From the NCBI GenBank assembly GCA_013388805.1, contig JACAEO010000392.1:1-48357 (forward strand): a stretch of DNA of 48,357 bases, written 5' to 3'. Numbering within the stretch: position 1 is the first letter of the stretch; the number at the start of each line of letters is the position of its first letter. The stretch is from Chloroflexota bacterium (lineage in GTDB: Bacteria > Chloroflexota > Chloroflexia > Chloroflexales > Chloroflexaceae). Below are positions 1 to 48,357 of the stretch, one piece after another. The notes under the pieces were generated by a model. The model made no database searches. It was not told the origin of the DNA and saw only the letters and a program-made list of their open reading frames with translations. A program made the translations under genes and the position numbers.

Positions 1-13
1 CCCCCCCCCCCCC
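1..13. repeat. Terminal poly-C homopolymer (13 nt); probable sequencing/assembly artefact at contig end
   Basis: Read directly: 13 consecutive C at the 5' end, mirrored by a 42-nt poly-G run at the 3' end. Confidence 0.85.
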
Positions 14-104
14 AAACACCAGCGAACAAACACCTCGTGGAGTAGCGCAGCAGCCCCACACCCCACCGCGGGAGGCGGACGGCGCACAGCATTGAGGTGG
101 TATA

Positions 105-1244
105 ATGCGCCTCCGATACGCCCCGGTTGGCGGCGGCGCTGCGCTGGAGACGCTCGTGACGTATTCGCTCGCGCTCAGGCCGAGCGCGCCCGCCCTCCGA
201 CGCCCACAGCGGCTCATCCTCAAGGTCGAGGGCGAACAGGTCGCGGATGTGGAGTACCGTCCAGACCACGCTGACCTCGCACCATTCGCGCGGCTGGAGC
301 GCATGAGCTATAGCGAACTGGCTGAGGCGGCGCTTGGCTGTTGCCCGAGTTGTGGTATTGCCCACGCGCTGGCCCTCTGCCAGGCGATCGAAGCGCTCGC
401 TGCCGTGCGGCTGCCACCGCGCGCGGCCTACCTGCGGCTGGCCGCAGCAGAACTGGAGCGCGCAGCCTCCCATCTGACGACCCTGGCGGCGCTCTTCGGC
501 GCGCTGGCCCTCCCTTACCTGGCTGAGGCCTGTGCCGCCCAGGCGAGTGCCACGCGCACCGTGCTCACCAGCCTGGCCGGCAGCGCCCCCGCTGCCTGGA
601 TCGTGCCTGCCGGACTGGCGCGCGACATTACGCCCGGGGAAGTGACGGTCCTGTGGTCGGCCGCAACCATCCTGGAACGGCTCTTCCCCCTCGCCGAGCA
701 TACTATTGCCCGACGGAGCCTGCTGGCCCGCACGGTCGAGATCGGCGTGATCAGCGCGGGTGCGGCCGAGCAGTTCGGGCTGGCCGGGCCGCTCGCGCGT
801 GCCGCCGGGCTCACCGCCGATCTGCGGTGCGATGCGCCCTACGCGGCCTATGCCGATCTGACGCCCGGCCTGGTGACCCAGGAGGGCGGTGACGTGCATG
901 CGCGCATGGTGGTGGTGCTGCTCGAGGCGCTGGAGGCGCTGCGGCTGGTAGAACGGGTTGCGCGCGCCTTGCCGGATGGGCCGGTTGGCGCGTCGCTGCC
1001 GGACGAGCTCCCGGCGGGGTCGGCGAGCGCCGCGGTGGAGGCGCCACGCGGCCCGCTACGCTATGATGTGGCGAGCGACGGACGCCGGCTCAGCGCGGTC
1101 AATGTCCGCTGTGCGCCACAACTCGACCGGCTGCTGGCCAGGACGGTGCTGGCGAACGCGGCCCTGGATGATGCGGCACTGATCGTGGTCTCCACCGATC
1201 CGTGTGATGCGTGTCTGGCTGTGAGCAGCGATCAGCTGGCGTAA
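105..1244 (+). CDS. NuoD / group-4 [NiFe]-hydrogenase large-subunit-like protein, divergent
   Basis: 379-aa ORF with GAGGTGG Shine-Dalgarno-like box 4 nt upstream of the ATG. Family landmarks in the translation: CPSCGIAH (C80, C83, H87; nt 342-365) where hydrogenases carry CxxCxxxH; GLAGPLARAAGLTADLRCDAPYAAY; GDVHARM; EAPRGPL; C-terminal DPCDAC (C367, C370). An HRGxEK-type motif is not recognisable. Confidence 0.7.
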   Translation: MRLRYAPVGGGAALETLVTYSLALRPSAPALRRPQRLILKVEGEQVADVEYRPDHADLAPFARLERMSYSELAEAALGCCPSCGIAHALALCQAIEALAAVRLPPRAAYLRLAAAELERAASHLTTLAALFGALALPYLAEACAAQASATRTVLTSLAGSAPAAWIVPAGLARDITPGEVTVLWSAATILERLFPLAEHTIARRSLLARTVEIGVISAGAAEQFGLAGPLARAAGLTADLRCDAPYAAYADLTPGLVTQEGGDVHARMVVVLLEALEALRLVERVARALPDGPVGASLPDELPAGSASAAVEAPRGPLRYDVASDGRRLSAVNVRCAPQLDRLLARTVLANAALDDAALIVVSTDPCDACLAVSSDQLA

Positions 1245-1247
1245 AGT

Positions 1248-2963
1248 ATGCTCAACCCTGGCTTTATCATCCTGCTGGCTGGTGCGGCGCTCTGCTTCGG
1301 GCTGAGCCGCCTGGTGCCCACCCGGACGCTGGGCCTGGTTGCTGCGCTCGCCGCCTTGCTGGCGGCCGGCGCGGTGGCCCTGGCGCCGGCGCCGGGCGCT
1401 GAACAGGCCACGGTGGAGGTGCTCAGCATCGGCGGGGCGCGCTTCACGCTGGCGCCCGGGCTCGCAGCTGGCGAGCGCGCCGTGGCCCTGGCTCTGCTTG
1501 GCGGTGGCGGGGCGGCGCTGCTCGGGTTGGCCGGCGCGGTGGCTGCCGCTGTGCGCGGCTTTGGCACGGTGTTCGCCTGGTCGCTGCTCTGCCTGGCGGC
1601 GGTCCTGTTCAGCCTCAATGCGCCGCCGCTCTCACTGTTTCAGCCGCAGTCGTGGTCGGTGCTGGCGCTGGCCGGCTATGGGGCGTTGCGCGCCAGTGGC
1701 ACGGCTGCGCGCAGCGGGGCGCCGCCGCTCGGGGTGAGCTTCGGGCTGGCGGCCAGCGCGCTGCTGATGGTGGCCCTGCTCGTCGGCGGACCGGCCCTTG
1801 CCGCGGGCGGCAGCACGGCCTGGCCTGCGGCTGGCGCCGGGCTGCTCGCGGCCCTGGGGCTGGCAGCCTGCGCTCCGCTGATGAATGGCCGTGACGATAG
1901 CACAGAGGCCCCCGCGCTGCTGGGCGCGCTGATCTTCGGGCTGAGCGCGCCCGCAGCGGCGCTCGGCTGGCTGCTGCGGGCTGTGGCCGCGCTGCCTGCG
2001 CTGCCCGGTAGCTGGAGCACGATGCTGGGCCTGGTTGGTGGCCTGGGGGTGCTGGCATGCGGCGCGGGCGCCCTGGGCGAGCAGCGGCTGCGGGCGCTGC
2101 TCGGCTGGGCCTGGGGCAGCCAGGCCAGCCTGGTGGTGGCCGCTGTTGGCCTGCGCGGGCCGCTTGCCGTCGTGGCGGGGCCGAGCCTGCTGCTGAGCCT
2201 GATGCTCGGCGCGGTGGTCGCGGCCGCAGCCGCCGCGGGGGTAGAGCATCACACCGGCAGCGACGACTACCGCGATGGGCGCGGGGCGGTGCCGCGCCTG
2301 GTGGTCCTGGCCTGGACCCTGGGGATCCTCGCCAGTCTGGGGCTGCCGCCGCTCTGGGGCTTCTGGGGGCGGCTCTGGCTGCTGACGACGGCCCAGGTGC
2401 AGCAACCATGGCTGGTGGCGCTGGTGATGGCCGGAATGGTACTGCTGGCGCTCGCGCTGCTCGCCCCGCTGGCCGCTATGCTGACCCCGGCTGATGCGAC
2501 CCGGCCGCGCAGCAACTGGGCCGACCTGGCGCCAGTGGGGCTTGCCGGGGGCGCGCTGCTGGCGCTGGGCCTGGCTCCGCAACTGGCCTGGGCGCACTGG
2601 CCAGGCCAGTTGCCGCTGGCGCCGCTCCAGGCGCCGATCGCGCCCGTGGTGCAGGGAGCCGCCGTGGCCGCCGGGCTGGCGCTGCTCGCGCTGGGCATCC
2701 TGCTGGTCCGCGCGCGGTCGGCACGCACCCTGGCGCGCGACCCGGACGAGGAGGCGGTTCGCCTGGCCCCTGAGGCCCTGGGGGCGCTGCTCCAGCCGCT
2801 GGCCTGGCTCGCCAGGCCGGCGCCCTTGCTGCACGGCCTGTGGCTGGCGCTGCAGCTGGCCAGCGAGTTGCTGCGCATCCCGGTGGGCTTGTTCGAGCAA
2901 CGCTACTACCTGCTCGGCGTCCTCGGGGCGCTGATCACGATCATGCTGCTGATGGCACAGTAG
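1248..2963 (+). CDS. NuoL/M/N- or MrpA/D-like antiporter-type membrane subunit, degenerate
   Basis: 571-aa very hydrophobic ORF starting 4 nt after the previous stop. GLPPLWGFWGRLWLL resembles the GLPPxxGFxxK motif of proton-antiporter-type subunits. The translation contains no lysine. Confidence 0.55.
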   Translation: MLNPGFIILLAGAALCFGLSRLVPTRTLGLVAALAALLAAGAVALAPAPGAEQATVEVLSIGGARFTLAPGLAAGERAVALALLGGGGAALLGLAGAVAAAVRGFGTVFAWSLLCLAAVLFSLNAPPLSLFQPQSWSVLALAGYGALRASGTAARSGAPPLGVSFGLAASALLMVALLVGGPALAAGGSTAWPAAGAGLLAALGLAACAPLMNGRDDSTEAPALLGALIFGLSAPAAALGWLLRAVAALPALPGSWSTMLGLVGGLGVLACGAGALGEQRLRALLGWAWGSQASLVVAAVGLRGPLAVVAGPSLLLSLMLGAVVAAAAAAGVEHHTGSDDYRDGRGAVPRLVVLAWTLGILASLGLPPLWGFWGRLWLLTTAQVQQPWLVALVMAGMVLLALALLAPLAAMLTPADATRPRSNWADLAPVGLAGGALLALGLAPQLAWAHWPGQLPLAPLQAPIAPVVQGAAVAAGLALLALGILLVRARSARTLARDPDEEAVRLAPEALGALLQPLAWLARPAPLLHGLWLALQLASELLRIPVGLFEQRYYLLGVLGALITIMLLMAQ

Positions 2964-2968
2964 ACCCC

Positions 2969-3697
2969 ATGGAGATCAACTGGTTTACCATCGCGATCGG
3001 GGCAACGGCAGCAGTGGTGCTGCTGTTCCGTGACTGGCGGCTAACCTTTGCCGCCCTGCTGCTGAACTACCTGGCCCAGGCGCTGTTTCTGGCCCAGCAG
3101 CGCTTCGTGCCGCCCGACCTCGCGATCTTCGGGCTGGAGCTCAGCACCCTGGTGTTCGTCAAGCTGATCACCGGCGTCGCGGTCACCCTGATCCTGGGGA
3201 TCACCGCGCTGACCTTCTCGCGCGAGTACGGGCTCGAGAACCTCGACGAGTTTGGTCTGGCCGAGTTGCGGCGGGCCGCGCGCGCGGCGCAGCGCCAGCG
3301 CGCCAGTGCGCCATTCCAGTTCAGTGACTACGTCGTGCCCTTCTGGGCGGGCGTGCTAGCGCTCATGGCCAGCCTGGCGCTCCCGCGCATCTACCCGATC
3401 GGCCCCTCTGCGGCGGTCGACTTCGCCTGGTACTGGCTGACGCTCATCGGCCTGCTGACGATCGCCACGGCCACCGACCTGCTCAAGATCGGTCTCGGCT
3501 TGCTGCTCTGCACGAGTGCCATCGATCTGCTCTATGTCGCGGTGGTGAGCGCCCCGGAGGCCAGTGGCCTGAACGTCGTGCCCCTGGTCCTGCTCAGCCT
3601 GATCAACGTCCTGCTGGCCCTGGCGGTGGCGTATTTGAGCGGATTGCTCTACGGACGGCTCAAGACGCTTGAGTTGAGTGAGCTCTACCGGCGTTAG
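2969..3697 (+). CDS. Polytopic membrane protein, possibly NuoJ/NuoK- or MrpC-like small subunit
   Basis: I chose ATG 2969 (MEINWFTIAIG...), 6 nt after the previous stop, rather than the track start 2840, which overlaps the preceding gene by 124 nt. Several hydrophobic helices. Function assigned from context only. Confidence 0.5.
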   Translation: MEINWFTIAIGATAAVVLLFRDWRLTFAALLLNYLAQALFLAQQRFVPPDLAIFGLELSTLVFVKLITGVAVTLILGITALTFSREYGLENLDEFGLAELRRAARAAQRQRASAPFQFSDYVVPFWAGVLALMASLALPRIYPIGPSAAVDFAWYWLTLIGLLTIATATDLLKIGLGLLLCTSAIDLLYVAVVSAPEASGLNVVPLVLLSLINVLLALAVAYLSGLLYGRLKTLELSELYRR

Positions 3698-3705
3698 GCT
3701 AAACG

Positions 3706-5157
3706 ATGGCCTACCTGCTGCTCATCTTTTTCCCGGTGACGATGGCGGCGAGCACCTTCGTGCTGCGTCGCCGCACGGGGCTGGTGATCTTCGCCGCCCT
3801 GGGCACGGTGCTGGCCCAGTTGCTGATCGCTACCCAGATCCCGGTCGATGCGCCAACCCGTTTCCTCGGTATCACCCTGACACTTAGCCCGCTCAACCGG
3901 GTCTTCCTGCTGCTGTTTCTGACCATCGGCGGCTTTGCCATGGTGGGCGCCTGGCACCTGCCCCATGGCGAGAACTTCGTGCCGATCGCGCTGCTCACCC
4001 TGTCGCAGGTCTGTACCGTGCTGCTGTTGCAGGATCCGTTCATCACCACCTTGCTGCTGGCGGCGACTGGCCTGACGGCCGTGCTGGCAATCGTGGACCT
4101 GCCGGCGGGCGCGAGCAACCTGGTGGGCACGCGCGCCATTGCCGCAGCGCTGAAGTACCTGGTGCTGATGACGGTGGCGGCGGTGCTGATGTATATCGCC
4201 TTCGTGCTCACCGACATCTACCGTCCGGGCGAACTGCCGGAGCGCATCTCGCCGGCGCGGTTCATCCTGGCGCTGCTGACGGTGGGTTTCGCGCTGCGGC
4301 TCGCGCTCATCCCCTTCCACACCTGGCTCACCGACCTGGTCGATTATGCCGAGCCGCTGGTGGCCGCGTTGATCATCACCTTGCTGAATACGGCCAGCCT
4401 GCTCGTGCTGATCCTGGTCTTCCAGAGCTTTCCGACCCTGCTCCTGGAGAGTGAGGGCGCCCATGGCGTTATGCGGCTGGGCGCGATCGTCAGTGTGCTG
4501 GTGGGTGGGCTGCTGGCGGTGGGGCCGGCCCCGTTGCGGCGCACACTGGCCTATCTCATCCTCTATGGCAGTGGTATGGTATTCTATGGACTGGCGTCGG
4601 TATCGAGCATCGGGCTAGCGGGGGCGATCTTCGGGGCCCTGAACCAGACCCTGGCGGTCACGCTGCTCTTTGTGAGCCTGGGCCTGCTGGAGCGGCCGGA
4701 TGGGCGCCCGCCGGGCGTCGTGCGCCGCGACCTGTTACGCCGCTGGCCGGTGGCCGGGTCAGGGCTGCTGGTGGGCGGGCTGGCGCTGATCGGCCTGCCG
4801 CCGCTCAATGGAGCCATGAGCCAGTTGTTGATCTACCAGGCGGCGGCCGAGCGCGGCTGGATCGAGTTGCTCCCGTTGCTGCTCAGCACGCTGTTTGCCG
4901 GGCTGGGGCTGGCCCGGGTGGCGAGTGAGCGCTTGCTCGGCCCCGCCGAGGAGACCACGCCGGAGGAACCACTGCTGCTGTGGGAGATCGAGCTTGATCG
5001 CCCGGCCCAGCGGCGGCTCGAGCCCGAGCCCCGTTCGACCGCCGCCCTGACTCTGGTGCTGCTGTTGCTCTGCCTGGGGATTGGCCTCTATCCGCAGCCA
5101 CTGCTGGCCACGATTGACGAAGCGATCCGCGAACTGGCCTTTATCCGGGCGCTGTAG
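3706..5157 (+). CDS. NuoN/NuoM/MrpD-like antiporter-type membrane subunit
   Basis: 483-aa ORF. AAALKYLVLMTVAAVLMY and FALRLALIPFHTWLTDL correspond to the LKY and K-x3-PFH-WLPD motifs of this family, with Arg at the Lys position. GLPPLNGAMSQLLIY lies near the C-terminal third. Confidence 0.7.
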   Translation: MAYLLLIFFPVTMAASTFVLRRRTGLVIFAALGTVLAQLLIATQIPVDAPTRFLGITLTLSPLNRVFLLLFLTIGGFAMVGAWHLPHGENFVPIALLTLSQVCTVLLLQDPFITTLLLAATGLTAVLAIVDLPAGASNLVGTRAIAAALKYLVLMTVAAVLMYIAFVLTDIYRPGELPERISPARFILALLTVGFALRLALIPFHTWLTDLVDYAEPLVAALIITLLNTASLLVLILVFQSFPTLLLESEGAHGVMRLGAIVSVLVGGLLAVGPAPLRRTLAYLILYGSGMVFYGLASVSSIGLAGAIFGALNQTLAVTLLFVSLGLLERPDGRPPGVVRRDLLRRWPVAGSGLLVGGLALIGLPPLNGAMSQLLIYQAAAERGWIELLPLLLSTLFAGLGLARVASERLLGPAEETTPEEPLLLWEIELDRPAQRRLEPEPRSTAALTLVLLLLCLGIGLYPQPLLATIDEAIRELAFIRAL

Positions 5158-5200
5158 CATCGCGGCGCGACGTTGTGTCCTGTGGCCCCCTGAGCTTCTT

Positions 5201-6010
5201 ATGGATGTTCTGCTCGCCATCATCGCCGTACTCGTGTACCCGGGGCTGCTGACGGCCGTCGGGTTAGGGGCATTCTACGGGCTGCTGGTCGGCCAGGGCG
5301 CCACCTGGCCCGACGGGGCCGGGTTGCACGCGCGAGAGGGCCTGGCAGCCGCGGGCAGTGTGGCTGCCGCGGGGCTGGCGCTGGCGACCTTGCCCTGGCC
5401 GTGGCACCCCGCCGGCGGCGCAGGGGCGTGGCTCTGGGCCTGGACGGGCTTCGAACTGGCCTTTCTGCTGCCGCTGCTGCCACCCCTGGCGGCGGGTGTG
5501 CCCTCGGTGGTGCGCGCGGCGATCCGCGAGGCACAGCTGGGCGTCCTGGCGCGGGCAGCGATCTGGGCGGCGCTGGCGCCGGCGCTAAGCGCCCACCTGG
5601 ACTGGCGCCCCGCCACCGCGCCGGCCCATCTGCTGGCCCTGGTGGCCGCGCTGCTAGCGTTCCCGGCCGCCGTAGGCTGGGGACCGTTCGCCAGCGAGGA
5701 GCGGATCACGCCCGGCGGTGTCACGGCGGGGCTGGCCACGCCCACGCGATCGCTGGACGGCTGGGCGCGCGACGTGCGCAGTGGGGCGCTGCTGGCAGCC
5801 ATCCTGGTGGCCGGCCTGCCGGTGCGGGTGGGCCCGCCCTGGCTCGGCCTGCTCGTGGTCGCTGCCGGGGTGGCCAGCGCAGGGCTGCTGTTGCGCCGCC
5901 TTACCGGCCGCATCCCCCGGCTGACCTTGCCGGCTGCGCTGCGGCTCTGTGCGCTCTGGGCATTGCCCCTGGCCGGGCTGGCTTCGCTGGCCCTGGCGGT
6001 GATGGGGTGA
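5201..6010 (+). CDS. Polytopic membrane protein with weak NuoH/HycD-like signature
   Basis: I chose ATG 5201 (MDVLLAIIAV...) rather than the track start 5081, which overlaps the previous gene. GWGPFASEERITPGGVTAG loosely resembles the PFDLxEAESELVxG segment of NuoH. No lysine in 269 aa. Confidence 0.4.
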   Translation: MDVLLAIIAVLVYPGLLTAVGLGAFYGLLVGQGATWPDGAGLHAREGLAAAGSVAAAGLALATLPWPWHPAGGAGAWLWAWTGFELAFLLPLLPPLAAGVPSVVRAAIREAQLGVLARAAIWAALAPALSAHLDWRPATAPAHLLALVAALLAFPAAVGWGPFASEERITPGGVTAGLATPTRSLDGWARDVRSGALLAAILVAGLPVRVGPPWLGLLVVAAGVASAGLLLRRLTGRIPRLTLPAALRLCALWALPLAGLASLALAVMG

Positions 6011-6077
6011 CACGGAACGCGGGCCCGCCGCTGTCGCGGGGGACCCCGGTGATGAGGCACGGAGGCGAGGAGCAGGG

Positions 6078-7160
6078 GTGAGCGACGTCATCGAGATCGA
6101 GGAGTTGTTCAAGGCCTATGGCAGTCTGCCGGTGCTGCAGGGGTTGAGCCTGCGCGTCAGGGCGGGTGAGGTCTACGGCCTGCTGGGGCCGAATGGCGCC
6201 GGCAAATCAACCCTGATCCACCTGATGATGGGCTTTCTGCGCCCGAACCAGGGCCGGCTGCGGCTGTTCGGCTCCACCAGGCTGGAGCGCATGCGCGCCC
6301 GCATCGGCTACATCCCTGAGCGTCAACGCTACCACACCCGCTACAATGCCCGCGAGTACCTGCGCTTTCTGGGGCAGTTCAGCGGTCTGACGGGGGCCGC
6401 GTTGCACGAGCGGGTGGAGCGCGAGTTGATCGCCGTGGGGTTGCGCGATGCCGCCGAGCGGAGCCTTGGCACCTACTCCAAGGGCATGCTGCAACGCCTG
6501 GGTGTGGCCCAGGCCCTGCTCTGCGATCCGGACCTGCTACTGATCGACGAGCCGACGAGCGGTCTTGACCCGGCCGGCCAGCGTGAAGTGATCGAACTGC
6601 TCGCCAGCGTGCGCGAGCGCGGCCACACCGTGTTTCTCTGCACCCACTACCTGCAGGAAGTCGAAGTGCTCTGCGACCGGGTGGGAGTGCTGGCGGGCGG
6701 GCGCATCGCCGCTGAGGCCCACACGCGCGAGTTGCGTGAGGTGGCGAGCAGTGTGCGTATCAGTGTCAGTCCGCTCGGGGCCGAGGTGCAGGCGCAGATC
6801 GCGGCCCTGGGGCCAGGCGTGCGCTGTGAAGAACGGAGTGTGCGGCTCAGCCCGAACAGCGCCGCGCTGCAGGCAGCGGTGCTGCAGGCGCTGCTCGATG
6901 CCAGGGTTGCGATCATCGCCCTGGAGCCGCTTGAGAGCCCGCTGGAGCGGCTCTACCGCGAGGCGGTCCACGAGACGCTGCCCAGCCCGGGCGAGGCCCA
7001 TGGGCTGCCCGCTGCGCTCTGGGATCTGCCGCTCCCCGGCGAGCAGTCGCCACCAACGCCCGCCGATGGGCGGCGTGGCGAGGGCGATACGCTGCTCAAC
7101 GAACTGCTCGGCCGCAACGATCGCGACCAGGATCCGGGCGAGCGCACGCCAGGGGCGTAG
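6078..7160 (+). CDS. ABC transporter ATP-binding protein (ABC-2/DrrA-like, with C-terminal extension)
   Basis: GTG start preceded by GGAGGCGAGGAG. Walker A GPNGAGKST, signature YSKGMLQRL, Walker B LLLIDEPTSGLD, H-loop region FLCTHYL. Confidence 0.9.
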   Translation: MSDVIEIEELFKAYGSLPVLQGLSLRVRAGEVYGLLGPNGAGKSTLIHLMMGFLRPNQGRLRLFGSTRLERMRARIGYIPERQRYHTRYNAREYLRFLGQFSGLTGAALHERVERELIAVGLRDAAERSLGTYSKGMLQRLGVAQALLCDPDLLLIDEPTSGLDPAGQREVIELLASVRERGHTVFLCTHYLQEVEVLCDRVGVLAGGRIAAEAHTRELREVASSVRISVSPLGAEVQAQIAALGPGVRCEERSVRLSPNSAALQAAVLQALLDARVAIIALEPLESPLERLYREAVHETLPSPGEAHGLPAALWDLPLPGEQSPPTPADGRRGEGDTLLNELLGRNDRDQDPGERTPGA

Positions 7161-7272
7161 TCTCCGTGGCCGCTGGCCGTGGTTGGTGTTCCAACGGCCC
7201 GGGCCAGTGGCGGCCAGGATCGGGTCAGGGGCATTGGCGTCAGGAAGGCTCCCTAACCAGAGCGGACATGCT

Positions 7273-8019
7273 ATGCGTCTCCTTCGCTTTACGGGCTTTA
7301 CCCTGCTGGAGTACCTGCGCTCGGGGCGGATCGTGATCGAGATCGTCGCCCTGCTGGCCGTATTCTTCATCTTTCTGCGGCGTCCGATGAATGCCCAGTA
7401 CTTCTTCAGCGTGCTGGGCGTCTTCACGCCGGCGCTCACGCTGTACACCATGGCCGCCTTCATCGGTCTTGGCGACCGGCCGCAGGGCTATGTGCTGCTC
7501 GCGCGGGGGGTCGGGCGCGGCACCTTTTTGCTCGGCCTGTTCTTCGGCGCTTGCACCATCGTGGCGGGCGCCTACGGGCTGCTGAGCCTCGCCACGGCCG
7601 GCCTCAACCGCCCGGTCGACCTGGGTTTCGGCGACTGGCTGCTCGGCACCCTGCCACTCCTGCTCAACATCAGCCTGCTTGCCGCCCTGTTGCTCATGCT
7701 CTCGCCGCTGGTCTTTCCCACCGGCTGGCGCCTGGTCGTGCTGGGGCTGATCGCCCTGGCCTTCTCCAGCAACTTCATCGGCGGCACGCTGCTCGTCGCA
7801 TTGCCCGACGCGGTGCGCTCCGTCTTGCGGGCGCTGCAGGCGCTGCTGGGCGGGCCACTGGTGCCGGCGTTCTACGGCTTCCAGCTGGCAGTCACGCGGG
7901 ACTACAGCACGCCGACCGCGATCGCGAACATCCTGGCGCAGGCCTCACTCCTTGTCTCGCTGCTCGGCCTGTCGATCTATGCCTTTGCACGGCGAGACTT
8001 GATTTTTAGTAATCAATAG
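7273..8019 (+). CDS. Membrane protein, probable permease partner of the ABC ATPase
   Basis: ATG 7273 (MRLLRFTGFTLLEYL...). The upstream part of track ORF 6736-8019 overlaps the ABC gene in another frame. About 6 hydrophobic segments. Function assigned from position only. Confidence 0.55.
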   Translation: MRLLRFTGFTLLEYLRSGRIVIEIVALLAVFFIFLRRPMNAQYFFSVLGVFTPALTLYTMAAFIGLGDRPQGYVLLARGVGRGTFLLGLFFGACTIVAGAYGLLSLATAGLNRPVDLGFGDWLLGTLPLLLNISLLAALLLMLSPLVFPTGWRLVVLGLIALAFSSNFIGGTLLVALPDAVRSVLRALQALLGGPLVPAFYGFQLAVTRDYSTPTAIANILAQASLLVSLLGLSIYAFARRDLIFSNQ

Positions 8020-8055
8020 CAATGTGAACTGGCTCCTGGGGAGGAGAACGACCTG

Positions 8056-8796
8056 ATGAGCGCTGGCACAACCAGGGAGCGGGCCGACGGGCTGATCGCG
8101 CGGGGTCGCGCGTTATTGGAGCAGGGCGAGCTGGCGCGGGCGACCGAGCTGCTCAACCAGGCGGTCCGCCTCTACTGGGCGGCAGGCGAGCAGTACACGG
8201 CCGCGGCGCAGATCGGCAACTACGGCTGGGCGCTGCGCCGCACGGGCCGTGCAGACCTGGCGCGGCCCTACCTGGAGCAGGCAGCCACACTCTTTGCGCA
8301 GTTGGGGCTGCAGGAGTTTGCCGAGCGTCACCGGTTCGCCGCCGAGGATGCAAACCCCGGCATCACCGCAGAGTTGCTCGCCAGCCTGCCGCCAGCGGTG
8401 CGTGGGGCGTTGGAGCGGGCCGACGTGGCCGGGCTGCAGGGGGCACTGGATGCGCTGCCGATCGCCGAGCGCGCGCTCGTGCTGGAGCGACTGATGGCCG
8501 CTGGCGTCGTCACCGCGCTGGACGGCGACGACGCTGCGACGGACCACGCCGAGGCGTTGCGCCAGTTCGAGCCGCTGCTGCAGGGCATCGTGGCCGTGGC
8601 CCGTGGCGCGGAAGCCGAGCGCGCCGAGGTCGAACTGGCCCTGGAGGACGTGGAACGCAAGGGCTGGCGGCTGCGCACTGCCGCCGCGCAGATCTGGGCC
8701 GGCGAGCGGCGCCTCGCGTCGCTCACCGATGGGCTCGACGAGCTGGATCGCGCGCTGATCGCGCGCATCCTTGCCATGCTCGCCGAGGCGGCGTAG
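8056..8796 (+). CDS. Hypothetical protein with TPR-like N-terminal helices
   Basis: 246-aa ORF with GGAGGAG 8 nt upstream of the ATG. Ala/Leu/Glu-rich helical repeats. No motif I can name. Confidence 0.5.
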   Translation: MSAGTTRERADGLIARGRALLEQGELARATELLNQAVRLYWAAGEQYTAAAQIGNYGWALRRTGRADLARPYLEQAATLFAQLGLQEFAERHRFAAEDANPGITAELLASLPPAVRGALERADVAGLQGALDALPIAERALVLERLMAAGVVTALDGDDAATDHAEALRQFEPLLQGIVAVARGAEAERAEVELALEDVERKGWRLRTAAAQIWAGERRLASLTDGLDELDRALIARILAMLAEAA

Positions 8797-8906
8797 CCCG
8801 CGGGGAGTGGAACAATCTGCCTGCTGCGCTGAGAATGGTCATCTGGCAACCTCCAGTTCGATGGCGTCTCCTCAGGCGATATGGTACTGTGCGTGGAGGG
8901 CACGTA

Positions 8907-9044
8907 ATACCGCTTCTGCTTGATGGCATCGCATTGGCTCAGTTCTACACCTCCACAGCTCTACAGCGCTACAAAGTCCTGTGTGGAGCTGGAGCGCTGT
9001 GGAGATGAGCGGGACAATGCGGGATTGTCAATTCCAACTGGTAT
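8907..9044 (+). repeat. 138-bp palindromic intergenic repeat, copy A (MITE/REP-like)
   Basis: By hand alignment, roughly 92 percent identical (about 11 mismatches) to the reverse complement of nt 11188-11325. Built from CTCCACAG/CTGTGGAG and AGCGCT-centred words. The termini ATACCG...CTGGTAT are themselves inverted. Confidence 0.85.
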
Positions 9045-9052
9045 AAGCGGCT

Positions 9053-9367
9053 ATGCTGCAGCACTATCTGGATCAGATTGACTCCTGGCTGGCCCGTGGT
9101 GAGCGGGTGGCAGTGGCGACCGTCGTGCAGACGATCGGCTCGGCGCCGCAGCAGGCGGGCGCGAAGCTATTCGTCACCACGGGCGGGGCCATGGCCGGCT
9201 CGGTGAGCGGCGGCTGCATCGAGGGCGCCGTCTTTGCGGCCTGCCAGGAGGTGTTGGCGAGCGGACAGGCTCGCCTCTTGCACTTCGGTGTGGCCGACGA
9301 GACGGCCTGGGAGGCGGGCCTGGCCTGTGGCGGAACGATCGCGGTGTTCGTTGAAGTGCTGGGATAA
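9053..9367 (+). CDS. XdhC/CoxI-family N-terminal-domain protein (molybdoenzyme maturation accessory)
   Basis: 104-aa ORF. VATVVQTIGSAPQQAGAKLFV...GSVSGGCIEGAV is the typical XdhC_CoxI domain pattern. Confidence 0.75.
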   Translation: MLQHYLDQIDSWLARGERVAVATVVQTIGSAPQQAGAKLFVTTGGAMAGSVSGGCIEGAVFAACQEVLASGQARLLHFGVADETAWEAGLACGGTIAVFVEVLG

Positions 9368-9372
9368 GCGAC

Positions 9373-10092
9373 GTGACGCAGCTCTACGACAAGTTGCGCG
9401 CAGCCATCCGGGCAGAGCAGCCGGTGGCGACCGCGACGCTGATCAGCGGGGCGGGGCCGATTGGCGCGAAACTGCTGCTCTGGCCCGCTGGCACGATCGA
9501 AGGCAGCCTGGGCGACGCCAGGCTCGACGCGGTGGCCCGCGATGCGGCAGCGCCGCTGCTGGCCCGGGGCGTGAGCCGCCAGGTCGAGCTGGCGGACCTG
9601 GGGGTCACGCTCTTCGTCGAGAGCTTTGTGCCGCCGCCGAGTCTCTTTATGGTGGGCGGCGTCCACATCGCGGTCGCGCTGGCCAGCATGGCCCGGGTGC
9701 TGGGTTTCCGCACCGTGGTGGTGGATGCACGTGCCGCCTTCGCCAGCGAGGAGCGCTTCGCGCACGTGAGCGAACTGGTGCTAGAATGGCCGGACGTGGC
9801 CCTGGCCGGGCGGCTGGATGCGCGGAGTTGCGTGGCGGTACTCACCCACGACCCCAAGCTCGACGATCCGGCGCTGCGGGTGGCGCTGCGTTCGCCGGCC
9901 TGCTACATCGGCGTACTGGGCAGCCCGGCAACCCATGCGAAGCGCCTGGCGCGCCTGAGCGCCGAGGGCTTCAGCGAGCAGGAGCTGGCCCGTATCCACG
10001 GGCCGATCGGTCTGGCGATCGGCGCGAAGACGCCCGAGGAGATCGCGCTGAGCATCCTGGCCCAGATCGTTGCCGTACAGAGGAAGGCTTGA
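9373..10092 (+). CDS. XdhC family protein (XdhC_CoxI plus Rossmann-like domain)
   Basis: GTG start 6 nt after the previous stop. ATLISGAGPIGAKLLL..GSLG, then LFMVGGVHIAVALASMARVLGFRTVVVDAR, DPKLDDPAL, YIGVLGS. Confidence 0.8.
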   Translation: MTQLYDKLRAAIRAEQPVATATLISGAGPIGAKLLLWPAGTIEGSLGDARLDAVARDAAAPLLARGVSRQVELADLGVTLFVESFVPPPSLFMVGGVHIAVALASMARVLGFRTVVVDARAAFASEERFAHVSELVLEWPDVALAGRLDARSCVAVLTHDPKLDDPALRVALRSPACYIGVLGSPATHAKRLARLSAEGFSEQELARIHGPIGLAIGAKTPEEIALSILAQIVAVQRKA

Positions 10093-10094
10093 CC

Positions 10095-10352
10095 ATGGAC
10101 ACGAGGCTGGCCGAGTTGCTCTACGAGGGTGCGCTGGCGCTGCAGCAGGGCGACAAGGCCCGGGCGCGCGAGTTGCTGCTGCAGGTGGTGGAGGCCGACG
10201 AGCGGATCGAAGAGGCGTGGCTCTGGCTGAGCGGCGCCGTGGACGACCCCGAGGATCAGCGCACCGCCCTCGAGAATGTCCTGGCGCTCAATCCGCAGAA
10301 CGCGCACGCGCGCTACGGCCTCGCGGTGCTGGACGGAAAAGACAACGGGTAA
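10095..10352 (+). CDS. Small TPR-like protein
   Basis: ATG 10095 lies 3 nt after the xdhC stop. 85 aa: ALALQQGDKARARELLLQVVEADERIEEAWLWLSGAV...ALENVLALNPQNAHARYGL. The long track ORF 9234-10352 is an out-of-frame read-through of the xdhC genes. Confidence 0.55.
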   Translation: MDTRLAELLYEGALALQQGDKARARELLLQVVEADERIEEAWLWLSGAVDDPEDQRTALENVLALNPQNAHARYGLAVLDGKDNG

Positions 10353-10440
10353 AGGGGCTGGGTTCAGAAGGGTTCCGCGCAACTCAGCTCGTCGCCCCCA
10401 CCCGAACCCGCCCCGAAACCGCGCTCCCGGGCTTGCGTGG

Positions 10441-10767
10441 TTACGGATGCTTCGGCGCACGTGGGCGGCGCGCGCCGCTGCGCTGTGGGTCGGATCGGGC
10501 AGGCGGGGGGGCATGCAGGGGCGCCTCCGGGGCTTCACGCTGCTCGGTCTGCCCCACCCAGTAGGTGTTGCGGCCCACGGTGGCAACGGCGCGAACCTGT
10601 ACGCCGGCCACGTCGGTGAGCTCGGCCTCATTCACCAGGACCAGGGTGGGCTGGACGCCGTGGAAGCGATCGCGGTAGGCGGCCATCGCCGCCGCGATCT
10701 TATGGCTCACACTGAGCCTGGGGTTGTCGTCGTACCACATCAGGAAGGGCGGGCTCTTTGCGGGCAT
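10441..10767 (-). CDS. Hypothetical protein (second gene of an orphan two-gene operon)
   Basis: 108-aa ORF, 9 nt downstream of the preceding minus-strand gene, with G/C-rich third codon positions. No motif recognised. Confidence 0.45.
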   Translation of the reverse strand: MPAKSPPFLMWYDDNPRLSVSHKIAAAMAAYRDRFHGVQPTLVLVNEAELTDVAGVQVRAVATVGRNTYWVGQTEQREAPEAPLHAPPPARSDPQRSGARRPRAPKHP

Positions 10768-10776
10768 GGGCGCCTC

Positions 10777-11064
10777 CTACCACTGAACGTGCCACGTGCC
10801 GGCACGCAGATCCTGAAACAGGGTGCAGCAGCGCCGATCGGCGCAGGTTACCGCGAAGTAGCGCCGATCGGCGTGGCCGCCCCGGCCAGCTACCTCCCAG
10901 ATGCGCTCGATCCGCGCGATGCGGTGCAGGGCGCCCCGGGCGCGGAAGCGCGCCGGCAGGAAGCCATAGCGCCGTTCGGTGAGCTCGACCGGGTCGGCGG
11001 GCCGGTGGCCCTGCCGTGCGAACTGGGGGCGGAGGAGCGGAGCGGTACGCCAGGTGATCATCAT
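10777..11064 (-). CDS. Hypothetical small protein (first gene of an orphan operon)
   Basis: I chose ATG 11064 (MMITWRT...) because the track start 11130 lies inside the predicted -35 box. The C-terminal pattern LPARFRARG..H.I..IERIWEV...RRYFAVTC....LFQD...GTWHV reminds me of the tail module of ImuB-type proteins. This is from memory and unverified. Confidence 0.45.
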   Translation of the reverse strand: MMITWRTAPLLRPQFARQGHRPADPVELTERRYGFLPARFRARGALHRIARIERIWEVAGRGGHADRRYFAVTCADRRCCTLFQDLRAGTWHVQW

Positions 11065-11101
11065 ACGAGCCTCGCGGTGGTGTGTGTCACTGCTGGCGTT
11101 G

Positions 11102-11130
11102 AGTATATCAGAACAAATGTTCAATGTCAA
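11102..11130 (-). promoter_or_regulatory. Sigma-70-type promoter for the minus-strand orphan operon
   Basis: Minus strand reads TTGACA (11130-11125), a 17-nt spacer, then TATACT (11107-11102), about 38 nt upstream of ATG 11064. Confidence 0.6.
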
Positions 11131-11187
11131 GCTTGAGTTCGTTATGCGGGTGTGTTATGATCACAGGGAGGAGGGCAGGTGCAGGTA

Positions 11188-11325
11188 ATACCAGGTGGAA
11201 TTGGCAATCCCGCATTGTCCCGCTCATCTCCACAGCGCTCCAGCTCCACACAGGGCTTTGTAGCGTTGTAGTGCTGTGGAGGTGTGGAGGTAAGCCAATG
11301 CGATGCCATCAAGCAGAGTCGGTAT
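11188..11325 (-). repeat. 138-bp palindromic intergenic repeat, copy B (inverted relative to copy A)
   Basis: Its reverse complement aligns end to end with nt 8907-9044 (see copy A). Confidence 0.85.
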
Positions 11326-11337
11326 AAGGTGAGGGCC

Positions 11338-11649
11338 ATGGCCCAGCGCGACAGCACAGCGGCAGCAGGGGAGCGTGAGCGGCTGGTGCGCCAGTATCGC
11401 GACCTGCTCGGCGAGTACAAAACGGTGAATGCCGAGCTAGCCGATCGCTCGTGGACGCTGGCCGAGCTAGAGCAGCAGATCGCGGCGCTGGAGGCCGCGG
11501 CGGCGCCAGGCGATCGGCGCGCGGCGGGACGGCTGCGCGCGCTGCGGCACTGGCGCGGCACGCTCGAGGAGCAGGTGCTGGCCCACATGTACCGCGCCGA
11601 GGCGATCGCGGCCGAGCTTGCCCGCTTGCGGGCTGCGCTTGAGCGATAG
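11338..11649 (+). CDS. Hypothetical coiled-coil protein
   Basis: ATG 11338 (MAQRDSTAAAGERERLVRQYRDLL...), 103 aa, heptad-like Leu/Ala/Glu/Arg-rich sequence. Preceded by GGTATAAGGTGAGGG. Confidence 0.45.
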   Translation: MAQRDSTAAAGERERLVRQYRDLLGEYKTVNAELADRSWTLAELEQQIAALEAAAAPGDRRAAGRLRALRHWRGTLEEQVLAHMYRAEAIAAELARLRAALER

Positions 11650-11654
11650 CCGGG

Positions 11655-12152
11655 CTACTCCAGCACCAGTTCGCCACTCCGCCCACCGCGCTTGGCGACG
11701 AGCCGGATCTCACTGATGCGCATGGCGCGATCCACCGCCTTGCACATATCGTAGATCGTCAGAGCGGCGACACTCACCGCCGTCAGCGCCTCCAGCTCCA
11801 CCCCGGTCTGCCCCGTGGTGCGCACCGTCGCCTCGATCTGCAGGGCATTGGCCCCCGGGTCGGGCTCGATCGTCACGCTCACGTGGGTGAGCAGCAGGGT
11901 GTGGCAGAGCGGGATGAGCTCGGGGGTGCGTTTGGCTGCCATGATGCCCGCGATACGGGCGGTGGCCAGCACGTCGCCCTTGGGCGCGGCACCGCTCATA
12001 ATCAGCTGGAGCGTGGCCGGCTGCATGCTGATCATCCCGCGGGCCACCGCCTCGCGCCGGGTTTCCGCCTTGGCGCCCACATCGACCATCTGCGCGCGGC
12101 CCTGTGCATCCAGGTGGCTGAGCTGCGGCTGCTCCTCGTTGGCGTGATTCAC
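11655..12152 (-). CDS. moaC: Cyclic pyranopterin monophosphate synthase MoaC
   Basis: 165 aa. [75 protein letters not shown] are characteristic MoaC segments. Confidence 0.9.
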
Positions 12153-12348
12153 TGGTCTGCTCCTGAGCTCGGTTGCTACTGCGCCGTCGGCGCTTCGTCG
12201 CCGGGTTGCGCCCGGTGGGCCGAGGCATTGGCCTCAGCGGGTGGGGGCTGACCCATCATAGCTGCACGGACGCCGGCCACGGGGGGCAGCGCTGCGGCGC
12301 TGGCCCCCGTGTCGTATCTATGCCCCATCCTCCTACACGCAGTCGCAT

Positions 12349-12361
12349 TTGTAAAGTTTAC
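12349..12361. promoter_or_regulatory. 13-bp perfect palindrome TGTAAAgTTTACA in the AT-rich moaC/mraZ divergent region
   Basis: Read directly. 6+1+6 palindromes are expected by chance several times in 48 kb, so this is only a weak operator candidate. Confidence 0.25.
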
Positions 12362-12409
12362 ATAACACAACAATCCTGTGTCTGAAGGGGAATCACGGCG
12401 GGAAAACGC

Positions 12410-12438
12410 TTGAAATGGTGGGGCCGGTGGTATATAAT
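12410..12438 (+). promoter_or_regulatory. Sigma-70-type promoter of the dcw (mraZ) operon
   Basis: TTGAAA (12410-12415), a 17-nt spacer, then TATAAT (12433-12438), about 150 nt upstream of the mraZ GTG. Confidence 0.65.
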
Positions 12439-12448
12439 GTGGACCACA

Positions 12449-12478
12449 GTGGGGAGAAGTGGGGAAAAGTGGAGAGAA
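12449..12478 (+). promoter_or_regulatory. Three tandem 10-nt direct repeats GTGG(G/A)GA(G/A)AA, candidate MraZ operator
   Basis: GTGGGGAGAA / GTGGGGAAAA / GTGGAGAGAA at exact 10-nt phasing, starting 11 nt after the -10 box. In E. coli, MraZ binds TGGGN direct repeats with 10-nt periodicity in the mra promoter. Confidence 0.6.
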
Positions 12479-12585
12479 CAACAAACGTTCGCATCGAAAA
12501 TCCTTTCAGGTGGGGGACGCGCGCTGAGTTATCCTGGTCAGACACTGCGACCGGGGGCGGCGGGGCGGCTCTCTGAGGCGGGCCA

Positions 12586-13017
12586 GTGTTCCTGGGAGAG
12601 TTCGAGCACATCATCGATGAGAAGGGCCGTGTCGCCATCCCCGCCCGTTTCCGTGAGGAACTGGGCGAGGGATTTGTTTTGACCCGGGGCTTCGAGCCGT
12701 GCTTACAGGCCTTCCCCTACCCGATCTGGCAGCAACTCTCCGAGCGGGTCAGCAAGTTGCCGTTTGCCAGTACCGAGGCGCGTAATATGCGCCGGATCCT
12801 CTTCTCACTGGCCGCCGAGGTGGAGATTGATCGTCAGGGGCGCATTCTCATCCCGCAGAACCTGCGCGAGTATGCCAGCCTGGCCGAGCAGGTGGTGATC
12901 AGCGGGATGAACACCTACTTTGAACTCTGGTCGGGCGAGCGCTGGAACGAGCTGCAGACGACGCTCACGGAGCAGGGGGCTGCGATCGCCGAGCAGTGGG
13001 CCGATCTGGGGATCTGA
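12586..13017 (+). CDS. mraZ: Transcriptional regulator MraZ
   Basis: GTG start, 143 aa. Two MraZ half-domains: [18 protein letters not shown] and [18 protein letters not shown]. Confidence 0.9.
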
Positions 13018-13031
13018 GGGATGGACGCATT

Positions 13032-13979
13032 ATGGGCCAGCCTGAGCCGTCTGCGTTTCAGCACATTCCGGTGCTGCTGCCGGCGGTGCTCGCCGCACTA
13101 CAGCCACGGCCCGGCGCCTGCTTCATCGATGCAACGGTGGGCGGCGCGGGCCACGCCCTGGCCGTGCTGCAGGCCGCTCAGCCCGGCGGGCGGCTGCTCG
13201 GCATCGATGCCGACCCGGCGGCGCTTACGGCGGCCGCGGCGCGGCTCGGCGCTGCTGGCCTGCCCGCGGCCAGTTTCACCCTCGTCCATGGCCACTTCGC
13301 CGAGCTGGCAGCCCTGGCCCGCCAGCATGGCTTCGGCGCCGTCGATGGCATCCTGCTCGACCTGGGTGTCTCGTCCTATCAACTCGATACGGCGGCGCGC
13401 GGTTTCAGCTTCGCGGCCGATGGCCCGCTCGATATGCGTCTCGACCCGGGTGGCGGCCCCACCGCCGCCGATCTGGTGAACCAGCTGGATGAACAGGAGC
13501 TGGCTGACGTGATCTATCGCTATGGCGAAGAACGAGGTTCGCGGCGCATCGCGCGCCTGATCGTCGAACGGCGCCGCCAGGCGCCGATCACGACGACCGG
13601 CGAGCTGGCTGACCTGGTCCAGCGGGCGATCGGGCGCGGCGGGCGGGAGCGCATCCACCCGGCGACCCGCACCTTCCAGGCGTTGCGCATCGCCGTCAAC
13701 CAGGAGCTTGCCCAACTGGAGGCGGCCCTGCCCCAGGCCGTGGCGTTGCTCCGGCCCGGCGGTCGCCTGGCGGTGATCAGCTTTCACTCGCTCGAGGATC
13801 GGATCGTGAAGCAGTTCTTTCGCGCCGAGTCGGGCTATGGCGCCGGTGAGCCCCAGCACCCGCCTCGCCTGACGGTTCTGACCCGTAAGCCCATCGTGGC
13901 CGATGCGGCGGAATGCGCCGCCAACCCCCGCGCACGCAGCGCAAAGCTGCGCGTCGCCGAACGCCGCGCTGCAGCATGA
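13032..13979 (+). CDS. rsmH: 16S rRNA (cytosine1402-N4)-methyltransferase RsmH
   Basis: ATG 13032 ([16 protein letters not shown]). [46 protein letters not shown]. Confidence 0.9.
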
Positions 13980-14037
13980 GCGCTGGCGGCCCGGCGAGCG
14001 GCCGCCAGTCGTGTTTATCCGAGATAGGAGAGAGTGC

Positions 14038-14454
14038 ATGGCCGTCAACTCGCACCGCGTCTCATCGATCGCAGGCGCCCGCGCGCGCCGTCTGGCGCTG
14101 CCGCGCTACCTGCGCCTCGATGGCTCACGCTATCTGCTCGGCCTGGTGATCATGCTCTGCCTGATGAGCCTGATCGTGCTCGCCCAGACCGGCGTGGTGG
14201 CCACCAGGGGGTATGCGATCAGCGACCTGGAGGCCGAGAAGGTGAGCCTGCTCCGCGAGCGAACCCAGCTCCAGGAGCGCCAGGCGCGCGCCCACTCGCT
14301 CGAGCGCATCCGCCGCCGGGCTGAGCAGAACGGCCTGCGCCCGGTCCGCGATGGGCAGATCCGCTACCTCGAACTGCCCGCCCGCTCAGCGCCGGCCGCC
14401 CCGCCGGTCGTACCGGCCGGCCAGCCCGATGCGAGCAGCGACCGCGACGAATAG
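14038..14454 (+). CDS. ftsL: FtsL-like cell-division protein (single TM plus coiled coil)
   Basis: ATG 14038, 138 aa. One hydrophobic helix (LLGLVIMLCLMSLIVLA) followed by LEAEKVSLLRERTQLQERQARAHSLERI. Sits in the canonical position between rsmH and the PBP gene. Confidence 0.55.
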   Translation: MAVNSHRVSSIAGARARRLALPRYLRLDGSRYLLGLVIMLCLMSLIVLAQTGVVATRGYAISDLEAEKVSLLRERTQLQERQARAHSLERIRRRAEQNGLRPVRDGQIRYLELPARSAPAAPPVVPAGQPDASSDRDE

Positions 14455-14498
14455 CAGCGGCACGCGCGCCGCTTCACGACCAGGACGGTACCAGAGCG

Positions 14499-16307
14499 AT
14501 GGCTACCCGTAGCACAACCCGGCTCGATCGACCCCGCGCCTCCACCGGCGGCGCGCACGTCCGGCTTGCCCGCTGGCGGATCAATGCCATCCTGCTGCTC
14601 TGCCTGCTGCTGATCGCCCGTGTCGTCCTGCGCCTCGGCGAACTGCAGGTGCTGCGCCACGGCGAACTGCGTACCCTGGCCGAGCGTGAGATCGCCCAGC
14701 AGATCACCCTGCTGCCCACCCGCGGCATGATCACCGATCGCCTGGGCAATGTGCTGGCCATGGACGTGGACCGCGAGAGCCTGTGGGTTATTCCCGGCCT
14801 GGTCGACCAGGAGAAGGCGCCACGCCTGGCGCTGACCCTCGCGGCGCTGGTGGGCAAACCCGCCGATAGCATCCTCGATGCCCTGACGGACACGAAGCAC
14901 TACTGGCTGCCGGTGGCGCGCTGGCTCGAACCGGAGGTCGCTGCCCAGATCGAGGCGCTGAATGAGCCCGGGCTGCGCCTCGAGTACGAGCCGCGCCGCG
15001 TCTATCCTCAGGGCTCGTTTGCCGCCCAGGTGATCGGCGCCGTCAATTTTAACGGCGAAGGCATTAGCGGGATCGAGGCCTTCTATGACTCGCAGCTCAA
15101 GGGCATCACCGGGACGCTCGAGGCCGAGTTCGACGGCGCCCGCAAACCGATCGCGATCGCGCCCTCGCGCACCGTGCCGCCGCGCAACGGTATCAACATC
15201 CAGACGACGATCGACCCGCTCATCCAGTACGTGATCGAGCGTGAGTTGAAGACCGCTGTCGAGGATCACAATGCTGATGGCGGGTCGATCATCGTCATGG
15301 ATCCGCGGACGGGCGCGATCCGCGGGATGGCCAGCTGGCCCTCCTTCGATCCGAACCGCTACGGCGATTATCCGGAGGAGGTCTACGCGCGCAACCCGGC
15401 GGTCAGCAACCTCTACGAGCCGGGGAGCACCTTCAAGATGATCACCGTGGCCGCGGGGCTGCAGGCGCGGGCCTTCACCGCGGACACCGTGGTCAACGAT
15501 ACCGGGGTGGTGTTCCGCTACGGCTACTCATTGAGCAACTGGAACAGCGGCGCCAATGGCATGCTCGATTCCGAGCGGGTGCTCTACTTCTCCAGCAACG
15601 TCGGCGCATTGCAGCTCAACGAGTTGACCGGCCCCGAGCGCTTCTATGCCGCCCTGCGCGACTTCGGCTTTGGCCGGCCGACGGGTGTCGAGCTCGGTGG
15701 CGAGGAGCAGGGGATCGTCAATAGCTGGGGGAGCCCGACTTACAACGACCTGAATTTCCTCACCAACGCCTATGGCCAGGGCATCTCGGTGACCCCGCTG
15801 CAGATGGTGCAGGCGGCCGGGGCGATTGCCAACGACGGTGTGATGATGAAGCCGTACATCGTCGAACGGCGCTGCGAGGGCACGGTCTGCACCGATACCG
15901 AGCCGGTGGTGGTGGGCCGCCCGATCGAGCCCGGTGTGGCCTGGACCGTGCGGCAGATGCTGGTCCACTCGGCCAACCACTACAGCCCGGTGGTGTGGGG
16001 GCCGATCACCGGCGACTACAGCGATACATGGCTCGTGCCCGGCTATCGGGTAGGGGCGAAGACCGGTACCTCGAGCATTCCGATCGAGGGCGGTGGCTAC
16101 GATCCGAACTATACGATCGGCTCGGTGCTGGGCTTTGGCCCGGTGGACGAGGCACACTACGTGGTGCTGGTCAAGATCGACCGGCCCAAGGACGATATCT
16201 GGGGCGTGGGCACCGCCATCCCGGTCTTCTACAAGGTGATGGACGAGTTGCTGCGTTACGAGCGGATTCCTCCCGACCCGGGTCTGGTTGATCCGGGGCA
16301 GTCATAG
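14499..16307 (+). CDS. ftsI: Penicillin-binding protein 2/3 class (peptidoglycan D,D-transpeptidase, FtsI-like)
   Basis: 602 aa with an N-terminal TM helix. SxxK in GSTFKMIT, SxN in FSSNVG, KTG in GAKTGTS. Confidence 0.85.
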   Translation: MATRSTTRLDRPRASTGGAHVRLARWRINAILLLCLLLIARVVLRLGELQVLRHGELRTLAEREIAQQITLLPTRGMITDRLGNVLAMDVDRESLWVIPGLVDQEKAPRLALTLAALVGKPADSILDALTDTKHYWLPVARWLEPEVAAQIEALNEPGLRLEYEPRRVYPQGSFAAQVIGAVNFNGEGISGIEAFYDSQLKGITGTLEAEFDGARKPIAIAPSRTVPPRNGINIQTTIDPLIQYVIERELKTAVEDHNADGGSIIVMDPRTGAIRGMASWPSFDPNRYGDYPEEVYARNPAVSNLYEPGSTFKMITVAAGLQARAFTADTVVNDTGVVFRYGYSLSNWNSGANGMLDSERVLYFSSNVGALQLNELTGPERFYAALRDFGFGRPTGVELGGEEQGIVNSWGSPTYNDLNFLTNAYGQGISVTPLQMVQAAGAIANDGVMMKPYIVERRCEGTVCTDTEPVVVGRPIEPGVAWTVRQMLVHSANHYSPVVWGPITGDYSDTWLVPGYRVGAKTGTSSIPIEGGGYDPNYTIGSVLGFGPVDEAHYVVLVKIDRPKDDIWGVGTAIPVFYKVMDELLRYERIPPDPGLVDPGQS

Positions 16308-16398
16308 GCGCAGCCGTTGCGCCACCGGCGGCTATCAGCTACTTCTCATCAGGCGCGGCGTCGCCGCGGCGCATGGGAGAGGAGAACATGAACTATAA

Positions 16399-17922
16399 TT
16401 GCCCCCGGTTATCCCCTGCGATCGATGGGGTGCGGAGGGCATCGTGCTGCGATTGATCGATGTGCTCATTGGCGTGCAGCCGCGCTGGTCACGGCGTTCA
16501 CCGGAGCTTGCACCCGCCTGGCAGGCGGTGCGTTTCGGCGAAGTGGTGACCGACTCGCGGGAGGTTGAGCCGGGGACGCTCTTCCTTGCCCTGGCCGGTG
16601 AGCGTACCGATGGACACAATTTTCTGGCCGATGTGCTGGCGCGCGGCGCGCGGGGGGCCCTGGTCACCCGCGCGGCGGTGGAGGCGCGACGCACGGCCCT
16701 CGGTGGGCTCGCCCGCCCCTGGGCCATCGTCGATCCGGCCACCGGCGAGGGTCTGGCCGATACGCCGCCCGATGCGTGTCTGCTCATCGCCGTAGACGAT
16801 CCGCTTCTGGCCATCCAGCGGCTGGCCGTCTACCATCGCCGACAGCTCACGCCGACCGTTGTTGGTATCACCGGTAGTGTGGGCAAGACCTCCACCAAGG
16901 AGGTCGTGGCGGCCGTCCTGGGCCGCCGGTTCCGAACCTTAAAAAGTAAACGCAGCTATAACAGTGAGGCCACCCTCCCGACCTCCCTGCTCCGGCTCAC
17001 GCCCGACCACGAGGTCGCCGTGCTGGAACTGGGCATGTGGGCGCCGGGCGAGATCCGCTTTCTAGCGGCGCTCGCCCGGCCCCAGGTCGGGATCGTGACC
17101 AATGTCGGCCCGACCCACCTGGAGCGCCTGGGCAGCCTCGCAGCGATCGGGTGGGCCAAGAGTGAATTGCCCGAAGCCTTGCCCGCTGATGGCTGGGCCA
17201 TCCTCAATGCCGATGACCCACGCGTGCTGGCCATGGCCGCCCATACGCCGGCCCACGTCTTCACCTATGGGCTGGCCCCCGATGCCGACCTGCGGGCCGA
17301 TGAGCTGGTGAGCTTCGGCCTCGATGGGATCGGCTTCACCGCTCACCACGCCGGCGTCAGCATTGCCCTGCGCCTGCCCCTGCTCGGCAGGCATAGCGTC
17401 TATACGGCCCTGGCTGCCGCAAGCGCTGGCCTGGTGCTCGGCCTCAGCTGGCATGAGATCAGCGCTGGCCTGTGTGACCCGGAGCCCATGCCACGCGTCA
17501 AGATTGTCGCGGCTCAGGCCGGCGCGACGATCATCGACGACAGCTATAATGCCGCCCCGCTCTCCATGCTCGCCGCCCTCGATCTGCTCGCCGAGCTCGC
17601 TGGCCGCAAACTTGCCGTGCTGGGCGATATGCTCGAACTGGGCGCTACGGAACAGGCGGGCCACCACGCCGTGGGCCGGCGCGTTGCCCAGGTGGCCGAG
17701 ACGCTGATCGCGCTGGGTCCCCGGGCGCGCTGGATCGCTGAAGCGGCCCGCGAGGCAGGGATGGCTGCCGCGCAGGTGCACGTCGCCGACTGCCACGAGC
17801 AGGTCATCGCCGCCCTGCGCCCGTTGCTGGCACCCCGGACGTATGTGCTGGTCAAGGGTTCCCGCGGGATGGAGATGGAGCGCATCGTCACAGCACTACA
17901 CCGGCGACTGGAGGAGGAGTAA
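16399..17922 (+). CDS. murF: UDP-N-acetylmuramoyl-tripeptide--D-alanyl-D-alanine ligase MurF
   Basis: VVTDSREVEPGTLFLALAGERTDGHNFL, GITGSVGKTSTKE, YNSEATLPTSLL, VTNVGPTHLERLGS. The track start is TTG 16399; an in-frame GTG at 16444 is an alternative start. Confidence 0.85.
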   Translation: MPPVIPCDRWGAEGIVLRLIDVLIGVQPRWSRRSPELAPAWQAVRFGEVVTDSREVEPGTLFLALAGERTDGHNFLADVLARGARGALVTRAAVEARRTALGGLARPWAIVDPATGEGLADTPPDACLLIAVDDPLLAIQRLAVYHRRQLTPTVVGITGSVGKTSTKEVVAAVLGRRFRTLKSKRSYNSEATLPTSLLRLTPDHEVAVLELGMWAPGEIRFLAALARPQVGIVTNVGPTHLERLGSLAAIGWAKSELPEALPADGWAILNADDPRVLAMAAHTPAHVFTYGLAPDADLRADELVSFGLDGIGFTAHHAGVSIALRLPLLGRHSVYTALAAASAGLVLGLSWHEISAGLCDPEPMPRVKIVAAQAGATIIDDSYNAAPLSMLAALDLLAELAGRKLAVLGDMLELGATEQAGHHAVGRRVAQVAETLIALGPRARWIAEAAREAGMAAAQVHVADCHEQVIAALRPLLAPRTYVLVKGSRGMEMERIVTALHRRLEEE

Positions 17923-17923
17923 C

Positions 17924-19021
17924 GTGGACGTCCTACGTGCGGTGCTGGTCCAGGACATGGCCCGCGCGCTGCTGCTTGCCGCAGCCGCATTTGTGCTGAC
18001 CCTGATTGTCGGCGCATGGTACGTGCCCTTTGCCCGCCGCCACAAGCTCGGAAAACAGATCCGCAGCGATGGCCCCCAGAGCCATCTGAGCAAGATGGGC
18101 ACCCCGACCATGGGTGGGATCATGGTCGTGAGCACCGTGGTGGTGCTCACCGTGCTCTTTAACCTGGTGGACCGCTGGTCGATGCTTCTGCCGCTGGCCG
18201 TCTTGCTCAGCTTCGCCGTCCTGGGTGGCATCGACGACTGGATGACGCTCACGGGCACCCGCTCAAAGAGCTACGGCTTCACCGTACGCTACAAGTTCTG
18301 GCTGATGATGGCCGTGGCCTTCGTCGCCTCGCTGGCGCTCTACCTGCCGCCGCCGTTCGGCCTCGGCCACGAGGGCCAGCTCCAGATCCCGTTCGTTGGC
18401 ATGCGTGATATTGGCGTCTTCTTCATCCCCATCGCGACGCTGATCATCGTCTTCATCTCCAACGCGGTGAATCTCACCGATGGCCTCGATAGCCTCGCTG
18501 GCTGGAACCTGACTCTGGCCTTCGGCGCCTATGGCGTGATGACCTTCCTGGCCGAGCCGCGGCTGACCAACCTGATGGCCTTCTGCTTTACCCTGGTGGG
18601 GGCCTGCGCGGCGTTCCTCTGGTACAACGCCCACCCGGCCCAGGTGTTTATGGGCGACCTGGGGGCGCTCGCCCTCGGCGCGACGCTGGCCGTGGTGGCG
18701 CTGCAATCGCAGCAGTGGCTGCTGCTCCCCGTGGTCGGGATCGTCTTCGTGGTCGAGGCGCTTTCGGTGCTGCTGCAGACCGGCTATTTTAAGTGGACCC
18801 GGCGGCGCTATGGTGAGGGCCGCCGCATCTTCAAGATGGCGCCGCTGCACCACCACTTCGAGCTCCTCGGCTGGAGCCAGGTCCAGGTGACCCAGCGCTT
18901 CGTGCTGATCGCGGCGGTGGCGGCGATGGTCGGCATCTCGCTGGCGATCACCTTCGCTACGCCGGCGCCCCAGCGGGCCGAACAGAACCCGACCACGCAG
19001 GTGGTCGAGGGCGGACCCTGA
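17924..19021 (+). CDS. mraY: Phospho-N-acetylmuramoyl-pentapeptide transferase MraY
   Basis: GTG 17924 directly after the murF stop, preceded by GGAGGAGGAG; ATG 17957 is an alternative start. GTPTMGG, NAVNLTDGLDSLA, MGDLGALALG, APLHHHFE. Confidence 0.9.
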   Translation: MDVLRAVLVQDMARALLLAAAAFVLTLIVGAWYVPFARRHKLGKQIRSDGPQSHLSKMGTPTMGGIMVVSTVVVLTVLFNLVDRWSMLLPLAVLLSFAVLGGIDDWMTLTGTRSKSYGFTVRYKFWLMMAVAFVASLALYLPPPFGLGHEGQLQIPFVGMRDIGVFFIPIATLIIVFISNAVNLTDGLDSLAGWNLTLAFGAYGVMTFLAEPRLTNLMAFCFTLVGACAAFLWYNAHPAQVFMGDLGALALGATLAVVALQSQQWLLLPVVGIVFVVEALSVLLQTGYFKWTRRRYGEGRRIFKMAPLHHHFELLGWSQVQVTQRFVLIAAVAAMVGISLAITFATPAPQRAEQNPTTQVVEGGP

Positions 19022-19028
19022 TCCGCCG

Positions 19029-20519
19029 ATGAACCTGCACGGCAAGCGTGTCCTGGTGATGGGGCTCGGCGTCCACGGTGGGGGTCTCGGCGTCGCCCGC
19101 TGGCTGCTCCGCCAGGGGGCGAGTGTCACGGTCACCGATATGGCCAGCCCCGCGGCGCTGGCGGAGCCGCTGGCCGCGCTCGAGGCCGCAGCCACTGACC
19201 TCGGCGCCAGCGTGGCCTACACCCTCGGCGAACACCGCGCCGCCGATGTCACGAGCGCCGACCTGGTCGTCGCCAATCCCGCGGTGCGCCCCGACTCGCC
19301 CTGGCTGGCGCTGGCCCACGCGGCCGGGGTGCCGGTCGAGACGGAGATGACGCTCTTCTTCCGCGCCTGCCGTGGCCCGCTGCTCGGCGTGACCGGCACC
19401 AAGGGCAAGACGACGACCACACTGCTGCTCGCTGCCATGCTGCGCGAGCGCTTCCCCACCACGGTCGTCGCCGGCAACCTGCGCGTCTCGGCGCTGGAGG
19501 CGCTCGCGACGATCGACACGACAACTCCGGTGGTGCTAGAGCTGTCGAGCTTCCAGCTCGAGCGGCTCGGCGCGGCGGGCCTGAGCCCCCCGTTCAGCCT
19601 GATCACCAATCTCTCGCCCGACCACCTGAACTGGCACGGCTCGCTGGAGGCGTACGCCGCGGCCAAGCGCCAGATCTACTGGCATCAACCAGCCACGGGG
19701 GTGGTGGCGCTCAACGGCGCCGACGATGGCTCCGTCGCGGCCTTCCCGCTCGCCGCGGGTGCGTACCGCTACCCCGGCCGGCTGATCGCCGTCTGCGCCG
19801 GCCCCGCCTGGTCGGCTGAGGCCAGCGCCTACCGCCGGCATGCCGCCGTAACCGTGACGTTGCGCGGCGCTACGGTCCACTGGGACGACCGGGCCGCTGC
19901 GTTTGGCGCGATCAGCCCGGCTGGCGGTGAGCCGCTCTTCGCCCGCGATGACCTGCGCTTGCCGGGCGCGCACAACCTCGCCAACGCGATGCTGGCGGCC
20001 GCGCTGGCGCGGGCCTTCGGGGTCGAGGCGGGGGCCATCCGCGCCGCGCTGCAGGGCTTCAGCGCTGTGGAGCACCGGCTCGAACTAGTGCGCGAGGTGG
20101 AGGGGGTGCGCTACGTCAACGATACTACGGCCACCAACCCGGCTGCCGCACTCGCCGCGCTCGCCGCGCTCACCACCCCGATCGTGCTGATCGCCGGCGG
20201 CGCCGACAAGGAGTTGACGTTCGAGGCCCTGGGCGCGGCAATTGCTGGCCGTGTGAAGGCGCTGGTCCTGCTGGCGGGCACCGCGACGCCCCGACTCGCC
20301 GCGGCGGTGCAGGCCGGCCAGGCGAGCGCCACTGGCCGTGGTGTGCCGATGACGATCGCGGGGCCGTATGACGACCTCGCAGCCGCCGTTCGGGCGGCCC
20401 GGGAACTGGCCGCGCCGGGAGACACGGTGCTGCTCTCGCCGGGCTGTGCGAGCTTTGGCATGTTCCGGAATGAGTTCCACCGGGGTGACGTGTTCCGGCG
20501 CATTGTTGGCGAGCTATGA
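19029..20519 (+). CDS. murD: UDP-N-acetylmuramoylalanine--D-glutamate ligase MurD
   Basis: KRVLVMGLGVHGGGLGVARWLLRQGASVTVTD, GVTGTKGKTTT, ITNLSPDHLNWHGS, SPGCASFGMFRNEFHRGDVF. Confidence 0.85.
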   Translation: MNLHGKRVLVMGLGVHGGGLGVARWLLRQGASVTVTDMASPAALAEPLAALEAAATDLGASVAYTLGEHRAADVTSADLVVANPAVRPDSPWLALAHAAGVPVETEMTLFFRACRGPLLGVTGTKGKTTTTLLLAAMLRERFPTTVVAGNLRVSALEALATIDTTTPVVLELSSFQLERLGAAGLSPPFSLITNLSPDHLNWHGSLEAYAAAKRQIYWHQPATGVVALNGADDGSVAAFPLAAGAYRYPGRLIAVCAGPAWSAEASAYRRHAAVTVTLRGATVHWDDRAAAFGAISPAGGEPLFARDDLRLPGAHNLANAMLAAALARAFGVEAGAIRAALQGFSAVEHRLELVREVEGVRYVNDTTATNPAAALAALAALTTPIVLIAGGADKELTFEALGAAIAGRVKALVLLAGTATPRLAAAVQAGQASATGRGVPMTIAGPYDDLAAAVRAARELAAPGDTVLLSPGCASFGMFRNEFHRGDVFRRIVGEL

Positions 20520-21301
20520 CCCAACCACCCGATGAGCGCGAGGCCCAGACCGGGCCGCCCGAGCCAGCCGGAGCGCAACGCATCCCCGTACGCGTGGCCT
20601 GGGGCACCCAGCCACGGGCCGCCTATGCGATCCTGGCGGCGATTGCCATCATCTACCTGCTGAGCGCCCTGCTGAGCGGCGGGCTGTTTCAGCCCTCGTT
20701 GCTGGTGCTGATCGTGCTCGGCGCCAAGGAGAACAGCCTGATCGATGCGGGCCAGTACTGGCGCCTGCTGACTGCCACGTTGCTGCACGCGAACCTGATC
20801 CACGTCTTCTTCAATAGCTTCGCGCTCTACGCCCTTGGCCCGGAGAGCGAGCGGATCTATGGCACCGCCCGCTTCCTCGCCGTCTATCTCCTGGCGGGGA
20901 TCGGGGGCAGCGTGGCATCCTACCTGCTCTCGCCGGTGCCCTCGGTGGGCGCCAGCGGCGCCATCTTCGGCCTGATCGGCGCGCTGGGCATCTTCTACTA
21001 CCTCAACCGCGCCACGCTCGGCGATTTCGGGCGCGCCCAGTTGCAGAGCATGGCCGCCATTGCGGTGATCAACCTGATCATCGGCTTCTCGTCCCCCGGC
21101 GTGATCGATAACTGGGGACATATGGGCGGCCTGGCCGTTGGCACGCTGACCGGCCTGGCTCTGGCGCCGCGCCTCGCCATCAACCTGGACCGCTACCCGC
21201 CCGTCCTGGTCCGCAGCTTTCCGCCGTGGGGCTGGGGCGCCGCGCTGGCGACCTTCGCCGCGCTGGCGGCGCTGGCACTGTTACTGCCCGGGGCCGGGTG
21301 A
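20516..21301 (+). CDS. Rhomboid-family intramembrane serine protease
   Basis: ATGA overlap with the murD stop. WRLLTATLLHANLIHVFFNSFALY, catalytic-Ser region GASGAIFGLIGA, catalytic-His region WGHMGGLAVG. Confidence 0.8.
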   Translation: MTQPPDEREAQTGPPEPAGAQRIPVRVAWGTQPRAAYAILAAIAIIYLLSALLSGGLFQPSLLVLIVLGAKENSLIDAGQYWRLLTATLLHANLIHVFFNSFALYALGPESERIYGTARFLAVYLLAGIGGSVASYLLSPVPSVGASGAIFGLIGALGIFYYLNRATLGDFGRAQLQSMAAIAVINLIIGFSSPGVIDNWGHMGGLAVGTLTGLALAPRLAINLDRYPPVLVRSFPPWGWGAALATFAALAALALLLPGAG

Positions 21302-21329
21302 CGCTCGCCCCGGTGCCAAGGGGGGACCA

Positions 21330-22589
21330 GTGACCGACCGAACCTCCAGACCGGATTACGTCTTGCTCGCAACTGTCGGCTCGCTCGTGGCCCTCGGCCT
21401 GGTGATGGTCTACAGCGCGAGCTTCGTCGAAGCCTTCAAATCCCATCAGAACCAGTACTACTACCTTATCCGCCAGACGATCGGCGCGATCGTCGGTACG
21501 ATCGGCATGCTGGTAGCCGCCCGCATCGACTACCGGTTCTGGCGCACCTACTCGGTTCAGTTGATGGGCGGCGCGTTGCTGCTGCTCTTCCTGGTGCTGA
21601 TCCTGCCCGACTCGATGACCCGGGTCAACAACTCGCGCTCCTGGATCCGCATCGGCGAGGGGGTGTTCGGCCTGGTGAGCGTGCAGCCCGCCGAGTTGGC
21701 CAAGCTGGCGATCATCATCTACTTTGCCGACTGGCTATCGCGGCGCAGCGAGAAGGTCGGCAACGTCTCCTATGGCCTGATCCCGTTCAGTGTGATGCTG
21801 GGCCTGGTGTGCGGCCTGGTGATGCTGCAGCCCGACCTGGGGACGACGGTCGTGCTGGTGCTGATCGGCGGGGTGATCTACTTCGCGGCTGGCGCGAAGC
21901 TGTGGCACGTGGCCGGCGCGACCGGCCTCGGCGCCGCCGCCTTCTGGTTCCTGGTCAACGTGATGGGCTTCCGCAACTACCGCATCCTGGCCTTCCTCGA
22001 TCCGTGGAAGTACTACCAAAGCTTTGGTTTCCAGCCCATCCACGCCATGCTGGCCCTCGGCAACGGCGGCCTCTTCGGCCTCGGGCTCGGCCAGGCGCGC
22101 CAGAAGTTCCAGTGGCTGCCCCAGGCCTATACCGATGCGATCTTCGCGATCATCGGCGAGGAGCTCGGGCTGATCGGCACGGTGGCGGTCATGGCCGCCT
22201 TCGCGGTCATCGCCTACCGCGGCTTTCGCATCGCCGGGCGCGCGCCGAACCCCTTCGCGGCCCTCGTCGCGGTGGGCATCACCAGCTGGCTGGTCATCCA
22301 GGCGCTGATCAACATCGCCGTGACCACCTCGCTGCTGCCGTTTACCGGCCTGACCCTGCCCTTCCTCTCCTATGGCGGCACCTCGCTGTACACGAGCATG
22401 ATCGCGGTCGGCATTCTGCTCAATATCTCGAAACATATGCTCCGGCACCAGCCCCAGGAGATCACCGATGCCCCGCTCCCCCGGCGCGCCCCGGCCTTCG
22501 CCCTCCCCAACCCTCTTGCTGTCTGGCGGGGGCACGGGCGGCCACGTCTACCCGGCGCTGGCGGTCGCCGCAGCTATCGGCGCCGCTGA
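21330..22589 (+). CDS. ftsW: SEDS-family peptidoglycan glycosyltransferase FtsW
   Basis: GTG start, 419 aa, about 10 TM segments. RSWIRIG..SVQPAELAKLAIIIYFADWL, QPDLGT, PQAYTDAIFAIIGEELGLIG, LPFLSYGGTSL. Confidence 0.85.
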   Translation: MTDRTSRPDYVLLATVGSLVALGLVMVYSASFVEAFKSHQNQYYYLIRQTIGAIVGTIGMLVAARIDYRFWRTYSVQLMGGALLLLFLVLILPDSMTRVNNSRSWIRIGEGVFGLVSVQPAELAKLAIIIYFADWLSRRSEKVGNVSYGLIPFSVMLGLVCGLVMLQPDLGTTVVLVLIGGVIYFAAGAKLWHVAGATGLGAAAFWFLVNVMGFRNYRILAFLDPWKYYQSFGFQPIHAMLALGNGGLFGLGLGQARQKFQWLPQAYTDAIFAIIGEELGLIGTVAVMAAFAVIAYRGFRIAGRAPNPFAALVAVGITSWLVIQALINIAVTTSLLPFTGLTLPFLSYGGTSLYTSMIAVGILLNISKHMLRHQPQEITDAPLPRRAPAFALPNPLAVWRGHGRPRLPGAGGRRSYRRR

Positions 22590-23664
22590 ACAGCATGCCC
22601 CCCCGGCGCTGCTCTATGTGGGCAGCGTGGGCGGGATGGAGGCTCGGATCGTGGCCGCAGAGAGCAACTTGCCATTCCGCGGTCTGCCTGCTGCGGCGCT
22701 GCGCGGGCGCGGCCCGCTCCAACTCGCCCGCGGCGCCGCGACAATGCTCGCCGGGCTGCGCCAGGCGCGGCGCCTGCTGCGTGAGGTGCGCCCCGGCGCC
22801 ATTCTCGGCACGGGCGGCTATGTCTGCGTCCCACTCTTCATCGCCGCGCGCGGGCAGCGCATCCCGACGCTCATCTACCTGCCCGATGTGATCCCCGGGC
22901 TCGCGGTGCGCTTCCTCGCACGCATCGCCACGCTGACCGCGACCAATGTGGCTGAGGCGCTGCCCCACCTGGGCCTGCAGCCCGGCCACCCGCGCGCGCT
23001 TGTCACCGGCTATCCGCTCCGGGCAGAGCTGTTCGGGCAGGACCGGGCGGCCTGCCGGCGGGCCTTCGCCCTGGCCGACGAGCCGCCGGTGGTGCTGGTC
23101 TACGGCGGGAGTCGCGGCGCCCGCAGCCTCAACCGGGCGATCGAGGCTCTCCTGCCGGCCCTGCTGGAACACTGCCAGCTCATCCATGTGTGCGGGCGTG
23201 AGGGCGACGAACAGTGGCTCCGCACCGCCGCTGAGCACTTGCCGGCTGCCCTCCAGGCGCGGTATAAACTGTATCCGTATCTGGCAAGTGGGGAGCAGCC
23301 CCAGTCGATGGTGCGCGCCCTCGGCGCGGCTGATCTGGCGATCTGCCGCAGTGGTGCCTCAACCCTGGGCGAGTTGCCTGCGGTAGGCCTGCCTGCCGTG
23401 CTGGTCCCCTACCCGTATGTGCACCAGGACGAGAATGCCGACTACCTGGTGCGCCGGGGGGCGGCGCTCAAGGTCGCCGATGCGGCCATGCTCGGTGCCG
23501 GGCCGCCGCAGGACGGGCCGCTCTTCCGCGCAGTGCTGCACCTCATCCACGACCAGAGCGAGCGAGAACGCATGGCGGAGCGGAGTCGGGCGCTGGCCCG
23601 GCCGGACGCGGCGCGGCACCTGGCCGGCGCGCTCCTCGGCCTCGCTGCAAGGAGTGTTGGCTGA
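22468..23664 (+). CDS. murG: UDP-GlcNAc:lipid I N-acetylglucosaminyltransferase MurG
   Basis: LLLSGGGTGGHVYPALAV, RSGASTLGELPAVGLPAVLVPYP, DENADYL. ATG 22468 overlaps ftsW by 122 nt; an in-frame TTG at 22516 would reduce the overlap to 74 nt. Confidence 0.85.
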   Translation: MPRSPGAPRPSPSPTLLLSGGGTGGHVYPALAVAAAIGAAEQHAPPALLYVGSVGGMEARIVAAESNLPFRGLPAAALRGRGPLQLARGAATMLAGLRQARRLLREVRPGAILGTGGYVCVPLFIAARGQRIPTLIYLPDVIPGLAVRFLARIATLTATNVAEALPHLGLQPGHPRALVTGYPLRAELFGQDRAACRRAFALADEPPVVLVYGGSRGARSLNRAIEALLPALLEHCQLIHVCGREGDEQWLRTAAEHLPAALQARYKLYPYLASGEQPQSMVRALGAADLAICRSGASTLGELPAVGLPAVLVPYPYVHQDENADYLVRRGAALKVADAAMLGAGPPQDGPLFRAVLHLIHDQSERERMAERSRALARPDAARHLAGALLGLAARSVG

Positions 23665-24350
23665 TGTTCTTCACTGAAGCAGGTCATTCGCTTGTGCCCC
23701 TGGCCCAGGGTACGCTCACCCTGACCTTGAGCGGGGTGGTTCTGCTGCTGATCTTTATGGGGCTGGGCGCCTACTGGGGAGTGCAGCAGGGTTTTCGCAA
23801 TGTGCTCACCCCGGCCCTGTGGACGATCGTCGCCTATATCCTCACCGTCCAGGGCGGCGATTTCGTGGTCGGGCTGATCAATCGCTTCTGGCAGAATGGG
23901 CCAGCCCTGGTGGCCTTTGCCCTCGGCCAGAATCCGGCCAGTGCACCCGAACTCGACCCGCTGATCACGCCAGGGTTTCAGATCCCGCTCTTCTTCCGCG
24001 TGATTACCTTCGTCGCACTGGTGCTGCTCGGCTTCTTCTTCAACAAGAACGCGAGCTGGAAGGGGCCGCCCAAGGAGGCCCTGGCCAAGCCGCTTGGCCT
24101 GTTTGTCGGCGCACTGATCGTGCTGCTCTGGTCGAATGGCGCAGTGGTCTTCTGGGAGGAGTATGTGGCGGGCAATGGCGGCTTTGGTGGCCCGCTGGCC
24201 GGCGTCCTCAATACCCTGCCCAATGTCAGCGTGCTGATGCCCTCGCTGATTACGGTCTTCTTTCTCATCCTGCTCATCCTGATCGTCTTTAACTTTCCGA
24301 AGATCTGGAAACCCGAGGGCGGCGGTGGCGGCGGTGGAGGCAAACGGTGA
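23664..24350 (+). CDS. Hypothetical polytopic membrane protein with C-terminal Gly8 run
   Basis: 228 aa. TGATG junction with murG and GTGA junction with murC. 4-5 hydrophobic helices. Ends ...[16 protein letters not shown]. Confidence 0.55.
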
Positions 24351-25783
24351 GCCCGAGGCATTACCATATCGTCGGCATCGCGGGCGCGGGGATGAGCGCC
24401 ATCGCTGGCCTGCTGCTCGACCAGGGCCATACGGTCAGCGGCTCGGACCAGGTCGCCAACCGGCTTACGGCGGCGCTGGCCGCCCGCGGCGCCACGATCT
24501 ACCAGGGCCACGACCCGGCCCACGTTGCCGGGGCTGACACCGTGCTGGCAACTGCCGCCGTGCGCGCCGACCACGTGGAACTGGCCGCGGCCCGGGCGAC
24601 CGGCATCCCGATCAGCGGGCGAGCCGAGCTGTGGCGCCAGTGGTCGGGCCAGCGCCCGGTGGTGGCGGTGGCCGGCACCCACGGGAAGACCACCACCAGC
24701 GCGATGATCGCCGTGGCGCTGCGTGGCGCCGGGCTTGCGGCCGGCTATCTGATCGGCGCGGAGGTGCCCGAACTGGGCGGCAATGCTGCCTGGGGCGCGC
24801 CCGCAGCGCCGCTGGTGATCGAGGCCGATGAGTACGACCGGGCCTTCCTCGCGCTCAGCCCGGCCATCGCGGTGATCACCAATGTCGAGTGGGATCACCC
24901 GGATATCTATCCCGACGCCGTGAGCTACAGCACCGCCTTTGCCCGCTTCGCCGCGCTGGTGCCCAACCCGGCCCACGTGGTGGCCTGTGGCGAAGACGCC
25001 GGTGTGCTGGCCCTTGGGCTGGCCGAGGCCACGCGCTATGGCATCGAAGAGGCCCTGGCCAGCGACCCGGTCTCGTGCCGGCTTGCCCCGCTCGACTGGG
25101 CAGCCAGCGGGGTGGTTCCCACCCCGGGCGGGGGCGTGAGCTTCGACCTCTGGCGCTACAACCGGCGCAGGTTCGCCCAGCAGCGGCTCGGGCGCCAGGT
25201 GTTGCGCCTGCCCGGCGCCCACAATGTGCGCAACGCCCTGGCGGCCCTGGCGGTGTGTGCGCTGCTCGCGGCGCCGCTCGACGCGGCGGCGGCGGCCCTG
25301 GCCCATTTCGGCGGCAGCGCCCGCCGCTTCGAGCTCAAGGGCGAGGCCGGTGGGGTGACGGTGATCGACGACTACGCGCACCATCCGACCGAGGTGCAGG
25401 CGACCCTGGCCGCGGCCCGCCAGCGCTACCCCGGACGGCGCCTGGTGGCCTATCTGCAGCCCCACACCTTCAGTCGCACCGCCGCGCTGCTCGCACAGTG
25501 GCCCGCAGCCTGCCACGCCGCTGATCTGCTGCTGGTGGGCGATGTCTACGCCGCCCGCGAGCAGGGCGATACGGCGGCGCTGGCCCGGGAACTGGCCGCC
25601 CGCGCGGTCGCGGCGGGCCTCGACGCACGCTATGTCGGTGACCTGGCCAGCGCCGCCGCCGTCCTTGCTAGCACGACGCAACCCGGCGATGTCGTGCTGA
25701 CCCTCGGGGCGGGCGATGGTGATCGAGTCGGCCTGGCGTTGCTGGCGCACCTGGGCCAGCACGCGGGACAACCACCAGCATGA
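24347..25783 (+). CDS. murC: UDP-N-acetylmuramate--L-alanine ligase MurC
   Basis: [63 protein letters not shown]. Confidence 0.9.
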
Positions 25784-26691
25784 GGCGCACGACGATGATC
25801 GCACCGCCCCCCATTCCCATCCGCGAGCACGAGCCCATGGAGCGCCACAGCTCCTGGCGCGCCGGCGGCGCAGCCCGCTACTACGCCGAGCCGGCCAGCC
25901 CTGCGGAGGCGCAGGCCCTGGCGGCCTGGGCCCGCCTGCATCGCCTGCCCCTGGCCTGGGTGGGGCGCGGCACCAACCTGCTCGTGCGCGACGCCGGCTA
26001 CCCGGGGCTGATCGCCAGCTACCGCGCCCAGGACTGGCAGATCGCCGAACAGGGCGACAGCGCCCTGCTCTCGGTGGAGGCCGGCGCGCCGATGGCCGGC
26101 CTGGCGCGCCGCCTCGCCGCGATGGGCTGGGCCGGGCTTGCGTGGGCCGAGGGCCTCCCCGGTACGGTTGGCGGGGCCGTCTTCGGCAATGCTGGCTGCT
26201 ACGGCGGTGATACGGCCCAGGTGCTTGTGTGCGCCGAGATCCTGATCGACGATACGATCGAAAGCTGGCCGCTGGAGCGGCTGGCCTACGACTACCGGAC
26301 CAGCGCCCTCAAACGGGCGGACCGTGTGCCTGGCGCGATCCCGCCCCTGGTGCTGGCGGCGACCTTCCGGCTCACCCGTGGCGACCCCACTGCGCTGATG
26401 GCGGCAATGGGCCGCACAGCGGCCGAGCGCAAGCGCAAGACGCCGGCCGGCAGTTCATGTGGCAGCGTCTTCAAGAACCCGCCGGGCGAGAGCGCGGGGC
26501 AACTGATCGAGCGCGCCGGGCTCAAGGGTCGCCAGGTCGGCGACGCGGTGATCAGCCCGATCCACGCCAACTACATCGTCAACACCGGCGCGGCCAGCGC
26601 CGCCGATATCCTCGCCCTGGTGGCGATCGCGCGCGATGAGGTTCGCCGGCAGTTCGGCATCGTGCTCGAGCTTGAGGTGTGCGTGCTGTAA
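25780..26691 (+). CDS. murB: UDP-N-acetylenolpyruvoylglucosamine reductase MurB
   Basis: ATGA overlap with mur[60 protein letters not shown]. Confidence 0.85.
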
Positions 26692-26740
26692 GCGGGCCGG
26701 ATCTGCGTCCGCCCGCTCGTTTCGCAACAGGGAGCGTCCT

Positions 26741-27829
26741 ATGTCCAGGAAGCTACGCGTCGCCGTCCTCTTCGGCGGCCAGAGTGGTGAACACGAGGTC
26801 TCCCTCGTATCGGCCCAGGCGGTGCTGGCGGCCCTCGACCCGGCGCGCTACGACGTGCTGCCGGTGGGCATCACCAGGCAGGGGCGCTGGCTGGCCGGCC
26901 CGGGGGCCCACGCCACCCTGGTGGCCGCCGCTGACCGCGATCGCCTCCCGGCCGGGGCGGCGCCCGTCGCACCGGCGGCATCGCTGGTCGAAGACTTCAC
27001 CCTGCTGCCCCCCTCGCACCCGGTCGATGTGGTCTTCCCGGTGCTCCACGGCCCCATGGGCGAGGACGGCACCGTCCAGGGCCTGCTGGAGTTGGCAGGC
27101 ATGCCCTATGTCGGCTGTGGGGTGGCAGCCAGTGCCGTGGGCATGGACAAGGCGCTGATGAAAGCCGCCTTCGCCGCCGCCGGCCTGCCGCTGCTGCCCT
27201 GGCTCCTGGTGCGCCGCAGCGAACTGGCCGCCGATGCGGAGACCGTCGCTGCGCGGGTCGAGGCCGCGCTGCGCTACCCGGTCTTCGTCAAGCCGGCCAA
27301 CATGGGCAGCAGCGTCGGCGTCAACAAGGCCAGCGATCGCGCAGGCCTCCAGGCTGCCCTGGCCGAGGCGGCCGGCTACGACCGGCGCATCGTGGTTGAG
27401 CAGGGCATCCCGGCGCGCGAGATCGAGATCAGCGTGCTGGGCAACGATGAGCCTGCGGCCAGCGTTCCTGGCGAGGTGGTGCCCTCCGGCGAGTGGTACG
27501 ACTACGCCGCCAAATACCTCGATGGCGCCTCGCAGCTCGTCATTCCGGCGCCGCTCGACGCCGAACTGGCGGCACAGGTGCGCGAACTGGCGCTGCAGGC
27601 CTTCCTGGCCATCGACGGCGCCGGGCTGGCCCGGGTCGATTTCCTGCTCGACAAGGAGACCGGCACACTCTGGCTGAACGAAGTGAACACCATGCCTGGC
27701 TTCACCCCGATCAGCATGTACGCCAAGCTGTGGGCCGCCAGCGGGCTGGCCTACCCCGATCTGCTCGATCGGCTGATTCAGCTGGCCCTGGAGCGCAAGC
27801 GGGGGCCTGGCACGCCAGGTTCCACCTGA
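26741..27829 (+). CDS. ddl: D-alanine--D-alanine ligase
   Basis: ATG 26741 ([25 protein letters not shown]). [52 protein letters not shown]. Confidence 0.9.
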
Positions 27830-27846
27830 GGCAGGGACCCACGCAG

Positions 27847-28725
27847 ATGGACTACAACCCCCCGAATACGCGCGAGCGCATCGCGGCCCGCCGCCAGCAG
27901 CGGCGCAAGGCGGCGCCTGCACCCCCACCCCCGCGCCGCGCGCCGGTGGCCCCACCACCGGGCCAGCAGGCCGTTCCGGGCGCGCAACGCGCACTGCTCG
28001 CCTGGCTCCGCAATGGGCGATTGGCCAGCCTGGCGCTCTTCCTCGCCGCAGTGGGCGCCCTTGCCTATGTGTTCACCGCCCCCCGCTTCAGCGTGCAGCA
28101 GATCCGGGTGGAGGGCAACAACGCCCTCGACGCGGCCGCAGTGGCCGAGCTCGTCGACCTGCGTGGGCGACCGATCTGGTTCGTCAACACCGACCAGGCG
28201 CTCGCCCGGCTCAGAGAGAACGCCTACGTCGCCTCGGCGGCGATCGACCTCGCCCTGCCCGATGCGGCGCTCGTCCGTATCGTTGAGCGCCGCCCCGAGG
28301 TGCGCTGGCAGGCCGGTGGGGTGCACTACCTGGTGGACGGCAGCGGCAAAGTGCTCGGTCCCGCCCGCGAGGCTGCCGCCGCCGACGTGCTCGTCATTAC
28401 CGATAGCTCGAACCTCGAACTGAAGCCCAACGAACAGATCGATAGCGACGCCCTGCACCTGGCGCAGAACCTGGCGTTGCGCCTGCCGGTCGAGCTTGGC
28501 TTTACCCCGGCGCAGATCGGCTGGGACTACGGCCTGGGCGTCTTTGTCCGCGGACCGTTTGGCCAGACCATCGTCTTTGGCCGGAGTGAGCAACTCGATC
28601 GCAAGCTGGCCGTGCTCCAGGTGCTCTTGCAGGACCAGACGGCCTTTACCTATCTCGATCTGCGTCCCGCAAACCCGTTCTATCAGAACACGGCGCCAGC
28701 GCCGGCCAGTGTGCCCGAACCATAA
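27847..28725 (+). CDS. ftsQ: Cell-division protein FtsQ (POTRA domain)
   Basis: ATG 27847. Arg/Pro-rich cytoplasmic tail, one TM helix (LASLALFLAAVGALAYVF), then a POTRA-like segment FSVQQIRVEGNNALDAAAVAELVDLRGRPIWFVN. Confidence 0.75.
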   Translation: MDYNPPNTRERIAARRQQRRKAAPAPPPPRRAPVAPPPGQQAVPGAQRALLAWLRNGRLASLALFLAAVGALAYVFTAPRFSVQQIRVEGNNALDAAAVAELVDLRGRPIWFVNTDQALARLRENAYVASAAIDLALPDAALVRIVERRPEVRWQAGGVHYLVDGSGKVLGPAREAAAADVLVITDSSNLELKPNEQIDSDALHLAQNLALRLPVELGFTPAQIGWDYGLGVFVRGPFGQTIVFGRSEQLDRKLAVLQVLLQDQTAFTYLDLRPANPFYQNTAPAPASVPEP

Positions 28726-28827
28726 CGGTCACCGTTCATCCAGGTATCGCGATCTGGAACATCGCACCAGCAATGCCACAACCCTTTCTGCGGTTGCCGG
28801 GCAACTGTAGAGAGATGAGGGAAGTCT

Positions 28828-30078
28828 ATGCAGCGCACCATCGTCGGAATCGATGTCGGGACGACCAAAGTCTGTACGATTGTGGCCCAGGTCGGCGACA
28901 CGGGCGCGCTCAACATCCTCGGTGTCGGCCTCACGCCGAGCAAGGGCCTCGACAAGGGCGTGGTGGTCAACATCGATGACGCGGTGAGCGCGATCACGGC
29001 CAGTATCGAGAAGGCGGAGCGCTCCAGCGGCTACCGCGTCGGCACGGCCTTCGTCGGGGTCAGCGGCCGCCATATCGCCTCGCTCAACAGCCGCGGGGTG
29101 GTGGCCGTGCAGCGGCCCGACCGCGAGATCACCCGCAACGACGTTGCCCGGGCGGTCGAGTCGGCCCAGGCGGTCGCCATCCCTACCCAGCGCGAGATCA
29201 TCCACGTCATCCCACGGGCCTATGTGGTCGATGGCAATGAGGGCATCCGCGACCCGATCGGCATGAGCGGTTTCCGCCTGGAGGTGGAGACCCACATCGT
29301 CACCGGTGAGGTGATGGCCATCCAGAACCTCATCCGTAGTGTCCAGAAGGCAGGGCTCGAGATCGACGACCTCATCCTGCAGCCGCTGGCCTCCGGTGAG
29401 GCCGTGCTCAGCGCCGAGGACAAGGACCGCGGCGTCATGCTGGTCGACATTGGCGGCGGCACCACCGACATCGCCATCTTCGTGCAGGGTGGGGTCTGGC
29501 ATACCAGCGTCATCTCGGTGGGTGGCAACCAGTTCACCAATGACATCACCTACGTGCTGCATACGCCGCACAACACGGCGGAGTATCTGAAGATTCGCTA
29601 CGGCAGCGCGATCGCGGGCGACCCGCCGGTCGAGGGCGACGAGAATGACCTGGTCGAGATTGATACGCTGACGGTGGGCGAGAAGCAGAAAATAAGCCGG
29701 CACCTGCTCAACGAGATCATCCAGGCCCGGGCCGAGCAGGTGGTGGAGCTCATATACAACGAGATCAAGCGCAGTGGCTACGAGGGCATGCTCCCGGCGG
29801 GCATCGTCCTCACCGGCGGAGCGGCGCAACTCAACCGCTTCGACGAACTGGTGCGCGAGATGCTCGGCATGCCGGTACGCATCGGGATGCCGACCGACCT
29901 CAGTGGCCTGGCCGACTCCCTGGACAGCCCATCCTACGCCACTGGCGTGGGCTTGCTGCGCTGGGGCTCGCGCCATGGATTGTCGATGCTGGGCCCCACC
30001 CATCGCTCCGAAGAGCGCCAGGGTTGGGGAAACGTCTACGAGCGGTTCAAAGGCTGGCTCCGGGAGTTCCTTCCGTGA
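28828..30078 (+). CDS. ftsA: Cell-division protein FtsA
   Basis: IVGIDVGTTKVCTIVA, MLVDIGGGTTDIAIF, GIVLTGGAAQL; actin-like ATPase fold motifs. Confidence 0.9.
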   Translation: MQRTIVGIDVGTTKVCTIVAQVGDTGALNILGVGLTPSKGLDKGVVVNIDDAVSAITASIEKAERSSGYRVGTAFVGVSGRHIASLNSRGVVAVQRPDREITRNDVARAVESAQAVAIPTQREIIHVIPRAYVVDGNEGIRDPIGMSGFRLEVETHIVTGEVMAIQNLIRSVQKAGLEIDDLILQPLASGEAVLSAEDKDRGVMLVDIGGGTTDIAIFVQGGVWHTSVISVGGNQFTNDITYVLHTPHNTAEYLKIRYGSAIAGDPPVEGDENDLVEIDTLTVGEKQKISRHLLNEIIQARAEQVVELIYNEIKRSGYEGMLPAGIVLTGGAAQLNRFDELVREMLGMPVRIGMPTDLSGLADSLDSPSYATGVGLLRWGSRHGLSMLGPTHRSEERQGWGNVYERFKGWLREFLP

Positions 30079-30139
30079 AGGGGAACAGGAAACCGGGGAC
30101 CGGGGACGGGCGTCAGCGCCCTGCATCCCCAACCTCGCG

Positions 30140-30170
30140 CCCTGTGCCCTGTACCCTGTACCCTGTACCC
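30140..30170 (+). repeat. Heptanucleotide microsatellite CCCTGT(G/A) x4.4 just upstream of the ftsZ ribosome-binding site
   Basis: CCCTGTG CCCTGTA CCCTGTA CCCTGTA CCC read directly. AGGAGG at 30176-30181, ftsZ ATG at 30187. Confidence 0.8.
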
Positions 30171-30186
30171 AAACCAGGAGGACACA

Positions 30187-31356
30187 ATGGTTGACCGCAA
30201 CAACAACGGTTTTACGCTCGAGGACTTCGCGCAGATCAAGGTGGTGGGCGTCGGTGGCGGTGGCAGCAACGCGGTCGATCGCATGATCGCCGACGGTGTG
30301 CAAGGGGTCGAGTTCATCACCGTCAACACCGATGTGCAGGCGCTGATGCACTCCCTGGCCCCGACCCGCATTCGCATCGGCGACAAGCTGACGCGCGGCC
30401 TCGGCTCGGGCGGGAACCCGGTCATCGGCCAGAAGGCGGCCGAGGAGAACCAGGAGGACATCTACGAGCAGCTCAAGGGCGCCGATATGGTCTTCGTCGC
30501 CGCTGGCATGGGCGGCGGGACGGGCACGGGCGCCTCGCCGATCATCGCCGGTATCGCCCACGATCTCGGCGCGCTCACCGTGGGTGTGGTGACGCGGCCC
30601 TTCACCTTCGAGGGCAACCACCGTCGCAAGCTGGGCGAGTCCGGCATCGAGCAGCTGCGCCCCGTGGTCGATACGCTGATCGTCATCCCCAACGACCGGC
30701 TGCTGCAGATGGCCAGCAAGAACACCTCGTTCACCCAGGCCTTCCAGATGGCCGACAACGTGCTGCGCCAGGGCATCCAGGGTATTGCCGACCTGATCAC
30801 CCAGCGCGGGCTGATCAACCTGGACTTCGCCGACGTCAAGACGATCATGGCCCAGCAGGGTTCGGCCCTCATGGCGATCGGCTATGGCAAGGGCGACAGC
30901 CGTGCCGTTGATGCAGTCAACCAGGCCATCGCCAGCCCGCTGCTCGAGGTCAGCATCGACGGGGCCAAGGGCGTGCTCTTCAACGTGACCGGCGGCGAGG
31001 ACCTCGGCATCCTCGAGGTCTACGAGGCAGCCGACATCGTGGCCAAGCAGGTGGACCCCGATGCTCACATCATGGTTGGCGCCGTGATCGACCCGAGCTT
31101 CGCGCCCGGTGAGATCAAGGTGACGCTGATCGCCACTGGCTTCGATCTGAGCAAGCCGAACGGGGCCGTGCAGCGCACGCGCTCCTACCCGACGCAGGCC
31201 ACCAGCACTGGCCAGGCGACCGCCCAGCATCCGCAGCCGGGCCCGGCGCTGCGCCAGCCGCAGCCGGCGCCGCAGCCCCGCGTCGCGCCGAACTTCAGCA
31301 GCAGCGACGACCTGGACATCCCGCCGTTCCTGCGTAACCGCAACCGTGGTCGCTAA
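30187..31356 (+). CDS. ftsZ: Cell-division GTPase FtsZ
   Basis: [37 protein letters not shown]-terminal [12 protein letters not shown] peptide. Confidence 0.95.
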
Positions 31357-31483
31357 GGCACGGTTCGTAGGCGATAGGGAGGGGGCGGTTCAACGGTACC
31401 ATACCGCCGGAGGCACCCGGCGAGGGAAACACGGAGGTTGCCAGCAGGATCGTTGCACAAGCCCTGGAGCGACGCACAGGGCG

Positions 31484-31512
31484 TTGACAGCGGGGCGGCT
31501 ACCCGCTATAAT
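31484..31512 (+). promoter_or_regulatory. Perfect consensus sigma-70 promoter (orphan)
   Basis: TTGACA (31484-31489), a 17-nt spacer, then TATAAT (31507-31512), read directly. No annotated gene follows before the convergent malic-enzyme gene. Confidence 0.7.
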
Positions 31513-31526
31513 AGGCTCCCAGCTTT

Positions 31527-31561
31527 ACAACGGGGAGGGGGTGCACCCCCCTCCCCGTTGT
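31527..31561 (+). other. Perfect 15-bp GC-rich hairpin (loop TGCAC) at about +8 of the predicted transcript
   Basis: ACAACGGGGAGGGGG (31527-31541) pairs perfectly with CCCCCTCCCCGTTGT (31547-31561). No T-tract follows on either strand. Confidence 0.75.
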
Positions 31562-31678
31562 CGCCAGAAAGGGATAGTACGATAGATAATCGTAGTATTG
31601 ACCATCGTACAGTGTAAATACTTTACGCCAGACCGATTATCGGTCGCCGAGGTGCGCGCAGAGCCGTGGAGCTCCCCG

Positions 31679-31900
31679 ATGAAGCCACGCCGCTGGTATA
31701 GCAGCCCCGAGGTCAACCCCCACCCGACGCCGCCACCGGCGCGGCCATTCCCTGCCCAGGTCTACTGGCAACTCACAACGCGGACTCGCCTGGAGCAGGG
31801 GCCGATCATCCGCCCGCAGCCGCCGGCCACGGTCGCGCCCCAGCGGCGCGGGGCCGCGCCGCGTGCCACCTGCCCGCCACGCCGCATCGAGGTCGCGTAG
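31679..31900 (+). CDS. Candidate small Pro/Arg-rich protein (73 aa); the region may instead be non-coding
   Basis: ATG 31679 inside track ORF 31598-31900, with GGAG about 10 nt upstream and mostly G/C third positions. Low-complexity sequence with no homology I can recall. Confidence 0.25.
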   Translation: MKPRRWYSSPEVNPHPTPPPARPFPAQVYWQLTTRTRLEQGPIIRPQPPATVAPQRRGAAPRATCPPRRIEVA

Positions 31901-31908
31901 GTCCTACG

Positions 31909-33339
31909 CTAATCGCCGCCGGCGGGCGGATGATCGCGGCGGGCGACGCCGTCCTCGATCGCAGCGCGGGCGACTGCAGCGGCGATCGCTGGCACAACGT
32001 GGCGGTTGAAGACGCTGGGAATGATATACTCCTCGCTCACCTCGTCCGCCGGGATGACCGCAGCCAGGGCCTCGGCGGCTGCCAGGCGCATGCCGGTGGT
32101 CATCTGGCGGGCGTGCACATCGAGGGCGCCGCGGAAGATCCCCGGGAAGCTCAAGACGTTGTTGATCTGGTTTGGCTGGTCGGAACGGCCGGTTGCCACC
32201 ACCCGCGCGTAGTGGCGCAGCATCTCCGGGTCACCCTCCGGGGTGGGATTGGCCAGCGCGAAGACGATCGGGTCGGCGGCCATCTGCTGCACCAGTTCCG
32301 GGGTGAGCAGGTTGCCCCTTGAGACACCGATGAAGATGTCGGCGCCCTCCAGGGCTTCGCCGAGCTTGCCGCGCCGCCCCTCGCGATTGGTCTGTGAAGC
32401 GATGATGCGCTGCATCGGAGTCTGCAGCGCGTCATCGCCCGTCCGCAGAATGCCGTGGCGATCCACCGCCGTCACCTCGCCGATGCCCGCCTCCAGCAGC
32501 CCGCGGATGATCGCCGTGCCGGCCGCGCCCACGCCATTCACCACCGCGCGCACCGCGCCGAGCCGCTTGCCCACCAGCTGCAGCGCATTGCTCAATGCCG
32601 CCAGCACGACCACCGCGGTGCCGTGCTGATCGTCGTGCATCACCGGGATGTCCAGGCTGTCGTGGAGCCGGCCCTCGACCAGAAAGCAATTCGGCGCCGC
32701 GATATCCTCCAGGTTGATCCCGCCAAAGCCAGGCGCCAGCTGCTCCACCGTCTGCACGATCACGTCCGGGTCCTGCGTGCGTAGACAGATCGGCACGGCG
32801 TCGATGTTGGCCAGTTCCTTAAACAGGATGGCCTTGCCTTCCATCACCGGCATCGCCGCCTCGGGCCCCAGGTTGCCCAGGCCCAGGATGGCGCTCCCAT
32901 CGCTCACCACCGCAACGCTGTTGGCCTTCCAGGTGAGCGTGAAGACCTTCTCCGGCTCGTCGGCGATCGCCTTGCAGACTCGTGCGACCCCGGGGGTGTA
33001 GGCGATCGACAGATCATCGCGGGTCTTCAGCGGTACCCGGCTCTGGATGCCCAGCTTACCGCCCAGATGGGCCAGAAAGACCCGGTCGCTCACCTGGATC
33101 ACACTGATACCTGGCAGGTCGTTGATCGCCGTCACCAGCGTATCGCCGTGCTCCTCGTCCTGCACGCGCACGGTGATGTCGCGCACCAGCATGCTGCGTT
33201 CCGCGCGAACAATATCGATGGCGCCGATGTCCCCCCCTACCTCGCCGATGCGCGTTGTTAGCCGGCCCAGCATGCCCGGGCGATTCTCAATCTGACAGCG
33301 CAAGGTCAGCGTGTAGGCCACTCCCATCGACATCGACAT
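31909..33339 (-). CDS. NAD(P)-dependent malic enzyme with N-terminal ACT domain
   Basis: 476 aa. ACT-like N-terminus (LTLRCQIENRPGMLGRLTTRIGEVGGDIGAIDIV), then SIAYTPGVARVC, GLGNLGPEAAMPVMEGKAILFK, FGGINLEDIAAPNCF, DDQHGTAVVVLAA, VNGVGAAGTAI. Confidence 0.85.
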   Translation of the reverse strand: MSMSMGVAYTLTLRCQIENRPGMLGRLTTRIGEVGGDIGAIDIVRAERSMLVRDITVRVQDEEHGDTLVTAINDLPGISVIQVSDRVFLAHLGGKLGIQSRVPLKTRDDLSIAYTPGVARVCKAIADEPEKVFTLTWKANSVAVVSDGSAILGLGNLGPEAAMPVMEGKAILFKELANIDAVPICLRTQDPDVIVQTVEQLAPGFGGINLEDIAAPNCFLVEGRLHDSLDIPVMHDDQHGTAVVVLAALSNALQLVGKRLGAVRAVVNGVGAAGTAIIRGLLEAGIGEVTAVDRHGILRTGDDALQTPMQRIIASQTNREGRRGKLGEALEGADIFIGVSRGNLLTPELVQQMAADPIVFALANPTPEGDPEMLRHYARVVATGRSDQPNQINNVLSFPGIFRGALDVHARQMTTGMRLAAAEALAAVIPADEVSEEYIIPSVFNRHVVPAIAAAVARAAIEDGVARRDHPPAGGD

Positions 33340-33360
33340 AAACTACCTCGCTCAGGATAC

Positions 33361-33391
33361 AAAAAAAGGACCGTCGCAGATCAGGCGACAG
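33361..33391 (-). terminator. Intrinsic-terminator-like hairpin plus T7 tract in the malic-enzyme leader (minus strand)
   Basis: Minus strand reads CTGTCGC-CTGATCT-GCGACGG-TCC-TTTTTTT (5 perfect bp, 7 bp with one mismatch). The T-tract ends about 21 nt upstream of ATG 33339. Confidence 0.35.
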
Positions 33392-33445
33392 TGCATTCCT
33401 CTATGGTACCATAGTCTGGCATGCCGCGCAATCGTAGCGTCAGCA

Positions 33446-33553
33446 GTACGTGTTCACATGTCTCCCGGGAGCGCGGGCATCTTGCCCGCGGAGACGCGAC
33501 GAGGGCGGGACGCCCTCGCTCCCAGGCGCGTGTATGACCCCGGGTGTGAACAG
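33446..33553 (+). repeat. 108-nt structured direct repeat, copy 1 (upstream of xpt)
   Basis: 107/108 identical to nt 34269-34376 (single G/A difference at 33530/34353). Nested dyads: TGTTCACA/TGTGAACA, CCCGGGAGCG/CGCTCCCAGG, GCGGGCA/TGCCCGC, GAGGGCG/CGCCCTC. Confidence 0.9.
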
Positions 33554-33592
33554 GTACCGTCAGCAACGGCATGGCCCTGAAAGGAGCCCGCT

Positions 33593-34207
33593 GTGGCAGC
33601 CGCCGATGACCTCCAGGCCGCCCTGGTCGCGCCATATATGCCGTTGGTGCGCCGCATCGTCGCCGAGGCGACCGTGATCGACGGTCGTATCCTGCGCATT
33701 GATCACTTTCTTAACCATCGGATCGAGCCAGCGCTGATGCGTGCGCTTGGTGCGGCCCTCGCCGAACGCCTGGCTCCGCTGCGCCCCGAACTGTTGCTCA
33801 CCGCTGAGGCTAGCGGCATCGCACCAGCGCTGGTCACCGCCCTGGCCCTCGATCTGCCCCTCGTCTACGCCAGAAAGTATGCGCCTGACGTTGCAGCCCC
33901 GGGTCTCTCACGGCTCGTGCCCTCGCCCACGCGTGGTGGCCAGGCCCGCCTGGTCGTCGCAGCAGGCTATCTACCCCCCACCAGCCGGGTTGCCGTGGTT
34001 GACGACTTTCTCGCCAACGGACGCACTGCGCTCGCTCTGGCTGAACTGGTGGCCGACGCCAACGCTACCCTCGTCGCCGCCGGCTTCGTGGTCGAGAAGC
34101 TCTTTCAGGCTGGGCGCGCCCCGCTCGTCGCCCGTGGCGTGCCGGTGGCCGCCCTCGCCCAGGTGGAACGCCTTGAGCCCGGACGGGTCGTTGTGCGCGG
34201 GGGATAG
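33593..34207 (+). CDS. xpt: Xanthine phosphoribosyltransferase
   Basis: GTG 33593 with AAGGAG 7 nt upstream. LRIDHFLNHRIEP, AEASGIAPALVTALALDLPLVYARK, PRPP-binding loop VAVVDDFLANGRTALAL. Confidence 0.8.
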   Translation: MAAADDLQAALVAPYMPLVRRIVAEATVIDGRILRIDHFLNHRIEPALMRALGAALAERLAPLRPELLLTAEASGIAPALVTALALDLPLVYARKYAPDVAAPGLSRLVPSPTRGGQARLVVAAGYLPPTSRVAVVDDFLANGRTALALAELVADANATLVAAGFVVEKLFQAGRAPLVARGVPVAALAQVERLEPGRVVVRGG

Positions 34208-34268
34208 CCAGGGTGGAGGCAACGATCCTGCTGGTAAACCCGGGTGCGCGGGCCTCCGGCGGCGCGCG

Positions 34269-34376
34269 GTACGTGTTCACATGTCTCCCGGGAGCGCGGG
34301 CATCTTGCCCGCGGAGACGCGACGAGGGCGGGACGCCCTCGCTCCCAGGCGCATGTATGACCCCGGGTGTGAACAG
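34269..34376 (+). repeat. 108-nt structured direct repeat, copy 2 (downstream of xpt)
   Basis: See copy 1; same orientation, offset 823 nt. Confidence 0.9.
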
Positions 34377-34394
34377 TTGCGGCGCGTGGGCAAG

Positions 34395-34424
34395 TTGCCG
34401 CCTCTCATACCCTCGTGCTATACT
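34395..34424 (+). promoter_or_regulatory. Candidate promoter for the small-membrane-protein/YugP operon
   Basis: TTGCCG (34395-34400), an 18-nt spacer, then TATACT (34419-34424). The -10 region CTATACTGATCC recurs upstream of PFOR. Confidence 0.35.
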
Positions 34425-34459
34425 GATCCGACGGTTGAGTCGTGCCAGTGGAGCCAGTC

Positions 34460-34681
34460 ATGAGCCGGATCGCGCAGGATGTTGAGCGCCTGGTGCCCCG
34501 GGCACCTGAGTGGCCGCTGGTCCGCGGTGTGCTGGTCGGCATCGTGATTGGCGCGGCCGCTGCCGGCCTGGTCATCCTGGGGCGGACGCTCGCCGAACGC
34601 CGCCAGCCTCGCCAGCAGGGCCCGACACCTCCACCGCCCGCCGCCCCCGGGCAGGATGGGGCGGCAGGCTCGCCACTCTAA
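34460..34681 (+). CDS. Candidate small membrane protein
   Basis: ATG 34460, 73 aa. One hydrophobic helix (LVRGVLVGIVIGAAAAGLVIL) followed by a Pro-rich tail. Ends 12 nt before the next gene. Confidence 0.35.
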   Translation: MSRIAQDVERLVPRAPEWPLVRGVLVGIVIGAAAAGLVILGRTLAERRQPRQQGPTPPPPAAPGQDGAAGSPL

Positions 34682-34693
34682 AGGAGTGCCTGA

Positions 34694-35398
34694 ATGTTCT
34701 ATTTTGATCCAACCTATTTTATCTTTGCGCTCCCGGCGATGCTCTTCGCCATGTGGGCACAGTTTCGGGTCCAGTCGGCCTTTCGCAAGTGGTCGCAGGT
34801 GCCCAGCGCCAGGCAACTGAACGGGCTCGACGTGGCGCGAACGCTGATGCAGAACGAGGGCCTGGCCCACGTGCAGGTCGAACGGATCAGCGGCATGCTC
34901 ACCGACCACTACGATCCGCGCGGCAAAGTGATGCGCCTCTCTGATGGCTCGTTGCAACCCTCCGTTGCCGCCATGGCGATTGTGGCCCACGAGCTTGGCC
35001 ACGCCGCCCAGGATAAGGAGGGCTACTTCTGGTTGCGGGCCCGGGCCGGTATCGTTGGCATTGCCAACATCGGTTCGAACCTCGGCACCCTGCTCTTTTT
35101 CGTCGGGCTGATGCTGGGGGCGATTGCCGGGAGCGACTTCGGCTACAGCATCGCTGTGCTTGGCATCATCCTCTTCAGCGCCGCGGTCGCCTTTACCCTG
35201 ATCACGCTGCCAGTGGAGTTCAACGCCAGCGCCCGGGCCCGCGAAATGCTCAAGCGCAACGGGCTGGTTACCGTCGAGGAGTCAAGCGGCGTCAATGCGG
35301 TCCTGGGCGCCGCCGCGCTCACCTACGTCGCCGCTGCCGCCCAATCAATTGCGCAACTGCTCTACTTTGTGACCTTGCTCGGAAGACGGAGGGATTAA
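34694..35398 (+). CDS. YugP-family putative neutral zinc metallopeptidase (membrane)
   Basis: MFYFDPTYFIFALPAMLFAMWAQFRVQSAF, DHYDPR, HELGHAAQ zinc motif, C-terminal TM helices; typical of the Zn_peptidase_2 family. Confidence 0.8.
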   Translation: MFYFDPTYFIFALPAMLFAMWAQFRVQSAFRKWSQVPSARQLNGLDVARTLMQNEGLAHVQVERISGMLTDHYDPRGKVMRLSDGSLQPSVAAMAIVAHELGHAAQDKEGYFWLRARAGIVGIANIGSNLGTLLFFVGLMLGAIAGSDFGYSIAVLGIILFSAAVAFTLITLPVEFNASARAREMLKRNGLVTVEESSGVNAVLGAAALTYVAAAAQSIAQLLYFVTLLGRRRD

Positions 35399-35403
35399 CG
35401 ACC

Positions 35404-35541
35404 ATGGATGACGATCTGCGTCGTCGGCTGGTGCACGGGCTGATCAATCTTGTCCTGGGGCTGGCCGCCGCCTGGCTTGCTACCTATCTGACCAACAAGA
35501 TCCTCGGTCGTATTGAGGATCAGAAACGCCTGGAAGCCTGA
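35404..35541 (+). CDS. Candidate 45-aa membrane micro-protein (below the ORF-track cutoff)
   Basis: ATG 35404 is 6 nt after the YugP stop: MDDDLRRRLVHGLINLVLGLAAAWLATYLTNKILGRIEDQKRLEA. One TM helix and G/C-biased third positions. Confidence 0.3.
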   Translation: MDDDLRRRLVHGLINLVLGLAAAWLATYLTNKILGRIEDQKRLEA

Positions 35542-35606
35542 CGCGTCCACCTGCCGTGGTGACGAGGCGCGGAGGCGAGAACGCACGACGGACGTGCGTA
35601 TTGGTA

Positions 35607-36674
35607 CTAGCCGCCGATGATGCGTGCCAGGCCCAGTTCCATCAGTCCCTCCTCAAACAACTCGGCCATCGCTACTGCCTCGATCTGCAGGACGACCCGC
35701 GCGTTGCGTGGTGCGCGTGAACTGGCAGCGCGAAGCGCATCGGCAACGTCGAAGTCGGGCGAGGTCGCGTGTGATGCCAGGTGCTCCACGCCGCTAGCCC
35801 CCAGGGCCAGGGCCGCCTGGTGTTGCTCGCTGAGCGCCACGATCGTCTGCCCGCGGGTCAGTTCACCCTCGGTGACGACGCGCACGGTTGCCGGCAGCGC
35901 CACACCAAGGTCGGGGTGGAGCGCGTAGATCACAGCGACCGGGTCAGGGAGGGCAATCGGGCCCGAACGGTTGCTGATCGCGCGGGCGTACCTGGTAAGC
36001 ACCTGGGCCAGCAATCTGCCAGGGGCGCCACCCTCCTGTTCCAGGCGATGAGCGACCATCAGGTCAAGCTGCAATGCCTGGAACGCGTCACGGGTAACCA
36101 GTTCGACCTGCAGCTGGCTGTCGAGCACGATCGCCAGGGCGTGGGGATCGGCGAAGGCGTTGAACTCGGCGGCGGGGGTGATCGTGCCGGCGCCATGGGC
36201 GCCGGCTAGCGCGACCAGGCGCACCCCGGCCATGTCCTCGGGGTAGGCCTGCACCGCGCGAGCGATGTTGGTGAGCGGCCCGATGGCGATCACGGTGAGC
36301 CCGGGGTGGGCCCGCGCGGCCGCAGCGATCGCGCCGGGCGCGCCCTGGGGCAGGCTGTCGAGCGACTGCGGCAGTTGCGCGCCCCAGAGACCATCGGGGC
36401 CGTGGGCCAGCGCGCCCGCCCTGGTGCGCGGATAGACCAGCGGCGCTGAGGCGCCCATAGTGACCGGTACATCGCACTGCATGGTAGCCAGCAAGGTCAG
36501 CAGGTTCGCCGTCGTATTCTGCACACTGCTGTTGCCAAAGACCGTGCTCATCCCAACGACACGGGCCTCGGGCCGACGGAGGAGCCAGGCGATGGCCAGC
36601 GTGTCATCACAGCCAGCATCGGTGTCGATAAACACGGGCATTGGGAACTCCGCGCCGCGTCGTTGCTTACTCAT
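35607..36674 (-). CDS. Nucleoside hydrolase (IUNH family)
   Basis: ATG 36674 has GGAGGAG 7-8 nt upstream; the track start 36725 is less likely. N-terminal DTDAGCDD aspartate cluster (VFIDTDAGCDDTLAIAWLL). Confidence 0.85.
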   Translation of the reverse strand: MSKQRRGAEFPMPVFIDTDAGCDDTLAIAWLLRRPEARVVGMSTVFGNSSVQNTTANLLTLLATMQCDVPVTMGASAPLVYPRTRAGALAHGPDGLWGAQLPQSLDSLPQGAPGAIAAAARAHPGLTVIAIGPLTNIARAVQAYPEDMAGVRLVALAGAHGAGTITPAAEFNAFADPHALAIVLDSQLQVELVTRDAFQALQLDLMVAHRLEQEGGAPGRLLAQVLTRYARAISNRSGPIALPDPVAVIYALHPDLGVALPATVRVVTEGELTRGQTIVALSEQHQAALALGASGVEHLASHATSPDFDVADALRAASSRAPRNARVVLQIEAVAMAELFEEGLMELGLARIIGG

Positions 36675-36882
36675 CGTCGGCACTCCTCCGTAATCACCAC
36701 CGGCATGGTCATATTCTGCCTGCACAGGGTCGTTTGCGCTGGCACGAGAGGCGTTGTTGTATGTGCCGGAGCAATGCCCGGCGTATCATGCGGCACTGAT
36801 GTCGGGGAACACCACCCGTCTATCATAACGCGCTGTGGTATGAGTCCGCTGACATGGAGCGGCCCGCCAGCTTACGGTGTTG

Positions 36883-37530
36883 TCATCCGCCGACGGCCCT
36901 GGCGGTGCCGGCCGCTAGTGTGGCGCGCGTATGCCGTGCATAGGCTGGTGGCAGTTCACGCAGCATGTCGGCGAGGGCCGCGAGGTCGGCCAGATCAGCC
37001 ACGCCGAACCAGGGTGGCAGCACGGCGACCGTGTGCCCGCGGCTGCGGACCGCGCTGATCAGTGCGTCGGGGGTCACATTACGGGCCGGCACGGCCCGGA
37101 GCAGCACCGGATCGGCGGTCGCCAGGCCCAGCAGGTACCAGCCGGTCCGGTCAGCAGGGCCAACTACGACGGCAGCACCAGTGGCGAGATGGGTGAGTGC
37201 GTCACGCAGGCGCGAGCGTGGTAGGTGGGGCAGATCGCCGCCAACGATCAGCACGGCGCTGGCCTCACCCAGCGCGTCGGCCAGGAGTGAGGCGAGCGCG
37301 TCTGTGCCGAAGCCGGCCATCGGCCGCAGCGCGACGCGCTGGTCTAGTTCAGGTGGCGTCGCCGTCGCGTAACCAACGCTGAGCCTGATCCCGGGGATCG
37401 CCTGCGCCAGATCGACCATGTCGTGTAGGAAGCTGGTCAACAATGGCACGGCGTTTGGCCCGAGGGGCCGCATCAGGTCGCTCCGTGCGAACGAGTCAGC
37501 CATAATGATCAAGCGTGCAGTCATTGTCAT
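36883..37530 (-). CDS. DUF2064-like protein (MobA-like nucleotidyltransferase fold)
   Basis: ATG 37530 (MTMTARLIIMADS...). VLIVGGDLPHLPRSRLRDALTHL...VVVGPADRTGWYLLGL resembles the DUF2064 core G-D-P-L...GPA-DGGY-LIG. Assignment is from memory. Confidence 0.45.
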   Translation of the reverse strand: MTMTARLIIMADSFARSDLMRPLGPNAVPLLTSFLHDMVDLAQAIPGIRLSVGYATATPPELDQRVALRPMAGFGTDALASLLADALGEASAVLIVGGDLPHLPRSRLRDALTHLATGAAVVVGPADRTGWYLLGLATADPVLLRAVPARNVTPDALISAVRSRGHTVAVLPPWFGVADLADLAALADMLRELPPAYARHTRATLAAGTARAVGG

Positions 37531-37831
37531 ACGCTCCGCACGTCGCCGCGGCAGGCGCGGCGGTCGGCGCAATCGTGGCGAACACGGGAGGGGTCACTGC
37601 ATGATAGTGCGCGTCACCAGGCTCGGGTAGCGGACCGGATGAGTCAATTGTCACAAGCGCTGGCCTCACGTTTACCGCAATGCGTCATGATCGGGGTCTC
37701 CTGTGCGCGTAGCGTGAAGATAAAGAGATCGTCACCAGCGGTTGCATGGCTGTTACCTCGTGCCACACGGCGCAAACCTATACTGATCCCGTCGTACGGA
37801 GTGCTCTGAGATCAGCAGAGGAGGCATCCTC

Positions 37832-40800
37832 ATGGATGTGCGCCGGGATAGTGAAAGCGCCACCAGCGTTGCCGAGCCAATCCCGCAGGTGACGATTGAC
37901 GGCAACGAGGCGGTGGCGAATGTGGCATATGTGTTGAGCGAGGTGGTGGCGATCTACCCCATCACCCCCTCGACACCGATGGGCGAGTCGGCTGACGCCT
38001 TCGCGGCGGCGGGCAAGCCCAACCTCTGGGGTACCGTCCCGACCGTTTACGAGATGCAGTCCGAAGGCGGCGCGGCAGGTGCGCTGCACGGAGCGATGCA
38101 GACCGGCGCGCTGACGACCACGTTCACTGCCTCGCAGGGCCTGCTGCTCATGATCCCCAACATGTACAAGATCGCCGGCGAATTGACGCCGACGGTCTTC
38201 CACGTGGCGGCCCGTTCGCTGGCTGCCCAGGGGCTCTCGATCTTCGGCGACCACTCCGACGTGATGTCGGTTCGCTCCACGGGCTGGGCGCTGCTCTCCT
38301 CCGGCTCGGTGCAGGAGGCCCAGGATCTGGCGCTGATCGCTCACGCCGCCACACTCAAGGCCCGCGTCCCCTTCTTGCATTTCTTCGATGGCTACCGCAC
38401 TTCGCACGAGGTGAACAAGATCACGCCGCTCGACAATGGCACCATTCGGGCGATGATCGATGATGAGCTGGTGCGGGCCCACCGCGCACGCGCACTCTCG
38501 CCCGAGCATCCGGTGATCCGCGGCACAGCGCAGAACCCCGATGTCTACTTCCAGGCGCGCGAGAGCGTCAACCCCTTCTACGCGGCCTGCCCCGCTATTG
38601 TCCAGCAGACGATGGACCAGTTCTTCGCGCTCACTGGCCGGCGCTACCGGATCTTCGACTACGCCGGCGCACCCGATGCCGAGCGGGTGATCGTGCTCAT
38701 GGGCTCCGGCGGTGAAGCGGCCGAGGAGGTGGCACGCTTCCTCGCCGAGCGTGGCGAGAAGGTTGGCGTGCTGCGCGTGCGTCTCTACCGGCCGTTCGCC
38801 GCCGAGCGGCTGGTGGCCGCCCTGCCCGCGACGACGCGCGCCATCGCCGTGCTTGACCGCACCAAGGAGCCCGGCAGCTCCGGAGAGCCGCTGTTCCTCG
38901 ACGTGGTTGCTGCGGTCTACGACCACGGCGCCAGCCACTTCCGCGACGCGCGCAGCAGTGACGCCGCTGAACAGCGTCCACTGCCGACGATCATCGGCGG
39001 GCGCTATGGCCTCTCCTCCAAGGAGTTCACGCCCGGCATGGTCAAGGCCGTCTTCGATGAACTGGCCCGGCCACAGCCGCGCTCTCGCTTCACCGTCGGG
39101 ATCAACGACGACCTGAGCGGCACGAGCCTGAGCTACGACAATAGCTTCAATGTCGAGCCTGAGCGCACGGTGCGCTGTGTCTTCTGGGGCCTTGGCGCCG
39201 ACGGTACGGTGGGCGCCAATAAGAACAGTATCAAGATCATCGGCGAGGAGACACCCTACGACGCCCAGGGCTACTTCGTCTATGACTCGAAGAAGTCCGG
39301 CTCAGTGACGATCTCGCACCTGCGCTTCGGCCCCGAGCCGATCCGCGCGCCGTATCTGATCAGCGACGACCAGGCCCACTTCGTGGCCTGCCACCAGTTC
39401 AGCTTCCTCGAGCGCTTCGACGTGCTGCGCTATGCGCGACCCGGTGGCGTCTTCCTGCTCAACAGCCCCTACGGCCCCGACGAGGTCTGGGACAAACTAC
39501 CGGCCGAGGTGCGAACGACCATCCGCGCGAAGGGCCTGCACTTCTGGGTGATCGATGCCACCTCGGTGGCCGTCGCGACCGGCATGCGCGGGCGCATCAA
39601 TACGGTGATGCAGACCTGCTTCTTCGCGATCAGTGGTATCCTGCCGCGCGAAGATGCGATCGCCGAGATCAAGCGCAGCATCAAGAAGACCTATGGCCGC
39701 CGCGGCGATGCGGTGGTCAAGCAGAACTTCATGGCCGTTGATCAGACGCTCGACAAGCTCTATGAGGTGACGATCCCCGCCAGCGATCCTGCGCAGAACG
39801 GGCTGCATATGCGGCCCCCGGTCGCGCCCGAGGCGCCACCCTTCGTGCGCGAGGTGCTTGGCACCATGATCGGCATGCGCGGCGACGAACTCCCCGTGAG
39901 CAAGCTGCCCTTCGACGGCACCTACCCCACCGGCACCGCCCGCTGGGAGAAGCGCAATATCGCGGTCGAGATCCCGGTCTGGGAGCCGGATATCTGCATC
40001 CAGTGCAACAAGTGCGCCTTCGTCTGCCCCCATGCCGTCATCCGCCCGAAGGTCTACCCGCCCGAGGCGCTAGTGGGCGCGCCGGCCAGCTTCAAGAGCA
40101 CCGAGGCGCGCTACAAGGAACTGCCCGGCCACAAGTTCAGCCTGCAGGTAGCGCCTGAGGACTGCACCGGCTGTGGGCTGTGCGTCGAGGCTTGCCCGGT
40201 CAAAGACAAGCGCCAGACCGGACGCAAGGCGATCAATATGGCACCCCAGGCGCCGCTGCGTGAGGCTGAAGCCGCCAACTGGGACTTCTTCCTGGGGTTG
40301 CCCGAGGTTGACCGCACCAGCCTCCACCTCGGCAGCATCAAGAACTCGCAGCTGCTGATTCCGCTCTTCGAGTTCTCGGGCGCCTGTGCGGGCTGCGGCG
40401 AGACGCCGTATGTCAAGCTGGTCAGCCAGCTCTTTGGCGACCGGTCGGTGATCGCCAATGCCACCGGCTGCTCGTCGATCTACGGCGGCAACCTGCCCAC
40501 CACCCCCTGGACGGTGAATAAGGAGGGCCGTGGCCCGGCCTGGGCCAACTCGCTCTTCGAGGACAACGCCGAGTTTGGCCTGGGAATGCGCCTGACCATC
40601 GACAAACAGATCGAGTACGCCCGTGAACTGCTGCCCAGACTGGCGAACTACGTCAGCCCCGACCTGGTGGAAGATATCCTCAATGCTGACCAGCACGACG
40701 ACGCGGGGATCAACGCCCAGCGCGAGCGGGTCGCCCTGCTCAAGCAGCGCATCGACGCCGTGCTGGCCGGCGATGCCGGCCCCGACACCCCGCTGCTGCG

Positions 40801-41482
40801 TGACCTGGCCTCGCTGGCCGAGGTACTGGTGCGGCGCGCGGTCTGGATCATCGGTGGTGATGGCTGGGCCTACGACATCGGCTATGGCGGGTTGGACCAC
40901 GTGCTCGCCTCGGGCCGCAATGTCAACGTCCTGGTGCTCGACACCGAGGTCTACTCGAACACGGGCGGGCAGGCGAGCAAGTCGACACCGCTTGGCGCGG
41001 TAGCCAAGTTTGCCGTGCGCGGCAAGGCCACGCCGAAGAAGGACCTGGGCCTGATCGCCATGGCCTATGGCAACGTCTATGTCGCGCGGGTCGCCATGGG
41101 CTATGACGACGTGCAGACGCTGCGCGCGCTGCAGGAGGCCGAGGCCTACGAGGGGCCATCGCTGGTCATTGCCTACAGCCACTGCATTGCGCACGGCATC
41201 GATATGCGCCGCGGCCTCGACCAGCAGAAGCTGGCCGTACAGTCGGGGATGTGGACGCTCTACCGCTTCAACCCGAGCCTGGCCCAGGCCGGGAAGAACC
41301 CGCTGACCATCGATTCCAAGGCGCCGTCGGTCTCGATCGAGCAGTACATCGCTGGCGAGGGCCGCTTCCAGATCCTCCAGCGCAGCGACCCGCACCGCGC
41401 CGAGGAATTGATTGCCGAGGCCAGGCGAACGAACGCCGAGCACTACCACCGGCTCGAGCAGATGATGGAAAAGGGCGAGTAG
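37832..41482 (+). CDS. nifJ: Pyruvate:ferredoxin (flavodoxin) oxidoreductase, single-polypeptide type
   Basis: 1216 aa with GAGGAGG 8 nt upstream. YPITPSTPMGE, two ferredoxin clusters CIQCNKCAFVCPHA and CTGCGLCVEACP, TPP region GGDGWAYDIGYGGLDH. Confidence 0.95.
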   Translation: MDVRRDSESATSVAEPIPQVTIDGNEAVANVAYVLSEVVAIYPITPSTPMGESADAFAAAGKPNLWGTVPTVYEMQSEGGAAGALHGAMQTGALTTTFTASQGLLLMIPNMYKIAGELTPTVFHVAARSLAAQGLSIFGDHSDVMSVRSTGWALLSSGSVQEAQDLALIAHAATLKARVPFLHFFDGYRTSHEVNKITPLDNGTIRAMIDDELVRAHRARALSPEHPVIRGTAQNPDVYFQARESVNPFYAACPAIVQQTMDQFFALTGRRYRIFDYAGAPDAERVIVLMGSGGEAAEEVARFLAERGEKVGVLRVRLYRPFAAERLVAALPATTRAIAVLDRTKEPGSSGEPLFLDVVAAVYDHGASHFRDARSSDAAEQRPLPTIIGGRYGLSSKEFTPGMVKAVFDELARPQPRSRFTVGINDDLSGTSLSYDNSFNVEPERTVRCVFWGLGADGTVGANKNSIKIIGEETPYDAQGYFVYDSKKSGSVTISHLRFGPEPIRAPYLISDDQAHFVACHQFSFLERFDVLRYARPGGVFLLNSPYGPDEVWDKLPAEVRTTIRAKGLHFWVIDATSVAVATGMRGRINTVMQTCFFAISGILPREDAIAEIKRSIKKTYGRRGDAVVKQNFMAVDQTLDKLYEVTIPASDPAQNGLHMRPPVAPEAPPFVREVLGTMIGMRGDELPVSKLPFDGTYPTGTARWEKRNIAVEIPVWEPDICIQCNKCAFVCPHAVIRPKVYPPEALVGAPASFKSTEARYKELPGHKFSLQVAPEDCTGCGLCVEACPVKDKRQTGRKAINMAPQAPLREAEAANWDFFLGLPEVDRTSLHLGSIKNSQLLIPLFEFSGACAGCGETPYVKLVSQLFGDRSVIANATGCSSIYGGNLPTTPWTVNKEGRGPAWANSLFEDNAEFGLGMRLTIDKQIEYARELLPRLANYVSPDLVEDILNADQHDDAGINAQRERVALLKQRIDAVLAGDAGPDTPLLRDLASLAEVLVRRAVWIIGGDGWAYDIGYGGLDHVLASGRNVNVLVLDTEVYSNTGGQASKSTPLGAVAKFAVRGKATPKKDLGLIAMAYGNVYVARVAMGYDDVQTLRALQEAEAYEGPSLVIAYSHCIAHGIDMRRGLDQQKLAVQSGMWTLYRFNPSLAQAGKNPLTIDSKAPSVSIEQYIAGEGRFQILQRSDPHRAEELIAEARRTNAEHYHRLEQMMEKGE

Positions 41483-41553
41483 CGAGCCGACAGGGGCCAG
41501 GGCGACATGGCATGCCACGTCGCCCTGGCGACCGCGATTGAGGAGCAATCTCG

Positions 41554-42627
41554 ATGGTTGACCTGAGCACCAACTACCTCGGCTTTCAGTTGAAAACGCC
41601 GATCGTCGTCGCGGCCTCGCCACTCTCGCAGCGCGTAGAGACCGTCCAACGCCTGGAGGAGGCCGGCGCCTCGGCAGTGGTGATGTACTCGCTCTTCGAG
41701 GAGCAGATTATCCACGCCAGTCTTGAGATCGACTACCTGCTGAGCCACGGCGCCGATAGCTTCGCCGAGTCGCTCACCTATCTGCCTGATACCGGGCGCT
41801 ACAGTGTTGGTCCCGAGAGCTACCTGGAGCACGTGGCGAAGCTCAAGCACGCGGTGAGCATCCCGGTCATCGGCAGCCTGAACGGCGTCTCGCCGGGTGG
41901 CTGGGTTCACTACGCCAAGCTGATCGAGGAGGCCGGCGCTGACGCGCTCGAACTCAACATCTACTACATCCCGACCGACGTCAGCCTCACCAGCAGCGAA
42001 CTGGAGCAGACCTACATCGATCTGGTGCGTGCGGTGCGGGCCGAGCTGCAGATCCCGCTGTCGGTGAAGATCAGCCCCTACTTCACGGCACTACCCAACT
42101 TTGCTGTGCGCCTGGCCGAAGCCGGCGCCAACGGTCTGGTGTTCTTCAACCGGTTCTATCAGCCCGACTTCGACCTGGAGCAACTGGTCGTCGTGCCCAA
42201 TCTGCGGCTCAGCACCTCCGAGGACCTGCGGCTCCCGCTGCGCGAGGTGGCCATTCTCTACGGGCACGTAGACACCGACTTCGCGATCACGGGGGGCATC
42301 CATACCGCGCTGGATATGCTCAAGGCCATGATGGCCGGCGCCAAAGTGGGTATGCTGGCCTCGGCCCTGCTCAGGGGCAACTACCAGGAACACGTGCGGA
42401 GCATGATCGCCGACCTGGTGGCCTGGATGGAGGAGCACGAGTACGAGTCAATCAGCATGATGCAGGGCAGCATGAGCCGGAAGGCCGTGGCTGAGCCGGC
42501 AGCCTTCGAGCGCGCGAACTACATGAAGGTGCTCGGCTCGTTCCGCTTCAGCGAGGGCTCGTCGGCCCACTCGACCCTCACCAAGGGGATGCTTTACCCC
42601 TTCCTGGGCACGTCCGTGGATGACTGA
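41554..42627 (+). CDS. Dihydroorotate-dehydrogenase-like TIM-barrel protein (non-canonical)
   Basis: 357 aa with GAGGAG upstream. [23 protein letters not shown] (YYIP where class-1 DHODs have SCPN), [23 protein letters not shown]. Confidence 0.75.
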
Positions 42628-42740
42628 GTCACAGCTGATGGGGAAGGTGCAGGCCGGCGATCAGGGCAGCGACGTTGCCCTGATCGCCGGCCAGTCGTTG
42701 TCTATGCTCTGCTGCCGTCGCGGGGCCGACGGCGCTGAGC

Positions 42741-43532
42741 CTACCGTTCGTTCCAGCGCGGCGGACGCTTCTCAAGGAAGGCGCAGATGCCCTCCTGGGC
42801 GTCGGCGAAGGTCGCGTTGAAGGACATGACTTCTTTGGCGTAGGCGTACGCCTGGTGCTGCGGCATGTTGATCTGGCGGTAGAACGCCTGCTTGCCCAGG
42901 CCCACGACGGCGCTGCTGGCCGCGGCGATCTGCGTGGCGAGCGCACGCGTAGCCGCTTCGAGCTCGCCTGCCGGCACGACGCGGTTGACCAGCCCGAAAC
43001 TGCGCGCCTCAGCCGCCGAGATGGGCTCGCCGGTGAGCAGCATCTCCATAGCCTGCTTGGCCGGCACGGCGCGGCTCAGCGCCACCATGGGCGTGGAGCA
43101 GAACAGGCCGATCTTCACCCCGGGGGTGGCGAAGCGTGCGTCCTCAGCGGCGACCACCAGGTCGCAGGTGGCGGCCAGCTGGCAGCCCGCGGCGGTGGCG
43201 ATCCCGTGCACCTGGGCGATCACCGGCTGGGGGATGGCCTGGATCGTCTCCATCAGCACCGTGCAGACATCGAAGAGGTGGCGGTAGAACTCAGGGCTGC
43301 GGCCGGTCATCTCACTCAGGTCGTGGCCAGCGCAGAAGGCCGGCCCCGCGCCACGCAGCACCACCACGCCCAGGTCACCACGGCGACCGAGGGTGCGGAA
43401 GGCGTCGACCAGTTCTTCCATATGCTCCAGTGAGAGCGCATTGCGCTTTGCGGGCCGGTTCATAGTCACGAAGGCCAGCCGGTCTTCGACATCCAGCAGC
43501 AGGTGCTGATAGGACGGGATCACGGTCGTCAT
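42741..43532 (-). CDS. Enoyl-CoA hydratase/isomerase (crotonase) family protein
   Basis: 263 aa with AAGGAGG upstream. VVLRGAGPAFCAGHDLSEM, VIAQVHGIATAAGCQLAATCDL, ATPGVKIGLF. Confidence 0.85.
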   Translation of the reverse strand: MTTVIPSYQHLLLDVEDRLAFVTMNRPAKRNALSLEHMEELVDAFRTLGRRGDLGVVVLRGAGPAFCAGHDLSEMTGRSPEFYRHLFDVCTVLMETIQAIPQPVIAQVHGIATAAGCQLAATCDLVVAAEDARFATPGVKIGLFCSTPMVALSRAVPAKQAMEMLLTGEPISAAEARSFGLVNRVVPAGELEAATRALATQIAAASSAVVGLGKQAFYRQINMPQHQAYAYAKEVMSFNATFADAQEGICAFLEKRPPRWNER

Positions 43533-43552
43533 CGACGTTCCTCCTTAGACAA

Positions 43553-43680
43553 GGTTCAAAGGCGAGCGTTTCAACATTACAGTTGCTCCACAGCTCCACA
43601 GCGCTACACCTCCACACAACCGGCCTGTAGCGCTGTAGCACTGTGGAACTGACCCCCAGATTGTCAAGCAGGTTTGAACC
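43553..43680. repeat. 128-nt imperfect palindrome related to the 138-bp repeats; fills the divergent intergenic region
   Basis: Perfect 8-nt termini GGTTCAAA...TTTGAACC. Shares the words CTCCACAG, CACAGCGCTACA, TGTAGCGCTGTAG, CTGTGGA and GATTGTCAA with copies A/B. Confidence 0.75.
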
Positions 43681-43761
43681 ATGTCTTACGCTCCAGGCGG
43701 TAGTCTGCCTGGATGGTACAATCAGCGGGGGAGAATAGCAAGTGGAGCATGCGCCTGCGCG

Positions 43762-44865
43762 ATGCGGATTCTCTGGCTCGACCCATTCCACGGCGGATCG
43801 CACGCGGCGGTGGCGGCGGGCTATGCCGCCCGCGCGGCCCACCAGGTCACGCTCCTGACCCTGCCGACCGCGGGCGGCTGGCGCTGGCGCATGCGCGGCG
43901 GTGCGGTGACGCTCGCGCGTATGGCCCGCGAGCGTGGTGAGCGCCCGGAGTTGATCGTCGCCAGCGATATGCTCGATCTGGCCACCTTTCGCGCGCTTAC
44001 CGCCGACCTGCTGGCGGGCGTGCCAGCCGCGGTCTACTTCCACGAGAATCAGCTGACCTACCCCTTGCCAGCGGGGCGGCAGCGTGATGCGGGCCTTGCC
44101 TGGACGAACTACACCAGCGCGCTGTGCGCCGATGCGGTGATCTTCAACTCCGAGTTCCACCGGCGCGACTTTCTGGCCGCGCTGCGCGCGTTGCTCGGGC
44201 GCTACCACGACTACCATGAACTGGAAAGCGTGGCGGCGATTGCGGCCAGGAGCCACGTGCTGCCGCCGGGGATCGACCTGGCGGCGCTCGCCGACGCCGC
44301 GCCGCCAGCCGGCGAGCGCGCCATGGTGCAGCCGCTGACCATCCTCTGGAACTCGCGCTGGGAGTACGACAAGCAGCCGGGCGCCTTCTTCGCGGCGCTC
44401 GAGGCCCTGGAGGCCAGTGGCGCCGACTTCCGCCTGATCGTGGCCGGCGAGCACATCGACCCGCGGATGCCTGCCTTCGTGGCGGCCCGCGAGCGCTGGG
44501 CGCGCCACATCGTCCACTGGGGCTATGCGCCCTCGCGGGCCGCCTACGCCGCCCTGCTGCAGCGCGCCGACGTGGTCGTCAGCACGGCCATCCAGGAGTT
44601 CTTCGGCATCGCCGTGGTCGAAGCGCTCTTCTGCGGCTGTGCGCCTGTCCTGCCACGCCGGCTCAACTACCCGGAGTTGCTGCCCCCGGAGCTGCACGCC
44701 GAGTGCCTCTATGACGATGCCGCCGGCCTGGTCGCCCTGCTCAGCGCCCATACAAGGGGGCGCCAGCGCCCGCGGGCAACCTGGCGCGCGATCGCGGCGC
44801 CGTACGACTGGACGCACCTGGCCCCTCGCTACGACCAGTTCTTCGCCGCGATCAGCACGCGTTGA
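43762..44865 (+). CDS. DUF3524-type family-1 glycosyltransferase (GTDC1 / tRNA-queuosine mannosyltransferase-like)
   Basis: I chose ATG 43762 (MRILWLDPFHGGSHAAV); the track start is 43681. VYFHENQLTYP and ILWNSRWEYDKQP match, from memory, the human GTDC1 segments ILIIEAFYGGSH, YFHENQL and WPHRWEHDKDP. Confidence 0.65.
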   Translation: MRILWLDPFHGGSHAAVAAGYAARAAHQVTLLTLPTAGGWRWRMRGGAVTLARMARERGERPELIVASDMLDLATFRALTADLLAGVPAAVYFHENQLTYPLPAGRQRDAGLAWTNYTSALCADAVIFNSEFHRRDFLAALRALLGRYHDYHELESVAAIAARSHVLPPGIDLAALADAAPPAGERAMVQPLTILWNSRWEYDKQPGAFFAALEALEASGADFRLIVAGEHIDPRMPAFVAARERWARHIVHWGYAPSRAAYAALLQRADVVVSTAIQEFFGIAVVEALFCGCAPVLPRRLNYPELLPPELHAECLYDDAAGLVALLSAHTRGRQRPRATWRAIAAPYDWTHLAPRYDQFFAAISTR

Positions 44866-44958
44866 TGACGAAATTGTCAACCGATTCCCGGCACGTCCGC
44901 TCGAACCGGAGCGCATCAGGACGCGGGAAAATCCCTACGAGGCTGCTCAGTACGGTCA

Positions 44959-44987
44959 TTGACAGTTTATCGCTTCCAGTGTAGTCT
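44959..44987 (+). promoter_or_regulatory. Candidate promoter of the S8 protease gene
   Basis: TTGACA (44959-44964), a 17-nt spacer, then TAGTCT (44982-44987), in an AT-rich island about 150 nt upstream of the start codon. Confidence 0.5.
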
Positions 44988-45135
44988 ATGGATCCAAAGC
45001 TTAGAACTGTACTCCCATCGATCTCCCCGACCGACGATGGTGAGGCCACCACGCCTGCTGGTTGCTCGACCTGGCCCGTAAGGCCATGTGGGGCTTTTGT
45101 TGTCGCTCCAAGGCCCAGAGAGCAGAGGTACGATC

Positions 45136-48100
45136 GTGGCTTCGCGCACCATCAAACTGCTGGTTGTCCTCGGCCTGTTCACCCTTACATTCAGTATCGC
45201 TGGTCCGCGGGCAGTCACCTCGCCGGTGGCTGCCCAGCGTGGGCTTGAGTTGCCGGCCTACCGCGCCCTGGTGCAGGCAGCCGACCAGGCGAGTTGGGCC
45301 GACCCGGGGCGCAGCGCGCCTGGCGCGCACGTGGCAGCCCTGGTGCAGCTCGATCTGCCGCCGCTGGCGGTGGTCGGTCACGAGTGGAGCCACGCCCGGC
45401 GGCTGGAGTATGTCCGGCAGGTCGCCGCCGAGCAGCGGCGGGTCGCTGCCGAGGTGCAGGCGCTGGGTGGCACGGTGCTCGCCGGGTTCACCCACGCCGC
45501 TGCGGGGCTGGCCGTGGCCGTCGAGGCCGCTACCGCCCCGGCCCTGCGCGATCTGCCCGGGGTTGCCGCGGTGGTGCAGGTGAGTGACTATGCCGTTGAC
45601 CAGGGCGCCCCCGGGCCGGCGACGGCGACGCTGGCCGAGCTCTCGGCGCTGATCGGCGCCGATGCAGTTCGCGAACTCGGCAACGATGGCGCGGGGATCG
45701 ATATCGCGATCGTTGACTCCGGCATTGACTACACCCATGTAAAGCTGGGTGGCAGCGGCTCGCTCGCTGACTACCGGCGCGCCGCCTGCGGCGATGCTGG
45801 CCTGGCGCCCGGCCAGCCCGGCTGCGACCCGAGCCGCCCCCCGCCGCCGGATCTCTTTCCCAACAGCAAGGTGCGTGGCGGCTTCGACTATCTGGGCGAT
45901 GTCTGGCCCAATCCCGACCCGCGCTGTGGTGAACTGGGCGTCTGCATCTTTTTTGACGCAAATCCGATCGATCTCGCCGGCCACGGGACCAGTGTGGCCG
46001 ATATCATGACCGGCCTGGCTACCCGGGCCGGCGGCGCCGATAGTGGCGTGGCCCCCGGCGCCAATCTGTGGGTCTACAAGGCGTGCAATGGCGACGCCGG
46101 CCTGTGCAACGGCGTTGCGCTGCTGCGGGCCCTGGATGCCGCCCTCGACCTCGATGGCTCGGATCGCGGCCTCTGCACGCCGGGCGTTACGCCGGGCTGC
46201 CGCGCGTATGACCCGGCCGATATCATCAACCTCTCGGTAAGTTTCAGCTATGGCCAGCCCGAGGATGCGCTCGTGCTCTTTGCCGATATCGCCAGCTACT
46301 ACGGCTCGCTGGTCGTAGCCTCGGCCGGCAATGACGGCGATCGACCATTCATCGTCGGCTCGCCCGCCGCGGCGGCGGCAGTGCTGGCAGTGGCCGAAAG
46401 CGCCCTGCCGGGCGCCACCGGCGATGAGCGCATCGCGGCCAGCGCCAGTCGTGGGCCGCGCATCGCCGACAATGGCGCCAAGCCCGACCTGGCGGCCCCC
46501 GGGGCGATCGCGTCGGCGCAGGCCGGCAGCGGCACGGAGGTGGCGCCATTCAGTGGCGCATCCGGCTCGGCGCCGGTGGCCGCAGGGGTGGCTGCCCTGA
46601 TCATCCAGCAACTGGAGCGGCTGGGGGTGATCGACGCGAACCCGGGGCTCGCCGATGCGCCGCAACTGCCGCTCTCGCTCGCGCCACTGGTCAAGTCGGT
46701 GCTGATGAACAGCGGCACCAGTCTGCTGAGCGCCGACGGGGCTGGTCCTGCGCCGATCACGCTGCAGGGGAGCGGGCGGCTGAACGCCCTGGCGGCGTTC
46801 CGCGGGCGCACCCTGGCCTGGGATGCCACCGCAATGGCCGAGTTGCTCGCTGCTGAGCCCGCGCTGCAGGGTTGTACGATCACGCCGCTGATCGACCTGC
46901 TTAACTACCTGTTCTTCCGCACACCGCCGCCGTGCGCAAGCGGCTATCCCTTCGGCAACCGGCTCTTCCGCGCCTGGAACGCGCAGGCCGGCAGCGTCTC
47001 CTTCGGCTATCAGCCTGTGGCCGTTCCGCAAACCCTGCAGCGGCAGGTGGTGGTGGTGAACTACGCGCGCTCGTCGCGGAGCTATACGCTTGGCACCAGC
47101 CTGCGCTTTGCCGAGGACATTGGGCGGGGGGTCAGCCTGAGCGTCAGCCCCGCGTCGCTGTACTTGCCGGGCAATGGCAGCGCCGTGGTGACGGTGACCG
47201 CGACGATCGACCCGCAACGCCTGCGCCCCTGGACGCTCAACGGCGGCGCGCTGGGCGCCACCGGCAGCGCCTCGTGCCCCTCGGAGCGCCCCGAAATAGA
47301 CTGCCCGAGCCTGACCCTGTTCGAGGTGGACGGCGTATTGGACATCGATGGTGGCGCGAACAATCAGGTCAGCGTGCCGATCCACGTCTTGCCGCGCCGG
47401 GTGGCCGAGGTCAGTGTCTCCCGCGTGCTCGAGCAGCGGGTGCTGCTCGCCAATCCGGCGCCCTTCACCCCTGGCCTGGTCGAGCCGTTCGCCCTGGTTG
47501 ATGTCAGCCCGAACAAGTGTGACCGGCTGGACGATGTGCCCTGTGAGAGTCTCGACTACATCGTGGGGGCACGCCCCGGCAGCGGCCAGAGCCCGGTTGA
47601 TCTGCGCTTCGTCGGGCTACGCAGCTACAGCGTGCCGGGGCTCAATGCGAGCCTCGGGCTCCCGGCAGCACCCGCGGGCGCGCTCCCCGACGAAGTCGTC
47701 GAGTTCGCCCTCACTGTCTACGACCGGCCCTTCCGCGCCTCGCCCAATGTGCCGCTGCGCTTTGAGGTGTATATCGACGCCAACCGCGATGGCGTGAGCG
47801 ACTACGTGGTCGCCAACGCGGATCTCGGCGGCGGGCGCGATGGGCGCAATGCCGTCTTTGTGCGTGCAGCCGGTACGCCTGGCCCCGGGCGGAGCTATTT
47901 CTTCACCGCGGCCGACGTCAATACTCAGAACTGGGTGTTGCCCGTGCCGGCGGCAGCGGTCGGCTTACGCAGCGACCAGCCCTTCAACTTCTACGTGCGG
48001 GCGCTCGACGCCTTCTTCCAGAGCAATGGCGTGCCGCAGCTCTGGGACTGCTCGCCCGCCCCCGCGCCGGCGTGTGGCGCCACCGCCCATACGATGCAGA

Positions 48101-48282
48101 CCGGGCAACTGCGCTTCCGCCCGGACGCGCGCGAGCTGAGCGTGCCGGCCGGCGGCAGCGCGCTGCTGGGCTTCAGTGAAGATGCGGGCGGTGTGACCGG
48201 CTCGCCCGCGCAGACTGGCCTGCTGCTGCTTTTCCGTGATGCGCTGCCCGAACGTGGCTCGGATGCCGTGATCCTGCGTTAG
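45136..48282 (+). CDS. Large secreted subtilisin-like (S8) serine protease
   Basis: GTG 45136 (VASRTIKLLVVLGLFTLTFSIAG, signal-peptide-like); the track start is 45088. Catalytic triad motifs AIVDSGIDYTH, GHGTSVA, SGASGSAPVAAG. About 550 aa of C-terminal extension. Confidence 0.85.
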   Translation: MASRTIKLLVVLGLFTLTFSIAGPRAVTSPVAAQRGLELPAYRALVQAADQASWADPGRSAPGAHVAALVQLDLPPLAVVGHEWSHARRLEYVRQVAAEQRRVAAEVQALGGTVLAGFTHAAAGLAVAVEAATAPALRDLPGVAAVVQVSDYAVDQGAPGPATATLAELSALIGADAVRELGNDGAGIDIAIVDSGIDYTHVKLGGSGSLADYRRAACGDAGLAPGQPGCDPSRPPPPDLFPNSKVRGGFDYLGDVWPNPDPRCGELGVCIFFDANPIDLAGHGTSVADIMTGLATRAGGADSGVAPGANLWVYKACNGDAGLCNGVALLRALDAALDLDGSDRGLCTPGVTPGCRAYDPADIINLSVSFSYGQPEDALVLFADIASYYGSLVVASAGNDGDRPFIVGSPAAAAAVLAVAESALPGATGDERIAASASRGPRIADNGAKPDLAAPGAIASAQAGSGTEVAPFSGASGSAPVAAGVAALIIQQLERLGVIDANPGLADAPQLPLSLAPLVKSVLMNSGTSLLSADGAGPAPITLQGSGRLNALAAFRGRTLAWDATAMAELLAAEPALQGCTITPLIDLLNYLFFRTPPPCASGYPFGNRLFRAWNAQAGSVSFGYQPVAVPQTLQRQVVVVNYARSSRSYTLGTSLRFAEDIGRGVSLSVSPASLYLPGNGSAVVTVTATIDPQRLRPWTLNGGALGATGSASCPSERPEIDCPSLTLFEVDGVLDIDGGANNQVSVPIHVLPRRVAEVSVSRVLEQRVLLANPAPFTPGLVEPFALVDVSPNKCDRLDDVPCESLDYIVGARPGSGQSPVDLRFVGLRSYSVPGLNASLGLPAAPAGALPDEVVEFALTVYDRPFRASPNVPLRFEVYIDANRDGVSDYVVANADLGGGRDGRNAVFVRAAGTPGPGRSYFFTAADVNTQNWVLPVPAAAVGLRSDQPFNFYVRALDAFFQSNGVPQLWDCSPAPAPACGATAHTMQTGQLRFRPDARELSVPAGGSALLGFSEDAGGVTGSPAQTGLLLLFRDALPERGSDAVILR

Positions 48283-48295
48283 AATAGGATCACGG
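48266..48295 (+). terminator. 10-bp hairpin spanning the S8 stop codon (possible terminator; no T-tract)
   Basis: CCGTGATCCT (48266-48275) pairs with AGGATCACGG (48286-48295), with a 10-nt loop containing the TAG stop. What follows is cut by the poly-G end. Confidence 0.3.
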
Positions 48296-48315
48296 CGTCC
48301 CCATCGTGAAGTTGT

Positions 48316-48357
<42 letters not shown>

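Follow-up and report, generated by a model that had tools for sequence, protein, structure and literature searches.

A homolog of hydrogenase large subunits that keeps the metal ligands of a [NiFe] site, encoded among membrane-protein genes at the very edge of a contig, raises the question of whether the locus specifies a hydrogenase at all and, if it does not, what kind of complex has kept such a protein. We addressed this question for the gene designated g1, which lies at the start of a 48,357-nt stretch of DNA from a Chloroflexota bacterium (hereafter, the window; Table 1).

Table 1. Features at the start of the window, with the basis of each assignment.
Feature	Position (nt)	Strand	Basis
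5' intergenic/leader region of the cluster, with SD-like GAGGTG	14–104	+	Matches the L001 intergenic region
SD-like GAGGTG	94–99		
g1, NuoD/HycE/MbhL-like large-subunit homolog, 379 aa	105–1244	+	Intact ORF, PF00346, PDB alignments
CPSCGIAH motif of g1 (C80, nt 342–344; C83, nt 351–353; H87)	342–365		
DPCDAC motif of g1 (D365; C367, nt 1203–1205; C370, nt 1212–1214)	1197–1214		
g2, strongly diverged antiporter-like subunit (NuoL/MrpA/MbhH family), 571 aa	1248–2963	+	PF00361, profile
g3, 7-helix membrane protein, 242 aa	2969–3697	+	Alignments; helices predicted
g4, antiporter-like subunit (MrpD/NuoM/N/MbhH family), 483 aa	3706–5157	+	PF00361, profile
g5, NuoH/ND1/HycD/MbhM-like membrane subunit, 269 aa	5201–6010	+	AF2 and Foldseek
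g6, ABC-2-type (DrrA/NodI/GldA-like) ATPase	6078–7160	+	Sequence matches, synteny
g7, membrane protein, probably the ABC-2 permease of g6, 248 aa	7273–8019	+	Synteny, PF12679

The g1 start codon (ATG105) follows the SD-like element by 5 nt. The encoded protein matched the Pfam model Complex1_49kDa (PF00346) with an E-value of 1.4e-28 and a score of 100 bits (cut-off, 24 bits), in line with the NuoD/HycE-like assignment made in an earlier sequence-only reading of this DNA. Its top matches among solved structures were HycE of the E. coli formate hydrogenlyase (7z0s_E; 2e-29) and MbhL of the Pyrococcus membrane-bound hydrogenase (6cfw_L; 7e-25), and the NuoD chains of complex I ranked below both. 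In these alignments, CCPSCGIAH of g1 was paired with VCGICGFAH of HycE and MCGICSFSH of MbhL, and DPCDAC with DPCYSC and DPCLSC, respectively. This pairing of the CxxC motifs places the four Cys residues of g1 on the [NiFe] ligand columns, with C80, C83, C367, and C370 corresponding to C68, C71, C374, and C377 of MbhL, and bears out the earlier claim that the ligand positions are kept. H87, S122, A313-P314-R315, and D365 matched other residues of the MbhL active-site shell as described in PMC11228991. Across 121 g1 homologs, each ligand Cys was kept in 109–119 sequences and H87 in 120. The blocks PYAAY, GDVHARM, and EAPRGPL were also present. The protein had previously been called short, but members of the g1 family are about 358 aa long, which is a normal size for the nearest group-4 large subunits (357–418 aa).

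The similarity of g1 to known large subunits differed along its length: the C-terminal half was nearer to group-4 [NiFe] large subunits than to NuoD, and the best alignment of the N-terminal two-thirds was with NuoD models. The full protein reached 136.6 bits against the NCBIfam NuoD model NF004739 (cut-off, 360) and 114 bits against TIGR01962 (cut-off, 459). For comparison, outgroup large subunits scored 257–365 bits, and all of them matched generic NuoD models in NCBIfam, which does not separate them into subtypes.

To place g1 in its genomic context, we ran tblastn with the first eight proteins of the window against 83 loci, mostly species representatives of Chloroflexus, Roseiflexus, Oscillochloris, Viridilinea, Ribeiella, and other Chloroflexales. 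The order g1-g2-g3-g4-g5-g6-g7 was kept in essentially every locus of sufficient length, with g1 identity among syntenic loci down to 40%. Thus, g1 heads a seven-gene cluster conserved across Chloroflexales, whose members are separated in the window by 3, 5, 8, 43, 67, and 112 nt. In locus L083, g5 and g6 were relocated together, apart from g1–g4, which supports a link between these two genes. A candidate g1-g2 fusion in L017 was rejected because a TAA stop lies between the two genes.

The upstream boundary of the cluster could be read from a 99%-identical contig (L001), whose g1 protein (P0001) is 99% identical to that of the window. In L001, the sequence upstream of g1 comprises a 225-bp intergenic region followed by a divergent minus-strand Aminotran_3 gene, and the leader region of the window matches this intergenic region. 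The first 13 nt of the window (poly-C) differ from L001 (gcggcgcagccgcc in L001 versus CCCCCCCCCCCCC in the window) and are a contig-end artefact. The upstream layout of loci L002 and L003 was like that of L001. The sequence-only reading had suspected that an upstream operon was lost at the contig edge and that an open frame at nt 15–95 was the tail of a lost gene; both suggestions fall with L001, where the full intergenic region and the divergent Aminotran_3 gene are present and the stretch in question is intergenic. Among loci with at least 3 kb of upstream sequence, the aminotransferase gene was found in only about 17 of 56, and the other upstream genes were unshared. The cluster therefore starts with g1. 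A search of its upstream region revealed no consensus sigma-70 promoter.

The proteins encoded by g2 and g4 are antiporter-like, with conspicuous substitutions. The g2 protein matched PF00361 at 9e-7 in Pfam, and its family profile matched MbhH at 4e-21 and MrpA, MrpD, and ND5 at approximately 1e-17. Its conserved charged residues were almost nil, and the position of the TM12 Lys was occupied by Arg (GFWGR). The g4 protein, which shares the Proton_antipo_M domain (PF00361) with g2, matched MbhH, NdhD, and NuoM/N. An invariant Arg198 replaces its TM7 Lys, and NQTLAV replaces its HxxxK motif; at the TM12 Lys position, the window protein has Q373, and 29 of 60 relatives have Lys. This extensive replacement of Lys and Glu residues in g2 and g4 suggests that the membrane arm would not pump protons in the canonical Lys/Glu manner.

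The most conserved gene of the cluster was g3, with 71–75% mean column identity and an invariant Arg-rich cytoplasmic segment (SREYGLExLDEFGLAELRRAARAAQRQR). The three C-terminal helices of its product showed a weak likeness to NuoK/MrpC: a profile search against the PDB returned only the MrpC-like chain 6u8y_G at E = 0.43, and Foldseek found nothing significant for the AF2 model (pLDDT 77). For g5, no family was recognized from sequence, and the sequence profile found nothing in the PDB. Its AF2 model (pLDDT 90.3) had 7z7v_H as the best Foldseek match in the PDB (E = 4.9e-5; TMq 0.75), and the 50 PDB matches listed were all of the NuoH type (NuoH, ND1, HycD, MbsM, and MbhM chains); one g5 homolog also matched PF00146 at 2e-5. 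As modeled, g5 has the NuoH fold, and by analogy with related complexes it would be the expected docking partner of g1.

The two remaining genes probably encode an ABC-2-type pair. The ATPase gene g6 was syntenic with g1–g5 in nearly all loci, and g7 probably encodes its permease partner: 2 of 27 g7 members matched PF12679 (ABC2_membrane_2) at 5e-4, and a sequence search of g7 against the PDB returned no match.

We then looked for the electron-transfer subunits that accompany large subunits of this kind. No NuoB, NuoC, or NuoI homolog was found within 10 kb of g1 in the 83 loci, and a crude motif scan of all six frames of these loci and the window returned no NuoB signature (GxCxxxGG...PGCP). 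Pfam searches detected none of the three families across the 48-kb window, so the lack of such genes downstream of g1 that had been noted from the sequence holds for the window as a whole; the called genes of L001–L003 likewise included no small-subunit, NuoC-like, or NuoI-like gene. No conserved Cys motif was found in g2–g7 and no hyp gene in the window, the rest of which encodes XdhC-like proteins, MoaC, the dcw cell-division cluster, malic enzyme, a distant PFOR, and other housekeeping functions. The cluster is consistently without a small subunit, a trait conserved throughout the 83 loci examined. To our knowledge, no characterized member of the complex I/energy-converting hydrogenase superfamily has a NuoD-type subunit without a NuoB-type Fe-S subunit.

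Next, we compared the catalytic features of g1 with those of its nearest relatives outside the family. Outgroups were collected by searching 1.84 billion representatives exhaustively with a profile and aligning the results (n = 120 outgroup representatives). The nearest were ordinary group-4 large subunits, with the four Cys residues present in 90 of the 120 representatives; among these 90, the column of MbhL E21 held Glu in 83, and an x[DE][RK]-type tail, which marks the mature C-terminus or the protease site, followed the L2 motif in 89. The same column holds R33 in g1 (GLEEPEKF versus ALRRPQRL) and G, S, R, Q, or H in core family members. The tail after DPCDAC reads LAVSSDQLA in g1, and the tails of the family are unconserved and devoid of [DE]R in core members. 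Moreover, the second-shell Glu of MbhL (E343) aligned with A337. The region of the HRGxEK-type block, described earlier as unrecognizable, was indeed unconserved, and the loss of the Glu at the E21 column is functionally more telling: this residue, located in the β1–β2 loop, has been put forward as the primary proton donor to Cys374 and takes the same position as His38 of complex I (PMC11228991).

The quinone ligands of complex I were absent from g1 as well, with R33 in place of His38 and P81 in place of Tyr. The Tyr aligned with P81 is that of the RMDYLS motif in the M. smegmatis/Mtb-type NuoD (8e9g_D), which we take to be the quinone ligand Tyr87 (T. thermophilus Nqo4 numbering).

The ligand Cys residues themselves were not uniformly kept. 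At least one was lost in 19 of 83 species-level g1 genes, in six or more patterns that together involve all four positions. These losses include nearer relatives of the window organism, whose g1 proteins are 64–67% identical to that of the window and carry CxxS (L002, L003, and L011) or CxxG (L005). The loci with Cys loss keep the full cluster, and purifying selection continues on their g1 genes: dN/dS was 0.05–0.19 in Cys-loss lineages versus 0.14–0.15 in four-Cys pairs, with the L002–L005 pair (2.4; pN 0.74) left out as a codon-alignment artefact. R315 was often replaced too in Cys-loss genes and was co-lost with Cys in several lineages. Conversely, the four Cys residues together with H87, R315, and D365 were retained in 64 of 83 lineages at an overall identity of 40–68%. 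Judged from this persistence, the metal site is probably maintained in most lineages, the window protein included. The co-loss of R315 with Cys and the retention in 64 of 83 lineages suggest that a working metal site has been selected as a whole, and the g1 protein of the window may well bind Ni-Fe or another metal and carry out chemistry.

Taken together, these data favor, at a probability that we put at roughly 60%, a hydrogenase-derived membrane complex of Chloroflexales without an electron relay, in which the Cys quartet is a retained but dispensable metal site. Such a complex would descend from a group-4 [NiFe] hydrogenase and would have shed all of its electron-transfer subunits (NuoC, NuoI, and the small subunit of the NuoB type), with g1 remaining as a cytoplasmic cap. 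This cap presumably sits on the NuoH-like g5, in the arrangement of Mbh, FHL, and complex I. Occurring in a conserved membrane-protein operon without an Fe-S partner, g1 is probably not a working hydrogenase. The lack of both an Fe-S relay and a relay Glu suggests that the complex would not turn over H2 in the manner of conventional energy-converting hydrogenases. The Cys quartet would then persist as a metal site that serves structure or regulation and that the complex can spare. The membrane arm may perform non-redox (Mrp/Ehr-like) handling of ions or substrates, probably together with the linked ABC-2 transporter; we favor this functional assignment with less confidence than the architecture itself, as it is drawn from synteny and residue patterns. 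The label "hydrogenase-type" in the sequence-only reading accordingly needs to be divided: it suits the ancestry and the first-shell ligands of g1, and it does not extend to catalysis, given the missing relay Glu, [DE]R tail, and Fe-S relay and the repeated loss of Cys.

An alternative that we regard as improbable is that g1 holds a genuine Hyp-matured [NiFe] center without an Fe-S relay and acts as an H2 sensor or gate, or reduces menaquinone directly through the NuoH-like subunit. The [NiFe] pocket coincides in position with the quinone pocket of complex I, and the presence of the NuoH-like g5 suits this proposal. All first-shell ligands and the further shell residues listed above match those of MbhL (PMC11228991), the ligands have persisted in 64 of 83 lineages, and R315 disappears with them in some of the others. 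A second, His75-based proton route was judged feasible in the MbhL study (PMC11228991), and H87 is kept in 120 of 121 homologs. Nevertheless, the second-shell Glu (A337 in g1) is absent along with the relay Glu, the [DE]R C-terminus is lacking, the window contains no hyp genes, and the quinone ligands of complex I are missing as well (R33 and P81 in g1). In addition, 19 of 83 lineages have lost Cys while the cluster and purifying selection remain intact. The specific version in which a [NiFe]-type center on the NuoH-like/antiporter-like arm passes electrons from H2 directly to menaquinone, or makes the arm an ion or transport device that senses H2 or is gated by it, seems to us a little more doubtful still.

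We also considered whether g1–g5 join NuoB/NuoC/NuoI-type subunits encoded elsewhere, for example in the nuo sets of Chloroflexus, to form a conventional group-4 or complex-I-like enzyme. The general large-subunit fold family of g1 would permit such an assembly, and in Chloroflexus aurantiacus the nuo genes form two sets, of which one is loosely arranged (PMC3150298). However, each of these sets already has its own nuoB and nuoD (PMC3150298), the absence of partners near g1 is conserved in 83 loci, and the catalytic Glu would still be missing from g1. Group-4 and complex I operons keep the large and small subunits adjacent, and we know of none in which the two are apart. We therefore consider this arrangement quite unlikely. 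Finally, the notion that g1 is a 5'-truncated remnant of a standard hydrogenase operon or a decaying pseudogene, prompted by a window that begins just 104 nt upstream of g1, is refuted by the complete intergenic region and divergent gene on the longer 99%-identical contig, intact full-length ORFs, a dN/dS of about 0.05–0.2, and conservation of the operon across the whole order.

Targeted full-text searches found no description of the g1 cluster in the literature, and the genome paper of C. aurantiacus does not mention it (PMC3150298); the suggestion in the sequence-only reading of an undescribed group-4-related lineage agrees with the distinct lineage found here. When HydDB was applied to hot-spring Chloroflexota in a published study, the only outcomes were groups 1f, 2a, and 3d or "NONHYDROGENASE," for inputs that may not include a g1 homolog. 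Database labels for the g1 family vary among "ech hydrogenase subunit E," "nickel-dependent hydrogenase large subunit," "NuoD," and "hypothetical," and with labels this inconsistent, a group-4 hydrogenase could be attributed in error to filamentous anoxygenic phototrophs in metagenomic surveys.

The cluster appears to have kept, order-wide, a large subunit with metal ligands and a NuoH-like anchor, yet to have discarded all electron-transfer subunits, and could thus provide a natural experiment on the role of the large subunit apart from redox catalysis. It also informs the gain and loss of modules between Mrp, hydrogenases, and complex I. A [NiFe] center without an Fe-S relay, if true, would be a new architectural class in the complex I/group-4 hydrogenase superfamily. 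Because the cluster occurs in cultivable Chloroflexus and Oscillochloris strains, among them Chloroflexus islandicus isl-2, Chloroflexus sp. MS-G, and Oscillochloris trichoides DG-6, its function is testable.

Comparison with known systems sets the cluster apart from each of them. With the group-4 hydrogenases (P. furiosus Mbh, 6CFW; E. coli FHL/Hyd-3, 7Z0S; and Ech-type enzymes), it shares the fold family of the large subunit and its size of about 360 aa, the CxxC...CxxC ligand Cys residues with the His, Arg, and Asp of the active-site shell, and an operon that combines a NuoH-like anchor with antiporter-like subunits. It differs in having no small, NuoC-like, or NuoI-like Fe-S subunit; in a large subunit without the relay Glu (MbhL E21), the second-shell Glu (E343), and the [DE]R C-terminus; in an L1 motif of C[GP]xC rather than the CG[IL]C of the group-4 outgroup; in ligand Cys residues that are dispensable among relatives; in antiporter-like subunits devoid of the canonical Lys/Glu; and in its linkage to an ABC-2 transporter. 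As the small subunit, relay Glu, and [DE]R tail are all wanting, the cluster is not a group-4 hydrogenase.

Ehr complexes belong to the complex I superfamily, derive from hydrogenases, have Mrp-like subunits, and are thought not to metabolize H2; they are defined by a large-subunit homolog lacking the Ni/Fe-coordinating residues (PMC6349859). The g1 protein of the window keeps all four ligand Cys residues, whereas its relatives in 19 of 83 lineages would fit that definition. Ehr, Mbx, and Mbs reportedly retain NuoB-, NuoC-, and NuoI-type subunits, all of which are absent near g1. Since g1 keeps the ligands and its cluster is without a small subunit, the cluster is not an Ehr complex as defined previously (PMC6349859).

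The match to PF00346 and the NuoH-like partner are the points of likeness with NuoD of complex I (49 kDa/Nqo4), in which the ligand Cys residues are absent. Being far below the NCBIfam cut-offs for NuoD, devoid of the quinone ligands, and in possession of the Cys residues, g1 is not a NuoD; NuoB with its N2 cluster is also lacking nearby. Mrp antiporters have neither a NuoD-type nor a NuoB-type subunit, and the cluster resembles them in its two MrpA/D-like subunits, in a possible MrpC/NuoK-like element in g3, and in the absence of a redox module. MrpB, E, F, and G were not recognized in the cluster, and the Lys/Glu relay conserved in MrpA and MrpD, with its TM5 Glu, TM7 Lys, and TM12 Lys, is largely replaced. 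The cluster is not Mrp, and what further distinguishes it from Mrp is the possession of both a NuoH-like protein and a large-subunit-like protein, neither of which Mrp has.

In L083, a metagenome-assembled locus that is one of the 83 loci with homologues of the cluster, g1–g4 were located at 6582-11874, and the g5–g6 pair was encoded on the other strand, approximately 5 kb upstream of them, with the genes for the NuoH-like protein and the ABC ATPase side by side at 199-1691 (minus strand). The two genes adjoin in L083 though the cluster is divided, and therefore the g5–g6 linkage persists when the cluster splits.

The TPR-repeat protein was found after g7 only in the window and in L001, the contig with 99% identity to it, and was missing from this position in all other loci. 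The position beside the cluster of the MoaC gene and the XdhC/CoxI genes, whose family is of the molybdenum-cofactor insertion chaperone type, was not conserved in other loci.

Features of the window within and beyond the g1–g7 cluster
Feature	Position (nt)	Remark
g3	2969-3697	Highest conservation of any cluster protein
TPR-repeat protein	8056-8796	Immediately after g7
Two neighbouring XdhC/CoxI-family genes and one MoaC gene	9053-10092 and 11655-12152(-)	Shortly past the cluster
Complete dcw cell-division and cell-wall cluster	12586-31356	
Single-chain pyruvate:ferredoxin/flavodoxin oxidoreductase (NifJ type)	37832-41482	1216 aa

The dcw cluster comprised mraZ, rsmH, ftsL-like, ftsI, murE, mraY, and murD, followed by an interposed rhomboid protease gene and then by ftsW, murG, a 228-aa ORF matching no family, murC, murB, ddl, ftsQ, ftsA, and ftsZ. 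On the minus strand, the long ORFs that span 23978-25804 and 26753-27994 are shadow ORFs of murC and ddl. The NifJ-type gene, approximately 30 kb away from g1–g7 and unlinked to them, indicates ferredoxin-linked metabolism in this organism. The run of 13 C residues opening the window (1-13) did not match L001, which has gcggcgcagccgcc there, and probably arose as an artefact of the assembly or of the contig end.

Within the cluster, neither a family nor a structural match was found for the membrane protein g3. Its cytoplasmic motif, F83..Y87..LDEF..ELRRA..R, was invariant and could be a stand-in for the contacts that NuoB and NuoA make on the large subunit.

Follow-up and report, generated by a model that had tools for sequence, protein, structure and literature searches.

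A lysine-poor membrane complex of Chloroflexia, apparently derived from group-4 [NiFe] hydrogenases, whose antiporter-like subunits appear to lack the canonical proton relay

Can a membrane module that resembles complex I still pump protons when its subunits contain almost no lysine? The question is raised by an operon in a 48,357-nucleotide stretch of DNA from a Chloroflexota bacterium related to filamentous phototrophs (contig JACAEO010000392.1; the whole stretch is called the window here), in which the earlier note had counted 0, 1 and 0 Lys in membrane proteins of 571, 483 and 269 aa. Recounting gave the same values, and the features of the operon are collected in Table 1. Arg residues number 26 in the 571-aa ORF and 28 in the 483-aa ORF; Arg is favoured over Lys in the Chloroflexales lineage of the window. 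Ech, Mbh and formate-hydrogenlyase group-4 hydrogenases come from the same stock as complex I, but the earlier description of a complex-I-like module is too general. What the genes seem to encode is a group-4 [NiFe]-hydrogenase-like head, in this lineage without its small subunit, set on an Mrp-like trio. We regard the operon as probably specifying a membrane complex that is peculiar to Chloroflexia and descends from group-4 [NiFe] hydrogenases, in which a HycE/MbhL-like large subunit and a minimal NuoH-fold subunit would be joined to that trio.

Table 1. Features of the operon and its 3' neighbours (positions are those of the window)
Feature	Position	Strand	Basis or correspondence
Group-4 [NiFe]-hydrogenase large-subunit/NuoD homologue, 379 aa, 1 Lys	105..1244	+	Complex1_49kDa E = 1.4e-28 (Pfam)
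Putative L1 metal-ligand motif C80-P-S-C83-G-I-A-H87	342..365	+	aligns to HycE RVCGICGFAH
Putative L2 metal-ligand motif D365-P-C367-D-A-C370	1197..1214	+	aligns to HycE DPCYSC
NuoL/MrpA-like antiporter-like subunit, 571 aa, 0 Lys	1248..2963	+	PF00361 E = 9.2e-7, above Pfam cut-off
Conserved membrane protein, 242 aa, no described family	2969..3697	+	gene call, homologues
NuoM/N/MrpD-like antiporter-like subunit, 483 aa, 1 Lys	3706..5157	+	PF00361 E = 8.3e-18, above Pfam cut-off
K150 (TM6), sole Lys of the 483-aa protein	4153..4155	+	E. coli NuoN K158, NuoM K173, NuoL K169
R198 in place of TM7 Lys	4297..4299	+	NuoN K217, NuoM K234, NuoL K229, MbhH K225
N228 in place of TM8 Lys	4387..4389	+	NuoN K247, NuoM K265, MbhH K256
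Q373 at TM12 Lys/Glu site	4822..4824	+	NuoN K395, NuoM E407, NuoL K399, MbhH K409
NuoH/ND1/HycD-fold protein, 269 aa, 0 Lys	5201..6010	+	AF2 and Foldseek
ABC-transporter ATPase (DrrA/GldA/NodI-like)	6078..7160	+	directly 3' of NuoH-like gene in Chloroflexales
Membrane protein, presumed ABC permease, 248 aa, 0 Lys	7273..8019	+	gene calls in L001, L085, L003

The large-subunit gene is the first of the operon, and L085, a second locus of this organism, has divergently oriented genes upstream of it, so the operon is not cut off by the window edge. The family profile of this subunit matched HycE best (7z0s_E, 1.8e-63) and then MbhL (6cfw_L, 7.9e-59), both over the full length and through both Cys motifs, which places it nearer to these proteins than to NuoD. 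All four Cys ligands of L1 and L2 (C80, C83, C367, C370) are present together with H87. The L1 consensus of the family is RICGxCSxAH, with a variant CPxCxxAH in the window's clade. Most relatives also keep the four Cys, and C83 is sporadically replaced in about 12 relatives, some of which possess NuoB. That the Cys pairs are kept even in the lineage without NuoB argues that the metal site is under selection, and hence for a redox or sensing role.

The partner of this head is missing from the operon. A tblastn search of the 48-kb window returned no NuoB-like ORF, and the 483-aa and 269-aa genes are separated by 43 bp, while Roseiflexaceae, Kouleothrix and Herpetosiphonaceae carry a four-Cys NuoB-like gene between these two. 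Comparison of the loci indicates that the NuoB-like [4Fe-4S] small subunit has been lost from the operon in the window's lineage; the genome may still encode a NuoB-like protein outside the 48-kb window. Ferredoxin-like subunits of the NuoI/HycF/EchF type and NuoC-like subunits were found at none of the loci examined.

The 269-aa protein, which the earlier note had taken for NuoH-like, is predicted to have the eight-helix NuoH fold. Its AF2 model (pLDDT 90.6, pTM 0.91) has NuoH, ND1, NdhA, MbhM, MbsM or HycD as all of its best 50 Foldseek matches, with a TM-score of 0.75 and a Foldseek E-value of 1e-4 against E. coli NuoH. By Pfam the window protein gives no match to PF00146, and one of 35 relatives does (2e-5). 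Remnants of NuoH motifs can nevertheless be recognized, namely GPFxxE (F163, E166) and a C-terminal PR...W..LP, the latter aligned by hhalign with its NuoH counterpart. The start codon used here, the ATG at 5201, agrees with the lengths of the orthologues and with the gene calls of two other loci (L001 and L085).

For the antiporter-like subunits we compared the sites whose canonical roles are described in PMC5938582. The 483-aa protein has 272 homologues (among the 120 listed, mostly 482–490 aa long, plus fragments of 346–471 aa), and its PDB matches include MbhH, NdhD, NuoM and NuoN; the mapping of its sites is consistent across E. coli NuoL, NuoM and NuoN and the PDB chains. Part of the PF00361 signature is retained, with the TM6 Lys of the KY/KF motif present as K150 (context ALKY; Lys in 66 of 72 relatives, otherwise His in 5 and Arg in 1) and the PFHxW of the TM7 broken helix as P203-F204-H205-x-W207; K150, H205, D131 and E329 are all conserved. 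The string FALRLALIPFHTWLTDL, residues 195–211, contains the Arg-for-Lys replacement pointed out earlier, and this Arg, R198, is invariant (72/72). N228 is Asn in 70/72, and the TM11 His site is occupied by Gln (Q314; 68/72). The column of Q373 is more variable (K41, H13, R10, Q8): K is found at every locus with a NuoB-like gene, and Q, H and R only where no NuoB-like gene was detected. At the TM5 Glu site, where the alignment is moderately confident and good to 1–2 residues, the protein has Ala and the column S/A/L/G/W, with an acidic residue in none. Missing from the features of a functional, proton-translocating PF00361 protein are thus the TM7 Lys with its TM5 Glu/Asp, the TM8 Lys/His and the TM12 Lys/Glu, and the axis that is left is polar and mostly non-titratable (R198, N228, Q314, Q373).

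The 571-aa protein departs further. Its family aligns with the 483-aa family at 96.9% probability in hhalign, and its HMM recovers E. coli NuoL/M/N (4e-14 to 9.5e-14), from which the relay sites were mapped as S137 (TM5), L161 (TM6), L205 (TM7), P235 (TM8) and R375 (TM12). P235 is found in 60/60 and R375 in 49/60 family members. Neither the TM6 Lys (L161) nor the PFHxW motif, of which P210 is the sole residue kept, was found in this subunit, and it has neither the TM7 Lys/TM5 acid pair nor the TM8 Lys/His. The relay sites are, by this mapping, hydrophobic, with R375 at TM12. NCBIfam equivalog scores of both antiporter-like proteins all fall far under the cut-offs. Judged from these alignments, both proteins lack the Lys/Glu relay by which complex I, Mrp and Mbh translocate protons, and, as the earlier note had suspected, titratable equivalents do not replace it at all positions. 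The Arg/His chemistry suggested there holds in part, for R198 of the 483-aa protein; its other sites read N, Q and Q, and those of the 571-aa protein are hydrophobic.

Between the two lies the gene of the 242-aa protein, which gave no match in Pfam or NCBIfam and has 392 homologues, every one named hypothetical. K173 and K232 are found in 71/71 family members, K65 in 67/71 and D186 in 69/71, and D151 is invariant. Whole-chain Foldseek of the AF2 model (pLDDT 78) against PDB folds gave no match, and hhalign against E. coli NuoK and NuoJ was insignificant. Residues 153–240 gave a weak, non-significant profile match to MbsG (6u8y_G, E = 0.13); the three C-terminal helices are possibly MrpC/NuoK-like. 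The core of the complex appears to be the Mrp-like trio of 571, 242 and 483 aa, since it is also found alone in other Chloroflexota (loci L087, L088 and L089).

Our main reading, to which we give a probability of roughly 0.55, is that this hydrogenase-derived membrane complex has given up canonical proton pumping. The relay has been lost, yet the genes are conserved in dozens of genomes, so that a role other than ordinary proton pumping is probable. With the small subunit absent it is hard to see how electrons would reach or leave the metal site, and the complex is therefore most likely not a canonical redox-driven proton pump. The remaining membrane function would be carried by the strongly conserved pair of 483 and 242 aa, which might, for example, conduct ions along a polar axis lined with water or couple conformational changes, and the 571-aa and NuoH-like proteins would have a mainly structural role. 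The retained Cys pairs of the large subunit speak against this reading, and water-mediated transfer of protons along the Asn- and Gln-lined paths, with K150, H205, D131 and E329, is conceivable.

The alternative that survives best is that the complex still converts energy, as a redox-driven or redox-linked ion translocator with its electron partner supplied in trans and a non-canonical path made of the fixed Arg198, a water wire lined by Asn/Gln, K150, H205, D131, E329 and charged side chains contributed by the 242-aa protein. We consider this possible, if rather unlikely. The relay positions of the 483-aa protein are all still polar and highly conserved, the large subunit still has its Cys ligands, purifying selection is strong, the NuoK/MrpC-like segment of the 242-aa protein contains the conserved D186 and K173, and the ancestral and sister versions of the operon carry the four-Cys NuoB-like subunit and the TM12 Lys. 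However, that subunit is absent from the operon and window, NuoI- and NuoC-like partners from all loci, the TM5 acid is gone, the TM7 residue is non-titratable, the relay sites of the 571-aa protein are hydrophobic, and the second L1 Cys has been lost here and there even beside NuoB.

It is also conceivable that composition accounts for everything, Lys having drifted to Arg in a GC-rich, Arg-preferring lineage with normal proton pumping preserved. Here much depends on the background chosen, with which the significance of Lys scarcity in the three membrane subunits varies: against MraY and FtsW, membrane proteins of the window with 1.73% K, the 1323 aa should contain 23 K, and one was seen (P = 2e-9), whereas against the most Lys-poor soluble enzymes of the window (∼0.4% K) P is 0.03 for the same 1323 aa. 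Lys makes up 0.32% across the eight genes at 105–8796, soluble proteins and ABC transporter included, versus 1.47% in the window; individual counts are 1 K for the NuoD-like protein (379 aa), 3 for the ABC ATPase (360 aa), 0 for the ABC permease (248 aa), 1 for a TPR-like protein (246 aa) and 2 for a Mur ligase (478 aa). Some housekeeping enzymes are as Lys-poor, and flanking genes of relatives are Lys-poor too. The earlier caveat about GC content, which set FtsZ, PFOR and FtsA against the module, was therefore understated, for these three are the Lys-rich extreme of the window genome and several soluble and ABC proteins are equally poor.

Composition is, however, quite improbable as the whole explanation. 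At loci of 49–52% GC the orthologues still have just 0–7 K per subunit, so low Lys is a family trait and not a GC effect, and at all GC levels the three membrane subunits have 0.07–0.8% K versus 1.3–3.5% in flanking genes. NuoM and NuoN of M. smegmatis, a high-GC organism, keep every canonical Lys, which shows that GC pressure by itself is not enough to remove these residues. The 242-aa neighbour has its three near-universal Lys, so Lys is not excluded from the region. Changes at key sites go beyond K to R and include E to A/S, K to N, K to L, K to P and H to Q, and Arg cannot shuttle protons at physiological pH. We conclude that about half of the low overall count is lineage and regional background composition, and that two things together produce the near-absence of Lys, a GC-rich background that prefers Arg and the disappearance of the few functionally obligatory lysines; this site-specific share is real, beyond background. 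The idea that Lys scarcity is special to these subunits stands for the sites, and for the total count it does not.

The earlier note had also allowed for pseudogenes. The cluster is found in ∼75 Chloroflexales loci in conserved gene order, its subunits intact and length-conserved in almost all, and dN/dS lies within 0.07–0.5, although the values are rough because dS is near saturation: 0.07–0.16 for the 483-aa gene, 0.10–0.15 for the 242-aa gene, and 0.24–0.51 for the large-subunit, 571-aa and NuoH-like genes (0.32–0.51 for the 571-aa gene itself). The five genes are thus not pseudogenes and appear to be under purifying selection. A decaying remnant, being lost once the hydrogenase function had become dispensable, would fit the higher ratios of the latter three genes, the coincidence of NuoB loss, L1 divergence and TM12 Lys loss in the window's clade, and the split 483-aa and 269-aa ORFs of one low-coverage MAG (L057). 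We hold it to be very improbable: across dozens of genomes from the clade without NuoB, at a divergence of dS ∼1, the five ORFs are intact and length-conserved, two genes have dN/dS ∼0.1, and clade-specific motif variants are conserved.

Just as little weight falls to the idea that the complex serves the neighbouring ABC transporter as an accessory or coupling module, such as a membrane scaffold or sensor regulating the exporter: ATPase and permease genes directly follow the NuoH-like gene in practically every Chloroflexales locus, often at a distance of 0–20 bp, and share the Lys-poor composition (the presumed permease gave no Pfam match), but the cluster of Herpetosiphonaceae is not followed by the ATPase gene and, like the stand-alone trios, lacks ABC genes, so the association is secondary, and we know of no precedent for such a module.

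Returning to the main reading of a complex that no longer pumps canonically, its likeness to known systems is partial in each case. Like the group-4 [NiFe] hydrogenases of the Ech, Mbh and formate-hydrogenlyase kind, it has a full-length large-subunit homologue with both Cys motifs, a NuoH/HycD/MbhM-fold subunit, PF00361 antiporter-like subunits and, in sister lineages only, the four-Cys small subunit. Unlike them, it has no NuoI/HycF/MbhN ferredoxin-like or NuoC-like subunit at any locus and, in the window lineage, no small subunit; its NuoH-like subunit is short and fails sequence models, an additional 242-aa subunit stands outside described families, and its antiporter-like subunits, in contrast to HycC and MbhH, have neither the TM5 Glu nor the Lys of TM7, TM8 and TM12. 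The order of an MrpA/NuoL-like, a small and an MrpD-like protein parallels mrpA-(B,C)-D of Mrp (Mnh/Pha), the trio occurs without a redox module in other Chloroflexota, and the C-terminal half of the 242-aa protein weakly, though non-significantly, resembles MrpC/MbsG. Mrp, in contrast, has seven subunits (MrpA-G) where there are three genes here, no homologues of MrpE, MrpF or MrpG were found in the gene calls of L087–L090 or the window cluster, and the canonical Lys/Glu of MrpA and MrpD are absent. With the membrane arm of complex I (NuoH, NuoL/M/N) it shares folds and families, PFHxW with H205 and the TM6 Lys; the quinone-module context is absent, NuoA, NuoJ and NuoK have no separate genes, and relay residues are replaced. 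Ehr complexes are likewise group-4-related, of uncertain activity and equipped with Mrp-like subunits, but their large subunit is without the Ni-Fe-coordinating Cys (PMC6349859, after Marreiros et al. 2013), all four of which are present in the window protein and most relatives. Ehr and type-4 hydrogenases have been recorded in the Chloroflexi supergroup at the level of a large-subunit survey (bioRxiv 10.1101/2021.08.23.457424).

A wider interpretation, which we offer tentatively and hold to be somewhat doubtful, is that a Chloroflexota clade of Mrp/complex-I antiporter-like proteins abandoned the Lys/Glu relay and, with a 200–240-aa partner, became a three-subunit machine of different transport or coupling chemistry, recruited in Chloroflexia by a minimal [NiFe]-hydrogenase head. 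If so, the machine might use fixed charges to gate a water wire or might translocate anions or other ions, the partner would be a previously undescribed protein, and the complexes would form a new subgroup of the group-4-like ones. The antiporter-like clade comprises dozens of clusters at 50% identity with 0–9 Lys per protein, most with 0–5; TM7 has Arg, Leu or Trp in nearly all of them, and TM12 has Arg in most.

The genes discussed here form a close-set run, all on the + strand, within the part of the window with the highest GC (0.70–0.73 at 105-8796; window GC 65–73%). The product of the first gene goes beyond a NuoD-like protein: in a search with its family profile, E. coli HycE (1.8e-63) and P. 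furiosus MbhL (7.9e-59) are matched from end to end, alignments to NuoD chains stop at ~position 285, and the protein carries both [NiFe] ligand motifs (C80-x2-C83-x3-H87 and D365-P-C367-x2-C370). The 483-aa protein is a member of PF00361 (E = 8e-18) that stays far under every cut-off of the NCBIfam equivalog models, and the solved structures nearest to it are MbhH, NdhD, NuoM and NuoN. The 571-aa protein passes PF00361 weakly (E = 9e-7); its family is homologous to the 483-aa family across the whole core (hhalign 96.9%), and its family HMM matches E. coli NuoL, NuoM and NuoN at ~1e-13. For the 269-aa protein no sequence model gave a match, a PDB profile search with its family was empty, only 1 of 35 relatives touched PF00146, and hhalign against E. 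coli NuoH returned a weak C-terminal match only. The label NuoH-like, attached to it in the earlier note, is nevertheless correct at fold level, since a Foldseek search of the PDB with its AlphaFold2 model (35 homologues, pLDDT 90.6, pTM 0.91) places only NuoH, ND1, NdhA, MbhM, MbsM or HycD in the first 50 positions, with TM-scores up to 0.75. A 309-aa version of this ORF (TTG at 5081) was dropped for the ATG at 5201 on the basis of orthologue lengths.

Positions of the cluster genes in the window and of related or neighbouring features
Feature	Sequence	Positions	Strand	Lys
D-like (NuoD-like) large subunit, 379 aa	window	105-1244	+	1
571-aa protein	window	1248-2963	+	0
242-aa protein	window	2969-3697	+	3
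483-aa protein	window	3706-5157	+	1 (K150 in ALKY)
269-aa protein	window	5201-6010	+	0
ABC ATPase, 360 aa	window	6078-7160	+	3
ABC permease, 248 aa	window	7273-8019	+	0
dcw cluster	window	12586-31356	+	
Lys-poor dcw enzyme, 478 aa	window	24347-25783		2
NuoB-like short gene	L004	11595-11960		
NuoB-like short gene	L090	9445-9831		
NuoB-like short gene	~30 further loci			
Stand-alone trio	L087	7645-11464		
Stand-alone trio	L088	7399-11359		
Stand-alone trio	L089	5681-9398		
TRAP-type transporter segment	L001	8796-12490		

The lysine counts reported earlier for the three membrane subunits are exact on recount, and the quoted motif string FALRLALIPFHTWLTDL is found in the 483-aa protein. Over their 1323 residues 23 Lys are expected and 1 is observed (P = 2e-9) if MraY and FtsW serve as background (1.73% Lys), while P is only 0.03 if the background is taken from the soluble enzymes in the window that are poorest in Lys (~0.4%). 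The eight genes at 105-8796 contain 9 Lys in 2798 residues (0.32%, versus 1.74% in the remainder of the window), and this stretch takes in soluble proteins and the ABC transporter (the TPR-like protein has 1 K in 246). As low Lys spans all eight genes, soluble proteins included, Lys poverty is regional, and composition accounts for a good part of the raw count. The family as such is poor in Lys, too: at 32 loci the three membrane subunits have 0.07–0.8% Lys versus 1.3–3.5% in flanking genes, orthologues from loci of 49–52% GC still have 0–7 Lys per subunit, and E. coli NuoN, NuoM, NuoL and NuoH contain 1.6–2.6%. About half of what the phrase "almost devoid of lysine" described is background; what holds is that functional Lys/Glu residues are replaced in a conserved complex under selection.

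[quoted passage not shown] We take the canonical residues to be E133, K158, K217, K247, K295 and K395 in NuoN, E144, K173, K234, K265, H348 and E407 in NuoM, and E144, K169, K229, H334, H338, K342 and K399 in NuoL, and all of them were confirmed in the E. coli nuo operon sequence. PMC5938582 describes how they act as ion pair, central Lys and terminal Lys/Glu. Equivalent sites were located by family-HMM alignments to E. coli NuoL, NuoM and NuoN, which are mutually consistent and in accord with PDB alignments.

Residues of the two antiporter-like proteins at the canonical relay sites (columns: 72 relatives for the 483-aa protein, 60 for the 571-aa protein; TM5 alignment accurate only to 1-2 residues)
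Site	483-aa protein	571-aa protein
TM5 Glu	A120 (S34, A12, L11, G8, W5)	S137
TM6 Lys	K150, retained (K66, H5, R1)	L161
TM7 Lys	R198 (72/72)	L205
TM8 Lys	N228 (70/72)	P235 (60/60)
TM10 Lys	R278	
TM11 His	Q314 (68/72)	Leu
TM12 Lys/Glu	Q373 in window (K41, H13, R10, Q8)	R375 (49/60)

As judged from these alignments, the relay residues are gone: the sites are polar, mostly non-titratable and supplemented by fixed Arg in the 483-aa protein, and hydrophobic in the 571-aa protein. Equivalent charges at all channel positions, which would have refuted the earlier note, are not found. The TM5 helix segment of the 483-aa family has no conserved acidic residue anywhere; the nearest is the invariant D131 at the end of the helix, which was not adopted as a displaced TM5 acid because it sits 11 residues further downstream and could be placed only with a 3D model. 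The exchanges (K->N, K->P, K->L, E->A, H->Q) are not GC-driven K->R drift, and GC pressure fails to explain them because NuoM and NuoN of high-GC complex I (M. smegmatis) retain all of these lysines. Composition as the entire explanation, in line as it is with the regional Lys count, is given small weight.

The 483-aa protein has 272 homologues; among the 120 matches listed, those of near-full length measure 482–490 aa and all come from Chloroflexales. A scan of species-representative genomes yielded 78 loci, where the order D-like, 571, 242, 483, (NuoB-like), 269, ABC ATPase is kept. In pairwise comparisons of the window with six relatives, dN/dS (rough values, as dS is 0.7–1.5) is 0.07–0.16 for the 483-aa gene, 0.10–0.15 for the 242-aa gene, 0.24–0.32 for the D-like gene, 0.26–0.41 for the 269-aa gene and 0.32–0.51 for the 571-aa gene, so that constraint within the cluster is strongest on the 483-aa and 242-aa genes. 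With gene order kept and dN/dS of 0.07–0.51 the ORFs are not pseudogenes; absence or frameshift in close relatives was not borne out, and decay of the operon gets little credit. Two loci need separate mention. In a low-coverage Oscillochloris MAG (L057) the 483-aa and NuoH-like genes are each split in two ORFs, likely by sequencing frameshifts at ~4x coverage and not as real pseudogenes. A typical Roseiflexaceae-type cluster (L072), near-identical to those at L067-L071, is assigned to a Singulisphaera (Planctomycetota) MAG, probably through a binning error.

The 242-aa protein fits no Pfam/NCBIfam family, a whole-chain Foldseek search of the PDB gave no fold match, and hhalign of its family against E. 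coli NuoK and NuoJ gave nothing significant; its last three helices weakly resemble MrpC/MbsG (E = 0.13). No other cluster gene matches it in conservation (~72% mean column identity), it has 392 homologues, all labelled hypothetical, and it bears the conserved lysines of the cluster (K65 near-invariant, K173 and K232 invariant) as well as a membrane Asp, D186. We flag it as a subunit family that is highly conserved and uncharacterised.

Relay loss appears to span a whole Chloroflexota clade and a stand-alone trio. In an exhaustive profile search, 85 of 1.84 billion representatives matched at E <= 1e-30, and alignment of the best 150 revealed dozens of clusters of 445–500 aa with 0–9 Lys (most 0–5) and 12–28 Arg. 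Nearly all proteins of this Lys-poor clade have Arg, Leu or Trp at the TM7 site (one, P0391, has Lys) and mostly Arg, sometimes Lys or His and in a few cases a neutral residue at TM12; canonical proteins among the best 150 contain 10–47 Lys and almost all have Lys at TM7, TM10 and TM12. Named members of the clade belong to Herpetosiphonaceae, Chloroflexia and other Chloroflexota. Three clade proteins, from other Chloroflexota, are encoded in three-gene modules without any NuoD, NuoB, NuoH or ABC gene, whose first gene (543–656 aa) is antiporter-like at least in L088 (PF00361 match), whose middle gene (202–230 aa) is homologous to the 242-aa protein in L087 (E = 2e-16) and L088 (3e-14), and whose third gene encodes 452–487 aa; their neighbours vary (histidine kinases, SelB, glycosyltransferases). 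Since the trio stands alone at these loci, the conserved core is an Mrp-like trio (MrpA-like, small subunit, MrpD-like), to which a minimal hydrogenase head was added in Chloroflexia. The Herpetosiphonaceae cluster has no ABC genes, so the ABC association arose within Chloroflexales, and a role of the complex as an accessory of the ABC transporter is likewise given small weight.

Roseiflexaceae, Kouleothrix/Ribeiella, several Chloroflexaceae and Herpetosiphonaceae have a NuoB-like gene of 114–132 aa that follows the 483-aa gene and precedes the 269-aa gene. Its product is far smaller than NuoB, EchC or MbhJ and carries four cluster Cys (GSCGGCD ... GRCAIDG ... GCPP). In the window its place is taken by a 43-bp gap, and no NuoB-like ORF was found in the whole 48 kb. 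The first base of NCBI contig GCA_053484995.1 coincides with the window start; NuoB, NuoC or NuoI genes beyond that edge are ruled out by divergent unrelated genes upstream of the D-like gene in L085, an ENA contig of the same organism, and in Oscillochloris trichoides. Wherever the NuoB-like gene is present, the 483-aa protein has Lys at TM12, and Q, H or R occur there only at loci in which no such gene was detected; in the NuoB-less clade of the window the large-subunit L1 motif, too, has changed from RICGxCSxAH to a conserved CPxCxxAH. NuoB loss and the accompanying changes probably represent one or few evolutionary events and not independent replicates.

On this evidence, canonical redox-driven proton pumping is most likely not what the complex does in this organism, as it has no evident electron path and no titratable Lys/Glu. 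Absence of the small subunit from the operon would remove the proximal [4Fe-4S] cluster and with it the electron path, and absence of titratable Lys/Glu would preclude canonical lateral proton transfer. The remaining membrane function would reside in the 483-aa and 242-aa pair, with the 571-aa and NuoH-like subunits being mainly structural. We put the probability of this non-canonical, non-pumping reading at roughly 0.55. Against it, the Cys pairs of the large subunit are kept in a clade-specific conserved form, which suggests that the metal site is still in use, and an Asn/Gln-lined water wire could still conduct. An enzyme that still converts energy, by an unconventional path, is the main alternative, and we consider it rather unlikely.

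In its working the complex most resembles group-4 membrane-bound hydrogenases and Mrp, from which it descends. It differs from the former by the small subunit missing in the window and by the lack of a NuoI- or NuoC-like subunit at all examined loci, and from Mrp by the absence of MrpE, F and G. Ehr complexes are defined by absent Ni-Fe Cys ligands (PMC6349859), which the large subunit of the window possesses, and the missing relay residues set the complex apart from proton-translocating antiporter-like subunits. Our literature search on this cluster, on Ehr/group-4 hydrogenases in Chloroflexia and on Lys-less antiporter-like subunits brought up no description; the preprint that comes closest (bioRxiv 10.1101/2021.08.23.457424) records large subunits of the type-4 and Ehr kinds from the Chloroflexi supergroup, without this detail. 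Here, a natural and widely conserved family under purifying selection has its relay replaced, by polar residues with fixed Arg in one subunit and hydrophobic ones in the other. Its three states (trio alone, trio with head and small subunit, trio with head but without small subunit) offer a ready comparative system for asking which residues serve ion translocation and which architecture, and for the gain and loss of redox modules. When Chloroflexales genomes are reconstructed, an automated label like "formate hydrogenlyase subunit 3 / MnhD" or "proton-conducting transporter" should not count as evidence of proton pumping.

Elsewhere in the window the dcw cluster is complete (MraZ, RsmH, PBP, Mur ligases, MraY, FtsW, MurG, FtsA, FtsZ), and some of its enzymes equal the proteins described here in Lys scarcity. 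In L001, an NCBI MAG contig, a segment of ~3.4 kb that holds genes of TRAP-type transporters (NMT1_3, DctM) separates the TPR-like and XdhC/CoxI genes; it is missing at 8796-9053 of the window and in L085, either through an indel between strains or because the assemblies differ.
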